From an uncultured archaeon (GTDB taxonomy: Archaea; Hadarchaeota; Hadarchaeia; Hadarchaeales; Hadarchaeaceae): 57,798 nucleotides of DNA. The notes below the pieces were generated by a model. That model was not told where the DNA came from and did no database searches. It was given only the letters and a program-made list of their open reading frames with translations. The DNA lies in contig CAKZTQ010000045.1 in the NCBI GenBank assembly GCA_937921735.1, positions 1 to 57,798 of the forward strand, read 5' to 3'. The position numbers and the translations under genes are program-made. Shown here in pieces: positions 1-57,798 of the stretch (position 1 is the first letter of the stretch; the number at the start of each line of letters is the position of its first letter).

Positions 1-21
1 TGCTTGATTAATTGGTTAATT

Positions 22-274
22 GTTTCAGTAGGTGCCTCGTAAAGTGAGGATTGAAAGGGCGGTAGCACCAAGCGGAACACCAGCGCCTCGTCGTTTCAGT
101 AGGTGCCTCGTAAAGTGAGGATTGAAAGGGCGACGTTATTACGGCACTGTTAAGGAGATACTTCTGTTTCAGTAGGTGCCTCGTAAAGTGAGGATTGAAA
201 GGAAATTACTCTGGCTAGCCTGTTGATGTCTGCCACGTTTCAGTAGGTGGCCTCGTAAAGTGAGGATTGGAAAG
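22..274 (+). CRISPR. CRISPR array, trailer end (4 repeats, 3 complete spacers; probably continues left of the window)
   Basis: Repeat GTTTCAGTAGGTGCCTCGTAAAGTGAGGATTGAAAG at 22-57, 93-128 and 166-201, plus a variant with two extra G at 237-274. Spacers are 35, 37 and 35 bp. An internal CCTCG/TGAGG hairpin and the 3' ATTGAAAG handle give + orientation. Confidence 0.97.
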
Positions 275-280
275 ATACAA

Positions 281-404
281 GCCGGGATTAGATTTACGAG
301 CCGAGCTCGTAACCGGACGCCGGGTTCAAATCCCGGCAGGCGGATCAGCAGTTTCGGCGACCATTATGAAAACACGTTCGGGTCTGCCTGCCGGACGGTT
401 GCTG
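281..404 (+). ncRNA. tRNA-like 3' fragment within a structured non-coding region
   Basis: T-arm CCGGG-TTCAAAT-CCCGG (320-336) followed by CAGGCGG-A. Hairpin TTACGAGC-CGA-GCTCGTAA (294-312). Positions 333-346 pair with 381-394 (14 bp, two G-U). Confidence 0.45.
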
Positions 405-418
405 AAGCTATGGACGCC

Positions 419-434
419 AAAAAGGAAAAGAAAA
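419..434 (-). terminator. Oligo-T archaeal terminator candidate for the nitroreductase gene
   Basis: Minus strand reads TTTTCTTTTCCTTTTT about 70 nt after the stop at 505. Confidence 0.4.
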
Positions 435-504
435 GGCGTGGGTCCCCTCAGTCAAACCCGCCCACTCCGAGTTTGTAAGAAGTAAGAACTTGTGCAGCGT
501 ATTG

Positions 505-1038
505 CTAAGCGAGGGGTCCACCGTATTCCTCCAGCCCCACTATGTTCCGAAGCTTTTTCCTCCTGCGGATGAGATGCATGATTTTCCCTAGCAAGTCGAA
601 TTTCTTTTTGGGATAGCCTACGGCTAGGAGAGCAACCACGTTGTAGCGCTCTGGGATTTTTAATAAGCGTTTAACGAGCTCTTCGTCGAAGCTTCCGACC
701 CAGCACGTTCCGAGGCCCTCGCTGGTCGCCGCGAGAACCATGTTCTGCATCGCGATCGCGACATCGATCGCATACCATTTGGGCGAAGCTTGGCGATCAC
801 CGCAACCGACTATTACCAACGGACACTCGGTTAAAAACCTCGCAAACCTCCCACTTTTCGCGATCCGTTTTCTACGTTCAGGATCGGTTACGATCACAAA
901 GTACCAAGGTTGTTTATTTTCCGCGGACGGTGCCAGGCGGGCTGCCTCTAGGATCTTTTCAAGCTTCTCTTTTGGCACGGGATTTGGGGAATAGGCTCTG
1001 ATCGACTTTCTTACTCGAATGGCCTCCAAAACTTCCAT
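505..1038 (-). CDS. Nitroreductase family flavoprotein
   Basis: Motifs RKSIRAY, AARLAPSAENKQPWYF and AMQNMVLAATSEGLGTCWVG. Confidence 0.93.
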   Translation of the reverse strand: MEVLEAIRVRKSIRAYSPNPVPKEKLEKILEAARLAPSAENKQPWYFVIVTDPERRKRIAKSGRFARFLTECPLVIVGCGDRQASPKWYAIDVAIAMQNMVLAATSEGLGTCWVGSFDEELVKRLLKIPERYNVVALLAVGYPKKKFDLLGKIMHLIRRRKKLRNIVGLEEYGGPLA

Positions 1039-1139
1039 ATCAGTAGTCCCTAATTATTGTACAACTTTTGAATAAAATAAGCTGTTTTAGTACAGTTTAA
1101 TCTTTTTTTGTGAGGAATTAATGGTTGTGGAAAGGTTAT

Positions 1140-1292
1140 CTTGTTGCCGTTTCTCCCATCTAGCATCGAAAGCTTTGCTCGATCGTCTCTTCTTTCTAGT
1201 GGTTGGGCCAGATGCGAGGATGAATGAATTCTGAAACTCCAGCCCCCAAAATTTGACCGACAGATCAACGTTTTTAAAACATCAGAGGGCAA
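1140..1292 (-). pseudogene. Degenerate 5' fragment of a preA (dihydropyrimidine dehydrogenase) paralog
   Basis: A minus frame reads NVDLSVKFWGLEFQNSFILASGPTT...KAFDARW, matching KIDLSVKFCELEFENPFILSSGPPT...RAFEAGW of the PreA at 42850. It is frameshifted near the start and truncated. Confidence 0.8.
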
Positions 1293-1304
1293 TTAAATTT
1301 ACCC

Positions 1305-2471
1305 TTAGCTGATTTTTCCCCTCGCGGATATGGGCCAGATGACCTCGACTTCATTATCCCTGATGCCGATGACTTCGTCGTAAAGGAAAACGGTACCGCA
1401 GCAGTGGATCGGAATGATCTCCACCTTGTCTCCAACTTTAAACAGTTCTCGACACCTCTCACCACGAAGGAGCCCATATTCCTCCCCGATCTTAGAATCG
1501 AAAACGATGTCCCACAGGATCTCGCCATCCAAGGTCCTCACCAGCCCTAGGCCAGTAGTTGGATCTTTCCTGCGGGCTTCGACGGGTGGGGTGTTTGGGG
1601 GCGTGAATGCTCCAAACGTACAGGAATCCGGGCCGGCAGCCTTCGATCCAGCGTCGCATATCGCTCGATCGTTGGCTGGGACGCTTATGATCGTCGTCAA
1701 AACGGTTGCGGCAAAGTCTTTTTCGGCGCATACGCCGAGACCATACTGTTGGGTATCGTTGAAGACGTAGGCTCCTGGTCTTATCTCGGTGACCCCCTTC
1801 ACTTTAGCAACGATTTTCGCGCCAGGCGTCGAGCCTAGGCTGACCTCTCTTATGTCAATTCCGTTGTCGCGTAACAGCTCTGCGGTCTCGACCATGTCCC
1901 GAGCCGCTCGCGTGGCTATTTCGTGAAGTTCTTCCTTGTTTTTAGCTCGATAAACGATGCCTTCGTGAGTATAGATCCCCATTAGATTTAGACCCGGTAG
2001 CTTTACCACCTCCTTCGCCAACTCGAGAGCGGGCTCTCCTGGCGGTACTCCGGTCCTCTTTATGCCCGTATCGATATCGAGCAGGGTATCTATCTTCATG
2101 CCTTTGCCTTCGGCCAATCTGGATATCTCCCTCGCGTTTTCGACGCTATCGACGGCGATCCTGATTTTGGCTCTTCTGGCGAGCCTGATGAGCCTTTCTA
2201 TCTTTTGGGCCCCCACGATTTGATTGGAGATGAAAATGTCTTTGATCCCCGCGGCTTCCATGACCTCTCCCTCGCTCAGCTTGGCCACTTGGATTCCAGC
2301 CGCTCCTGCCTCTAATTGAAGGTGCGCTATCGCCGGGCACTTGTGGGTCTTGGTCATAGGTCGAAGCTTTACCCCGGCGGCCCTCGCAAAATCGGCCATG
2401 CTTGTTATGTTTCTCTTTAAAATATCGAGATCTACGATGAGAGCAGGGGTATCTAATTCTTCTTTCCTCAT
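1305..2471 (-). CDS. PLP-dependent fold-type III enzyme, D-threonine aldolase/D-serine dehydratase (DSD1) family
   Basis: Motifs LDTPALIVDLD, RPMTKTHKC, EIRPGAYVFND, DAGSKA and IPIHCC. Confidence 0.88.
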   Translation of the reverse strand: MRKEELDTPALIVDLDILKRNITSMADFARAAGVKLRPMTKTHKCPAIAHLQLEAGAAGIQVAKLSEGEVMEAAGIKDIFISNQIVGAQKIERLIRLARRAKIRIAVDSVENAREISRLAEGKGMKIDTLLDIDTGIKRTGVPPGEPALELAKEVVKLPGLNLMGIYTHEGIVYRAKNKEELHEIATRAARDMVETAELLRDNGIDIREVSLGSTPGAKIVAKVKGVTEIRPGAYVFNDTQQYGLGVCAEKDFAATVLTTIISVPANDRAICDAGSKAAGPDSCTFGAFTPPNTPPVEARRKDPTTGLGLVRTLDGEILWDIVFDSKIGEEYGLLRGERCRELFKVGDKVEIIPIHCCGTVFLYDEVIGIRDNEVEVIWPISARGKIS

Positions 2472-2589
2472 GGCGACCCTTTAAAGTTCTAATAATTTCT
2501 CTTTAAGAATTTGTCGAAAAGTTTCCAATTTTTGAGCTCTTAATAGAAAGTTTTAAAAACGTCTCAAAGCTAGTCTAGTTTGTGGTTAA

Positions 2590-3897
2590 ATGAGGGGTGA
2601 AAAAAGAGGAATAGCGGTTGCGACAGCAGTTATAATCGCTGTAATAATAACTGCGATAATCGTTGGACCAGTAGTATACCTTGCCAAACCCGCAGGGGAA
2701 GTGGTGGAAAAAATCGTGGAAAAGCCAGTGCCGGTGGCCGAAAAAATAATAATGGGTTTCGTGATGGGGGGCTACACTGCCGGGTCCACTTGGGATGGTC
2801 GGTATAAAATAGCGGCGGATCGGCTGAAATGGCTTTACCCCTGGTTCGATTATTACTACGATGAAGGAGTGGTGCTCGAGGGAAGGGATCCAGCCGCGTC
2901 CGCTAGGGACCTCATCGCAACGAAGAAAGCGAACTTAGTGGTGGGAAGCTGGGAGCCCTGTGCTGTACCGGCTTTTGAAACCATCAAAAGGGATTACCCG
3001 AACGTTTGGTTCTTGGGCAACATAGGGAGTGACATTAGTAGGGGAGGAAATCACCTAAGGTTCTTCCCAAGGCAGTACCAAGCGATGTATTTGGAGGGCC
3101 TCGTAGCCGGTGCGATAACGAGGACGAATAAAATAGGTATTGCGGTGGGGCCAGCCTGCGTTCAGAACTGGAGGCGGATGGCTGCCTTTTACCTAGGAAT
3201 AAAAGAAGTGAACCCGAATGCCACGCTGTACGTTAAGTACGTGGGAGAGTGGTATAACCCACCGGTAGAAAGGGAGGTCTCCTTAGCCCTAGTGGATCTT
3301 GGCTGCGATGTCTTAACGAATTACACGGACTCTACGGCCCCGGTTGAGGTCGCTGAAGAAAAAGGCATTTGGTTCGTGGGCAAAGACAGCGATATCGTAG
3401 GGATGTATGGCTGGTCGACCACGGATACCGTGGCGGTTTCCTTCGACACGCGTTGGGAGGTGATATGGGATCACTTCCTGAAGGAATACCGCGCCGGTGT
3501 AAAGGCTCCGGATACTTTGGTAATGTTGGGCATGGACCGGCATATAGCGATGCCGGCCGACAATCCATGGCTCCCAGGACAGACCATATTGCCGACGGTC
3601 GATCTTCAGAACGATAACAAAATAGGCATCGATGCGATAAGTCCGAAAGCCCGAGCACTCATCCCAGAAAATGTCTTAAGGCTGATCGCGCACAGGAGGG
3701 AACAAATGATGTTTGGACAATGGGACCCATTCTTCGAGTACGAGCTTGTGGCTGGTGAAGAGTCCGTGGAGATCCCAGGAGTAGCACCGAAAAGAACGCC
3801 GGGAGAAGTGGTAAAGCCAGCTCGTACAGCAGTTTCCGACGAGTTTCTCCTTGGACAGTTCAACTTCATGTTACAGGGCATAGTGCTTGTCAAATAA
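2590..3897 (+). CDS. BMP-family ABC transporter substrate-binding protein (nucleoside/nucleobase type)
   Basis: N-terminal membrane anchor. Motifs YLEGLVAGAITRTNKIG, AFYLGIKEVNPNA and YVGEWYNP. Confidence 0.88.
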   Translation: MRGEKRGIAVATAVIIAVIITAIIVGPVVYLAKPAGEVVEKIVEKPVPVAEKIIMGFVMGGYTAGSTWDGRYKIAADRLKWLYPWFDYYYDEGVVLEGRDPAASARDLIATKKANLVVGSWEPCAVPAFETIKRDYPNVWFLGNIGSDISRGGNHLRFFPRQYQAMYLEGLVAGAITRTNKIGIAVGPACVQNWRRMAAFYLGIKEVNPNATLYVKYVGEWYNPPVEREVSLALVDLGCDVLTNYTDSTAPVEVAEEKGIWFVGKDSDIVGMYGWSTTDTVAVSFDTRWEVIWDHFLKEYRAGVKAPDTLVMLGMDRHIAMPADNPWLPGQTILPTVDLQNDNKIGIDAISPKARALIPENVLRLIAHRREQMMFGQWDPFFEYELVAGEESVEIPGVAPKRTPGEVVKPARTAVSDEFLLGQFNFMLQGIVLVK

Positions 3898-3899
3898 GT

Positions 3900-3921
3900 C
3901 TTTTTTCTTTTTTTATTTTTT
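3900..3921 (+). terminator. Oligo-T terminator after the BMP gene
   Basis: CTTTTTTCTTTTTTTATTTTTT immediately after the stop, between convergent genes. Confidence 0.6.
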
Positions 3922-3950
3922 CAATTCGAGTTAGGTAATGGACTTGAATT

Positions 3951-4829
3951 TTACTCTTTTATGTAAGGTTGACCCAGAGCCGCGGGTTTCGCCAGCCCCC
4001 ATTTCCTCCTAAATCTTGGGGTCGAGATCACCGCTAGAACTATGATCGTTGCTATAAATGGAAACATCCTGCAAACGCCTAGGGGCAAGCCAAAGCCAGG
4101 GATGAGGGTTTCCGGGGCGATGCCGAACTGCCATATCACGCCGAAAATTAGCGCACCAGCTAACAATATCGGAGGTCTCCACATGGAAAAAAGGACAAGG
4201 GCTAATGCGATCCACCCCATGCCTTGAGTTGGAATGTGGCTCCAGAGCCCCAGATAAGTTATGCACATGAACGCACCCGCTAACCCACCCAACAATCCAC
4301 CTATGATCACGCAGAGGTAACGGATTTTCACCACGTTTATGCCGGTGGCTTCGGCAACCGAGGGGTCTTCTCCCACCGACCGTATCTTCAACCCGATATG
4401 AGTTTTGGAAAGTATAAACCAAACTACTAAAACGAGCACGACCGCAAAGAAAAACATGGGGGAGAGGAGACCCCCGATACGGGGGGAGGGAATCCTCAGG
4501 GGTCCAGAGTATTTATCCATCCAGAAAGTGACAAATCCCATGGCGAATATCCATATCCCCATCGCGCTCACGACTTGGTCTACCTTTAAGGTTATCGAAA
4601 ATAGTCCATGTAGAAAACCAAAAACGGCTCCCAGTGCCGCCCCAACTATGAAACCAACTAAGAGGCTACCGGTGCGAAGGGCAGTTATAAAACCGGAGGC
4701 TGCCCCGAAGAGCATTAACCCTTCTATCCCAACGTTGAGGACGCCGGAGCGCTGGTCCAGCAGTTCTCCTATGCCGGCTAGTAGAAAAATCGTTGCCACT
4801 TCCAGACATCTCGCGATAAACGGCCACAT
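3951..4829 (-). CDS. Nucleoside-type (CUT2) ABC transporter permease
   Basis: Motifs GELLDQRSGVLNVGIEG, GLKIRSVGEDP and GMGWIALA; hydrophobic. Confidence 0.92.
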   Translation of the reverse strand: MWPFIARCLEVATIFLLAGIGELLDQRSGVLNVGIEGLMLFGAASGFITALRTGSLLVGFIVGAALGAVFGFLHGLFSITLKVDQVVSAMGIWIFAMGFVTFWMDKYSGPLRIPSPRIGGLLSPMFFFAVVLVLVVWFILSKTHIGLKIRSVGEDPSVAEATGINVVKIRYLCVIIGGLLGGLAGAFMCITYLGLWSHIPTQGMGWIALALVLFSMWRPPILLAGALIFGVIWQFGIAPETLIPGFGLPLGVCRMFPFIATIIVLAVISTPRFRRKWGLAKPAALGQPYIKE

Positions 4830-4833
4830 GTTT

Positions 4834-5928
4834 TCACGCCTTTTTCTTCCTCACGATTTTATACCGATAGAAGAACTGGAGGGCAATAAAGGAAAGGAAG
4901 AGAATCCCGAGAAAAACTCGGTCGAGTCCATAAGTTAGTCCATACCTCCGAACTATGACGGTTCCACCCTCCCTTAGCGATCCGACAAAGATCGACAGCG
5001 GGATTGCTGCGAGGGGGTTCAAGAGACATATCAACCCTACCATGATTCCCCAATAAGTGAGTTCCCCTATTCCCTTATACGCATCGGGTCTAGGAATGAG
5101 ACGAAAGGATGGATCCCCGGCCCACATGTGGTATGCGGAGAGACCGGCTATCGCACCACCAACGGCCATCACGAAGATCGCTATTTTAGCTGGATTGATC
5201 CCTGCATGTTCAGCGGCGGGTTGGCTGCTGCCCAAGGCCTTGATTTGGAACCCGATACGCGTCTTTTCGAATAAGAAAAACAATAATATGGATATCGCGG
5301 GGGCGAGAACTACGGTAAAGGGTAGTCTCCAAATCGTCGGTGCCCACGCAGAAACTGGCAGCGGTCTGCTCTGAGATTCCGCGATACCCCTCCAAGGCCC
5401 CGTGGGTGGCATGATTAAGGCGTGAAGCAGCCAAAAAGCTATGTTATTCAACATGAGAGTTATCACGATTTCATTAACGCCGAACTTTCCTCGTAGAAAT
5501 CCGGCAAAAGCTCCATAGACCGCGCCAAAAATCCCAGCAGAGATTAACATGAGTGGGATAAGAATTGTGGAGGGAAGGTCACCATATGCATATGCAACCG
5601 CAAATGCCCCCACCGTGCCCAAGTAGAGCTGCCCTTCCATCCCAACGTTCCATAGCCCAGCTTTTAGTGGGAGGATGAACGCGAGCGTTGCAAATAATAA
5701 AAGCGTGCTCCTATGGATCATCGTGGGTAGTCCGGTTTTTGGATCGAAGGCGTAGGAAAAGACGCATTTATATACGTCTATCGGGTTGGCCCCCTCGAAA
5801 AGAATGAAAGCGCTGAAGACGACAAAGGCGATAATTATAGAAAGGACAGATATCTTAACCGCGTCCCGTCCAGTTACTACAAGCACCCTTTCGAGTTTTA
5901 GTTTAGGTAGTTTCAAGACATCAACCAC
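4834..5928 (-). CDS. Nucleoside-type (CUT2) ABC transporter permease
   Basis: Motifs KAGLWNVGMEGQ, GVNEIVITLMLN and GFQIKALG; multi-TM. Confidence 0.92.
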   Translation of the reverse strand: MVDVLKLPKLKLERVLVVTGRDAVKISVLSIIIAFVVFSAFILFEGANPIDVYKCVFSYAFDPKTGLPTMIHRSTLLLFATLAFILPLKAGLWNVGMEGQLYLGTVGAFAVAYAYGDLPSTILIPLMLISAGIFGAVYGAFAGFLRGKFGVNEIVITLMLNNIAFWLLHALIMPPTGPWRGIAESQSRPLPVSAWAPTIWRLPFTVVLAPAISILLFFLFEKTRIGFQIKALGSSQPAAEHAGINPAKIAIFVMAVGGAIAGLSAYHMWAGDPSFRLIPRPDAYKGIGELTYWGIMVGLICLLNPLAAIPLSIFVGSLREGGTVIVRRYGLTYGLDRVFLGILFLSFIALQFFYRYKIVRKKKA

Positions 5929-5930
5929 CT

Positions 5931-7541
5931 CTATTTAGCGCGCGCACCCGTCATCATCGCTCCTACTATTTCCTTCCTCGCCTTTTCCGCTGGGATTATG
6001 TCTACGAACTTACCCTCGTAGATCGGAGCTATCGTATCGCTTACTTGTAAAACCTCATCGAGATCTTCTGAGATGAGCAAGATCCCCATTCCTTCTTTTT
6101 TGCAATCGAGGAGCTTGTTTCTAACGAATTCTGTTGCACCGACATCGAGGCCCTGCGTAGGTAGATTAGCGATCAATAACTTCTTGGTTCTCGGGATAGT
6201 GCGTGCCAAAATTAATCTTTGTAGGTTCCCTCCGGACAGATGTGCTGCCCTCGTGTAGATACCCGGTGCCATCACCTCAAACTCCGAAATGACTTTTTCA
6301 GCATGCTCACGAATTCGTTTATAGTCGAGAAGCCCCCACTTGGAAAATTCTCTATCGAAATAAAGGCTCAGCGCAATATTTTCCATCAATGAAAATTGGG
6401 GGATGGAGCCGACCCTCACGCGCTCGGAGGGAATATATCCAATTCCCATCTTCAACCTCTCCAACGGGCTGGCGTGCGTGATATCCTTACCTTCGAACAT
6501 TACTTTTCCACCCGAGGCTTTGCGGACGCCCGCCAAAACTTCGGCGAGCTCCTGTTGCCCGTTGCCTGAAACTCCAGCGATTCCGAAAATTTCACCCTCC
6601 CTGATCGAGAAGGTCACTCCCTTTAGAGCTAAAAATCCCCTGTCGCTTATTGCTGAAAGATTTTCCACCCGCAATATTTCCTTTCCCTTTTTTACCTTCG
6701 GTTTCTTCACTCGGAAGAGGACCTCCCTCCCGACCATGTATTTCGCCAAGGCTTCCATTGTGGCTTTTCTCGTCTCAAGACGCTTAACCACTTTGCCTTT
6801 CCTGAGGATGGTAACCCTATCGCTCACGCTGAGCACTTCTGGCAACTTATGGGTAATAAACGGGATCACCGCAATTTCGGTACCCGCCATGCTCCGGAGG
6901 GATTTCAGGAATCTCTCGGTTTCGATGGGGGTCAAAACCGAGGTAGGTTCATCTAGGATCAGGAGCTTTGCGCCTCGATAAAGGGCCTTCACGATTTCCA
7001 CGGATTGTTGTTCGCCTGCCGATAGTTGCCAGACCTTGGCATCGAGGTCTATTTTAAAACCGTATTTATCGCAGAGTTCTTGCACTTCCTTTTTAGCCGC
7101 CTCAATATCCACGATTTTCCCAGCCTTCGGATGCCCCAAAATGATGTTCTCTAAGGCAGTGTGGGCGGGTATCAACTTTCGATGTTGGTGGACCATCCCT
7201 ATCCCGAGGTTGATAGCGTCCAAGGGGGACTTGAATTCCACTTTTTTACCGCGGATGTAAATCTCGCCTTCGTCCGGTTTCAACAGGCCGTAGAGGATGT
7301 TCATGAGGGTGGTTTTTCCCGCACCGTTTTCCCCCAAAATAGCGTGGATTTCACCGGCTCTTATCTCTAAATCAATATGATCGTTGGCCACGACGCCTCC
7401 AGGAAACTTTTTGGTGATCCCCCTTGCCTCGAGGACGACTTCACCGTGTTTTAAATTGGCCCAGAATTTTTCTGATAATTGGCTTCTCTCTTCTTTACGC
7501 CCACCGAAGAGGTCAATTATCTTTTGGCTGAGCACCGACAT
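5931..7541 (-). CDS. CUT2 ABC transporter ATP-binding protein (two ABC domains)
   Basis: Walker A GENGAGKT, LILDEPT and second-domain LSGGNLQR. Confidence 0.95.
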   Translation of the reverse strand: MSVLSQKIIDLFGGRKEERSQLSEKFWANLKHGEVVLEARGITKKFPGGVVANDHIDLEIRAGEIHAILGENGAGKTTLMNILYGLLKPDEGEIYIRGKKVEFKSPLDAINLGIGMVHQHRKLIPAHTALENIILGHPKAGKIVDIEAAKKEVQELCDKYGFKIDLDAKVWQLSAGEQQSVEIVKALYRGAKLLILDEPTSVLTPIETERFLKSLRSMAGTEIAVIPFITHKLPEVLSVSDRVTILRKGKVVKRLETRKATMEALAKYMVGREVLFRVKKPKVKKGKEILRVENLSAISDRGFLALKGVTFSIREGEIFGIAGVSGNGQQELAEVLAGVRKASGGKVMFEGKDITHASPLERLKMGIGYIPSERVRVGSIPQFSLMENIALSLYFDREFSKWGLLDYKRIREHAEKVISEFEVMAPGIYTRAAHLSGGNLQRLILARTIPRTKKLLIANLPTQGLDVGATEFVRNKLLDCKKEGMGILLISEDLDEVLQVSDTIAPIYEGKFVDIIPAEKARKEIVGAMMTGARAK

Positions 7542-7657
7542 CCCCTAACACCTTGCAAATATCTTCAGGAGCGCCCTCAATTAAAAAGCTTTCCAAACTA
7601 AAAACTGAAAATGTTATGTTTTATTTACAGGGCAATCGAAAAGGACGAGGGGATCAG

Positions 7658-9556
7658 GTGGGGCTAGACTATAAGAAATTGGGTCTAAAGATCGGTTTTG
7701 AAATCCATCAGGAGCTTGATACCCATAAGCTATTTTGTAATTGCCCCGCTACCCTGCGGGAAGAAGAGCCCCCAATAAAAATAAGGCGACGACTGCGCCC
7801 GGCGCAGAGTGAGCTTGGTGAAGTGGATCGGGCCGCGTTGGCGGAGGCAATCAAGGGCAAGGGATTCAATTATCATGTTTATCCGGACACCATTTGCCTC
7901 GTTGAGACGGACGAGGAACCACCTCACCCCATTAACGAAGAGGCGTTAAATATCGCGTTGGAAATCGCCTTGCTCCTGAACGCAAAGCCCGTAGACGAGG
8001 CCCACGTGATGCGTAAGGTCGTCATCGATGGCAGCAACACATGTGGCTTCCAGCGGACGATCCTCATCGCGACTGATGGCTACATTGAGATAGATGGGAA
8101 GAAAGTGCGGATCCCTACCGTTTGCTTAGAGGAAGATGCTGCCAGAAAGGTGCGAGAAGACGTAAGCTTCGTCGACTATCGTTTGGATAGGTTGGGCATC
8201 CCGCTTGTCGAGATCGCGACCGGGCCCGAATTTTCCGATCCCCATACGCCTGCAAAGGCGGCCCTCTACATCGGGCAGATCTTGCGCGCGACCGGCAAGG
8301 TCAAGCGGGGCATCGGTACGATAAGACAAGACATAAATATATCCGTCTCCGGCGGCGCGCGACAGGAAATAAAAGGAGTGCAGGAATTAGCTTTAATATC
8401 CAAGGTCATAGAGAACGAGGTCCAAAGGCAGGTCGCCCTCCTTGAAATCCGTGACGAGCTGAAGAGGCGAGGGGCAACAACTGTTGAGAAGAAGTTCATC
8501 GACGTTACCAACGTATTCTCTCACACGAAATCCCGGGTGATACAAAAAGCCATCGAGGCAGGAGGTGTGGTGCTGGCTGTCAAGCTATCGAAGTTCGCTG
8601 GCTTAGTAGGCAAAGAAGTACAGCCAAGCAGAAGGTTTGGGGCCGAGCTAGCGGACCACGCCAAAACATACGGAGGGGTTGGAGGGATCTTTCACACGGA
8701 TGAGCTACCCGCCCACGGCATATCGATCGAGGAACTCGAGAGGCTACGAGAGGTCATGGGGGCCTCGCCCATCGACGCTGTAATCTTCGTCGCAGATATC
8801 AAGGATAAGGCAGAAGCGGCGTTAAGCGCCGTAGTGGATAGAGCCAATCAGGCTTTGATCGGCGTTCCGGAGGAGACCCGCAGGGCTTTACCGGACGGCA
8901 CCACCGAATTCATGCGTCCTTTACCCGGCGCTGGTCGAATGTATCCCGAGACGGATATCGCCCCGATCCCTATCACGGAGGACAGGATAAAAACGATAAA
9001 GAGCTCGCTACCTGAACTTCCCGAATCCAAGAAAAAAAGATTCATCGATGAATATCGATTGAGCGAAAGCTTGGCCGAACGAATCGTCCTCTCTGAAAAC
9101 GTCGACTTGTTCGAAGCGCTTATTAGAAAGTATAGGGTCGAACCCGCGCTAGTTGCTTCCACGCTTGAAGAGACAATTGTCAACTTAAGAAGGGAGGGGG
9201 TACAAACCGTGAACATTACTCCGTCAGCGCTGGAGGAGGTCTTCGAGAGGATCTCTAAGGGTGCGCTTGCCAAGGAGGCGATTCCCGATGTTTTGAGGCT
9301 GGTCGCAAGCGGCATCAGCGTTTCTTCCGCCATTAAGCAGCTCGGTTTAGAGCGGATATCCAAAGCCGAGCTCATCGCGTTAATTTCGGAAACAGTTCGA
9401 TCGAACTTGAACTTGGTCAAGGAGCGAGGTGAGGCGGCGATAAAGCCGCTAATGGGCATTATCATGAGTAAGGTGCGAGGAAAGGTTAACGGAAAGCTTG
9501 TGTATGAGCTATTGGAGCGTGAGCTAAGGAGAGCCTCTAAAGTGCAAACTCCATAA
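7658..9556 (+). CDS. gatE: Glutamyl-tRNA(Gln) amidotransferase subunit E
   Basis: Motifs DYKKLGLKIGFEIHQEL, IDGSNTCGFQRT, KRGIGTIRQD and RPLPGAGRMYPETD. Start set at GTG 7658. Confidence 0.96.
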   Translation: MGLDYKKLGLKIGFEIHQELDTHKLFCNCPATLREEEPPIKIRRRLRPAQSELGEVDRAALAEAIKGKGFNYHVYPDTICLVETDEEPPHPINEEALNIALEIALLLNAKPVDEAHVMRKVVIDGSNTCGFQRTILIATDGYIEIDGKKVRIPTVCLEEDAARKVREDVSFVDYRLDRLGIPLVEIATGPEFSDPHTPAKAALYIGQILRATGKVKRGIGTIRQDINISVSGGARQEIKGVQELALISKVIENEVQRQVALLEIRDELKRRGATTVEKKFIDVTNVFSHTKSRVIQKAIEAGGVVLAVKLSKFAGLVGKEVQPSRRFGAELADHAKTYGGVGGIFHTDELPAHGISIEELERLREVMGASPIDAVIFVADIKDKAEAALSAVVDRANQALIGVPEETRRALPDGTTEFMRPLPGAGRMYPETDIAPIPITEDRIKTIKSSLPELPESKKKRFIDEYRLSESLAERIVLSENVDLFEALIRKYRVEPALVASTLEETIVNLRREGVQTVNITPSALEEVFERISKGALAKEAIPDVLRLVASGISVSSAIKQLGLERISKAELIALISETVRSNLNLVKERGEAAIKPLMGIIMSKVRGKVNGKLVYELLERELRRASKVQTP

Positions 9557-9605
9557 TTACGTCGAAGCTTAAAAGCCCTCGGAGCGATATCCTTGCTAGG
9601 TTAAT

Positions 9606-11414
9606 ATGTGTGGTATAATCGGATACATCGGTAAAAGACAAGCGGCAGCGATCCTATTGGATGGGTTGAAACGTTTGGAATATCGGGGTTATGATTCTGC
9701 TGGTATAGCTACAATCTCGGATAAGCTCCACATGAAGAAGGATAAGGGCAAGATAGAGGAGATCGATCGCAGGTTGAATTTCGCAGACATGCCCGGAACT
9801 ATAGGCATAGGGCATACAAGGTGGGCAACGCATGGCGAACCCTCTCAAAAAAATGCACATCCGCATATTGATAATGCTGGCAAGATAGCAGTCGTACACA
9901 ACGGAATAATCGAAAATTACGAACATTTACGCCATTTTTTGCGCAGCAATGGTTACAGTTTTTATTCAGACACCGACACGGAAGTCGTTCCGAACTTAAT
10001 CAACTACTTTATGCGGCAGGGCCACGATTTTGAGGAGGCCGTAAGGTCAACCGTTAGTCGTCTAAAGGGTAGCTATGCGTTGGGCATCGTAAGTCTCGAC
10101 GAGCCAGATAAACTGATTGCGGTTAGAAAGGAAAGCCCCTTGATCATTGGCCTCGGGGTTGACGAGATGTTCATAGCATCGGACGTCCCAGCCGTGCTTC
10201 CGTATACGAAGCGCGTTATTGTGATGGAAGATGGGGAGATGGCGATCGTGACCTCCGTTAAAGCCATCATCAAGCGCGTGGATTCGGGGGAGATCGTCGA
10301 GAGAAAACCATTAGAGATAACTTGGACCATCGAAATGGCAGAGAAACGTGGTTATCCCCATTTCATGTTGAAGGAGATTCATGAGCAACCTGACGCCGTG
10401 CGGGAAACCCTACGCGCCGCACAAAAAGAGCTCGATGGGTTATGCGACATGCTGCTGAACGCAAAGCGTATTTACCTTGTCGCATGCGGTACTGCTTATC
10501 ATGCCGCTCTCATCGGCAAGTATGCGCTAGCGCAGCTAGCTGGTATGTCAACAGAAGTCGTGATTTCATCGGAGTTTCAGGAAAGCTGCATGGCGGATGA
10601 AGGCACAGTGCTCTTGGCGATTAGCCAGTCAGGCGAAACCGCGGACACCCTCAAAGCAGTTAGGGTTGCTAAAGCGAATGGGGCAAAAATAGCATGCCTG
10701 ACCAACGTCGTGGGTAGCTCGATTACTCGAGAGAGCGACTTAGTCTGCCATACGTACGCAGGTCCTGAAATAGGCGTCGCGGCCACGAAGACATTTTCGG
10801 CCCAAGTTGCATACCTTTTATCGCTCGCCATCCGCTTAGCTGAGAAACGAAGCCTAAAATCTAAAAAGGAGCTCAACGAGTTAGCCATACAACTCCACAA
10901 AATTCCGGAGACGATATTGGACACCCTGCAAATAGTCGAACCCAAAGTTAAGGACATCGCGAGACGACATAAGGACGCGACTAATTTTTTCTTCATAGGC
11001 CGAGGAATAGGCTACCCGATTGCAATGGAGGGAGCGCTGAAGCTGAAGGAGATCGCTTACATCCACTCTGAGGCTACCCCAGCCGGCGAGCTTAAGCATG
11101 GGCCATTAGCGCTCATCCAGCGAGGCGTGCCCGTCGTGGCTGTAGTGGTACCCGGCGCTTCCTATAGCCGAATGCTCAGCAATGTGGAAGAGGTGGGGGC
11201 AAGGGGTGGAGAGGTAATAGCGCTGGCGGTTGAAGGCGATGTCGAAGTCGGGAAGCACGTGACCGAGCTCATCCAAATACCTAAAACTCATGAACTATTT
11301 ACGCCGCTGACCTACATTTTACCCCTCCAACTATTAGCCTATTTTATCAGCGTCGAGAGGGGTCTAGATCCAGATCGCCCGAGACATCTGGCTAAGTCTG
11401 TTACGGTTGAGTAA
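9606..11414 (+). CDS. glmS: Glutamine--fructose-6-phosphate aminotransferase
   Basis: Motifs MCGIIG, LEYRGYDSAG, GHTRWATHG, SQSGETADT and LAKSVTVE. Confidence 0.98.
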   Translation: MCGIIGYIGKRQAAAILLDGLKRLEYRGYDSAGIATISDKLHMKKDKGKIEEIDRRLNFADMPGTIGIGHTRWATHGEPSQKNAHPHIDNAGKIAVVHNGIIENYEHLRHFLRSNGYSFYSDTDTEVVPNLINYFMRQGHDFEEAVRSTVSRLKGSYALGIVSLDEPDKLIAVRKESPLIIGLGVDEMFIASDVPAVLPYTKRVIVMEDGEMAIVTSVKAIIKRVDSGEIVERKPLEITWTIEMAEKRGYPHFMLKEIHEQPDAVRETLRAAQKELDGLCDMLLNAKRIYLVACGTAYHAALIGKYALAQLAGMSTEVVISSEFQESCMADEGTVLLAISQSGETADTLKAVRVAKANGAKIACLTNVVGSSITRESDLVCHTYAGPEIGVAATKTFSAQVAYLLSLAIRLAEKRSLKSKKELNELAIQLHKIPETILDTLQIVEPKVKDIARRHKDATNFFFIGRGIGYPIAMEGALKLKEIAYIHSEATPAGELKHGPLALIQRGVPVVAVVVPGASYSRMLSNVEEVGARGGEVIALAVEGDVEVGKHVTELIQIPKTHELFTPLTYILPLQLLAYFISVERGLDPDRPRHLAKSVTVE

Positions 11415-11427
11415 TTTCCGGTTTTAC

Positions 11428-11745
11428 TTATTTGATCAATTCATATTTGAAAAGTTCATCTCTGAACGCTAACAGCACCTCCCTTATGCCGTCCTCATTT
11501 GGAGCATGGACCTCAATGTACCCCGAAGGGAAAAACAGCAGATATGCGCCCCGCCTAAGCTCGAACTTGGCGACGGTCTTGCCAGCCGTCTTCGCTTTTT
11601 TGACCTTAGGGACGCGCTTCAAGAGCTCTTCGATATTTACCTTGGAGCGCAATGTCGTCGTTGCACGAACCGCTTTGACTCTAGGTATTTCAAATACGTT
11701 GTACAGCCGAGGCATATATATGAGGTGTGCCTTTTCTTCGTCCAC
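11428..11745 (-). CDS. Hypothetical protein, probable single TBP-fold domain
   Basis: VKAVRATTTLRSKVNIEEL...YLLFFPSGYIEVHAPNEDGIREVL follows one TBP repeat (NIVASxxLxxxLDLEKI...LLIFxSGKxVxTGAKSEE). Confidence 0.6.
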   Translation of the reverse strand: MDEEKAHLIYMPRLYNVFEIPRVKAVRATTTLRSKVNIEELLKRVPKVKKAKTAGKTVAKFELRRGAYLLFFPSGYIEVHAPNEDGIREVLLAFRDELFKYELIK

Positions 11746-11765
11746 GGCTATCCCAAGTCAACTTT

Positions 11766-11972
11766 TTAAATCCTCTTCGCCGCAAGGCGGATGTCGACAT
11801 CTCGAACTGTTCTGCGACCTGCGTGTTCAGCTAACTTGGCTGCTTCACTAGCTATTATCAAGGCACGCTCCTCCAACACATCAGCTAGGGCGATGGCCGC
11901 ACTCTCGCTGACGCGTTTGGCACCTGACTTTCTGATGATACGATCCACGGCGGCTATCGGTAACTCAGGCAT
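11766..11972 (-). CDS. Archaeal histone (HMfA/HMfB family)
   Basis: MPELPIAAVDRIIRKSGAKRVS...AEHAGRRTVRDVDI, with a GGAGG SD. Confidence 0.97.
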   Translation of the reverse strand: MPELPIAAVDRIIRKSGAKRVSESAAIALADVLEERALIIASEAAKLAEHAGRRTVRDVDIRLAAKRI

Positions 11973-12207
11973 TTAATCGCCTCCTTTTACCTCTAACCTC
12001 CTCCCTTTTTTTGTTTTGAGGGTAGATATTTAAATTTTACTAAAAAAACGTCTAAAAACGCTATTTTAATATGAAAGTTGCAGTTTTTAGCATTTTATTT
12101 TTTCAAGCATGTTTTAAAAAACTCCGTTGTGATTTTTTTGTTCAATGCTTTCGTTTTTCAACAGAAGAGTTATAAAGGGAGCTTGCGCAAATTGCAAAGG
12201 TGCGATA

Positions 12208-13221
12208 TTGCCGTGCGTTATCGTTGCTGGCGGGCAATTTGGCGATGAGGGGAAGGGCAAGGTCGTAGCGTATTTGTCGCTGCACGATAAACCGAAGTTG
12301 GTGGCGAGAGCGGGCGTCGGGCCAAACGCGGGGCATTCGGTGGTTTTCGGAGGGAAAAAATTTGGCCTGCGCCAGGTCCCATGCGGATTTGTATACGAAG
12401 GCGCTCGACTACTGGTGGGCCCTGGAGTTCTCGTCAACCCTGAGGTCCTACTGAAGGAAGTCGATGAAACTGGCGTACGCGGCAGGTTCGGTGTGGATCA
12501 AAAATGCGCGATAATAGAGGCAAAGCACATCGAGGAGGATCAAAAATCCGAGTACCTTCGGGAAAAAGTAGGCTCGACGGGCACCGGTTGTGGCCCAGCC
12601 AATGTTGCCAGGGTAAACCGCATCGCAAAGTTAGCGAAAGAGATCCCGGCGCTTCAGCCTTTCCTAACGGACGTGCCCCTAGAGGTGAACGATGCTCTTA
12701 GCAAAGAAGAGCTCGTCTTGATCGAGGGTTCGCAGGGATTCGGTCTATCCTTGATACACGGCACCTATCCCTACGTAACCAGTAAAGATACCTCCGCCAG
12801 CACGTTGGCCGCCGATGTGGGCGTAGGTCCGACGAAAGTGGACGAGGTCATGTTGGTTTTCAAGGCATATGTTAGTCGCGTGGGGGGAGGACCCCTCGTC
12901 ACTGAAATTCCTCCAGAAAAAGCGGAGGAGATGGGCATCGTCGAATACGGTACCGTCACGGGAAGGCGGAGGCGAATCGGAGACTTCGACTTTGAGCTCG
13001 CTAAACGAGCGGTCATGGTAAATGGCGCTACGCAGGTCGTGATAACGTGCATAGATCGACTTTTCAAGGGTTGCTTCGGCGCGCGCAGTCTGGCGCAGCT
13101 CACGTCTGATGCTAGAGCCTTCATCCAACGGGTAGAGGACGAACTCGGGGTTCCCGTGACGCTGATCTCGACCGGCGAAAGGATAGAAGACATGATAGAT
13201 TTGCGTGACGAAAAGCTCTAA
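12208..13221 (+). CDS. purA: Adenylosuccinate synthetase (short archaeal form)
   Basis: Motifs [30 protein letters not shown] and [11 protein letters not shown]. Start set at TTG 12208. Confidence 0.97.
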
Positions 13222-13234
13222 GGGCTCGACCCAG

Positions 13235-13777
13235 ATGAAGAGGCTTATAATCGCAGTTAGCGGTACCCCCGGCACCGGCAAGTCGAAGGTTGCTCGCGTG
13301 CTGGCTAGAAGGTTAAATGCTCATTTGATAGATTTGAACGAACTTATCCGCGAGAAGAAAATCTATACGCGTGATGCGGATGGCACTTTAGTCGCGGACG
13401 AGCGAAAGATGCGCGCTGAGTTCGCCCGCGTCATGAAAAAAACTGAGGGACATATTGTGGTGGAAGGATTATTGGCTCATCTCCTACAGACGAAATACCT
13501 AACACATGTGATCGTCCTCCGTACTCATCCTAAGGTGTTGGAGCGAAGGCTTAGGGCGCGTAAGTACTTCGGGGCAAAATTGCGCGACAACATCGAGGCC
13601 GAGGCACTAAGCATAGTTCTCTGGGAGGCCGTCCAAGCGCACGGCGTGGATAAGGTATACGAGATCGATACGACAAAACTTGGGCCGCGAGCAGCAGCTA
13701 AGCTTTTCACCGATGCATTATCTGGTAAGGTCTCGCTCCGACCTGGAAAGATAGATTGGCTCGAGGAAGTTTTTTAA
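13235..13777 (+). CDS. Adenylate kinase AK6/Fap7 family
   Basis: Motifs SGTPGTGKS, VEGLLAH, LERRLRAR and DNIEAE. Confidence 0.9.
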   Translation: MKRLIIAVSGTPGTGKSKVARVLARRLNAHLIDLNELIREKKIYTRDADGTLVADERKMRAEFARVMKKTEGHIVVEGLLAHLLQTKYLTHVIVLRTHPKVLERRLRARKYFGAKLRDNIEAEALSIVLWEAVQAHGVDKVYEIDTTKLGPRAAAKLFTDALSGKVSLRPGKIDWLEEVF

Positions 13778-13810
13778 GACGACGATCACATTTATTAAAA
13801 AGGGGTAGAA

Positions 13811-14686
13811 ATGGGCTCCGGCGGAAGGACGGTTCTGCTGATGGGTGCGCTTACGGTCCTCTTATTGATAATTGGTTATATCGTAGGTTTACTCACAGGT
13901 GTTTCTATAACTTATGCGGTGAGCGCAGCGTTTATCGTTGCCATGATAGTGAACCTCTTCAGCTATTGGTACGCCGACAAATGGGTGCTCAGGCTCTATA
14001 GGGCAAAAGTCGTGGACGAGCACGAAGAACCAGAACTTCACGCGATGGTCGAGCGGTTGGCGGCGAGCGCTAGGCTGCCGAAGCCCAAGGTAGCGATTGT
14101 GCCCAGCGATGTCCCAAACGCTTTTGCAACGGGTAGAAATCCGTCTAACGCGGTGGTCGCGGTGACGACGGGGGCGATGAAGGTGCTCAACAAGGAAGAG
14201 CTGGAGGGGGTCCTTGGGCACGAGATCGCTCACATAAAGAACCGCGACATGCTGGTGAGTACGATGGCGGCGATGATCGCTGGCGCGATCGCTTGGCTAG
14301 CGCTAATAGGTCGATTTGGGATCCTCGCCGGTGGCAGGAGGGATAGGGGCAACACCGGATCGGCGATCTTGGCGCTTCTGGCGCTGATTTTGGTGCCCAT
14401 CGCAGCGACCTTGATAAGGCTATCCGTCTCGAGAACGCGGGAATATGGGGCGGACGAGGAGGGTGCTAGGATATCTCGAAAGCCCCTCGCATTGGCAAGC
14501 GCGCTCAGGACCTTAGAATCGGTGGTGAGGCAGAGGCCCATGAAGGAGGGCAACCCATCTACTTCCCACATGTTCATAGTTAATCCCTTCCGCGGCGATA
14601 GTATTGTAGAGCTGTTCTCGACCCACCCACTAACAGAGAAAAGGATCCAAAGGCTCGAGGAAATGGCTCGGACGGGGCATTTTTAA
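13811..14686 (+). CDS. htpX: Zinc metalloprotease HtpX (M48)
   Basis: Motifs PNAFATGR, HEIAH, SRTREYGAD and LFSTHP. Confidence 0.96.
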   Translation: MGSGGRTVLLMGALTVLLLIIGYIVGLLTGVSITYAVSAAFIVAMIVNLFSYWYADKWVLRLYRAKVVDEHEEPELHAMVERLAASARLPKPKVAIVPSDVPNAFATGRNPSNAVVAVTTGAMKVLNKEELEGVLGHEIAHIKNRDMLVSTMAAMIAGAIAWLALIGRFGILAGGRRDRGNTGSAILALLALILVPIAATLIRLSVSRTREYGADEEGARISRKPLALASALRTLESVVRQRPMKEGNPSTSHMFIVNPFRGDSIVELFSTHPLTEKRIQRLEEMARTGHF

Positions 14687-14693
14687 AGCTTTT

Positions 14694-14867
14694 TTAAAAT
14701 CCTAGCAAGGCTTTTCCATAAAATCGCAAAAATATCTCAAAAATGATCACAGCTATGGTGAAGGCAAGCACACTTTTAGGCGATATCTTGATCCCGCGCG
14801 TTTCCTCTCTAAAATAACGGATAAGGCCAGCCCCCGTAGGGGGCATCGTTTCTTCACGCCTGCGCAT
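14694..14867 (-). CDS. secG: Preprotein translocase subunit Sec61beta/SecG (absent from the ORF track, 57 aa)
   Basis: Manual translation MRRREETMPPTGAGLIRYFREETRGIKISPKSVLAFTIAVIIFEIFLRFYGKALLGF shows the AGLIRYF...IKIxP motif plus one TM helix. Confidence 0.93.
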   Translation of the reverse strand: MRRREETMPPTGAGLIRYFREETRGIKISPKSVLAFTIAVIIFEIFLRFYGKALLGF

Positions 14868-14900
14868 GTGAATACCGCCCCAATTTTGTCGGCAATTGGT

Positions 14901-15428
14901 TTAAATTTTTGTCTTACTCCCCAACCTAGACATGATCTCCCGTTGAAGGGCGATGATCTCGGAGCTATCTCTCGCGCATGCGTATTTCTCCAATAATTCC
15001 CGATTTAGCTCGAGGAAGGTTTGTCCCCACTTGAAGATTTTAAGTAAATCGTTTGCTTGTTCGGGTTCGCCGAGAATGAACAAAGCAGCGGCAAGCGCTT
15101 CCACGGTGCTCAGTATCGTGGGTCGCCCATAGTACGTTGGGTTTGCGGCGACTAAGTAGGGCAAGCTTCGAGGCAACATCCTCTTTCTCGCGTGGATGAT
15201 CTGTTCGATCCGCTTCCAAGAACAGTCCAGAGCTGCCAGTCCCCGTGCTCTAGCTGTGTCTGCATCCTCCTTTGAGAGAGCTTTTTCCGCCAACGGATCG
15301 AGTAAAATCGCCCCGGCGGGAAGATCCCGAAATCGGTAAACCATTTTGACTTTGCCAGCACGCTGAAGGCGGATTGCCGTACACCTCTTCGGATCACATT
15401 CTCTCGCATCGTATACGAAGAGCCGCAT
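14901..15428 (-). CDS. tsr3: rRNA aminocarboxypropyltransferase Tsr3 (DUF367)
   Basis: Motifs ECDPKRCTA, LDCSW, RSLPYLVAANPTYYG and FKWGQTFLELN. Confidence 0.95.
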   Translation of the reverse strand: MRLFVYDARECDPKRCTAIRLQRAGKVKMVYRFRDLPAGAILLDPLAEKALSKEDADTARARGLAALDCSWKRIEQIIHARKRMLPRSLPYLVAANPTYYGRPTILSTVEALAAALFILGEPEQANDLLKIFKWGQTFLELNRELLEKYACARDSSEIIALQREIMSRLGSKTKI

Positions 15429-15475
15429 ATTCCCAGCCGTACTTGATAGAGATTTAAGCAATCACGCAGTAATAA

Positions 15476-16609
15476 ATGGGCTTGATGCACAAACAAACTC
15501 TCTCCAACGTAACTATTCTTGAGGGCAATGATTTAGAAATCACGCATGGCTATTTGGTGATCCACCGAGGGGTAATCGAAAAAATTTGCAGCGGCATGCC
15601 TCCAGGGCGTGCTACAGACCTGAAGCGCGGATTTATCTTGCCTCCATTTGTTAACGCTCATACCCACATCGCGGACGCGGTTAGCAAGGAGCTTTACTTG
15701 GGCAAAACACAACACGAAGTAGTTGGACCTGGTGGCCTGAAATTTCGCGCTTTGAATTCCGCACGAAAAAGCGATATCATTACCGCGATGCGCTCAGCAA
15801 TAAAGGACATGCTACAAACCGGAACCATGGCCCACTTCGATTTTAGAGAAGGAGGCGTGAAAGGCGTAAAACTTCTACGCATGGCATCTAAGAAATATCC
15901 GGTTACTTCGATCGCTCTTGGCCGTCCATCCACGATAGAAGAGCTGGAGGATGTCCTCAAGGTGGCGGATGGGATAGGGTTACCATCCATGGACGCGTTT
16001 GAGCAGAAAGTGTTAAGGGAGATCGCCGATCGGGCTTTGAGGGCAAATAAACTTTTTGCTGTCCACGTCGCGGAGGAGCGAAAGGTTTCGCCTCACGCCA
16101 CGAGCGATGAGATACGCCTTGCATTGAGGTTAAGGCCCTCCTTCTTGGTGCACGCTACTTGGGCTACGGGGCGTGATTTTAAAACCATCCGCCGTGCGGG
16201 GGTACCGGTGGTTTTTTGTCCTAGAGCGAATAGTTTGTTTGGCGTGGGCGTTCCGCCCTTGCATATCGCGCTGGCGTTGAACGTCGAATTTTGTCTGGGT
16301 ACGGACAACGTTACTGCCTGTCAACCGAATATGTTCGAGGAACTTGCCTTCGCTTGGGCATGTCTACGTCGCGCCAACAATGAAGTTGGTGGGGAAGAAG
16401 CTAGGAGGTTGCTCAAGGCGGCGACGCTGGCTCCGCTTTCCATATTTAAACTTCCTTGGGGCGCCATCAAAGAGGGTAGTCCAGCTACATTTATTATTTT
16501 GGCTAGGAAGGACAACCTCGTCAACTTGACCGATGTCTACGCTGGTCTGATTAATCGCGCGCGAGCGGATAACATAAAGGCCATTTGCGTTGATGGCAAA
16601 ATTTTATAA
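15476..16609 (+). CDS. Metal-dependent amidohydrolase (deaminase-like)
   Basis: Motifs VNAHTHIAD, HVAE, LVHAT, CPRAN and LGTDN. Confidence 0.85.
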   Translation: MGLMHKQTLSNVTILEGNDLEITHGYLVIHRGVIEKICSGMPPGRATDLKRGFILPPFVNAHTHIADAVSKELYLGKTQHEVVGPGGLKFRALNSARKSDIITAMRSAIKDMLQTGTMAHFDFREGGVKGVKLLRMASKKYPVTSIALGRPSTIEELEDVLKVADGIGLPSMDAFEQKVLREIADRALRANKLFAVHVAEERKVSPHATSDEIRLALRLRPSFLVHATWATGRDFKTIRRAGVPVVFCPRANSLFGVGVPPLHIALALNVEFCLGTDNVTACQPNMFEELAFAWACLRRANNEVGGEEARRLLKAATLAPLSIFKLPWGAIKEGSPATFIILARKDNLVNLTDVYAGLINRARADNIKAICVDGKIL

Positions 16610-16683
16610 GTCCATCGCGCAAAAGAAAAATCGAATTCTTTGGGAATTGACGCGGCGTAGGATGAAGAAGGCAGGGGAAAAGC

Positions 16684-17520
16684 ATGCAGGTAAGGGACGT
16701 GATGACCAAAGAGGTCAAGTGGGTGGAGGTACCAGGAACCAGAGCGGAAGCTCTAGAGCTGCTCAGGAAATTAGGCGCAAGCGCCGTGCCCGTGGTGAAA
16801 CAGGGCACCGATGAACTAGTTGGCATGGTCACGCTGCGAAAGCTATTCGAACACCCGGATGAGGAACAGCTCGCTATGCTTGTAGACCGCGATGTCCCCA
16901 CCGTTGCCCCAGACGATCCACTCGAGGAGGCCGCGAAACGCCTTTTGACTTCGCACACGAGAAGATTGCCGGTGTTGAAGGACGGCAAACTCGTGGGGAT
17001 AATCACAGTCAGGGATATCGTCTACCGCGCCATCGCTACGATGAACATAGAGAAACCGGCCTCTGATTACATGCGCCCTCATGTCATCGCCGTGTGGGAT
17101 GGCACACCCTTAAAGGCGGCGATAGAGATAATGGCGCTTTCGGGATTCCGGGTTTTGCCGGTAATCGATGAAAACGGGAACTTGGTGGGCATGATCGGCG
17201 ATGCGGACATAGTGAAGATAAGCGATATCGAAACCGAGTCGAAGATGAGTCAGATGGCGGGTCGCACAGAGGGCGATAGCTGGACTTGGGACAGCGAGAA
17301 CCGGATTTACATCACCAAGAGAAAGCTTAAGATTCCCGATAAGCTCGTGCGCGACGTGATGACAAAGGAATTGATCACCATAAGTCGACGGACAACGGTA
17401 AGCAGGTGCGCCGAGTTGATGAAACAACATAAGATTGAACAGACGCCGGTGATTTCCGCGGAAGGCGCATTGCTAGGGATAGTGCGCGATGTTGACCTAC
17501 TCCAGGCGCTGATCACATAG
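16684..17520 (+). CDS. CBS-domain protein (4 CBS repeats)
   Basis: Repeated VRDVMTK, LPVL...LVGIIT and LLGIVRDVDLL units. Confidence 0.92.
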   Translation: MQVRDVMTKEVKWVEVPGTRAEALELLRKLGASAVPVVKQGTDELVGMVTLRKLFEHPDEEQLAMLVDRDVPTVAPDDPLEEAAKRLLTSHTRRLPVLKDGKLVGIITVRDIVYRAIATMNIEKPASDYMRPHVIAVWDGTPLKAAIEIMALSGFRVLPVIDENGNLVGMIGDADIVKISDIETESKMSQMAGRTEGDSWTWDSENRIYITKRKLKIPDKLVRDVMTKELITISRRTTVSRCAELMKQHKIEQTPVISAEGALLGIVRDVDLLQALIT

Positions 17521-17573
17521 CCGTTCAGGAATGTTTTTAGTCTTGAAATCGTTCAAGGAATTGCGGTGGGCCA

Positions 17574-19097
17574 TTGAAGCGAGATAAACATGAAAAGCTT
17601 ATGGACCTCGCTAAGAGGCGCGGTTTCATTTGGCCGTCCTTTGAGCTATATGGAGGTGTCGGTGGTTTCTATGATTTCGGTCCGCTTGGATCGGTGCTGA
17701 AGGAAAAAATAATCCGGAAGTGGCGTGAATATTATGTGATCCGGGAAGGGTTTTTTGAGATAGATTCACCAAGCATCTTGCCAGAGGAAGTCCTCAAGGC
17801 AAGTGGGCACGTCGACCATTTCATAGACCTGATGACCGAGTGTCAGAAGTGCGGAACCCCCTTCAGGGTAGTTGATGTCATAAAGGAGGTCACGGGAGAG
17901 GACATCGAAGGGATGCCAAGAGAGGAAGTTCAAAAGTTCATGGATGAGAAGCACGTGAGGTGCCCGGATTGCGGCGGAGAATTGGGGTCGATTTTTGAAT
18001 TTAACGCGATGTTCCGGACCATGATCGGTCCTGGGACAAAGAGGATTGGCTACCTTCGGCCGGAAACGGCTCAAACGATTTTCATAGACTTCAAAAGACT
18101 TCATCGTTATGCCCGAGGCAAGATACCGTTTGGGATAGTGCAGATAGGCAGGGGCTTTCGAAACGAGATCTCGCCAAGACAGGGGATCATACGCTTAAGG
18201 GAATTTACGATGGCTGAAGCAGAGGTTTTTTTCGACCCTCAGGATCCGCATCATCCTAAGTTCTCAAATGTCGCAGGCAAAAAAATTCGATTGTGGCTTG
18301 CAAGCGACCAAGAAAAAGGCAAGACAGAAACGATGGAGATAAAGGCCGAGCAGGCGGTCAAGAACGGAATCGTGTGCAACGAGTTGATGGCGTACTATAT
18401 AGTTTTAACTAAGCACTTTTTGATCGATCTTGGCATTCCTGAAGGGGCGATCAGGTTTAGACAGCAAACCCCCGGTCAGCGGGCCCACTACTCGTCCGAA
18501 ACATGGGATGCAGAGGTGTTAACCGAGAGGTTCGGTTGGGTTGAGGTGGCTGGGCTAGCCTATCGCACGGATTATGATTTGAGGCGCCATTCCGAGTTCA
18601 GCGGAGAAGATCTCTCGGTCTTTCTACCCGAAGAACGACGCAAAGTGATTTGCCATGTGATAGAGCCATCTTATGGTATAGATCGTACTTTCTATTGTGT
18701 GTTGGAACATTCTTTTGTCCAAGAGGGGAACCGCACGTATCTCAAGCTGAAAAGGGAGTTAGCGCCTATAGAAGCAGGAGTATTCCCGCTTCTAAATCGG
18801 GATGGCTTACCAGAAAAGGCCATAACTGTACTCGAGAGTTTAAGGCTAAAAGGCTTTCACGTCGAATATGATGAGTCAGGCTCAATAGGTAGAAGATACG
18901 CTCGCGCGGATGAGGTCGGCACGCCCTACTGCGTGACGATCGATCATCAAACGCTCGAGGACGATACAGTGACCATCCGAGACCGAGACACTACAGCACA
19001 AGTAAGGGTTAAAATTGAGGAGCTCCCCAAGGCGTTGAACTTACTCCTTCGCGAAGGGGCCGCGCTTCAGGACGTTGGCGTGCCGATGGGTCTTTGA
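17574..19097 (+). CDS. glyS: Glycine--tRNA ligase (archaeal/eukaryotic type)
   Basis: Motifs LAKRRGF, LRPETAQ, FRNEISPRQGIIRLREF, EPSYGIDR and SIGRRYAR. Confidence 0.97.
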   Translation: MKRDKHEKLMDLAKRRGFIWPSFELYGGVGGFYDFGPLGSVLKEKIIRKWREYYVIREGFFEIDSPSILPEEVLKASGHVDHFIDLMTECQKCGTPFRVVDVIKEVTGEDIEGMPREEVQKFMDEKHVRCPDCGGELGSIFEFNAMFRTMIGPGTKRIGYLRPETAQTIFIDFKRLHRYARGKIPFGIVQIGRGFRNEISPRQGIIRLREFTMAEAEVFFDPQDPHHPKFSNVAGKKIRLWLASDQEKGKTETMEIKAEQAVKNGIVCNELMAYYIVLTKHFLIDLGIPEGAIRFRQQTPGQRAHYSSETWDAEVLTERFGWVEVAGLAYRTDYDLRRHSEFSGEDLSVFLPEERRKVICHVIEPSYGIDRTFYCVLEHSFVQEGNRTYLKLKRELAPIEAGVFPLLNRDGLPEKAITVLESLRLKGFHVEYDESGSIGRRYARADEVGTPYCVTIDHQTLEDDTVTIRDRDTTAQVRVKIEELPKALNLLLREGAALQDVGVPMGL

Positions 19098-19105
19098 CCT
19101 TAGAG

Positions 19106-20032
19106 TTACATCATGATGTACCCAACTATAGGCACCGCCACTAACATAGATGCCAGCGTCAAGTAAAAGACCAGCGCCCCGTAATGCTGAACATCCAATT
19201 TAAAATTATGGGCGAGGATCATGTTGAAGATCGCCGGCGGCATGGTGGCTTGGATCATGATGCTTTTTCTTACGGTCTCGCTTGGGTCTAATAGGCTCAT
19301 GAACGCGTACGTCACGAGCGGACATATTACCAACCTGATGAGCCCCACGGTTGTCAAGTCCTGAAGGTGCCTGCGCGGATCTGTTAGTGGCATTTGGTAT
19401 CCTACCAACAGGAGCATCAATACCAGCGATGGGCTAGCGATGTAGTCGAGCACTGCCATCATTTCATCCGGTGGATAAGCTTTGAAGCCAACAAAGAGCA
19501 ACGCAACGATGAGGGCAAATGCGGGCGGGAAGGTTAGCAAACCATCTAAAATCGATCGAACGCTTACGCGCCTTCTGGCGGCTGTAGAAGCCAAGGCCGT
19601 GCCGAAGATGAGATGCAAAATTCCGATGACCATCGCGTAAAAACTAGCTGGGGACAGCCCGCGGGGGCCAACGATGGCATACACAGCGGGTAGGCCGAGG
19701 TGCGTGACGTTCATAAACGAGGCGTTCAACGTTATCGCAACGCTCGCCTCTCGATTTAATCGCCTAATGCTCGTCACCACCGTTGAAATCACAAAGCAGA
19801 AACCCAGACCTAGGAACGCAAGCAATATGGCGCTGCCGTAGTCGTGTATCCTCAAGCTCTGGCTAGTTATCGAGCTGAATATCAAGGCAGGCAACATGGC
19901 CCAAATTACAACCGTATTAATTACTTCGAATACGGGTCGAAAGAACTTTATTCGTCGTGCAGCCATCCCTGCCCCTAGTAGAATCAACATCAGAGCGATT
20001 CGGCTAACGTATCCTTCGAGCATGGCGTTCAA
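19106..20032 (-). CDS. AEC (auxin efflux carrier) family transporter
   Basis: About 10 TM helices. Motifs LPALIF, NVTHLGLP and QATMPPA. Confidence 0.88.
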   Translation of the reverse strand: MNAMLEGYVSRIALMLILLGAGMAARRIKFFRPVFEVINTVVIWAMLPALIFSSITSQSLRIHDYGSAILLAFLGLGFCFVISTVVTSIRRLNREASVAITLNASFMNVTHLGLPAVYAIVGPRGLSPASFYAMVIGILHLIFGTALASTAARRRVSVRSILDGLLTFPPAFALIVALLFVGFKAYPPDEMMAVLDYIASPSLVLMLLLVGYQMPLTDPRRHLQDLTTVGLIRLVICPLVTYAFMSLLDPSETVRKSIMIQATMPPAIFNMILAHNFKLDVQHYGALVFYLTLASMLVAVPIVGYIMM

Positions 20033-20061
20033 CTTTGGTGTGGTTCGGAGGGCTTAAATGG

Positions 20062-21408
20062 CTATTTGCGCTCGACTTCCTCCAGCGATTCCTCGAAGAT
20101 CTGCAGACCGACGTCAGCTTGTTCCTTAGTTAGGATCAATGGTGGGGCCAACCTAATCGATGATACACCGGCGCCTAAGAGTACTAGCCCCCGCTTAAAC
20201 GCGCTCGTGAGCAACTCGTTTCGCTCCTTCCTCGCTGGTTCCCTCGTTTTCCTGTCCCTTACCAGCTCTATCCCGATCATCAAGCCCTTCCCGCGAACGT
20301 CCCCGATGAGCTCATGCTCGTCCATCATCTCCTTGAATCTATTGAGCATGTAGCTCCCAATCTTGGAAGCGTTGTCCGCCAATCTCTCCGACTTCAACAC
20401 GTCTAACACCGCAAGCGCGGCGGCGCATACCACGGGGTTTCCCCCTAACGTGTTTTCGTGGGCTCCAGGTGCCCAATCCATGATCTCGGCGCGAGCTATC
20501 GCTGCGCCGCATGGCAAGCCTGCAGCGATAGCCTTTGAAAGGGTGATTATATCCGGCTCTATCCCCCAATGTTCGCAGGCAAACCATTTACCGGTGCGGC
20601 AAAAGCCGGTCTGGACTTCATCGGCGACGAAGATTATGTTGTTTTCCTTGCACAGCTTCGTCAGCGCCGGCAAAAATTCATCTGGTGGGACTATGTAGCC
20701 GGCAGCACCTTGGATCGGTTCCACTATCATGCAAGCGGTATCCTCCGGTGGACAAAGTTTCTTGAGCACTATGTCTTCGATGTAGCCAACGCACCATAGC
20801 CCGCAGTCCGGATACTCCTGCTTGAAGGCACAGCGGTAACAATACGCGTAAGGCACGTGGTAGACACCTTGCATCATTCCCTTAAAGTGTCGCCTCGCCT
20901 CCACGCCCGTCGTGGTGAGCTGCAGCGAGCCCATCGTGCGCCCATGGAAGCCGCCTATGAATGCAATGACGTAGTAGTTGCGGGTGTGCCATTGTGCGAT
21001 CTTAAGCGCCGCCTCCACCGCTTCCGTTCCTGAGTTCCCTAGGAACGCTCGCTTCTTGAACTTCCCAGGAGTCACCTCGATCAATCGCTCTATCAGCTCC
21101 ACTTGCGGAAGGGTGTAGAAGTCGCAGCTGTTGATGTGAATCGCATAGTCAAGCTGGCGCTTTATCGCCTCCACCACCTTGGGGTGGCGATGTCCCACAT
21201 TGGTAACGGCGATCCCCGAGCTGAAGTCTAAAAACACGTTTCCGTCTATATCCTTTACCCACACACCTTCCGCCTCTACGCCGACCAACGGGGCGGTTCT
21301 CGTCAGGGAAGGGGAAGTTACCGCATGATCCCGCGTGATGAAGGCCTTGGCTTTTGGCCCGGGCGGGGTGACAACTATTTTAGGTTTTTTTATCTCACCT
21401 ATCGTCAT
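20062..21408 (-). CDS. Class III PLP aminotransferase (4-aminobutyrate/ornithine omega-aminotransferase-like)
   Basis: Motifs NSGTEAVE, FHGRT, EPIQG, DEVQTG, SKAIAAG and TLGGNP. Confidence 0.92.
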   Translation of the reverse strand: MTIGEIKKPKIVVTPPGPKAKAFITRDHAVTSPSLTRTAPLVGVEAEGVWVKDIDGNVFLDFSSGIAVTNVGHRHPKVVEAIKRQLDYAIHINSCDFYTLPQVELIERLIEVTPGKFKKRAFLGNSGTEAVEAALKIAQWHTRNYYVIAFIGGFHGRTMGSLQLTTTGVEARRHFKGMMQGVYHVPYAYCYRCAFKQEYPDCGLWCVGYIEDIVLKKLCPPEDTACMIVEPIQGAAGYIVPPDEFLPALTKLCKENNIIFVADEVQTGFCRTGKWFACEHWGIEPDIITLSKAIAAGLPCGAAIARAEIMDWAPGAHENTLGGNPVVCAAALAVLDVLKSERLADNASKIGSYMLNRFKEMMDEHELIGDVRGKGLMIGIELVRDRKTREPARKERNELLTSAFKRGLVLLGAGVSSIRLAPPLILTKEQADVGLQIFEESLEEVERK

Positions 21409-21643
21409 TTCAACACCTCCGAACTTTTTTCAACTTTTTGGCATTTCATCTTGGTCTATTTATCTTTTTACGCAGAGATCCCTCAACCTCCTCCTTCTCC
21501 TCTTTTTCTCCTAAATATCATATGTTTTTTAGTATATATATACTTAATCGTATATGATTTAAAACGTGCTTTTCAAAATATTTAATTTCATACAAAGTTT
21601 TAAAAAGGTGGATACCTATTGCATTTGAATGGAGGTGGCATTG

Positions 21644-22123
21644 ATGAAAATAGAACTACCAGAAATCTTATTTTTGCAAGAAAAGCCGGTTAAAATTCTT
21701 TTATTACTAAAGGAGGAACAAGAACCGATATATGTTTCCCTAATAGCGAAGGGTGTAGATGGCACATATGCCCATATCCTTCGGGTGTTGTCCAATTTAG
21801 AAAAATGCGGGATGGTCAGATTCGAGAAAAGGGGGCGCGTCAAGCAAGTTAAACTCACCGAACTCGGCACGAAGGCAGCCGAAACCTTGACTAACTTTAT
21901 TGATATCGTAAGAATGTCCGACATCGACGTAAAGATCGAGGAGCTTCGTAGGAAGAAAATAGAGGGGCGAAGGCCAGACGAGATAAATAAGGCGGCAATA
22001 TCAAAGCGCCTAGCGTTTTACGAACGCGAAGTGAAGCGCTTATGGGAAAAGAACTCAGCCTTAAAGCAATGTGCCGAGTTGTTATTGGACAAAATAAAGA
22101 AGATCCTCGAAACCGTTGGCTAG
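21644..22123 (+). CDS. Winged-helix (MarR-like) transcriptional regulator with C-terminal helical extension
   Basis: IYVSLIAKGVDGTYAHILRVLSNLEKCGMVRFEKRGRVKQVKLTELG. SD GGAGGTG at 21631. Confidence 0.8.
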   Translation: MKIELPEILFLQEKPVKILLLLKEEQEPIYVSLIAKGVDGTYAHILRVLSNLEKCGMVRFEKRGRVKQVKLTELGTKAAETLTNFIDIVRMSDIDVKIEELRRKKIEGRRPDEINKAAISKRLAFYEREVKRLWEKNSALKQCAELLLDKIKKILETVG

Positions 22124-22434
22124 AACCTTTCCGGTGCCCTACTTCTGAGATTTCGTACGGGATCGACGAATAGAGTGTCGATGCGCGAATGGAAGCCGTC
22201 CACACTTATATAATAGTGGTATCCATCTCTCGACTTAAACCCCTGGACTAACCGGAAGTGCCTGAGCTTAGTGAGATAATACTCGAACGTCTTTTCGCCG
22301 AGCCCGGTTTCGCGGATTATTTCTTCGCGAGTTAAACTTTCTTTGCCCTGGAAGCACCGCAAAATGCGCAGCACCACGTCTGCCCTTCTCGGCGCCACAA
22401 GCTGTGCAACGTCCTCAAGGGCCGTATTTTTCAC
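22120..22434 (-). CDS. Small winged-helix DNA-binding protein
   Basis: LTREEIIRETGLGEKTFEYYLTKLRHFRLV followed by the wing YHYYIS. Confidence 0.75.
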   Translation of the reverse strand: MKNTALEDVAQLVAPRRADVVLRILRCFQGKESLTREEIIRETGLGEKTFEYYLTKLRHFRLVQGFKSRDGYHYYISVDGFHSRIDTLFVDPVRNLRSRAPERF

Positions 22435-22622
22435 CCCCAGCTGAGTTTAGGATGATTCTCGTTATTAAACTTCCTTGAATTTGCGCATTCCAGGGGGATG
22501 TAATCGGCGATCCTAAGCCCAACTTAGGGTCTGCCGGTTCCTCGACCTGCGGGTTTTTACCAAAAAAGGGATTTTTATGGGGTTTCCGCTAAAGCTGTCT
22601 AGATCCTAAGCTAAAGTTAGGA
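22435..22622. promoter_or_regulatory. Three related inverted-repeat operator-like sites (ATCCTAA-N7-TTAGG)
   Basis: GATCCTAAGCCCAACTTAGGGTC (22509-22531), GATCCTAAGCTAAAGTTAGGA (22602-22622) and a degenerate copy at 22435-22453. Confidence 0.6.
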
Positions 22623-22697
22623 CTGGCGCGCTTATTTGTTTTGTAGACCGCAGCCAGACGCTAAGCTTTAAAAGGAAAACGGAGTTGAGGTGAAAAC

Positions 22698-22892
22698 ATG
22701 CCGAAGTGCTCCATTTGCAAGAAGGAATTTCCGGAAGAGAAGCTCATCAGGTGCGGCGAGTGCGGGAAAGCTTACTGCTTGAAATGCGCGGAAGAAGATC
22801 CCACGATAAAGGAACTCGGCGTTTGCCCAGATTGCGAAGAGGTTTATGAAGCGGAAGAGGACTACTGGGGCTGGGGCGAGGAAGAGGAGTAG
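22698..22892 (+). CDS. Small 8-Cys zinc-finger protein with acidic tail
   Basis: CxxC-x11-CxxC-x4-CxxC-x12-CxxC. SD GAGGTGA and an upstream TTTAAAA. Confidence 0.8.
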   Translation: MPKCSICKKEFPEEKLIRCGECGKAYCLKCAEEDPTIKELGVCPDCEEVYEAEEDYWGWGEEEE

Positions 22893-23014
22893 TAATCACG
22901 GTCTGATGGCATCGAAACTCAAAAGTGGATTTGTTAGCTTAAGTTATGAGACGAAAGTCGAGACAAACTCCTTCAAGAGCCTAGTCAGAGTGGCAAAGTT
23001 GCCTAAAGGCCCCC

Positions 23015-23044
23015 CTTTACAAATGTAAAGAAAATCTTTATATA
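23015..23044 (+). promoter_or_regulatory. Palindrome plus TATA box of the citrate/2-oxoacid operon
   Basis: CTTTACA-AA-TGTAAAG (23015-23030) just upstream of TTTATATA (23037-23044). Confidence 0.6.
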
Positions 23045-23074
23045 TGTATGAATCCCCCATTATGAGACGATAAA

Positions 23075-24388
23075 ATGGATAACACCAATCTAATGGAGCT
23101 TGAGGAAAAAAGGAAAAAATTCGTGGAAAAAATTAGGAGCCTCAGCTCGGCTGATTTTGATTTAGAGCAATGGGAGGGCCTGAGAAAAACCGTCTATCCC
23201 CCCAGCCCCCTCGACATCGACGTCATCATCGACGACACTACGCTGAGGGAAGGATTACAAATGGCGGGGACGGTCACGCCCTTGCCACAAGACGTCGCTA
23301 GGATCGCAGGGATGTTGAGGGATATTGGCGTCGAAAGGCTCGAGGTACTCACGTACACGCGTTCGGATCAGGAGGCCATCAAGCTAATGCACGAAGATGG
23401 ATTGGGGAACATGCTGGCCGCGTGGTGCAGGGCGACGAGGGAAGACGTAGATATGGCCTTAAAACTGGATTTTAAACAGGTGGGCATCTCCCATCCAGTA
23501 TCCTATATACACTTCGAGAAGTGGCCGGAGAGGACCCTCTCTCAACTGGTGGATAGAACGGTGGATACCGTCGCGTATGCAGTGGACCACGGCCTCAAGG
23601 TTTTCGTTCACGGGGAGGACAGCACTAGGGCGGACTGGGACTTTGAGAGAAATTTCATAAATGCCGTAGCGGAGGCCGGAGCTAGCGTCTACAGAATTTG
23701 CGATACCATAGGTTACGGTAGATCGGACCCTAGCGCTCCTCTCCCGTTCGGTATCCCGGCCAAAATTCGACACATCAAGGAGGAAACGAAGATCCCGTAC
23801 GTCGAGATACACGCTCACGACGATTTGGGCAACGCGGTCGAAAACACCATGGCGGCGATCAGGGCTGCCTCCGGTCTCTTCGATAAGGTATACGCCAGCA
23901 CCACCTTCCTCGGAATAGGGGACAGGGCGGGCAATGCCGAAACGGAAAAGGTGATGATGAACTGCTACATGCATCACGGCATCTCCAAGTGGAATCTGAG
24001 CCTCTTCAGGGAATTGGCGCTGTTCATGGCGGCGGCCCTAAGGTATCACCTTCCGGTCAACAAGGCGATCGTGGGGGACGCCGCGTTTGCTCACGAGTCC
24101 GGCGTTCACATCCAGGGGGTCATGGCACTTCCCCTCACCTACGAGCCATTCCCGCCCGAGCTCGTAGGGCAGAGGAGGACGATCGTGATAGGAAAAAGAT
24201 CGGGCAAACACGGCGTGAAGCTCAAGCTGGAGGAGATCATGGGAAAACAAATAGGGGAAGACGACCCAAGGCTGGCGAAACTCGTGGAGATGATCAAGGA
24301 TAAGTTCGTGGACGGAAGTAGGAGGTACCCGATAAAGGAAACGGAATTTAAGGAATATGCGAGGAAGGTCGGTTTCGAAATAAAGTGA
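23075..24388 (+). CDS. DRE-TIM metallolyase, Re-citrate synthase/homocitrate synthase-like
   Basis: Motifs DTTLREGLQ, EDSTRAD, RICDTIGYG, HAHDDLG, GDRAGNA and HESGVH. No LeuA regulatory domain. Confidence 0.85.
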   Translation: MDNTNLMELEEKRKKFVEKIRSLSSADFDLEQWEGLRKTVYPPSPLDIDVIIDDTTLREGLQMAGTVTPLPQDVARIAGMLRDIGVERLEVLTYTRSDQEAIKLMHEDGLGNMLAAWCRATREDVDMALKLDFKQVGISHPVSYIHFEKWPERTLSQLVDRTVDTVAYAVDHGLKVFVHGEDSTRADWDFERNFINAVAEAGASVYRICDTIGYGRSDPSAPLPFGIPAKIRHIKEETKIPYVEIHAHDDLGNAVENTMAAIRAASGLFDKVYASTTFLGIGDRAGNAETEKVMMNCYMHHGISKWNLSLFRELALFMAAALRYHLPVNKAIVGDAAFAHESGVHIQGVMALPLTYEPFPPELVGQRRTIVIGKRSGKHGVKLKLEEIMGKQIGEDDPRLAKLVEMIKDKFVDGSRRYPIKETEFKEYARKVGFEIK

Positions 24389-24405
24389 AATCGAGTTGAG
24401 GAGAG

Positions 24406-25659
24406 ATGGGCAAAACCATCGTCGAGAAGATACTGAGCAGGGCCTCGGGCCGTGACGTTAATGCCGATGATATCGTGGTGGCCGAGGTGGATGCGGCGAT
24501 GGCGCACGATGGCACCGCTCCGCTTGCGATCGAGGCATTCAGGGAGATGGGCGGAAAAAAGGTTTGGGACCCCAACAGGATCATCCTTGTTATCGACCAC
24601 ATCGCCCCAAGCGCCTCTGAGGGCACTTCCTCTTTACACGTCATGATGAGGGAATTCTCAAGGGAGCAGGGTATAAAGTTATACGATGTGGGCAGCGGTA
24701 TTTGCCATCAGCTCATGCTGGAAGGGAGCCACGTAAGACCAGGCGCGGTCGTGGTAGGGGCGGACTCGCACACTTGCACGTATGGCGCGGTTGGCGCGTT
24801 CTCGACCGGCATAGGGTCGACGGAGATGGCAGCCGTCTTCATCTCCGGTAGACTCTGGTTCAGGGTCCCAAGGACCCTAAAGTTCTATATCGAGGGCAGA
24901 CTGCCCGATTTTGTCACGCCGAAGGACATCATCTTGTACATTTTGGGTAAAGTTGGGGCGGATGGGGCAAATTACAGAGCCATCGAATTTGGAGGGCCGG
25001 TAGTTGAACAGATGGGCGTCAGCGGTAGGATGACCCTGTGCAATATGGTGGTTGAGATGGGGGCAAAGGCGGGCATAGTGGAGCCGGACGAAAAGACCTC
25101 CGCATACTTCAGGGAAGACTTCGGCGTAGAGGTCGGGGCCATGAGGAGCGACGACGACGCGGCGTACGAGGATGTCCTGAAGTTTGACGTGAGCGGTTTG
25201 GAGCCACAAATAGCCTGCCCGAGTTCGGTGGACAACGTCAAACCCATCAGCGAGGTGGAGGGGGTCGAAGTGGACCAGATCTTTCTCGGAAGCTGCACCA
25301 ACGGCAGGCTCGAGGATCTGCGACAGGCGGCTGAGATCCTGAGAGGCGCCGAGGTTAAAGATGGGGTAAGGGTGCTCATCGTCCCGGCCTCTCGGAGGGT
25401 GTACCTACAAGCCCTCAAGGAGGGGCTGATCGAGGTCTTTCTGCGGGCCGGCTGCACGGTCTGCAATCCTGGCTGCGGTCCATGCCCGGGTGGCCATATG
25501 GGGGTTCTGGCCCCTGGCGAGGTCTGCCTCTCGACCTCAAACAGGAACTTCGTGGGGAGGATGGGAAGCACTAAAGCGAAGATCTACCTGGCCTCTCCCT
25601 TGACGGCAGCCGCCTCAGCCATCACAGGGAGGATAACTGATCCACGTGACTTTGGGTGA
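24406..25659 (+). CDS. LeuC/HacA-family aconitase-type hydratase, large subunit
   Basis: Motifs [26 protein letters not shown] and [10 protein letters not shown]. Confidence 0.95.
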
Positions 25660-26174
25660 AAAGGATGATCAGGGTCTCAGGTAGGGCTTGGAAGTACGGC
25701 GACGACGTGAGCACGGATTTGATAATGCCCGGCAAGTACAAATTCAAGACCATCGATCCGAGCGAGCTAGCTAAACATGCGATGGAGGGGATCGACCCGG
25801 AATTCTCGAAAAAGGTTAGAGAGGGGGATATCGTCGTCGCGGGTTGGAACTTCGGGTGTGGGTCGAGTAGGGAACAAGCACCGTTGGCGTTGAAGCATGC
25901 GGGCGTAGGGGCGATCATCGCAAAATCCTTCGCGCGCATATTTTTCAGGAATTCTATAAACGTCGGTTTGCCCATCGTTGAAAGCCAAAACGTTTTCGAT
26001 GAAACTGACGAAGGGGATATCCTCGAGGTCGACTTGGACGAAGGTCTGGTGAGGAACTTGAGTAAAAACAAGTCTTTTGCCGTGAAGCCCCTGCCCGGCT
26101 TCCTCTTGAGGATATTACAGGACGGGGGGCTCGTAGAGCACTTTAAGAAGAGGGGCAAATTTGAATGGGGCTAA
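25656..26174 (+). CDS. LeuD/HacB-family hydratase, small subunit
   Basis: Motifs [23 protein letters not shown] and [13 protein letters not shown] overlap with the large subunit. Confidence 0.95.
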
Positions 26175-26187
26175 GGGGGGTCAAGGC

Positions 26188-27276
26188 ATGTACAAGGTCA
26201 CACTCATACCTGGAGATGGGATCGGACCCGAGGTCATCGAAGCCGCGGTAAGGTGCATAGAAGCAACGGGCGTCGCGATCAGGTGGGAAAGGGTCGAAGC
26301 GGGAGAAAAAGTCATGAGAGAATTTGGGACCCCTCTCCCTAAGCAGGTGATAAGGTCAATTGAAAAAAATAAAGTAGCGCTCAAAGGACCGATAACCACC
26401 CCCGTTGCTTCTGGATTCAGAAGCGTGAACGTGGCGTTGAGGAAGATCTTTGACCTATACGCTTGCGTGCGGCCATGTAAGCTCTACGAAGGGGTGATGT
26501 CGAAATTTAAGCGAGTGGACCTCGTCGTCGTGAGGGAAAACACCGAGGATCTTTACTCTGGTATCGAGTTCGCCGAGGCTCAGCCGGAGACCAGGGAGCT
26601 CATGGATTTTTTGAGGCGAAAGGAAGCCGAGGTCAGGCATGATTCGGCGATAAGCCTAAAGGTCATCTCTCGTTTCGCCTCCGAGAGGATAGCCAGATTC
26701 GCGTTTAACTACGCCGTCGAAAATGGGCGCAGAAAGGTCACCGTTGTGCACAAGGCCAACATCATGAAGTACTCCGACGGCCTTTTCTTGGAGGTCGCGA
26801 GGGAGGTCGCGCGGGAATTTCCGCAAATCGAGTTTGAGGACAGGATCGTGGACAACATGTGTATGCAGCTCGTCAGAAAGCCGGAGCAATACGATGTCAT
26901 ACTGGCGCCGAATCTTTACGGGGACCTGCTCTCCGATCTATGCGCTGGGCTCGTGGGCGGCCTGGGCATGGCGCCTAGCGCCAACATAGGCGAAGGCATC
27001 GCGATCTTCGAACCGACCCACGGTAGCTCCCCAAAGTACGCTGGCTTGAACAAGGTCAACCCGACCGCGACGATACTATCGGGCGTGCTCATGCTTCGCT
27101 ACTTAGGGGAGAAGGAGGCGGCAGAGAGGTTGGAGCGCGCCGTTGCCAAGGTGATCGCCGAGGGCAGGTACGTGACCTACGATCTAAAGGAAAATCCAAG
27201 CGACCCAACGGCGGTTGGGACCCAGGAAATGGCCGATGCCATAATCGAGGAGATGGAGGGTCGATGGAAGTCATGA
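26188..27276 (+). CDS. icd: Isocitrate dehydrogenase (IDH/IPMDH family; probably NADP-type)
   Basis: Motifs [32 protein letters not shown] and HGSSPKYAG. Confidence 0.75.
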
Positions 27277-27858
27277 GGTGATTTGCTCTTCTTCGAGCCA
27301 TCCGGCGCGGAGGAGTTCCTCGCGCAACTTGGCGATGGCCTCTTGTGCGGCGGGCGAGTCCGTCACTTTTTTCGAGAGCTCATCAAATTCTCTAAGGCCC
27401 ATCTTGACCTTCCTCTCGACGACCTCCCTGACGACCCGCTCCACGGGCCTCTCCACTATCCGTTGCACCTCCGGCACCGCCACTGGCTTCTCGACCGTCC
27501 GCTCTATCACCCTCTCCACCACCACGGGCTTCTCTATGATGCGCTCATGGCGCATGTGGCGGAGGGCGTCGCTTGCCCTCACCAGCTCCCCGCAGGTCGG
27601 GCAGGTGCCAAGCTGGATCTCGTTCAGCCTGCTCGCAGCCGATCTCCTAGCGTTGGAGGCCTTTTCGGTGGCCCTCATCCTCCGCTCCGGAAGGGGGATC
27701 CCCAACCTCTTGCAGAGCTCGTCTAGGCCGCCGGGAAACATCGCGTAAAACCTGGAGCGCGAAAGTTTAAGCTCGCTCAGCAAACGCCTAACCGACGGGA
27801 CCTCACCCTCGAGCTCATATTTTTCTCGGGCGAATTTTAGACAGGCCTCGAAGCTCAT
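27271..27858 (-). CDS. Hypothetical: DsrC/TusE-like helical domain + C2H2-like Zn finger + Val/Glu/Pro repeat region
   Basis: PSVRRLL...[19 protein letters not shown]; CPTC-x11-HMRH; [23 protein letters not shown]. Confidence 0.65.
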
Positions 27859-27870
27859 TTGCGTTCCTCC

Positions 27871-27888
27871 AGAACGTTTTAACGTTCT
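27871..27888. promoter_or_regulatory. Inverted repeat just upstream of the 195-aa gene
   Basis: AGAACGTT-TT-AACGTTCT, with another AGAACGT half-site at 27892. Confidence 0.5.
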
Positions 27889-27938
27889 TTGAGAACGTAT
27901 TTAAGCCTTCTGGTCCTCGAAAAAAGCTCTAAGCTACG

Positions 27939-28304
27939 CTATTTCACCCTGGAAATGAACATTAACGGATAATCGAGCTCTCGCACGTAGCGCATACCCA
28001 CGCGAATCCTCGATTTCCCGTACTTTGCGACCAGCTCGATCGAAAGCATCCTCCCTTCGAGCTCTGGATAAATGTACGGATGTTTCCGCTTGCCCTTTGG
28101 GCATTTGATTTTTACTTTTGCCTCCTCGATAAATGGCTGCGCGAGCGCCGCTTGTTCCATCGCTCGCTCGAGGGCTTTCACGTCATGGATGGCTGCGCCG
28201 ACGAACTGATGATAGAGGGCGCCGAGGGTTATCGCTCCCTCGAATATCGCTCGCTCGCGATCGGTCACGCTTTTGTCGAAGTACTTGCGCGCTGGGTCTT
28301 CCAT
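27939..28304 (-). CDS. mptD: Archaeal dihydroneopterin aldolase
   Basis: Motifs TDRERAIFEGAITLGALYHQFVG, QPFI and LDYPLMFI. Confidence 0.92.
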   Translation of the reverse strand: MEDPARKYFDKSVTDRERAIFEGAITLGALYHQFVGAAIHDVKALERAMEQAALAQPFIEEAKVKIKCPKGKRKHPYIYPELEGRMLSIELVAKYGKSRIRVGMRYVRELDYPLMFISRVK

Positions 28305-28415
28305 CTTCCCCCTCTCACGCTATTCGCACCCCAAAGCTAAATAATCGACGATTTTGGATTCATAGCCCAAATGCTGGGTGATGCGCTGTCAGGGCAAGTG
28401 TCGGCTGCAGGTTGG

Positions 28416-28664
28416 TGACATACGTGTGTCAAAAGCAGCTAAGCGTCGCATGATCGATGACATACGTATGTCATGACACGAGCGCCATCGCCGCGATAGC
28501 TTGTTACCCGAGAACGGATAACCCCCCGTTCGTCGACCTCGGGACCATGATCCCCGGAGTTAGCTAATTCTTCGAGCTTCTAGAGGAAATGGCGCACCAG
28601 CCCCTCCGATGGGGCATGACATACGTGTGTCAAAAGCTCAGCGATCGATGACACACGTATGTCG
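28416..28664. repeat. Four 16-bp palindromes TGACAYACGTRTGTCR in two duplicated pairs
   Basis: Copies at 28416, 28458, 28617 and 28649. An exact 21-bp direct repeat TGACATACGTGTGTCAAAAGC recurs 201 bp apart. Confidence 0.9.
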
Positions 28665-28678
28665 ATGGCAGTTTTCCG

Positions 28679-29407
28679 CTAAATGATCTTTCTGGGCACG
28701 TTCGGGATGTCCTCGCCGCCGCCGGTCAGGTTGACGAGCCTAGCCCCGAGCTCGCCCGCGAGCCACGCAAGGAGCTCCTTGCATATAGCTAGCTTGGCTA
28801 CCTTTCGCGCTAGGTCCTTGTCACCCGAGCGCTTCCCCACTTGCCTGCCGAGGTTCATACCCGCGAGGTAGATCTTAGACGCCCCCAGTTCGTGCGCCAT
28901 AAACGCGGCGCGGTCGCCATCCGTGAAGCCGCCGAAGTTGTAGAGTCTGCCGAATGGCTCGACCTGCGTGGTGCCGATGACTCGCTCTTTCAACGTCGGG
29001 GCGATGTTTCGGACCTGCCCCAAGTTGTCGCCGTGTGCGTGGACAACCAGCCAAGAGCCCAGCCGCCAGGCGCGGAGCTGATCCTGGACTTTCCCGTCGA
29101 GGTCCGTAACGATGACGTCAGGCCTGCGATACTCGATTACCGCCGAGGTAGCGCCGTCCGCTGCTATGAGCACCTTCTCCAGATATCCCGCTTGCTCCAG
29201 CCTGATCAAGTCCTCGTCTAGCGACGGACCGGCGCCGAACACCACGCACTCTTGCCCGCGGAGGATGCTCGCTAATCCGTGGGGGTCGGGGTCGGGTAGG
29301 AGGTCGTCCAGCGCCTTCGCCGCCTCGGCATCGGCGATCGGGTCAAGCCCTAGCCGTTTAACGATGGACTCGTAGCGCGGACGCCAAACCTCCCATCGCA
29401 TGTTCAT
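28679..29407 (-). CDS. mptE: 6-hydroxymethyl-7,8-dihydropterin pyrophosphokinase
   Basis: Motifs GAGPSL, AADGA, VTDLDG, HAHGDN and NFGGFTDGDRA. Confidence 0.93.
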   Translation of the reverse strand: MNMRWEVWRPRYESIVKRLGLDPIADAEAAKALDDLLPDPDPHGLASILRGQECVVFGAGPSLDEDLIRLEQAGYLEKVLIAADGATSAVIEYRRPDVIVTDLDGKVQDQLRAWRLGSWLVVHAHGDNLGQVRNIAPTLKERVIGTTQVEPFGRLYNFGGFTDGDRAAFMAHELGASKIYLAGMNLGRQVGKRSGDKDLARKVAKLAICKELLAWLAGELGARLVNLTGGGEDIPNVPRKII

Positions 29408-29814
29408 CCCCATTTAACTGCGTCCACGATCTTGAGCGGGATCTCCCTTCCTCGATGGTCATAGGCACGCCAAGAGCTCCGGTCGTATGGGTAAGCGATG
29501 ATCACATGAACGCGCCCGAACTTAGCGAATAATACTAGGTCCTCCGGCGATGGCTGTAGATCGGGCGAAGGGTGGCTGTGAACGGTGCCGCACGCGCTCC
29601 GATCGATGGGCAACATGTGGAGCTCCAACAAGGCCGAACGACCCGATGAGCGAGTCCCCGGGAGTACCAGTACCTCGCGGATCAAACCCCGTTCAGCCCT
29701 TAGGATCCCCGCGAACTCGTTGGGGTGGCTCTTGCGCGAGACCTCGAGCATGAAGATGAGGGCTTCTCGTTCGATGCCGAATATTTCCTCCACCGTTGTC
29801 GCCTCGATCTCCAC
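29404..29814 (-). CDS. JAB1/MPN+ (JAMM) metalloprotease
   Basis: PNEFAG plus the JAMM motif HSHPSPDLQPSPED. Confidence 0.92.
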   Translation of the reverse strand: MEIEATTVEEIFGIEREALIFMLEVSRKSHPNEFAGILRAERGLIREVLVLPGTRSSGRSALLELHMLPIDRSACGTVHSHPSPDLQPSPEDLVLFAKFGRVHVIIAYPYDRSSWRAYDHRGREIPLKIVDAVKWG

Positions 29815-29858
29815 TCGTTCCGTTTCTCATTTAGCGATGCCGGTTCTCGAATAGTAAA

Positions 29859-29895
29859 GTTTCAGTAGGTGGCCTCGTAAAGTGAGGATTGAAAG
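29859..29895 (+). CRISPR. Solitary CRISPR repeat (37 bp)
   Basis: GTTTCAGTAGGTGGCCTCGTAAAGTGAGGATTGAAAG differs by one G from the array repeats. No second repeat nearby. Confidence 0.95.
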
Positions 29896-30930
29896 TCACC
29901 GCTGAGGTTCTATAATTACCTTTAGGCAATTCTCACCGCTGGCCGCGAGCTCAAACGCCCGTTGGGACTCCGACAGCCCAAACCTGTGGGTGATCATGCC
30001 CTCCACGTCCAACTCTCGCCTCGTTAAAAGCGCAAGCGCTTCCTCTAGGTCGTTGGGCGCCGCGCCGTAGGAGGTCCTAATCGTGATCTCGTTCCTCCAA
30101 AAGTCCACGAGCGGTAGGGCAACTTCTTGCCCGGGTGGGGGGACAGCGAAGAACAGGATGGTACCCCCTCTGTCCACCGAGCGAAGGGCCTGTTCGGCTG
30201 CAGCCCTTGCTCCAGCGCAGACTATAACCTTGTCCGCGGGCCTTCCGTCGTTGAGCTCCTTTATCCTGCTCGGCACGTCCTCGTCCGCATGTATTGCTTC
30301 GTCGGCCCCAAATCTCCTCGCGGCCCTCAGCCTGTACTCGCTCAGATCGGTCGCCACTATCAGCCCCGCTCGACGGAGCCTTGCGAGTTGGACGTGCAGC
30401 AGCCCTGCCACGCCGCTGCCCAACACTAGGATGGCATCTCCCTCTCTCACGTCGGCGATCCTCTGGCCACGCAGGGCACATGCTAGGGGCTCCACGAAGG
30501 TTCCGACTTCGAAGGATATCTCGGGCGGTAGGAGGTAAACGCCGCGCTCGACGTTTATCCTAGGTACGCGGACGAACTCGGAGAACCCTCCCGGATAGTA
30601 ATTGGTGGTGTGTAGGGTCTCGCACGCGGTGTGATGGCCGGAGAGGCAATATCTACACTCGCCGCAGGGGACGTGATGCGAGACGAAAATCCTGTCCCCG
30701 ACCTTGTAGCGCGTTACACCCTCCCCGACCTCTTCCACTAGGCCGGTAGCCTCGTGGCCGAGAACTCTGGGCGCGGTCTTGAGCCTATACCACTCGAGGA
30801 GATCGCTGCCGCAGATGCCGCAGGCCATCACCTTCATCAACAGCTCGCCCGGCCCCACCTTAGGTCTAGGTAGCTCCTCCAACCTCACGTCCCGATTGCT
30901 GTAGTACATCGCGACTCGCAAGGCATACAC
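29896..30930 (-). CDS. Zinc-dependent alcohol/polyol dehydrogenase (MDR)
   Basis: Motifs CGICGSD, GHE, CGECRYC...C, EPLAC and GSGVAG. Confidence 0.93.
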   Translation of the reverse strand: MYALRVAMYYSNRDVRLEELPRPKVGPGELLMKVMACGICGSDLLEWYRLKTAPRVLGHEATGLVEEVGEGVTRYKVGDRIFVSHHVPCGECRYCLSGHHTACETLHTTNYYPGGFSEFVRVPRINVERGVYLLPPEISFEVGTFVEPLACALRGQRIADVREGDAILVLGSGVAGLLHVQLARLRRAGLIVATDLSEYRLRAARRFGADEAIHADEDVPSRIKELNDGRPADKVIVCAGARAAAEQALRSVDRGGTILFFAVPPPGQEVALPLVDFWRNEITIRTSYGAAPNDLEEALALLTRRELDVEGMITHRFGLSESQRAFELAASGENCLKVIIEPQR

Positions 30931-30951
30931 CGGGAAGGGGAGGGAATGATC

Positions 30952-31758
30952 CTATTTTCCCGTTCCACTGCTTTTTATCTCCTCGAATAGCTCGAGTGCC
31001 TCCTTGGGGGTGGCGTCCTCGTGGATGATCGCGCGTATCGCCCTAGCCATCGCCACCGGATAATCGTGCTGCCAGATGTTGCGTCCGAGGTTTACCCCTA
31101 TTGCTCCCTTTTGCAGCGCATCGTAAACCCAACTGAAGACCTCCAGCTCGCTGTCCACCTTGGGTCCGCCGGCTATGACTATCGGCACCGGGCATCCACG
31201 TACGACCTTTTCGAAGCCCTCCTCGCAGTAGTAGGTCTTCACCACCCTGGCCCCAAGCTCAGCGGCTATCCTGCAAGCGAGGGCGAGATACCTCGCGTCC
31301 CGCTTCTCGAGCTCGGCGCCGACGGCCGTCACCGCCATCACGGGAATGCCGTATTCCTCGCACTCGTTCACGAGGTTCGAAAGGTTGAGCAACGTCCGAT
31401 GCTCGTTGGGGGCGCCCACGAAGATCGACATCGAGACGGCGCAAGCGTTCAACCTTATCGCCTCCTTGACGGACGTGGTGATCCCTTCTTGGTCCAGCTC
31501 GTCCCTCCTGGCCATGCTAGTGCCACCTGAGACGCGGAGGATGATCGGTTTGGTGTTGGCCGGGTCGATGCAGGAGCGAAGGATCCCCCTCGTGAGCATT
31601 ATGGCGTCGACGTATGGCAGCAGGGGCGCCACGGTCTTTCCGGGTTCCTCGAGCCTTGTGGTGGGGCCTTGGAAATACCCGTGGTCTATGGGCAAGAACA
31701 TCGCCCTGCCATCGCGCTGGATCAATTGGGCGAGCCTATTCCTCATCCCCCAATCCAT
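30952..31758 (-). CDS. lsrF: LsrF-like class I aldolase/thiolase
   Basis: Motifs MDWGMRNRL, DHGYFQGPT, RIAAELGA, VKTYYC and IAGGPK. Confidence 0.85.
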   Translation of the reverse strand: MDWGMRNRLAQLIQRDGRAMFLPIDHGYFQGPTTRLEEPGKTVAPLLPYVDAIMLTRGILRSCIDPANTKPIILRVSGGTSMARRDELDQEGITTSVKEAIRLNACAVSMSIFVGAPNEHRTLLNLSNLVNECEEYGIPVMAVTAVGAELEKRDARYLALACRIAAELGARVVKTYYCEEGFEKVVRGCPVPIVIAGGPKVDSELEVFSWVYDALQKGAIGVNLGRNIWQHDYPVAMARAIRAIIHEDATPKEALELFEEIKSSGTGK

Positions 31759-31767
31759 CCGATCCCC

Positions 31768-31980
31768 TCACCCCTTTGGCTTGACGATTAAATATCCTTT
31801 GTCGATGAGCCAGTAGTGGAATTCCCTGGCGGTGTGCAGGCATCCGACCTTACATATTTCCCTCGTCCTCTCGTAGTCCTCGGAGCCCTTCTCCTTCGCA
31901 TCTAGGAGGAGTTGCACGGGGCATCTCACATCCCTGCAGAACTCTCTCGCTTGGTATTCCACGAAGCCGGGGATCGACAC
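31768..31980 (-). CDS. Small hypothetical protein, possibly metal-binding
   Basis: FCRDVRCP...ICKVGCLHT...FHYWL; ends 9 nt before lsrF. Confidence 0.65.
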   Translation of the reverse strand: MSIPGFVEYQAREFCRDVRCPVQLLLDAKEKGSEDYERTREICKVGCLHTAREFHYWLIDKGYLIVKPKG

Positions 31981-32047
31981 GGTCGCACCGATGTTTGTAA
32001 TTTCGGAGCGAATATAAAACTTGGTCGAGCGCGCTCGGTTAGCCGCA

Positions 32048-33055
32048 CTATCCCTCGCGGAGGCTGGCCCTGATCTCCTCGACCGCCTTCACCATAGCTT
32101 GAAGCTTGCCTATGGCCTCCTCCCGGGTTCTCGTCTTGAGCCCGCAGTCCGGGTCTATCCATAGCTGCTCTGGGCTCAGGACCTCGAGGGCGCGCCTTAT
32201 CCTCTTCTTGATGAGGTCAACGCTCTCGATGACATGTGAGTGGACGTCCACGACGCCAAACGAGATATCCTTGGTGAAGGGATGCCTCCTGAAAAGTTCG
32301 ACGAGGTCAAGCTCGCTATTCGACATCTCTAGGTCGAAGTTGTCCACGGGTAACTCGAGCATTTGGGGGTAGATGAACTCGAAGGCCCCATAACACACGT
32401 GCGCGATGAAGTATGCGTCAACGCCTCGCGTGACGATTTCGAGCGCGTCGACGACGAACTCCTCAAGCTCCTCTGGCCTCGTCGAGAGTGCCGGCTCATC
32501 TATTTGGATTATCTTCGCGCCCGCTTCCGCGAGTGCCCTCACCTCCTGATGCAGCGCTTTGGCTAAGTCCAGGCAAGCGTCCTTCCTGCTGGAGTAATAC
32601 TCGTTGAACGACCAGTCCATCATGGTATAGGGTCCTGTGATCATCCCCTTGATCGGCTTCTTGGTAAGCGCTTGGGCGAACTTCCACCAATCGACCGTTA
32701 TAGGCCCTCGCCAGCGGACCTCGCCAACGATGATGGGTTTTCGGTAATAGCGATTGCCGTATGAGCGAACGAGCCCGCTTATCTTAAAGCCCTCTAAGTT
32801 CTCGGCGAAATAGGTGGCCATATCCCCTCGATACATCTCGCCGTCCACGAGGACATCGAGCCCGATCTCCTCCTGCAGCGCTATCCACTCCTTGGTCGCT
32901 CGCTCCTCCATTTCCCTGAGATCTTTTGGTTTGAGCCTTCCAGCGAGCATCATCCTCCTCGCTTCCACCAACTGCTCGGGTTTGGGGTAGCTGCCCACGG
33001 CAGTGGTGGGCAACAAGGGAAGGTCCAGTCCGAGCTTGCGTAGTTTTTCCCTCAT
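32048..33055 (-). CDS. Cobalamin-independent methionine synthase, catalytic (C-terminal MetE-like) subunit
   Basis: Motifs TAVGSYPKP, DGEMYR, QIDEPA, HVCYG and DPDCGLKT. Confidence 0.92.
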   Translation of the reverse strand: MREKLRKLGLDLPLLPTTAVGSYPKPEQLVEARRMMLAGRLKPKDLREMEERATKEWIALQEEIGLDVLVDGEMYRGDMATYFAENLEGFKISGLVRSYGNRYYRKPIIVGEVRWRGPITVDWWKFAQALTKKPIKGMITGPYTMMDWSFNEYYSSRKDACLDLAKALHQEVRALAEAGAKIIQIDEPALSTRPEELEEFVVDALEIVTRGVDAYFIAHVCYGAFEFIYPQMLELPVDNFDLEMSNSELDLVELFRRHPFTKDISFGVVDVHSHVIESVDLIKKRIRRALEVLSPEQLWIDPDCGLKTRTREEAIGKLQAMVKAVEEIRASLREG

Positions 33056-34035
33056 CCCAGCACCTCCCTCGCCTTGTTAGCGATTGCCACGAGATTCTTG
33101 AGCTTCGCGAACGCTGTCTCGCGCGGCAAGTGCTCGAGCCCGCACGATGGGTTGAGATAGACCGGCCGGCCTTCCACATGGGGGATGATCCGTTCGAGGG
33201 TGGGCAGGACCTCGGCTTCCTTTTCCATTCTCGTGTTCCTACCGTCGATAAGCCCAAGCCCAAGTCCCTTGCTCGAGCCCTTTTCCTCGATGATGTCGAC
33301 CAAATTGCCGCTGTAGGTGAAATCGAGGCCGATGATGTCCACGGGGAGCTCTTGGAGTTTCTCGTATATCCCCGCGGCGTCGCCGAAATAGGTGTAGAGG
33401 GCTAGACTAGCGCTCTTGAAGTGTTCGCGCATTTCCTCGATCGCGTTCCGGAGTAGCTCGAGATCTTGAGGGTTTTTAAGGATGGCCGGTTCGTCCACTT
33501 GAACGATTTCAGCGCCCACTTTTTCCAGTTCACCTATCTCTCGTCCGATGGCGTTCGCTAGGTCTAGGACCAGCCCTTCGATGTCCGAGTAATGTCTGTT
33601 GATGGAAGATCTCGCGATAGTGTAAGGCCCTGTCACCACGGGTTTAACCGGGACGGGCGAGACCCCTTTGGCAAAGGAGAACTCTTCGACCAAGATGGGC
33701 CCAATCCAGCGCACCTCGCCCTCGACCACCGGCTGTCTAAAGTAGAAGTTGGTGTCGAAAAACCTCAGTAGTCCATCTATCTCGAAGCCCTTCAGCCTGC
33801 GGGCGATGTGGGAAATAGGATCATACCACCGCACTTGCCCATCCGTGACCAAATCCAAACCAGCTCGCACCTGTTCTTGGATGACCTCCTTCGTCACCTC
33901 GTCCTGTACCCGCATGAACTCCTCATCCGATATTTCCCCTTTCTCCCACCTCGCGTAGGCTTGGCGATGTTTTTGCTGCTCGGGCTTATCCCCTATGCGC
34001 GGGTAGCTTCCCGTGTTCGCCGTCAGCAACTCCAT
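33052..34035 (-). CDS. MetE N-terminal-like subunit (split MetE)
   Basis: Motifs GSYPRIG, DGQVRW, RFFDTNFYFRQP, TYFG and PSCGLEHLP. Lacks the HxC Zn motif and overlaps the catalytic half (ATGA). Confidence 0.88.
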   Translation of the reverse strand: MELLTANTGSYPRIGDKPEQQKHRQAYARWEKGEISDEEFMRVQDEVTKEVIQEQVRAGLDLVTDGQVRWYDPISHIARRLKGFEIDGLLRFFDTNFYFRQPVVEGEVRWIGPILVEEFSFAKGVSPVPVKPVVTGPYTIARSSINRHYSDIEGLVLDLANAIGREIGELEKVGAEIVQVDEPAILKNPQDLELLRNAIEEMREHFKSASLALYTYFGDAAGIYEKLQELPVDIIGLDFTYSGNLVDIIEEKGSSKGLGLGLIDGRNTRMEKEAEVLPTLERIIPHVEGRPVYLNPSCGLEHLPRETAFAKLKNLVAIANKAREVLG

Positions 34036-34132
34036 CCTGTCACCAAGGCGAGATGGAAGCCAAGCGATATAACTTTTAAGTAGGTGCCAGCCGAAAACTC
34101 GCCGAGAGGGCATCGTCCCCGTTTTCAACGCA

Positions 34133-35803
34133 TTACCCGTGGCTTTTCACCTGTTTCCTAAAGATCTCCCTTACCCTTTGAATGGTATCCGCGTCTTCTG
34201 GCCCCTTGTCGTCCCGGATCCTTGTTATCCTGGCGAACCTCAGCGCCATCCCACACTTGTACTTCGGGCTCCGCTGGATCTCGTTATAAGCCACCTCGAC
34301 GACCACTTTTGGTGTGACCAATACGCGCCGACCCTCCCGTTTGATCGTCAGCTCCTTTAATCGCTCGGTCATCTCCGCGATTTCCTTATCGGTCAGACCC
34401 TTGAAGGTCTTCCCGACGACGAGAAACTCGCCCGTTGCCTCGTCTCGAGCCGCGAGGTAGTAATCGGAAAGCCACCTGTGTCGCTTTCCGTACCCATACT
34501 CGGCCGCGACGATGACGAGGTCCAGCGGCTCGAGCACGGGTTTTATCTTCAACCAGAGCTTCCCCCTCGCGCCGGGGGTGTAGGTGCTATCCAACTTTTT
34601 TGCCACCAGTCCTTCATGTCCCGCTCGAAGGGATTCCTCGAGGAACCCCCTCGCCTCGCTCGCGTCGTCGGTTATGAGTTGCTCCACCACCGAGATTTCG
34701 CCGGCCAGCTCGCAGAGCTTTTTCCTCCGGTCTAGGTAGCGGAAATCGATCAAGCTGTGGCCATCGTAATACAAAACGTCGAACAGGGTCAAGCTCACCG
34801 GTATCTCCCGCATCATCGCCTCGATGTCTCGTTCCCTCCGAAATCTTTGCATCAGGTACTGAAACGGGAGCGGCACGTTGCCCTTGCCCAACGCTACGAC
34901 CTCGCCCTCTAAGATCACCTGCTCAGCCTTAACTTCCTCCTTCACCGCGTCAACGACCTCCGGCAAACCCTCGGTCACATCGCTAAGCCTGCGGCTGAAC
35001 ACCTTGACCTCATCTCCCCGCTTGTGGACCTGCACGCGGGCACCGTCTAGCTTATATTCGAAGGCCGTGCTACCACCGTGGAGCGCGATGGCCTCTTCCA
35101 CCGAGCAGATGTTTTGGGCAAGCATGGGCTGAGTGGGCCTGAAGATCTCAGGGCCAATCGCTAGCACCCCCTTCTCGCCCTCTGTGGCCGCGACTTTAGC
35201 CACGTCGACGATCTCACCGCAGAACATGGTTGCCCTTTTGATCGCCTCCGGGCGCACGCCGAATGCCCTAGAGACGGCAAGCTCCATGAGGCCCTCCCGA
35301 AATCCCGTGCGCATCTCGCCGATGATTATTTTGATCAGATATTTCGCCTCAAGAGGCGTGGCCCTGCTGAGCAGGCCCTCCAGTATGGCCTCCTTCCTTT
35401 CCCTTGCTCCCTCCCCCTTGACCGCCGCGATCCTATTGAAAATTCTAATCACCTCGTCCAACGTCAGCGGTGCCTCGATCAACGTGGCCTGCCTTTTCGG
35501 CTTCGAGGCGAATACCATCTCCGCGGCATCGCCTAGATCCCCCGTCGCGTCGAATGCTCTCTCCAGCTCCTCCCGCTCGGAGCCAACCGCTCGCAGCACG
35601 ACGTCGGACAACGTGGCCCAGCTGATGTCCAAGTTCTTGGCGCTCCAGCGAGGGAAGGGGCGGCCCGATATCATCAACACCGCTGGCTCGACCTCGCTTG
35701 GGCGAAGCTCGCGGAGGAAATTTGCTACGAGGTCCACCATTTTACTCCTTTCCCTCGTCCTGCTCAGTAGTTCACATAGTTCTGCCAACCTGCGAAACTC
35801 CAC
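34133..35803 (-). CDS. lig: ATP-dependent DNA ligase
   Basis: Motifs PMLAQ, EYKLDGARVQ, EGLVAK, WLKIK and ALRFARI. Confidence 0.97.
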   Translation of the reverse strand: MEFRRLAELCELLSRTRERSKMVDLVANFLRELRPSEVEPAVLMISGRPFPRWSAKNLDISWATLSDVVLRAVGSEREELERAFDATGDLGDAAEMVFASKPKRQATLIEAPLTLDEVIRIFNRIAAVKGEGARERKEAILEGLLSRATPLEAKYLIKIIIGEMRTGFREGLMELAVSRAFGVRPEAIKRATMFCGEIVDVAKVAATEGEKGVLAIGPEIFRPTQPMLAQNICSVEEAIALHGGSTAFEYKLDGARVQVHKRGDEVKVFSRRLSDVTEGLPEVVDAVKEEVKAEQVILEGEVVALGKGNVPLPFQYLMQRFRRERDIEAMMREIPVSLTLFDVLYYDGHSLIDFRYLDRRKKLCELAGEISVVEQLITDDASEARGFLEESLRAGHEGLVAKKLDSTYTPGARGKLWLKIKPVLEPLDLVIVAAEYGYGKRHRWLSDYYLAARDEATGEFLVVGKTFKGLTDKEIAEMTERLKELTIKREGRRVLVTPKVVVEVAYNEIQRSPKYKCGMALRFARITRIRDDKGPEDADTIQRVREIFRKQVKSHG

Positions 35804-35880
35804 AGTTAAACCCCATATCTTGTTCAAGCGCGCGGCATAAGTCTTTAAAGATGCCTGCGCAATTTACTCCGGTAGCGAGA

Positions 35881-36483
35881 ATGGTTGAGAGGTTCTCCCC
35901 TCATCCAAACATGAAGAAGGTTTATTATACCTACTTGGCGATCGTGATGGTTCCTCTCCTCCTAGGAGGCATCGGGGTAACGCTCGCGGTGTACGTTCAC
36001 TCCCGCCCCTTCGTCTGGGTGCCGATCTTGGTCTGGATCGTCCCCTGCCTAGTCGCCATTTGTTTTACCGTCTATTGGATATCGAAGTATTACAGCTCGA
36101 TTTCCTATTCCCTGACCGACGATGAGGTCATCGTTGAGCGAGGGGTTTGGTGGAAACCCAAGCACGTCGTCCCGTATTCCCGAGTGATGTCGGTTGACGT
36201 GGTTCAAGGGCCAATATCCAGGCATTTCGGCGTCGGTACCATCGACGTGTTTACAGCTGGCTATACGGGCATGGGTGGCACCGCTGGGCCCGGCACTAGG
36301 AGGGCCGAGGCCTCGATCCTCTGCGTGCCGAACTTCTTAGAGCTGAGGGACAAGATACTAAGCTTCGTTAGGCACAGGCCACTTTTCGGGCCTCCCGCAA
36401 AGCCCGGCGATGTCAGTACGGAAATACTGAACGAGCTAAAACAGATCAGGGCGATTTTACAGAAACAAACGCGTGGCAGATGA
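35881..36483 (+). CDS. Membrane protein with bacterial PH domain (bPH_2/YdbS-like)
   Basis: Two TM helices, then YSLTDDEVIVERGVWW...VPYSRV...QGPISRHFGVG. Confidence 0.85.
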   Translation: MVERFSPHPNMKKVYYTYLAIVMVPLLLGGIGVTLAVYVHSRPFVWVPILVWIVPCLVAICFTVYWISKYYSSISYSLTDDEVIVERGVWWKPKHVVPYSRVMSVDVVQGPISRHFGVGTIDVFTAGYTGMGGTAGPGTRRAEASILCVPNFLELRDKILSFVRHRPLFGPPAKPGDVSTEILNELKQIRAILQKQTRGR

Positions 36484-36546
36484 GACCGAGGCTATCGGAA
36501 AACCAAAGGGTTTTACGGAGGTCCATGAACTTGAGGTAGGGAGAAG

Positions 36547-37482
36547 ATGGGCAAGGGCATAGGTTTCGGCAAGGTGATCCTCTTCAACGAACATTTCGTG
36601 GTCTACGGCGTGCCCTCCATCGTCTCAGCCATAGACAAGGCCACGGTTGCGGTCGTGGAGCGCTTCGACGGCGAGGGTTGGGCGCTGGAGGACGAGAGGC
36701 CCGCGACCCCAGGCTACAAGGAGGAGAAGCTCGAGCAGCAAAGGGAGTCCATCGAGAGGATCCTGAAAGCGGCTGGCCTTGACGCGACCAAAAATCCCAT
36801 CAAGATATGGTTCGGCGGCGACCTGGTGGCGGCAAGCGGGATAGGTGCTAGCGCTGCCTCCTGCGTGGCCCTCGCGCGCGCCCTCTCCGATGAGTTTGGG
36901 CTGCAGCTGTCCGACGAGCGTATAAATGAGCTGGCCTACGAAGGCGAAAAGGCCTACCATGGAACCCCCTCCGGCGTCGACAACACCGCCGCCACCTACG
37001 GCGGTCTTATATGGTTCGTCAAAGGCCAGCCTCCCCTTTTCGAGCGTATCGAGCTCAAGGAGCCAGTGGAGGTGGTGATGGGCAACACCGGCATCGTCGC
37101 CGACACGGCTGCGGCGGTGGCCGGGGTTAGGGAGAGAAAGGAGAAACATCCGGAGAAGTATGCCAAGTTGTTCAAGGAGGCGGAGGAACTGGCGTACAAG
37201 GCGAGAAAAGCGTTGGAGGACTTCAACTTGAAGGCCGTGGGTGAACTCATGGATGAAAACCACGAACAGTTACGGGCGATAGGCGTCTCCTGTGAGGAGC
37301 TAGACCGTCTAGTGGAGCTCGCTAGGGACCACGGTGCCTTCGGGGCAAAGCTAACGGGGGGCGGTTTGGGGGGCTACATGGTGGCGCTTACCCCGGGCAA
37401 GGAACTTCAGGAGGAGGTCGCGAGGGCGATCGAGCGCGAGGGCTTCGAGGCCCTGAGGACGAGGATAGGGGTGAGGCCTTGA
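36547..37482 (+). CDS. mvk: Mevalonate kinase
   Basis: Motifs GKVILFNEHFVVYG, GIGASAA, HGTPSGVD and AKLTGGGLGG. Confidence 0.93.
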   Translation: MGKGIGFGKVILFNEHFVVYGVPSIVSAIDKATVAVVERFDGEGWALEDERPATPGYKEEKLEQQRESIERILKAAGLDATKNPIKIWFGGDLVAASGIGASAASCVALARALSDEFGLQLSDERINELAYEGEKAYHGTPSGVDNTAATYGGLIWFVKGQPPLFERIELKEPVEVVMGNTGIVADTAAAVAGVRERKEKHPEKYAKLFKEAEELAYKARKALEDFNLKAVGELMDENHEQLRAIGVSCEELDRLVELARDHGAFGAKLTGGGLGGYMVALTPGKELQEEVARAIEREGFEALRTRIGVRP

Positions 37483-38753
37483 ACTTCAGGGACTTCGTCG
37501 AGCTCTTGGACAAGAAGGGGCTACTGGTGAGGATCAAGAAGCCTGTGAGCACCAAGCTCGAGGCGGCCGCATTGATGCGGGCGCTCGATGGGAGGCCCGT
37601 GATGTTCGAGAAGGTCGAGGGCTTCGAGATGCCCATCGCGGCGAACGTGTGCTCCTCCCGCGAGCTCATAGCGTTGGGTTTGGGCGTGAAGGAGGGGGAG
37701 CTGTTGAGCAAGCTTGCGGAGGCCATCGACAATCCCAAGGAGCCCGAGGTAGTAGAAGCGGAGGGTTACGGGGAGATCGGGGTAGACCTGGGCGGGCTCC
37801 CCATCCTGACGCATTACCCCTTCGACGGCGGTCCGTACATCTCCTCGGGCGTGGTGATAGCCAGGGACCCGGAGCTAGGGCTCAACGCCTCCTATCATAG
37901 GATGATGGTGATAGGTAAGGACAAAGTGGTGGTAAGGATCCTCCCGAGGCACTTCGATGAGTTTCTGAAACGGGGCAACAGGGAGTTCGCGGTTTGCATC
38001 GGCAACCCGGTGCCAGTATTGGTTGCGGCGGCGGTGTCGACGGAGCTGGGAGTAAGCGAACTTAGCATAGCGAACGCGCTGGCCGAGACGAGGCTGGTGA
38101 AGCTCGGTGGGCACAAGGTGCCAGAGGCGGAGATAGTCATGATTGCCGAGATGACCGACGAGCTCCACGACGAAGGGCCATTCTTGGACCTCACCGAAAC
38201 CCCCGACATCGTTCGAAAACAGCGGGTGGCGAGGATACGACGAATATTCGTCAAGCAAGGGGCGATCTATCACGCGTTGCTACCGGGTGGGTTCGAGCAC
38301 AAGCTGCTAATGGGGATGCCACGGGAGCCTACGATATTTAAGGAGGTCAGCAAGGTCTGCGAGTGCAAGGGCGTGCTCATAACCCCCGGCGGATGCTCTT
38401 GGCTGCACGCCATCGTCAGCATAAAAAAGAAGGGACCAGACGATGGGAGGAAAGCGATAGAGGCCGCGTTCAAGGGGCACAGATCGCTCAAGCACGTGTT
38501 CGTGGTGGACGACGACATAGACATCCACAATCCGCACGAGGTGGAGTGGGCGATGGCCACGCGCTTCCAAGGCGATCGGGACATGATCCTGCGCAGGGAA
38601 CCCGGCTCCTCGCTTGATCCCTCCTCGGACCTCGAGACGAGGGAGACGGCCAAGGTTGGCTTCGACCTTACGATACCCTGGGGGAGGGACCCCAAGGACT
38701 TCAAGAAGCCCGGCCCGCCCATGGAGATCAAGCTCGAGGACTACCTGGGGTAG
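37479..38753 (+). CDS. UbiD-family decarboxylase, probable anhydromevalonate phosphate decarboxylase
   Basis: Motifs DGGPYISSG, NASYHR, EGPF and VVDDDID...VEWAMATR. Lies between mvk and the AcnX genes. Confidence 0.88.
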   Translation: MNFRDFVELLDKKGLLVRIKKPVSTKLEAAALMRALDGRPVMFEKVEGFEMPIAANVCSSRELIALGLGVKEGELLSKLAEAIDNPKEPEVVEAEGYGEIGVDLGGLPILTHYPFDGGPYISSGVVIARDPELGLNASYHRMMVIGKDKVVVRILPRHFDEFLKRGNREFAVCIGNPVPVLVAAAVSTELGVSELSIANALAETRLVKLGGHKVPEAEIVMIAEMTDELHDEGPFLDLTETPDIVRKQRVARIRRIFVKQGAIYHALLPGGFEHKLLMGMPREPTIFKEVSKVCECKGVLITPGGCSWLHAIVSIKKKGPDDGRKAIEAAFKGHRSLKHVFVVDDDIDIHNPHEVEWAMATRFQGDRDMILRREPGSSLDPSSDLETRETAKVGFDLTIPWGRDPKDFKKPGPPMEIKLEDYLG

Positions 38754-38757
38754 TGGC

Positions 38758-39942
38758 TTGTACCTGACCAAGGAGCAAGAGCGGATGCTCGCCGGCGAGT
38801 ACGGCGAGGTGCTGGAGAGGAACTTCAGGTTACTGGTGAGGCTGGGCGACATATATGGCGCCGACCGCATGATCCCCGTTGGCTCGGTGCAGGTCGCCGG
38901 CGTCTCCTATAAGTCGATAGGGGACCCCGGCCTTGAGTTCCTCGAGGACCTCGCGGACAAGGGGGCGAGGGTGAGGGTGCCCACGACGCTCAACCCGCCG
39001 GGCATGGACCTCGAGGACTGGAAACAGCTGGGGTTCCCGGAGGACTTCGCGGAAAAACAGTTGAGGATAATCGCAGCGTTCCGTAAGATGGGTGTGATGA
39101 TGACCGCCACCTGCACCCCCTACTTGGTCGGCAACCTACCTCGCTTTCGAGAGCACCTCGCTTGGTCGGAGTCGTCCGCGGTATCCTTCGCGAACTCGGT
39201 AATAGGCGCAAGGACGAACCGCGAAGGCGGCCCCTCCGCGCTCGCCTCCGCGCTTTGTGGTGTGACCCCGAACTATGGGCTGCACCTAAACGAGAACCGG
39301 CAGCCGACCATCGTGGTGGACGTTAAGGTTGAACTCAGACATGAAGCGGACTTCGGTGCCTTGGGCTATCACGTGGGGAAAACCATCGAAAAGGGAGTGC
39401 CCTATTTCAAGGGCATCAAGCACGCGGACGTCGACCAGCTCAAGGCGCTGGGCGCCGCCATGGCCGCCTCTGGAGCGATAGCGCTTTACCACGTGGAGGG
39501 GATAACGCCGGAGGCCGATCTCGTAAACGTGGAGGGGTTGGAGAAGTTGGAGGTCGACGAGGGAGAACTTAGGGGGGCTTACGAGAAGCTGAACACCGGC
39601 GAGGAACCGGATATAGCGATCCTGGGCTGTCCCCACGCCTCGCTAAGGGAGATCGCGAAGCTGGCCGAAAAATTGGAGGGCAAACGCCTTCGCAAGCCGC
39701 TTTGGATATGCACCGCGCGCGCGACCAAGCGGGCTGCTGAAGGGATGGGGCTGGTAGACGCGATCGAACGGGCTGGGGGGAAAGTGGTCGCCGATACGTG
39801 CGCCGTAGTTGCGCCAATAGAGCGCATGGGGTTTAAGTGCACAGCCGTTAACTCGGGGAAGGCGGCGAGCTACCTACCTGGATTCTGCAAGCAGGCGGTC
39901 GTCTTTAGAAGCATCGACGAGATATTGGGGATGATGGCTTGA
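38758..39942 (+). CDS. AcnX-type phosphomevalonate dehydratase, large subunit
   Basis: Motifs GVSYKSIG, TCTPY, WSESSA, GARTNREGG, GCPH and DTC. Start set at TTG 38758. Confidence 0.9.
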   Translation: MYLTKEQERMLAGEYGEVLERNFRLLVRLGDIYGADRMIPVGSVQVAGVSYKSIGDPGLEFLEDLADKGARVRVPTTLNPPGMDLEDWKQLGFPEDFAEKQLRIIAAFRKMGVMMTATCTPYLVGNLPRFREHLAWSESSAVSFANSVIGARTNREGGPSALASALCGVTPNYGLHLNENRQPTIVVDVKVELRHEADFGALGYHVGKTIEKGVPYFKGIKHADVDQLKALGAAMAASGAIALYHVEGITPEADLVNVEGLEKLEVDEGELRGAYEKLNTGEEPDIAILGCPHASLREIAKLAEKLEGKRLRKPLWICTARATKRAAEGMGLVDAIERAGGKVVADTCAVVAPIERMGFKCTAVNSGKAASYLPGFCKQAVVFRSIDEILGMMA

Positions 39943-40322
39943 GGGGGCGCACGATAAGCCCGGGTAAGGCGAGGGGGGAGGCGTTGGTCTCGAGGCAGCC
40001 GATCGGCTTTTATGGGGGGGTGGACCCGAAAACGGGCATGATCATAGAAAGAGGGCATGAGCTAGAGGGGAAGTGCGTGAAGGATAAGATACTAGTCTTC
40101 CCGTGCGGCAAGGGCTCGACGGTGGGTTCGTACGTCATCTACGGGCTGAAGAAGAACGGCGTCGCCCCAGCGGCGATAGTCAACCGAGAGACCGAGACGA
40201 TAGTTGCGACGGGGGCCATCTTGGCCGGCATCCCATGCGTCGACGGGATAGACATCGACAGGATCAAGACAGGCGATAGGCTGATCGTCGATGCCGACGA
40301 GGGCAAGGTGGAATTCGAATGA
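39939..40322 (+). CDS. AcnX-type phosphomevalonate dehydratase, small (swivelling, DUF126) subunit
   Basis: Motifs GGVDPKTG and GKGSTVGSY. Confidence 0.92.
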   Translation: MRGRTISPGKARGEALVSRQPIGFYGGVDPKTGMIIERGHELEGKCVKDKILVFPCGKGSTVGSYVIYGLKKNGVAPAAIVNRETETIVATGAILAGIPCVDGIDIDRIKTGDRLIVDADEGKVEFE

Positions 40323-40555
40323 CCGGTCCAGCTGAGAGCAAGATAGAGATCGAGGCGCGCGTGTACATACACAAGCGCGATCCTTGGACACGCTCGAAGA
40401 TCCCGCACATCGACATCGAGTCCCCCATATTGAACGAGATAATAAAGCCGAACGAAACCACCTTCGTGAGCGGGAAGGAGGGCGGGGTCTTCATAGGGCT
40501 GAAGCGGGAGATGCTCGCGCGCCTCGAGCGCGTGCTCGAGCGATTGGAAAAGTGA
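40319..40555 (+). CDS. Hypothetical protein (78 aa), translationally coupled to the mevalonate operon
   Basis: ATGA overlap and codon usage like its neighbours. Confidence 0.65.
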   Translation: MTGPAESKIEIEARVYIHKRDPWTRSKIPHIDIESPILNEIIKPNETTFVSGKEGGVFIGLKREMLARLERVLERLEK

Positions 40556-40623
40556 AGGGACAGCGCTCGTTCGCGCGACCTCCTTAATAAGGCGGCAGCG
40601 CTGAAATTTTAAATGGGATATGG

Positions 40624-40827
40624 GTGGGCGTCGTCTTCAAGCCGGAGGATGTCCTCAAGGGGCGAAAGTGGATGCTGGAAAAGGCCGCTAGGGATCTGGC
40701 CCCGGGGCAAGTGGAGCGCGTGGAAAGCATCCTGAGGAGATGGGGGGAAGGCTCAAGGGAGGAGCTGATAAGGCTCTTGGGCGAGGAACGGGCGAAAAAG
40801 CTAATGGCCGATTTGGGTATAGCGTGA
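40624..40827 (+). CDS. Small hypothetical helical protein
   Basis: Plausible 67-aa ORF with neighbour-like codon usage and an upstream AT-rich box. Confidence 0.55.
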   Translation: MGVVFKPEDVLKGRKWMLEKAARDLAPGQVERVESILRRWGEGSREELIRLLGEERAKKLMADLGIA

Positions 40828-40873
40828 TCGCGCGGTTACAAAGATTTAAAGCCGAACGGATGAACTTTTACTT

Positions 40874-40946
40874 GGGCCCGTGGTCTAGTGGCTATGACGG
40901 CAGTCTCACACACTGCAGGTCCGGGGTTCGAATCCCCGCGGGCCCA
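40874..40946 (+). tRNA. tRNA-Val(CAC), no intron, CCA not encoded
   Basis: Acceptor GGGCCCG/CGGGCCC-A, anticodon arm GCAGT-CTCACAC-ACTGC and T-arm CGGGG-TTCGAAT-CCCCG. TTTAAA lies at 40845. Confidence 0.97.
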
Positions 40947-40973
40947 CTAGCAAAGGGGTCGTAAGGCATAACG

Positions 40974-42395
40974 ATGGCTAAATTAGATTTGGTCATTAAA
41001 AATTGTAAAATAGCCTCTTCCACGGGTTTATGGGAATGCGGGCTAGGTATAAACGATGGTAAGATAGTATCAATTTCCAAAGATCACCTCCTGCCCGCTG
41101 CCGAAAGGGTAATAGATTGCAGGGGAAAGATAATCCTCCCCGGTGGAATCGATTTTCATGTACATTTCCAAGACCCAGGATACACGTACAGGGAAGATTG
41201 GAAAACGGGGACGGAGTCCGCGGCCGCTGGCGGCACGACATTGGTGGTCGACCATGGCAACACCAATCCGCCATCGACCACACCGAAAAATCTAATGAGG
41301 ATAATTAAAACCGCTGAAAGAAAAGCAATCGTCGATTTCGGCATCAACGGCGCTGTCACGTCAAAGAACTTAGACCAGCTGCCAAAACTAGCTGCCGAGG
41401 GCGTAATGGCATTCGGCGAAATTTATATGGCCGAGTCCGTCCCCGAGCTCGAGAGGGTTGAAGACGGTGCCCTGCTCGAAGCCTTTAAAATAATCGGCGA
41501 AATGGGATGCATCGCCGGCGTACATGCGGAAAACTGGGAAATCGTCTCCTACTTTACACAAAAACTCAAGCGGGCCAAAAGAAAGGATCCCCTCGCCCAC
41601 TGCGAATCTAGGCCGGATATTGCAGAGGCAGAGGCCATATCTAGAGCGATACTTTTTGGGAGAGAAACCGGTGTTCGCCTTCATATTTTCCACCTGAGCA
41701 CCCGACTCGGGGTAAATATTTTACGGCAAGCGAGGACCCTCGGGCAGGATGTAAGTGCCGAGGTTCTCCCCCAACATCTCCTTTTCAGACAAGAAGATAT
41801 GAAGAAACTAGGCCCTTACCTGAAATGCAATCCGCCCATAAGAAGCGAGGCAAATAGGGTTGCTCTGTGGGAAGGATTGAAAACTGGCGTGATAGAGATG
41901 GTTTCAAGTGACCATTGGCCAATGCCACTCTCCGAGGTTGAAGCCGGGTGGGAGGATATTTGGAAAGCAGGTTCGGGAATAGCCGGTGTCGAGACAAGAT
42001 TACCGCTCCTACTGACCTACGGGGTGAGAAAAAATTTAATTTCAATGGAAAAATTTGTCAGGATAACCTCTGAGAACCCGGCCCGCAGGCTGGGCCTTTA
42101 CCCACGGAAGGGATCAATAAGTATAGGGGCAGATGCCGATTTGACCATTGTAGATATGAAGAAAAAAGTTAGAATAAAGATAGATAACTTGCACACGAAG
42201 GCGGGTTACACGCCCTTCGAAAATTGGACCGTTGTCGGTGTACCGTGGTTAACTTTGGTGCGCGGCGAAATTGTGCTTGAGGAAGGAGAAATCGTGGCTA
42301 AACCGGGGCATGGTAAGTACATTCAACGTGATTACGGAAAGAATTGGAACATGGTGCCAGCAAAAAATCTGAATTCGAAAAGCTCAGGCTCATAA
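40974..42395 (+). CDS. Cyclic amidohydrolase (dihydropyrimidinase/allantoinase/dihydroorotase family)
   Basis: Motifs IDFHVHF, AAAGGTT, VHAEN, HLST, KCNPPIR and SDH. Confidence 0.9.
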   Translation: MAKLDLVIKNCKIASSTGLWECGLGINDGKIVSISKDHLLPAAERVIDCRGKIILPGGIDFHVHFQDPGYTYREDWKTGTESAAAGGTTLVVDHGNTNPPSTTPKNLMRIIKTAERKAIVDFGINGAVTSKNLDQLPKLAAEGVMAFGEIYMAESVPELERVEDGALLEAFKIIGEMGCIAGVHAENWEIVSYFTQKLKRAKRKDPLAHCESRPDIAEAEAISRAILFGRETGVRLHIFHLSTRLGVNILRQARTLGQDVSAEVLPQHLLFRQEDMKKLGPYLKCNPPIRSEANRVALWEGLKTGVIEMVSSDHWPMPLSEVEAGWEDIWKAGSGIAGVETRLPLLLTYGVRKNLISMEKFVRITSENPARRLGLYPRKGSISIGADADLTIVDMKKKVRIKIDNLHTKAGYTPFENWTVVGVPWLTLVRGEIVLEEGEIVAKPGHGKYIQRDYGKNWNMVPAKNLNSKSSGS

Positions 42396-42840
42396 GCAGA
42401 CAGGCATTCGACACTTAAAACCGACCCCGTTCCGGACAAGCTCATAAAGAAAATATTTGAGGCCGCTAGGTGGCCCCCTGGGCGCCAACATACAACCATG
42501 GGACTTCATCGCGGTGAACGACCGGAGAACGAGGGAGAAAATCGCTCAAATTTTCGTTGAGACTTACGAGAGGCTAAAAATTGGCGGGAGATTTCCCTTC
42601 TACAGTGGTGAAAGTGTTACGGAAGAGGCTCACCGAACCGCACGTTCTCATCGTGATTTGTGCTGGCGTGCGATTTATTAGCTTATCCCAATACCATAAA
42701 GTAAAAAATATAGAGAAGAGATCTGATGTCAGCATGGGTAGCTATTCAAAACATTATCTTGGCGGCAAGTGCTCTAGGCTTGAGTCTTACCTGGGGGACT
42801 GCAAACCCCCGACTATAAAGAGGCTTAGGCATCCTCCGAA
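42396..42840 (+). pseudogene. Frameshifted nitroreductase-family gene
   Basis: Fragments in different frames: IRH / KTDPVPDKLIKKIFEAARW / ANIQPWDFIAV / LTEPHVLIVIC / AIQNIILAASALGLSLTW. Confidence 0.8.
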
Positions 42841-42849
42841 GTGATAAAA

Positions 42850-44052
42850 ATGAGTGACCCAATCGATGCGAAAAAGATTGACCTGTCGGTGAAATTTTGT
42901 GAGCTTGAATTTGAAAACCCGTTTATCCTATCGTCGGGGCCGCCAACGGGTAGTACTGAGAAAATAGAGCGAGCGTTTGAGGCCGGCTGGGCCGGCGCGG
43001 TTACAAAAGTTTTGGGTTCAAAACCGCGGTCAAATCCCCATCCACGGATAGCGGGCCTACGTTACGGAGGGAAGTTAATCGCGATTGAAAATATAGAATC
43101 GGTGATTTATCCCTTAGAGGAATGGTTGCCCAAGATCGCTGAACTCAAGAAAAAATATCCGGAAAAGATCTTGATATCAAACCTCATGGGCGGAGCGGAC
43201 CCGGAGATCTGGCAAAGGATGATCATAGACGTGCAGGAAGCTGGAGCGGATATGATCGAACTCAACTTATCCTGCCCCTTGACGGACGAAGCCTGGGTCG
43301 TCGGGGCAACATTGGGCCAGAATCCAGACCTAACACGTGAGGCAACGAGGTTGGCCAAGGAGGTCGCTACCGTTCCGATAATGGTAAAGCTCACCCCAAA
43401 CGTGACAGATATAACTTTGACCGCAAAAGCGGCGGAGCGCGGAGGAGCCGACGCCGTCTCGGCTATAAACACCGTCCAGGGCTTCATCGGTATAGACCTC
43501 GAAACTATGGAACCCTTGCCCTCCGTTAGTGGGATGTCCTCATTTGGCGGAATCTCAGGCCCGTCAATTAAGCCCATCGCCCTCAGATGCGTGGCGCAGA
43601 TAGCAAAATCAACGAAGCTACCCATCTCAGGAATTGGTGGCATATCTAAGTGGGAAGATGCGGTTGAGTTTTTCATGGTGGGTGCCTCCACCGTCCAACT
43701 CTGCACAGCTGTGATGTTGCGTGGAAAGGAGATCATAGACGAGCTCAAGGAGGGTGTCTCATCCTATCTTTACAAAAAGGGATTCGGATCCGTAAAGGAG
43801 ATAGTGGGCTATGTCCTGCCCAAGCTAAAAAGCCTAGAAAAGCTGGACTATTCATATCGGGCAATGCCAGTACTCGACGCATCTAGATGTGTTAGATGTG
43901 AATTGTGTCGAATCGTTTGCTTGGATGCTGGTTTTGCAGCTATCAGAATCGAGGGTGGTCTGCCCAAAATTGATGAAGATAAATGTGATACGTGCGGGCT
44001 CTGTGTTCAAGTTTGCCCTCATCGAGCTTTGACCTTAAAGCCAAAGGACTGA
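42850..44052 (+). CDS. preA: Dihydropyrimidine dehydrogenase subunit PreA (FMN domain + 2[4Fe-4S] ferredoxin)
   Basis: Motifs NPFILSSGP, ELNLSCP, VKLTPNV, SAINT and GIGGI, with two C-terminal CxxCxxCxxxC. Confidence 0.9.
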   Translation: MSDPIDAKKIDLSVKFCELEFENPFILSSGPPTGSTEKIERAFEAGWAGAVTKVLGSKPRSNPHPRIAGLRYGGKLIAIENIESVIYPLEEWLPKIAELKKKYPEKILISNLMGGADPEIWQRMIIDVQEAGADMIELNLSCPLTDEAWVVGATLGQNPDLTREATRLAKEVATVPIMVKLTPNVTDITLTAKAAERGGADAVSAINTVQGFIGIDLETMEPLPSVSGMSSFGGISGPSIKPIALRCVAQIAKSTKLPISGIGGISKWEDAVEFFMVGASTVQLCTAVMLRGKEIIDELKEGVSSYLYKKGFGSVKEIVGYVLPKLKSLEKLDYSYRAMPVLDASRCVRCELCRIVCLDAGFAAIRIEGGLPKIDEDKCDTCGLCVQVCPHRALTLKPKD

Positions 44053-44526
44053 TTAAAAGTTGAGATATCCAAAAAACTTTTAATCTTCAGCGGGTTCCTC
44101 ACCGCCTACAATTTACAAGTTTTCACCGATGTGATGCTTCGCTAGCACCGAAAATGACCGCTATCATAACGAGTAAACGCTCTTCTTCAGCAGGCGTGAC
44201 CTACCTAACCTTTGAAGATAAAGGGTTGATGTAAGTTCTGTGTGAGCGATTTCATGCCCATGGAAAAGGCGTGCTGAAATGCTGGGGAGTCGAAGCGAAA
44301 GAACGGGGGTGGGTGCCACCTCGGTGCCGCTTCAAAAACGTGGTAAAGTATGGGAAGTGGAGGAAGTGTTATCAGAAATACAGTGCGATGGCCGTCAGTG
44401 CTACTTCGACGACCTGACCGCATCGTATTCGAAGACTCAAAGTCGGGTTGAAGGTTCGTCTACGCGGCAAAGCGACTGCTGAGAAAGTTGCGACGAATTT
44501 CATCGGCGAAGAGCTCCTTTTCGGTG

Positions 44527-45291
44527 CTACTTTTTCTTTTTAGACGATCTCGAAAGCCCGAGGCACCTCGCATAAACGCATCGCTTGGGCGAGATCTTCG
44601 GCGAACTTCTCGGTTTATCCACGATCTCCAAGCCAGCATCGCGGACGATCACGACCGGCACTCGCTCGGCCGCTTCCCCCATCACCACCTGCGCGGCGGA
44701 GGCTATCTGGTCCGCGATGGCCCTAAAGGTGATCTTAAGCCTTCTTCCGAACAAGTCCAGCTGGCCGCGGCAGTCGATGACGGGTTCGATGCCCGCGACG
44801 CCGATGGCTTTGCCGATCGTACCCAGGCGAAGGGGTTGAACTTGGCTGTCCGCTATTATCACTCCCACTCTGGCCCCGGATCGCTGCCTGAGCTTCCGCA
44901 TCATCTCCTCGGCTGCCAGATCGGGCTTCGACGGCATCAACACGACTTGCCCGGGTGGCGCGTTCGAGTGATCCACTCCCGCGTTGATGCAAAGCATGCC
45001 CTCCCTTAAGGTCAGCAACGCATACCTCGCTACCCCCAAAACCTCGCTTGCCTCCCTTAGCACCAGCTCGACGAACTCCGGCTCCAACCTGCTCCTCTTG
45101 GCCAGCTGCTTCGCGCGCTTAGAGGGTCGAACACGAGCTAGCTCCTTTAAGCGACCTTGGGCGGTAGCCAGAGCGCTCGAGGCCACGACGACGATATCCC
45201 CATCCCTCAGCCCGCCCACCTGCTCGGAGGCCTTCAAGATCATCGACACCAGATCATCGCCGGGCTTAACGAGCGGCATGTTTAAGCCCAA
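44527..45291 (-). CDS. CofE-family gamma-glutamyl ligase paralog (possible FolC2-like folate glutamate ligase)
   Basis: Motifs PLVKPGDDL, NAGVDHSN, IIADS and MGEAAERVPVV. Directly downstream of folP. Confidence 0.85.
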   Translation of the reverse strand: MGLNMPLVKPGDDLVSMILKASEQVGGLRDGDIVVVASSALATAQGRLKELARVRPSKRAKQLAKRSRLEPEFVELVLREASEVLGVARYALLTLREGMLCINAGVDHSNAPPGQVVLMPSKPDLAAEEMMRKLRQRSGARVGVIIADSQVQPLRLGTIGKAIGVAGIEPVIDCRGQLDLFGRRLKITFRAIADQIASAAQVVMGEAAERVPVVIVRDAGLEIVDKPRSSPKISPKRCVYARCLGLSRSSKKKK

Positions 45292-45304
45292 AACCCTCGT
45301 CGTA

Positions 45305-46168
45305 TCACCTCGCTAAATCCCGCTCTTCACCTGAGCGTTTAACCCTTGCGCCGGCACTCCTTATGGCCTCGGCGATCCTGACCGCATGCGATGTCTCCTT
45401 GGGGTCATGAGTTCTGACGACGTCCACGCCATTGAGCACCGCTATCGCAGTAGCGGCTAGGGAGCCCCAAAGCCTATCGCCAGGATCGGACAGGTTCAAC
45501 ACGCGCCCGATGAAGGATTTTCTGGAAACGGCCACGCAGATCGGGCGACCTAAGTTCTTCAACCTACCTAAGTTGGCTAGGATGTGGAGGTCCCACTCAG
45601 CGCCCTTTCCAAAACCTATGCCAGGATCGACGACCACCTTTCGCTCGTCGATGCCGTTGAGCTTGCATATGCTCAAACTATCGCGGAGTGCATTCATGAC
45701 CTCGTCGATGCTCTCGGCGTCGCCCGGTCTCTCGTTGGCGGCCATCAGGACGGTCGAACACCCGAAGCTCGAGATCACCCGTGCCATCTTTGGGTCGGCC
45801 TTGAGCCCGCTGACGTCGTTTATTATGCTTGCGCCAGCTTCTAAGGCGGCCTCGGCCACCTTAGCCCGCTGGGTATCGACGGAAATGGGTGCATCTAGTC
45901 CTTTGACGAGCGCCCTGACGACCGGGATTAGCCTCCGCATCTCCAGCGAGGTTGGGATGGGTTTGGCCCCGGGGGCAGTAGACATCGCCCCGACATCGAT
46001 GATGTGGGCCCCCTCTTCGAGCATGGTGCCCGCGCGCTCTACGGCCTCAGCTTTGCTCCGAACCACCGATCCGCGATAAAAGGACTCGGGGCCGACGTTT
46101 ATCGCCCCGACTATCACGACCGGATTTCCGCCCCCGACCCTTATCCCCGCGAGCTCGGCATATCCCAT
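45305..46168 (-). CDS. folP: Dihydropteroate synthase
   Basis: Motifs INVGPESF, IDVGAMST, SVDT, INDVSG, DPGIGFGK, SRKSF and RTHD. Start set at ATG 46168. Confidence 0.93.
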   Translation of the reverse strand: MGYAELAGIRVGGGNPVVIVGAINVGPESFYRGSVVRSKAEAVERAGTMLEEGAHIIDVGAMSTAPGAKPIPTSLEMRRLIPVVRALVKGLDAPISVDTQRAKVAEAALEAGASIINDVSGLKADPKMARVISSFGCSTVLMAANERPGDAESIDEVMNALRDSLSICKLNGIDERKVVVDPGIGFGKGAEWDLHILANLGRLKNLGRPICVAVSRKSFIGRVLNLSDPGDRLWGSLAATAIAVLNGVDVVRTHDPKETSHAVRIAEAIRSAGARVKRSGEERDLAR

Positions 46169-46179
46169 GATCTCCCCGC

Positions 46180-47181
46180 TCAATCGCTTCCCAACCAACA
46201 GGTTGGGTCCTCCGCGAGGAAATCGCCGCTCCTCGCAAATGCCATCGCCCTGCACCCACCGCACCAATTTCTGTAATCGCAGACACCACATCTCCCCTTC
46301 AGGTTGTCCCTATCCCTGAGCGCGGCTAGGAGCTCCGAGGAGTACCAAATCTCCCGAAGAGACATCTCGCGCACGTTGCCTAGCGCCAGCTGGAGCCTCG
46401 AGCAAGGTGAGACGTTCCCGTCCGCCGAGACGCAGAGGATGGAAATGCCCGCCGTACAACCTCCTCGGATCTCATTGCTAGGTCTTCTCCGCTTTCCGCT
46501 TAGCAGCCCGGCGTATGGATTGCAGGTGGTGACGATATCGAGCTTCCCGTTTAGCTCCTTTTTCTTAGCGAGCAGGTATTCATACAGCCCTTTTTGCTCT
46601 TGCGGGGTAAGGCAGTACTCGCTTATGGACTTAGCCTGGCCCATGGGGATCATCACTTTCGTCGAGAAGTTCACCCCCAGCTCGAGTGCGAGCGAGAGAA
46701 GGGCCGGAAGTTCATGTAAGTTGTGCTTCGAGAAGGTGGGTGAAAGATAGGTCTTCACGCCAGCGCTCTTCAGGGACCTTATCGCCCTCAAACACCTCTG
46801 GAAGGAGCCGGGCTTGTTCCTGAATTCATCGTGGGTTTGCCTGATGCCGTCCACGCTCACCGAGACGTGATCCACCCCGCTGCTTCGGAATAGCTTGGCC
46901 CTCTCTTCGGTCAAGTACCACCCGTTGGTGATCGCCGCGACCCGCAACCCCAAATCAACCGCATATCGTATGAGGACGAAGAGGTCCCGCCTCGCTAAGG
47001 GCTCCCCGCCGCTTATGTAAAGCTCCTCGGCCCCTAAATCAGCTACTTGCACCAGCAGCCTCTTCGCCTCCTCGGTGCTCAAATCCCTTCGCTTGGGAGG
47101 GGGCACGTAGCAATGTTTACAGGAGAAATTGCACTTGCTCGTGATGTTCCAAGTCACGGAATAAAGACCATGCCAGACCAT
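46180..47181 (-). CDS. Radical SAM/SPASM domain protein
   Basis: Radical SAM motifs CNFSCKHC and SGGEPL; SPASM motif CTAG...GNVSPC...CGVC...CGGCRA...DPTC. Confidence 0.93.
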   Translation of the reverse strand: MVWHGLYSVTWNITSKCNFSCKHCYVPPPKRRDLSTEEAKRLLVQVADLGAEELYISGGEPLARRDLFVLIRYAVDLGLRVAAITNGWYLTEERAKLFRSSGVDHVSVSVDGIRQTHDEFRNKPGSFQRCLRAIRSLKSAGVKTYLSPTFSKHNLHELPALLSLALELGVNFSTKVMIPMGQAKSISEYCLTPQEQKGLYEYLLAKKKELNGKLDIVTTCNPYAGLLSGKRRRPSNEIRGGCTAGISILCVSADGNVSPCSRLQLALGNVREMSLREIWYSSELLAALRDRDNLKGRCGVCDYRNWCGGCRAMAFARSGDFLAEDPTCWLGSD

Positions 47182-47203
47182 CGTGATACCCTAACTTTAG
47201 GCC

Positions 47204-47272
47204 CTACGACGCACATATGCAGCTGTTTTTCTTGCATTCCTCCCGGCTTAACTTCCATTTCTTGGTCCGCAG
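47204..47272 (-). CDS. Candidate 22-aa Cys-rich peptide (possible rSAM substrate or leader)
   Basis: CTG-started RTKKWKLSREECKKNSCICAS, with SD GGGTGA 4 nt upstream and TTAAAT about 25 nt further up. The stop is 22 nt before the rSAM ATG. Confidence 0.35.
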   Translation of the reverse strand: MRTKKWKLSREECKKNSCICAS

Positions 47273-47401
47273 AAAATCACCCGAGTTAAGCTGCGCTAGG
47301 TACGATTTAAGTGTATCGTGCTGGTGTTTGTGACGTGAGCCAGTCGCCTCGGTTCGGCGATAAGGTTTAAACTTCATTTGACCCAAAATCCACGGGGCGG
47401 C

Positions 47402-48532
47402 ATGAAGCAGCTTCAGCTTGCCAGCGTCCATCGCTCCCTGGGGGCGAAGATGGTACCGTTTGCTGGTTGGGAAATGCCACTTATGTATTCCAGTATCGCA
47501 GAAGAACACCTTGCCGTCAGGGAGACCGCTGGATTATTCGACGTCAGCCACATGGGCGAGCTGATCGTCGAGGGAAAGGACGTCGAGGACTTTCTACAGC
47601 ACGTAACCTCGAACGACTTAGCTAAGCTAAAAGTGTTCGATGCGCAGTACTCGACGGTTCTCAACGAGCGCGGCGGCGTGAAGGATGACGTCTTCGTTTA
47701 CAAGCTCGAGGAGCAAAAGTACATGGTGGTGACCAACGCGGTCAACGTCGAGAAGATCTTCAATTGGTTCAAGCAGCACGCTCGGGGAGATGTTAAGATA
47801 GAGGACATCACGGATCGAACGGTCATGCTAGCATTGCAAGGGCCTAGGGCGGAAGAAGTGCTCCAGCAATTGACAGAATTCGAGCTAAAAGGGCTGAAGC
47901 GCTTCAAGAGCGCCCAGATCGAAATAGCCAACATTCCCCTGCTCGTGAGCCGCACCGGCTACACAGGCGAGGATGGGTTTGAGCTCTACCTGATGGATGA
48001 AAGCGCTTCCAAACCCGGGCGCGCGGAAAAGCTTTGGGATGTCCTGCTTCGCGCTGGTGAGGAGGTCGGCGTTAGACCCTGTGGCTTAGGTGCGAGGGAT
48101 ACCACAAGGCTAGAGGCGGGATATGTGCTTTATAATCACGAGCTCAACGAGGAGATCACACCGCTTGAGGCCAAGATACAGTATGCGGTCAAGTTGGAGA
48201 AGGGGGACTTCGTAGGACGCGAAGCTCTCATCGCACAGAAGGAGGTTGGGTTGAAGAAAATGCGCATAGGTCTCAAGATGCTGGAGCCGGGTGTGCCCAG
48301 AGAAGGTTGTAGGGTGTTGAAGGATGGGAAGGAAGTGGGTTATCTAACCTCCGGCACCTTTTCGCCTCTCTTGAAAGTCGGAATCGCCATGGGCTACGCA
48401 ACCCCAGATATCGCGCTCGGCACGGAGGTGATGGTCGAAATACACGGCAAACCTCGGCGAGCGGAGGTCGTCGGATGGCCGTTTTACGATCCTCAAAAGT
48501 ATGGCTTCAGCAGGAGGGCGGAATCATCGTGA
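47402..48532 (+). CDS. gcvT: Glycine cleavage system aminomethyltransferase T
   Basis: Motifs FAGWEMP, LFDVSHMG, RTGYTGEDGFE, GLGARDTTRLEAG and TSGTFSP. Confidence 0.96.
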   Translation: MKQLQLASVHRSLGAKMVPFAGWEMPLMYSSIAEEHLAVRETAGLFDVSHMGELIVEGKDVEDFLQHVTSNDLAKLKVFDAQYSTVLNERGGVKDDVFVYKLEEQKYMVVTNAVNVEKIFNWFKQHARGDVKIEDITDRTVMLALQGPRAEEVLQQLTEFELKGLKRFKSAQIEIANIPLLVSRTGYTGEDGFELYLMDESASKPGRAEKLWDVLLRAGEEVGVRPCGLGARDTTRLEAGYVLYNHELNEEITPLEAKIQYAVKLEKGDFVGREALIAQKEVGLKKMRIGLKMLEPGVPREGCRVLKDGKEVGYLTSGTFSPLLKVGIAMGYATPDIALGTEVMVEIHGKPRRAEVVGWPFYDPQKYGFSRRAESS

Positions 48533-49635
48533 AGGTATTTGGGCATCTGATGAAGGAAGTGATAAATCCCGGGCTCTGCTTGAGCTGCGGGGCCTGTGCA
48601 GCTTCTTGTACACATGCTGCGGTCCAGATGGTGGACGAAAGACCCATGCTGAAAACTAAATGCGAATTATGCAATGTTTGCTATTATCACTGCCCACAGG
48701 TCAACGATCAAGCGGCGCTGGAGGTCAAGACCTTCGGGCGCAGCGCCAGCGAGGGCGAGGTCCTAGGTGTCTACGAAAGGGCGTTCTCGGCTAAAGCATT
48801 GGACCCAGAGATAATCGCGCACGCGCAGGACGGAGGCGCGGTTACGGCGTTGTTAGCTGCCCTGCTTGAGGTCGGATTTATAGATGGTGCCGTGGTGATG
48901 GGCAGGGATGAGAGGTGGCGCCCTACCCCAAGGGTGGCGCTCACGAAGGAAGAGCTCATCGAGTGCAGCGGGACGAAGTATTCTAGAGGCGCGATCCTAC
49001 TTGGGCTACGCGACGCCGTCGATCTCTACTCCTGCCAACGTTTGGCGCTCGTGGGCACCCCGTGTCAGATCAAGGCGTTCCGAGCGATGGCGACGGGGGA
49101 GCGCGCCGTCTATCGCCTCACCCATGCGGTCAGGCTGTGCATAGGGCTCTTCTGCATGAGGGCCTTTCCGTACGAGGGCTTCTTCAGGCGGGTCATTGAG
49201 GGGCAGCTCGAGATCAAACTGGAAGAGGTGCCGAAGTTCGATATCAAAAGGGGAAGGTTCATAATTTATCGTAGGGGGAAACCCAAACGTGAGTTGGCGA
49301 TAGACGCCCTCGAGCAGTTCGTCGACGTCCCCTGCAAGCTATGTTCGGATTTCGCGTCGGGGCTGGCAGATATCTCGGTGGGCGCCGCGGGGTCGCCCCC
49401 GAATCGCTCTACGATGCTGCTTCGCACAAGTAGAGCATTCGAAGCGCTCGATGCGGTTGGTGGAAGCAAAGCGCTCGAGCTTCGACCCCTCGAGGAGGTC
49501 GAGCCTGGCCTAGATGCGGTCAAGCGGGCAGCAATGGGGAAGAAAAAAGATGCCGATAACGAGATAGACCGCAGGCGAAGGTTGGGTAAGCCTCTGCCTC
49601 CTTGGCTTCAACGACAGGAGGGGGAAGCCACCTAA
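48529..49635 (+). CDS. FrhB/FpoF-family F420-binding oxidoreductase subunit with N-terminal ferredoxin
   Basis: Motifs CLSCGACAASC, CELCNVC...CP, QDGGAVTA, GTKY, GTPCQ, IGLFC and CKLCSDF. Confidence 0.92.
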   Translation: MKVFGHLMKEVINPGLCLSCGACAASCTHAAVQMVDERPMLKTKCELCNVCYYHCPQVNDQAALEVKTFGRSASEGEVLGVYERAFSAKALDPEIIAHAQDGGAVTALLAALLEVGFIDGAVVMGRDERWRPTPRVALTKEELIECSGTKYSRGAILLGLRDAVDLYSCQRLALVGTPCQIKAFRAMATGERAVYRLTHAVRLCIGLFCMRAFPYEGFFRRVIEGQLEIKLEEVPKFDIKRGRFIIYRRGKPKRELAIDALEQFVDVPCKLCSDFASGLADISVGAAGSPPNRSTMLLRTSRAFEALDAVGGSKALELRPLEEVEPGLDAVKRAAMGKKKDADNEIDRRRRLGKPLPPWLQRQEGEAT

Positions 49636-49637
49636 CC

Positions 49638-50627
49638 CTACTTTAAAAGTTCCTCTATCGAATCTATGGCCTTGGCCGGCTCTGGTCCTATGGGGGCGCC
49701 GATGACGACCTGTGTTATCCCCAGCTTGTCTAGATCGTCGATATGTCTCTCGAAATCAGATGGCGTGCCGCATACCGCGAAGGCATCGATCATCCGATCG
49801 GTCACCGCCTCAGCTGCCTTTTGAACTTCCCCGATGCGAAGGTACTCCCAAACTTTTTTCACCTCATCTAGAGGTATATCGTGCCTCTGCAGTGCCCAAG
49901 GAGGGGCGGAAGATGCTATGAAGGCGACGATCCTCCTCACCGCCCTTCGAGCTTTTTCCACGTCCTCATCGATGGAGGTTGCCATGTATGCAACCACATC
50001 TAACTCCTCGAGCTTTTTATTGGAGGACTCAGCCCCTCTCCTGATATAGCCGATGCATTCCTTTAGGTCATCGCGGTGCGATGCATTTATGAGCGCCCCA
50101 TCGGCGATCGAACCCGCCAGTTCCAACATTCTCGGTCCACGGCCACCAACGTATATCGGTACCCTGGTATCGGGCTTGAAGCGGAGCTTCGCGCCCCTAC
50201 AGGTGAAAACCTCGCCGGAAAAATCCACCCGCTCCCCCGCTAGCAACCTACGAGCGATGTGCACCGCCTCTCGCACGGCGGCGATGGGCCTGTGGTGTCT
50301 TACCCCCACCGTGGCGAGGAAAGTAGGATCGCCGGCGGAGATGCCGAGGACCGCGCGACCACCCGAGAGCTCGTCCAGCGTGGCGATCGCCGCGGCCGTC
50401 ACGGCGGGGTGGACGAGGTAGGGGTTGGTCACCCCCGGCCCTAACCTCACCCGTTTGGTGGCGAGGGCAATCGCCGCCAGCACGGAGTGCACGTAGCGAT
50501 TGTGATAGTGGTCGCATACCCAAACGTAATCAAACCCAGCGCCCTCCACCTTCTTCGCGAGCGAGACCAAGGCGTCGCACGTTTTATAGGGCACGAACTC
50601 CACGCCGAACTTCACCGAATCCCCCAC
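49638..50627 (-). CDS. mer: F420-dependent methylene-tetrahydropterin reductase (Mer)
   Basis: Motifs KFGVEFVP, WVCDHYHNR, GPGVTNPY, GRGPRML and LINASH. Confidence 0.93.
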   Translation of the reverse strand: MGDSVKFGVEFVPYKTCDALVSLAKKVEGAGFDYVWVCDHYHNRYVHSVLAAIALATKRVRLGPGVTNPYLVHPAVTAAAIATLDELSGGRAVLGISAGDPTFLATVGVRHHRPIAAVREAVHIARRLLAGERVDFSGEVFTCRGAKLRFKPDTRVPIYVGGRGPRMLELAGSIADGALINASHRDDLKECIGYIRRGAESSNKKLEELDVVAYMATSIDEDVEKARRAVRRIVAFIASSAPPWALQRHDIPLDEVKKVWEYLRIGEVQKAAEAVTDRMIDAFAVCGTPSDFERHIDDLDKLGITQVVIGAPIGPEPAKAIDSIEELLK

Positions 50628-50668
50628 GATTTAAGGCTGGGAGGTGCTATAATACCGACGGTGCTCCC

Positions 50669-51409
50669 GTGCAACTCATCCCCCTCAAAGGTCTACCTTT
50701 GGTGAAAAGAGGCGATCGCATAGATGAGCTGATCGTCGACGCCCTCAAGAGGCAGGGTTTGGAGCTGGAAGATGGAGACGTGGTGGTGGTGGCACAGACC
50801 ATCGTCTCCAAGGTGGAGGGAAGCGTCGTCGACCTCCGAAAGGTTAAGCCCAGCAAGTTCGCGAGGTATTTGGCCAAGAAGTTAGAAAGGGATGCGAGAG
50901 AGGTCGAGGTCATCCTCCAGCAATCCAGGGAGATAATTAGACTGAAGCACGTTTTGATCGCACGGACCGAGCATGGTTTTGTCTGCGCCAACGCAGGCGT
51001 GGACCACTCCAACGCTGGGGCAAATCGCGTGACTCTCCTGCCGCGTGACCCGGATGCGAGCGCGAGGAGGATCCGAGAGGGGATAAGGCGGGCTTTAGGC
51101 AAGGACGTCGCGGTCATCGTCTCCGACACGCAGGGGAGGCCCTTCAGACAGGGCGCCATAGGCGTGGCCGTGGGCGTGGCCGGGATGAAACCCCTGTTGG
51201 ACCTCAGGGGAAGACGGGACCTATACGGAAAGGAACTAAGGGCCACGATCACCTCTCCGGCTGACGCGATAGCAGCCGCGGCGGTAGCGCTGATGGGTGA
51301 GGCCGATGAGGGCACACCTGTGGTCGTAGTAAAGGGGGCGGTCTACGAACGCGGTGAGGGCAGCGCGCGAGAACTCGTCATGCCCAAGGAGAGGGATTTG
51401 TTCGGGTGA
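50669..51409 (+). CDS. cofE: Coenzyme F420-0:L-glutamate ligase
   Basis: Motifs TIVSKVEG, CANAGVDHSN, SDTQGRPFR and MGEADEGTP. Lies next to cofD. Confidence 0.93.
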   Translation: MQLIPLKGLPLVKRGDRIDELIVDALKRQGLELEDGDVVVVAQTIVSKVEGSVVDLRKVKPSKFARYLAKKLERDAREVEVILQQSREIIRLKHVLIARTEHGFVCANAGVDHSNAGANRVTLLPRDPDASARRIREGIRRALGKDVAVIVSDTQGRPFRQGAIGVAVGVAGMKPLLDLRGRRDLYGKELRATITSPADAIAAAAVALMGEADEGTPVVVVKGAVYERGEGSARELVMPKERDLFG

Positions 51410-51413
51410 TGAA

Positions 51414-52340
51414 GTGCTGGCGGTGCTCTCGGGCGGCACGGGAACGCCGAAGTTGCTGCAAGGGTTATCGCGCCTGCTCGAGCCACGCGAGCTGGCGATC
51501 ATCGTCAACACCGGTGAGGACTTAGAGGTCTCCGGCATGTACGTCTCACCCGATATAGATACCGTCGTTTACACGCTCGCCGGCATAGTGAACGAGGAAA
51601 CGTGGTATGGCATCCGAGGGGACACCTTCCTTTGCCACGAGATGCTCAAACGCTTGGGCGAGGTCGAGATGCTCAGGATCGGGGATCGGGATAGAGCTGT
51701 CAAGCTTTATCGCACGCTCCTGCTCAAGCGGGGAAAAACCCTTTCTGAAGCCACGGGAATGCTTTGCGAGAAGCTGGGCGTCGAATTCAGGGTCATGCCA
51801 ATGTCGGACGACCGCGTGACGACGAGCATCGTCACGGAGTCGGGAAAGATGTCCTTCCATGAATTCTGGGTCGTCCGCAAGGCCGAAGACAGGGTCTTAG
51901 ATGTTAAGTTCGAGGGGGTGGAAACCGCCAGGCCGGCGCCAGGCGTGATCGAGACGCTCGAATCGGCAGAGGCGATCCTAATCGGACCTAGCAACCCCGT
52001 GACGAGCATCGGCCCGATTGTCTCGATTGGGGAAATCAGGCGGGCCTTATGCAGGCGGCGGGGCGACGTGATCGCCATCAGCCCGATCATCGGAGATCGC
52101 CCGGTAAGCGGGCCGGCAGGCGTGCTGATGAAGGGATTGGGCTACAGCGTAAGCCCAATTGGGGTGGCGCAGCTCTACCGCGATTTCGTGGGAAAGTTCC
52201 TCGTGGACTATTCCGACGGACATCTCGCCCCGGCGATAGAGGAACTCGACATAAAAGTGGTGTCCACGAACATCCTCATGCCCAATCACTTAAGCAGGAT
52301 AGAATTGGCGCGTAAGGTACTCGAATTATTGAAGGGATGA
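51414..52340 (+). CDS. cofD: 2-phospho-L-lactate transferase
   Basis: Motifs LSGGTGTPKL, VNTGED, SPDIDTV, IGDRDRA and GPSNPVTSIGP. Confidence 0.95.
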   Translation: MLAVLSGGTGTPKLLQGLSRLLEPRELAIIVNTGEDLEVSGMYVSPDIDTVVYTLAGIVNEETWYGIRGDTFLCHEMLKRLGEVEMLRIGDRDRAVKLYRTLLLKRGKTLSEATGMLCEKLGVEFRVMPMSDDRVTTSIVTESGKMSFHEFWVVRKAEDRVLDVKFEGVETARPAPGVIETLESAEAILIGPSNPVTSIGPIVSIGEIRRALCRRRGDVIAISPIIGDRPVSGPAGVLMKGLGYSVSPIGVAQLYRDFVGKFLVDYSDGHLAPAIEELDIKVVSTNILMPNHLSRIELARKVLELLKG

Positions 52341-53465
52341 CCTCTTTTGCCCCCTAACTTCCCCGTACGTAGTGGTCCTCTGCCTCGGCACCCGCCCCAA
52401 GTCTAGGATGAGCCTCTCCAACTGCTGGGGTAACATCGTATGATATGTACCGCCTGCCGCCCGAGTGATGTTCTCCTCCATTAAGGTGCCGGAGAGGTCA
52501 TTCGCGCCCGCATTTAACATCACTTGTGCCAGCTTCGGGCCTAGCTTCACCCAAGAGGCCTGCACGTTGTTTATGCAGCCGGCCAGCATCAGTCGAGCGG
52601 TGGCGTGGACCCTGATATCATCGGCCCCACTGGGGGCCTCGCGAACCGTGCCCTCAAGTTGCAGTGGGGTGGCGTGGGGCACGAACGAAAGGGGCACGAA
52701 CTCGGTGAAGCCCCCCGTCTCAAATTGGATCTCCCGCACGAGCGCGAGGTGCTGGGCCCTCTCGCGGGGGGTCTCCACGTGCCCATACATCATGGTGGCT
52801 GTCGTGGGCAGTCCGTGCTCGTGGCAAGCTTTGATCGTCTCGACCCAAGAGTTCGAGTCGAGCTTCTGGGGACAGATGATGTTGCGAACCCTATCGACTA
52901 AGATCTCAGCGGCGGTCCCAGGGACCGAGTTAAGGCCCGCCTCCTTCAATGCTACGATCACCTCGTCTATCGACATGCCCTCTTGCCCAGCGATGTGGTT
53001 GAGCTCGGCGGGCGAAAAGGCGTGAATGTGGACATCGGGGGAGACCTGCCTGATCGCGGTCAGGATGGCCACGTAGTCCTCCAGCCCAAGCTCTGGGTGC
53101 AGGCCACCTTGAACGCAAACCTCCGTGGCACCAAACGAGATGGCTTCACGAGTCTTTCGCGCGATTTCCTCCAGCGTGAGGACGTAAGCGTCTGGATCCC
53201 CCGGCGAGCGTCGAAAGGCGCAAAACCTACAACTGCCCACGCAGATGTTCGTGAAATTTATGTTCCTGTTGACGACGTAGGTCACCACATCCCCAACCGC
53301 CTGACGCCTTACCTCGTCCGCGACGAGGGCGAGGGCGGTGAGCTCCCTTCCCTTGGCCTTGAGCAATCGTTCGCCCTCATCCACCGTCAGCTCGCCCCCA
53401 TCGAGCGCTTTTTTCAGGATCCTCGAGAATTCGCGGTCGAGCCCGTCCAACAGTTCATCGAACAT
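52326..53465 (-). CDS. cofH: FO synthase subunit 2
   Basis: Motifs VTYVVNRNINFTNICVGSCRFCAF, PGTAAEIL, NVQASWVKLG and GTLMEENI; cof-cluster context. Confidence 0.93.
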   Translation of the reverse strand: MFDELLDGLDREFSRILKKALDGGELTVDEGERLLKAKGRELTALALVADEVRRQAVGDVVTYVVNRNINFTNICVGSCRFCAFRRSPGDPDAYVLTLEEIARKTREAISFGATEVCVQGGLHPELGLEDYVAILTAIRQVSPDVHIHAFSPAELNHIAGQEGMSIDEVIVALKEAGLNSVPGTAAEILVDRVRNIICPQKLDSNSWVETIKACHEHGLPTTATMMYGHVETPRERAQHLALVREIQFETGGFTEFVPLSFVPHATPLQLEGTVREAPSGADDIRVHATARLMLAGCINNVQASWVKLGPKLAQVMLNAGANDLSGTLMEENITRAAGGTYHTMLPQQLERLILDLGRVPRQRTTTYGEVRGQKRSSLQ

Positions 53466-54594
53466 CGTTCAGCCTCCTGTAGCCGAATTCGTCCATGAGC
53501 TCGATCAGGGCCGCGCAGACCTCGTCCGAGACGAAGCGTGGGTCCCTCGCAAAGCATGGGTAGATGGGTAACCTTTCCCTTGGGATAAACCCCGCGGACC
53601 TAATCATCATGCGGAGAGCCTCGAGCTCAGGCCAGGCTCGCTCGGGATTTATGAAGTCGGGCGTCACCGGGGAGATGCCGCCTAAATCGTTGGCACCCGC
53701 TATGAGAAATCGCCCCACGTCGCGCACCAAGTTAGGCGCGACCTGGATGTTCATAGAGGGCATCATCAATCTCGCCACAGCTACTACGGCCAGGAGCTCC
53801 TCCTCGCTTGGGCTAGGACAATTCGCCATGGGCGTGCCCGGCTTCGGTATGAAAGGCTGCACGATGATCTCCTGGATGTGCCCATACTTCTCATGAATCC
53901 TCATGAGCTCTAGCAGGGATCTCGCGCGGTCCTCGAAGCCCTCCCCTATGCCTATGAGCAAACCGGTGGTGAAGGGTATCTTAAGCTTGCCGGCCATCTC
54001 GATCATCTCCAAACGTAGCTTCGGGTCCTTGCCTGGGCTCTCGCGGTGCGCTGGCAGCTCGGCCGCACATTCGAGCATCAGCCCCATGCTAGCGTTCCAC
54101 CTGCGCAGCTGGCGCAATTTTCGCTCGCTCAGGATGCCCGCGTTGGTGTGGGGCAACAGCCCATAGCTAAGCGCGAGCTTGCACAGGTCCTCGAGGTAAT
54201 CGGTCATCTCCCGGTAACCGAGCTCGTCCAGCGCGCGTCGGGCTTCCTCATGCACCTCCGGCCGCTCCCCCAACGTGAGTAGGGCTTCCGAGCACCCGGC
54301 CTCCTTTGCGAGCTCTAGGAGCTCGGCCACCTCTTCTGGCCTCATGAATTTGGCCCGCTCGCTACCCGGCTCCTGCCTAAAGCCGCAGTACCAGCAACGG
54401 TTGCGGCAGAGGTTGGTGATCGGCAGAAAAACGTTGCGTGAATAAGTGACCTCTGGCCCCAATGATCTACGGACCTCCGATGCTAGCTCGATCAGCCGCG
54501 AGAGCTCGCCGCCGGTGGCGCGGAGTAGGGGCGCGAGATGCTCGAGGCGCGGCTCTCCCGTGCGGAGTTCTGCGAAAGCTCGATCGAAATCCAA
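53455..54594 (-). CDS. cofG: FO synthase subunit 1
   Basis: Motifs VTYSRNVFLPITNLCRNRCWYCGF, LPHTNAG, SMGLMLE and GGISPVTPDFINPE. The start is approximate (TTG 54594). Confidence 0.93.
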   Translation of the reverse strand: MDFDRAFAELRTGEPRLEHLAPLLRATGGELSRLIELASEVRRSLGPEVTYSRNVFLPITNLCRNRCWYCGFRQEPGSERAKFMRPEEVAELLELAKEAGCSEALLTLGERPEVHEEARRALDELGYREMTDYLEDLCKLALSYGLLPHTNAGILSERKLRQLRRWNASMGLMLECAAELPAHRESPGKDPKLRLEMIEMAGKLKIPFTTGLLIGIGEGFEDRARSLLELMRIHEKYGHIQEIIVQPFIPKPGTPMANCPSPSEEELLAVVAVARLMMPSMNIQVAPNLVRDVGRFLIAGANDLGGISPVTPDFINPERAWPELEALRMMIRSAGFIPRERLPIYPCFARDPRFVSDEVCAALIELMDEFGYRRLNDVR

Positions 54595-54643
54595 AGGGGC
54601 ACCATCATAAAGGTGCACGGCGCCATAAAAGTGCTTGATCGAC

Positions 54644-55297
54644 ATGCCGACGTGGGCCATCGTGCCCGTCAAGAGGCTAAGCGAGGCCAAGTCGAGCCTA
54701 GGCCACGTGCTCGGAGAGGGGGAGAGGCGCGAGCTGGTGCTGAGCATGCTCGCGGACGTGTTAGAGGTCGTCAAGGCTACCCCCTCGCTAGCCGGTGCGG
54801 TGGTAGTTTCTCCCGACGAGGAGGTCCTCCGCGCCGCGAGGGTCTCGGGCGCGCTGGGCCTGCTCGAGCCGAGCGTGGGGCTGAACAGGGCCATCGAGCT
54901 CGCGATCCAGCGCGCAGCGGCGGAGGGCGCGGATGCCGTGCTGGTGCTTCCCGCCGATTTGCCGCTCGTGAAGGTTGCGGACCTCGAGAACATCGTCGCG
55001 ATGGCGCGTTCCCCGCGAGAGGTCGTGCTCGCGCCCTCTAAGGACAACGGCACAAACGTCCTGCTGTTGAAGCCGCCTGATGCGATGAGTCCGAGGTTCG
55101 GAGGGGAGAGCTTCGTCGATCACCTTTGGGAGGCCCGAGGAAAGGGCATACTACCCCGGATATACCGCTCCACCTCCACCGCGATGGACGTAGACGATGT
55201 TCAAGACCTGATGAACCTCGAGGTAGAGGAACTCGGCGCACATACCCGCGCCGTGGTTCAAAGGATCAGGCGCGGGACGAAGCTGGCCAAGAAGTAA
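54644..55297 (+). CDS. cofC: 2-phospho-L-lactate guanylyltransferase
   Basis: Motifs AIVPVK...AKSSL, LNRAI, PADLP, GTN, FGGESF and DVD...DL. Confidence 0.93.
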   Translation: MPTWAIVPVKRLSEAKSSLGHVLGEGERRELVLSMLADVLEVVKATPSLAGAVVVSPDEEVLRAARVSGALGLLEPSVGLNRAIELAIQRAAAEGADAVLVLPADLPLVKVADLENIVAMARSPREVVLAPSKDNGTNVLLLKPPDAMSPRFGGESFVDHLWEARGKGILPRIYRSTSTAMDVDDVQDLMNLEVEELGAHTRAVVQRIRRGTKLAKK

Positions 55298-55899
55298 GCG
55301 CCGAAGAGCAAAAGCACCGCCCCGCATGCTAGGAGAAGCCCCTTATACGCTCGAGTTCCCAGGAGCCACCTTCCCCTAGCTATGGAGTAGGAGACGAGGG
55401 AGTACCACCCCAAGTCCGCGAGGAAGTGCCCGATCAACCACAGGATCGCCCCAAGCGCGGCGGCGGCCAAGAAGGCCTGGGTGAGCATCGCGAGCCCCAC
55501 CGTCGACCACCACAGGAAGACGCTGGGATTCAACACGCTGCTAAAGAGCACGCCCCCTATGATCGCGTGATGCTTTAAGCCCGGCACGTTGGGTCTAAAC
55601 TCGTGGAGGTTTTTGACCCTCGAGAGGTTGAGCCCGCCCAGCAAGACGAGAAGCAACCCGCCGATCACCCCTATCGCGGTTTGGAGCGCTTGGGTCTTGA
55701 CCGCAAATCCGAGCCCCAAGGCGACGACTGAGACTATCGCGAGTTCCACCACGACATGACCCGCCGCCGCGAAAGCCCCGCTCCTTCCGCCGTCGGAGAG
55801 GGTCTTAACGACCACGTACGCCAACAGGGGGCCGGGTATCAGCGCGCCCGAGAGGGCGATTATAAAACCTATGGGTAGCTGGACGATCGCCTCGAACAT
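55258..55899 (-). CDS. LysE-family transporter
   Basis: Motifs ALSGALIPGPL, GHVVVE and LNPSVFLWW; about 6 TM helices. Confidence 0.88.
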   Translation of the reverse strand: MFEAIVQLPIGFIIALSGALIPGPLLAYVVVKTLSDGGRSGAFAAAGHVVVELAIVSVVALGLGFAVKTQALQTAIGVIGGLLLVLLGGLNLSRVKNLHEFRPNVPGLKHHAIIGGVLFSSVLNPSVFLWWSTVGLAMLTQAFLAAAALGAILWLIGHFLADLGWYSLVSYSIARGRWLLGTRAYKGLLLACGAVLLLFGAYFLASFVPRLIL

Positions 55900-55940
55900 C
55901 GTGACCCATCTCTGCTCGCTGGGGAAAGCTTTAAATTTTC

Positions 55941-55983
55941 TTTTTGTACAAAAATGTACTAAAAAGCTTTAAATAGTACAAAT
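55941..55983 (+). promoter_or_regulatory. trpB2 promoter with TRP-box-like TGTACA repeats
   Basis: TGTACA (55945), TGTACT (55955) and AGTACA (55975) flank TTTAAATA, in 10-bp phase. Confidence 0.6.
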
Positions 55984-56006
55984 TTAAAAAGAAAGCCTGG
56001 GTTGGC

Positions 56007-57365
56007 ATGGTGGAGACGAAGTTCCTGCTGGACGAGAACGAGATGCCAAAAAAATGGTACAACATCCAGGCGGACCTCCCCTCGCCGCTGGACCCGCCGA
56101 TAAACCCCGCGACCAAGGAGCCGGTGAAGCCGTCCGACTTGGAGCCGATCTTCCCGAAGGAGCTGATCAGGCAGGAGGTGAGCACGGAGAGGTGGATCCC
56201 GATACCAGAGGAGGTAAGGGAGGTCTACCGCCTGTGGAGGCCCACGCCACTTTATCGCGCGGTCAGGCTAGAGAGGGCCCTCAAGACCCCCGCGAGGATC
56301 TACTATAAATGGGAGGGCGTGAGCCCGCCCGGAAGCCACAAGCCGAACACCGCGGTGGCGCAGGCATATTACAACATGAAGGAGGGCGTGGCCAGGCTCA
56401 CCACCGAGACCGGCGCGGGGCAGTGGGGGAGCTCGCTCGCATTCGCCACCTGCCTGTTTGGGCTAAAATGCACCATCTACATGGTCAGGGTGAGCTACGA
56501 GCAAAAGCCATACCGACGCATCCTCATGGAAACTTGGGGGGCGGAGTGCGTGCCTAGCCCTAGCACCAGGACACAATTCGGGAGGAAGATGCTCGAGGCG
56601 GACCCCAACTGTCCAGGCAGCCTTGGAATAGCCATTTCGGAGGCGATCGAGGACGCGGCCACCCATGAGGACACGAAGTACTCGCTCGGAAGCGTGCTCA
56701 ACCACGTCCTGCTCCACCAGACCATCGTGGGGCTGGAGTGCAAGAAGCAATTCGAGATGGCGGGGGATTATCCCGACGTTATCTTCGGCTGCGTGGGGGG
56801 CGGGAGCAACTTCTCCGGCGCGTCCTTCCCGTTCCTCATGGACAAGCTGCGGGGAGAGCGTCCTGACTTGAGGGCGGTCGCCTGCGAGCCCAAAGCCTGC
56901 CCGACCTTGACGAAGGGACCTTATACGTACGACTACGGCGACACCGCCAGGATGACGCCCCTCCTCAAGATGTACACGCTGGGCCACGAGTTCATCCCGC
57001 CGCCCATCCACGCGGGCGGGCTCAGATACCACGGCGACGCCCCGCTCCTTTGCAAGTTGGTGAAGGAGGGCTACGTCGAGGCCGCTGCGTACCATCAAAA
57101 CGAGGTGTTCGAGGCCGCGACCCTATTCGCGCGGACGGAGGGCTTCCTCGTGGCGCCCGAGACGGCGCACTGCGTGAAGGCGGCGATAGACGAGGCCATA
57201 AGGTGCAGGCGGACGGGGGAGGAGAAGGTGATATTGTTCGCCAACAGCGGGCATGGGCACTTCGACCTGGCGGCGTACGATGCCTACCTGTCGGGCAGGC
57301 TCGTCGATTACGAGTATCCCGAGGAATTGGTCCGGCAGGCGTTGGCGAAGCTGCCCAAGATATAG
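56007..57365 (+). CDS. trpB2: Tryptophan synthase beta chain, TrpB2 type
   Basis: Motifs [27 protein letters not shown] and HAGGLRYHG. Confidence 0.96.
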
Positions 57366-57376
57366 GAGGTGAGGTC

Positions 57377-57607
57377 ATGCCCGTAGCGTTCGTGCTGATA
57401 AACGCCGAGGTCGGGAAGACGGGCGAGATATTAAAGGAGCTGCGAGGTATAGAGGGCATCGTGGAAGCCTACTCCGTCGCGGGTCCGTACGATATCATAG
57501 CTAAGTTGCAAGCGGACAAGTTCGAGAAGGTCGCCGAGGGGGTCACCAAGAAGCTCCACAAGATAGGCGGGATCAAGAACACCGTGACCCTGTTCGCCTT
57601 CGGATGA
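57377..57607 (+). CDS. Stand-alone Lrp/AsnC ligand-binding (RAM) domain protein
   Basis: AFVLINAEVG...EAYSVAGPYDIIAK...TVTL; no HTH. Confidence 0.9.
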   Translation: MPVAFVLINAEVGKTGEILKELRGIEGIVEAYSVAGPYDIIAKLQADKFEKVAEGVTKKLHKIGGIKNTVTLFAFG

Positions 57608-57616
57608 GGTTTGGAG

Positions 57617-57798
57617 ATGCCGGTAGCGTTCGTGCTGATAAACGCGGAGATCGGAAGGATAGACGACGTGCTGGATGAGTTGCTCGGGATCGACGAGGTG
57701 GTCGAGGCCTACTCCGTCGCGGGCCCTTACGCCATCCTCGCCAAGGTGGAGGCGGAGAGGTTCGAGAGGCTGACGGAGATCATCCCTGCGAAGATCCA
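57617..57798 (+). CDS. Second stand-alone RAM-domain protein (partial, runs off the window)
   Basis: MPVAFVLINAEIGRIDDVLDELLGIDEVVEAYSVAGPYAILAKVE; the 5' DNA is near-identical to the previous gene. Confidence 0.88.
   Translation, partial: MPVAFVLINAEIGRIDDVLDELLGIDEVVEAYSVAGPYAILAKVEAERFERLTEIIPAKI

Follow-up and report, generated by a model that had tools for sequence, protein, structure and literature searches.

A histone gene in a hadarchaeotal genome is followed, on the same strand, by a small gene for what appears to be half of a TATA-binding protein (TBP). This raises the question of whether such a lone lobe acts as a transcription factor, as a partner of the histone or in some other capacity. 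The original prediction had proposed a homodimeric TBP-like transcription or chromatin factor, or a histone partner, in a possible chromatin module that is apparently co-transcribed. The window (the whole stretch of 57,798 nt that was analysed) contains the following genes at this locus:

11428..11745, reverse strand: gene for a single TBP-lobe protein (half-TBP), GTG start, 105 aa
11746..11765, reverse strand: spacer between histone and half-TBP, 20 nt, the shortest of 38 measured, without a T-run on the coding strand
11766..11972, reverse strand: HMf-type archaeal histone gene, 68 aa, the top-scoring of three histone matches in this genome
9606..11414, forward strand: glmS-type gene (GATase and SIS domains), convergent neighbour (context only)
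12145..13221, forward strand: purA (adenylosuccinate synthetase), divergent neighbour of the histone gene, true start probably further downstream (context only)

The histone scored 83.5 bits against NCBIfam model NF043032 (cut-off 50) and was also above the cut-off of PF00808. Elsewhere in the window, the GC content shifted from approximately 50% in the first 24 kb to 56–61% over most of the rest (24000–40000, 44000–57000), a shift that might stem from a chimeric assembly or from stretches with separate origins. The only Rfam match was a single tRNA gene (40874–40946, forward strand). A 57-aa ORF located after an htpX-like gene (14694–14867, forward strand) presumably resembles Sec61beta/SecG.

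Occurrence and inheritance of the half-TBP gene

As predicted, the 105-aa ORF starts 20 nt past the histone stop on the same strand, is basic (net charge +7, pI 9.7) and contains all the quoted sequence motifs. It is a genuine gene rather than a chance ORF, because 93 of 100 candidates were homologues (54–92% identity, all organism-named ones from Hadarchaeota), the gene was single-copy in 39 of the 40 genomes carrying it, and the median dN/dS was 0.12 (35 non-independent within-genus pairs, picked for a synonymous distance of 0.05–0.6 and equal length). On these grounds an artefact or shadow ORF was dropped as an explanation. A fragment of a two-repeat TBP was also dropped, since the 40 full-length copies all end at 104–105 aa and canonical TBPs are encoded elsewhere.

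A search with a 67-sequence profile recovered the family in 40 of the 66 genomes of the phylum: 30 of 45 in family f1 (plus this genome, G000), the single genome of f2, 8 of 9 in f3 and none of 10 in f4–f6. It was present in 14 of the 26 phylum genomes with a completeness of at least 90%. A search of 95 further archaeal genomes did not recover the family, the two weak matches there lying in or beside canonical TBP genes, and none of 84 candidates from viral contigs belonged to it. The absence of a longer fusion form among 8000 candidates of 215–2000 aa is weak evidence. Searching 1.84 billion proteins with the half-TBP returned five matches, of which four belonged to the family and the fifth was a repetitive protein of 2999 aa. 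There was no match to the PDB by sequence or profile and none to NCBIfam; PHROGs gave nothing beyond one match at E 0.12, which was disregarded. The gene tree required 12 changes for 13 genera, the minimum possible, and therefore fits vertical descent.

Some copies were unusual. One f3 genome (G054) carried two near-identical copies (L043 in contig C74 and L045 in C7), one of them without a histone; both were followed by a gene that we take to be Lrp/AsnC-like and by gatE. In genus g14, three copies had a net charge of 0 or −4, and the canonical TBPs of this genus appear acidic too. No paper on the family or its histone linkage was found in a mostly open-access literature; such proteins might nevertheless appear in Table S1 of PMC3597702 or in the RefMSA data of PMC7221094.

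Predicted fold

The TBP likeness of the half-TBP is weak by sequence and strong by predicted fold. Its sole Pfam match was PF00352 (E = 0.023, 15 bits, cut-off 22.9), a model matched at E ≤ 1 by 20 of 67 family members (best member, E 7.8e-4). In the monomer model (pTM 0.80), residues 1–9 were disordered and a conserved, ordered arm (residues 11–24) preceded a lobe with the order S1-H1-S2-S3-S4-S5-H2, which was superposable on TBP, the best fold match. Residues 11–104 superposed on TBP chain residues 2–184, including a segment supplied by the other repeat. The predicted fold thus agrees with the proposal of one stand-alone TBP repeat. The proposed IFxSG turn held up only in part: the motif is present in the translation, but its Gly is conserved in only 52% of 126 family sequences. 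Stand-alone TBP domains are also less rare than had been implied, given those described in PMC3597702 and the lobes we recovered in other archaea.

Gene neighbourhood

The histone linkage was conserved across relatives, as had been anticipated. In 40 full-length copies from 39 genomes, the histone lay directly upstream in 33 and within 900 nt in 38, across three families; a 41st, truncated copy (G025), left out of these counts, also follows a histone. The linkage was looser in f3, where the histone adjoined only 3 of 9 copies and 2 of 9 had no histone within 3 kb upstream. An M29 aminopeptidase gene was directly downstream in 28 of 40 copies (28 of 31 in f1 and f2, with a gap of about −3 to 19 nt) and in most relatives separates the half-TBP from the glmS-type gene; it was absent from all 9 f3 loci. 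Its best match in this genome was on another contig (G000:C11:76434-77372, 48% identity), and the locus in the window has therefore lost or moved the gene. Once three loci with too little sequence had been dropped, 26 of the remaining 35 had purA no more than 400 nt from the histone. The histone is the best-kept neighbour of the half-TBP: it lies within 900 nt of 38 of 40 copies, compared with 28 of 40 for the aminopeptidase and 26 of 35 for purA. In genera g7 and g11, the aminopeptidase followed the histone, with no half-TBP, in 6 of 6 histone loci examined, and the histone was closely similar to that of half-TBP loci. We infer that the histone lies next to the half-TBP mostly through inheritance of the gene order, the gene block being conserved as a whole.

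The aminopeptidase raises the possibility of a protein–protein adaptor, in which the conserved Tyr/Glu/His/Arg face, or the conserved surface of H2 and the arm, would bind, for example, the M29 enzyme or regulate canonical TBP or its partners. The frequent downstream position of the enzyme gene in f1 and f2 is consistent with this, as is the strong conservation of H2 (0.80) and the arm (0.85) within the family, and TBP-type domains mediating protein contacts are on record in PMC3597702. However, the enzyme is missing at the f3 loci, lies on another contig here and is retained in g7 and g11 without a half-TBP, and the basic rim of the lobe suits nucleic acid. We regard an adaptor as unlikely.

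Promoter motifs and the histone connection

The following motifs were identified around the two start codons:

11750..11754, reverse strand: GGGAT at −9 to −5 of the GTG, putatively a ribosome-binding site or transcription-start element
11763..11770, reverse strand: TATA-like octamer over the histone stop, starting at −25, displaced relative to the −38 to −33 of relatives; may not serve the half-TBP as a promoter
11980..11984, reverse strand: GGAGG ribosome-binding site of the histone gene
12027..12034, reverse strand: TATA box of the histone promoter, at −62 here

G was found at −9, −8 and −7 before the half-TBP start in 37, 37 and 35 of 40 copies, respectively. A TATA-like motif starting at −38 to −33 was present in 31 of 40 copies and 11 of 13 genera, against a mean of 2.4 and a maximum of 8 in 2000 shuffles, with motif and search range picked after viewing the sequences and with related copies being non-independent. 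The box kept its distance from the start regardless of spacer length and resembled the histone's own box. The nine copies without it were eight from g14, most of which had a different T-rich motif near the same position, and the one in the window. Most relatives thus seem to give the half-TBP its own promoter, judging from the motif; the AT-rich box could instead serve as a terminator for the histone gene. In 34 of 38 loci, a matching TATA box of the histone gene was found between −60 and −73, following a purine-rich BRE-like stretch. The histone promoter was well kept (L008–L047): its TATA box precedes the start by about 70 nt, and the leader, of approximately 40 nt, ends in GGAGG; the leader region (11973–12034) is approximately 8 nt shorter in the window. 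Given the shortest spacer and a box at −25, read-through from the histone promoter is plausible here.

The proposed co-transcribed chromatin module accordingly fared unevenly. Co-transcription is plausible in this genome, with its short spacer and no box at the family position, but the module is weakened by the own box in most relatives, the almost equally kept neighbours, the loss in g7 and g11 and the two copies without a histone in the 3 kb upstream. The same evidence bears on a histone partner, that is, a lobe that would tune chromatin through contact with the histone dimer or with histone-wrapped DNA. The adjacency in three families speaks for it, together with the 20-nt spacer here and the fact that the neighbouring histone is always the purA-linked main one, despite one to five histone matches per genome. 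Nevertheless, the half-TBP has an own-promoter motif, unrelated neighbours are similarly conserved, g7 and g11 lost the half-TBP while keeping a closely similar histone, and the linkage loosens in f3. A histone partner therefore seems distinctly unlikely. TBP pairs with the histone-fold partners NC2 and TAFs. A more specific version, which we consider very unlikely, is that a symmetric dimer of the rebuilt lobe binds the neighbouring histone or histone-wrapped DNA and was kept by the main histone gene for that reason. If true, such a TBP-derived archaeal chromatin factor would be a prokaryotic parallel to TBP with NC2 or TAFs.

A rebuilt binding face

Face positions were assigned by aligning the half-TBP family with 32 Hadarchaeota TBPs (hhalign probability 33–57%, 15–20% identity; reversed controls <0.5%), with the S2–S3 register set by hand. 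The roles of the face positions are those established for TBP, apart from two signatures, which are from PMC7221094. In canonical repeats, the Asn and Val of S1, the stirrup Phe, the L5.1 Phe and a Lys were conserved at 97–100%. In 126 half-TBP sequences, the Asn was replaced by Ser or Ala at position 25, the Val by Arg27 (100%), the stirrup Phe by Lys56 (100%) and the Lys after SG by Tyr76 (100%). In this partly hand-set register, only the L5.1 Phe (Phe72) and the preceding Leu70 were kept from the TATA-contact set. Phe72 was found in 126 of 126 sequences as the aromatic residue at L5.1; its equivalence to the L5.1 position of PMC7221094 follows from the alignment and is therefore putative. 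The face also comprises Lys60, Glu62, Tyr68, Leu70, Glu78 and His80, of which Tyr68 and Leu70 are invariant, as is Tyr76. According to PMC7221094, two stirrup glutamates of the C-lobe bind TFB. Both were present in 32 of 32 canonical C-lobes, whereas the half-TBP has Arg or Lys at 52 and Ser or Ala at 54.

Because the contact residues are replaced, the half-TBP is unsupported as a TATA-binding or TFB-recruiting factor. Conservation within the family was 0.85 for the face, 0.82 for the core and 0.70 for other positions. The face is conserved like the core and therefore has a job, though not that of TBP.

An alternative homodimeric TBP or living one-repeat ancestor, binding TATA and recruiting TFB, could account for TBP being the top fold match and for the invariant Phe72 and Leu70. 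The model of residues 11–104 includes the segment from the other repeat, which a swapped dimer could rebuild. Against this, the family has other residues at most positions of the sheet face and in place of both TFB glutamates, a canonical TBP is present in the genome, and a long branch (2.14) separates the family from all TBP repeats. In addition, a canonical-type half modelled alone left residues 1–15 unpaired (pTM 0.68), in contrast to the ordered arm of the half-TBP, and it is the single-repeat genes of Micrarchaeota described below that match such a description, not this family. We consider this highly improbable, and the half-TBP is not the missing one-repeat ancestor of TBP. This genome encodes two two-repeat TBPs, one of them divergent, and a TFB; the second two-repeat gene (G000:C12:161-661, L003), located close to the end of a contig, is the divergent one and branches separately from the main gene.

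Our preferred explanation, which we hold tentatively, is that the half-TBP is a vertically inherited and dispensable lobe, specific to its lineage, that would bind duplex nucleic acid but would neither be specific for TATA nor recruit TFB. This explanation starts from the fold, the conservation, the replaced contacts, the upstream box and the gene losses; the binding, its target and the oligomeric state are what it would add. In part of the Hadarchaeota, the lobe would have left a role in basal transcription. Its beta-sheet face would lie across the minor groove of a duplex, most likely DNA, with contacts through Phe72, Leu70, Tyr68 and Tyr76 and a basic rim of Arg27, Lys56, Lys60 and Arg65. 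It may serve as an accessory architectural or regulatory protein that neither reads TATA nor recruits TFB, either as a self-closed monomer or as a swapped dimer. In most relatives, the half-TBP probably has its own promoter and shares a transcript with the downstream aminopeptidase, and in this genome its transcription probably depends on read-through from the histone promoter. Several observations sit poorly with duplex binding. The proposed face includes Glu78 (94%) and Glu62 (85%), which would be unfavourable by a phosphate backbone, the three g14 copies are neutral or acidic, and the face itself comes from a hand-adjusted alignment of low identity and hhalign probability. The histone also remains the best-kept neighbour, which counts against the view of its adjacency as gene order.

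Single-repeat TBPs in Micrarchaeota-type genomes

The TBP relatives of genome G119 mostly carry the name Micrarchaeota. In its phylum, 69 of 71 genomes with a completeness of at least 90% had a strong PF00352 match. Classed by match adjacency, 16 of the 69 had one single-repeat gene, 28 had two separate single-repeat genes and 25 had a two-repeat gene. Single-repeat genes only, of approximately 90–110 aa, were therefore found in 44 of the 69 sampled genomes. G119 itself (97% complete, 3 contigs) carried one single-repeat TBP (L207:2983-3279, contig C3) near rpo4 and DUF655 genes. Similar halves occurred in G077, G100, G121, G142 and G151, which were not placed in this phylum. Face residues were intact in 54 aligned halves, including four from genomes not placed in the phylum, and the TFB glutamates were also intact (L201–L210). 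No paper on single-repeat TBPs in Micrarchaeota was found in the mostly open-access literature. From their sequences, these genes are real candidates for a homodimeric TBP, and they would test the one-repeat-ancestor question better than the half-TBP.

Comparison with known TBP-domain proteins

The best profile match of the half-TBP family was to divergent Pro-Cys TBP-like lobes, including L187 and L188 (hhalign 75%, E 2.5e-5, 59 columns; reversed control 0.1%), compared with 57% for canonical TBPs. A grouping of the two families in a tree had no sufficient support (81/44), and the branches were long. They differ in that the half-TBP has no Pro-Cys motif before S1 and has a distinct conserved arm and face, and a profile of eight Pro-Cys sequences did not place the half-TBP locus among its four matches in this genome. 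The Pro-Cys lobe is widespread (L187–L200, L211, L215–L222), including in genomes taken as Thermococcales. It occurs alone (85–103 aa) or C-terminally on what we take to be ThiF/MoeB-like and PP-loop-like proteins. In this genome, the lobe was recorded at G000:C15:5205-5495 and 7241-7483, and it occurs here inside a 253-aa protein, beside genes that we presume to be IscU-, IscS- and ThiI-like. A function in sulfur relay or in the modification of RNA is conceivable. The ESM Atlas contained TBP-like clusters of 90–98 aa (scores 0.86–0.90), which are a lead only.

Compared with canonical archaeal TBP (PF00352; PDB 1pcz, 1ais, 1mp9), the half-TBP has one repeat, falls under the Pfam cut-off, has replaced contacts and is dispensable. 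It shares the one-repeat gene with halobacterial TbpA and the Micrarchaeota single-repeat TBPs. TbpA clusters with true TBPs in PMC3597702. The Micrarchaeota halves, unlike the half-TBP, reach 108.9 bits against PF00352 and have retained the face residues, and there was no meaningful profile match between the two (1%). An RNA or RNA/DNA-hybrid binder resembling the TBP-related N-domain of RNase H3 is a further reading, and one we find quite unlikely. As described in PMC4132731, this domain is also a single lobe that uses its sheet face with Glu/His/Tyr chemistry; it differs from the half-TBP in its fusion to a nuclease and its length of approximately 70 aa. The top 50 fold matches listed for the half-TBP did not include this domain.

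Stand-alone TBP lobes are described in Halobacteria and Thermococcales by Brindefalk et al. (2013, PMC3597702), where Table 3 gives 82–136 aa, mostly 91–97, for the monopartite proteins of Thermococcales. The half-TBP belongs to the monopartite class, with one lobe, fewer than 150 aa, no adjoining second repeat and a canonical TBP elsewhere in the genome. Like the Thermococcales proteins, it is stand-alone, divergent, approximately 100 aa long and accompanied in the genome by a normal TBP. From length (97–98 aa) and taxon, we infer that L187 and L188 are Thermococcales proteins of that table; the TBP of G158 was very close to P. woesei TBP. The half-TBP and these Pro-Cys candidates both lack the acidic stirrup motif. 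The half-TBP is thus a further family of stand-alone TBP lobes, distinct in sequence, whose rebuilt face is strictly conserved. It is well suited to testing cleanly which function a single lobe takes on when it no longer serves TATA and TFB, a question that PMC3597702 does not answer.
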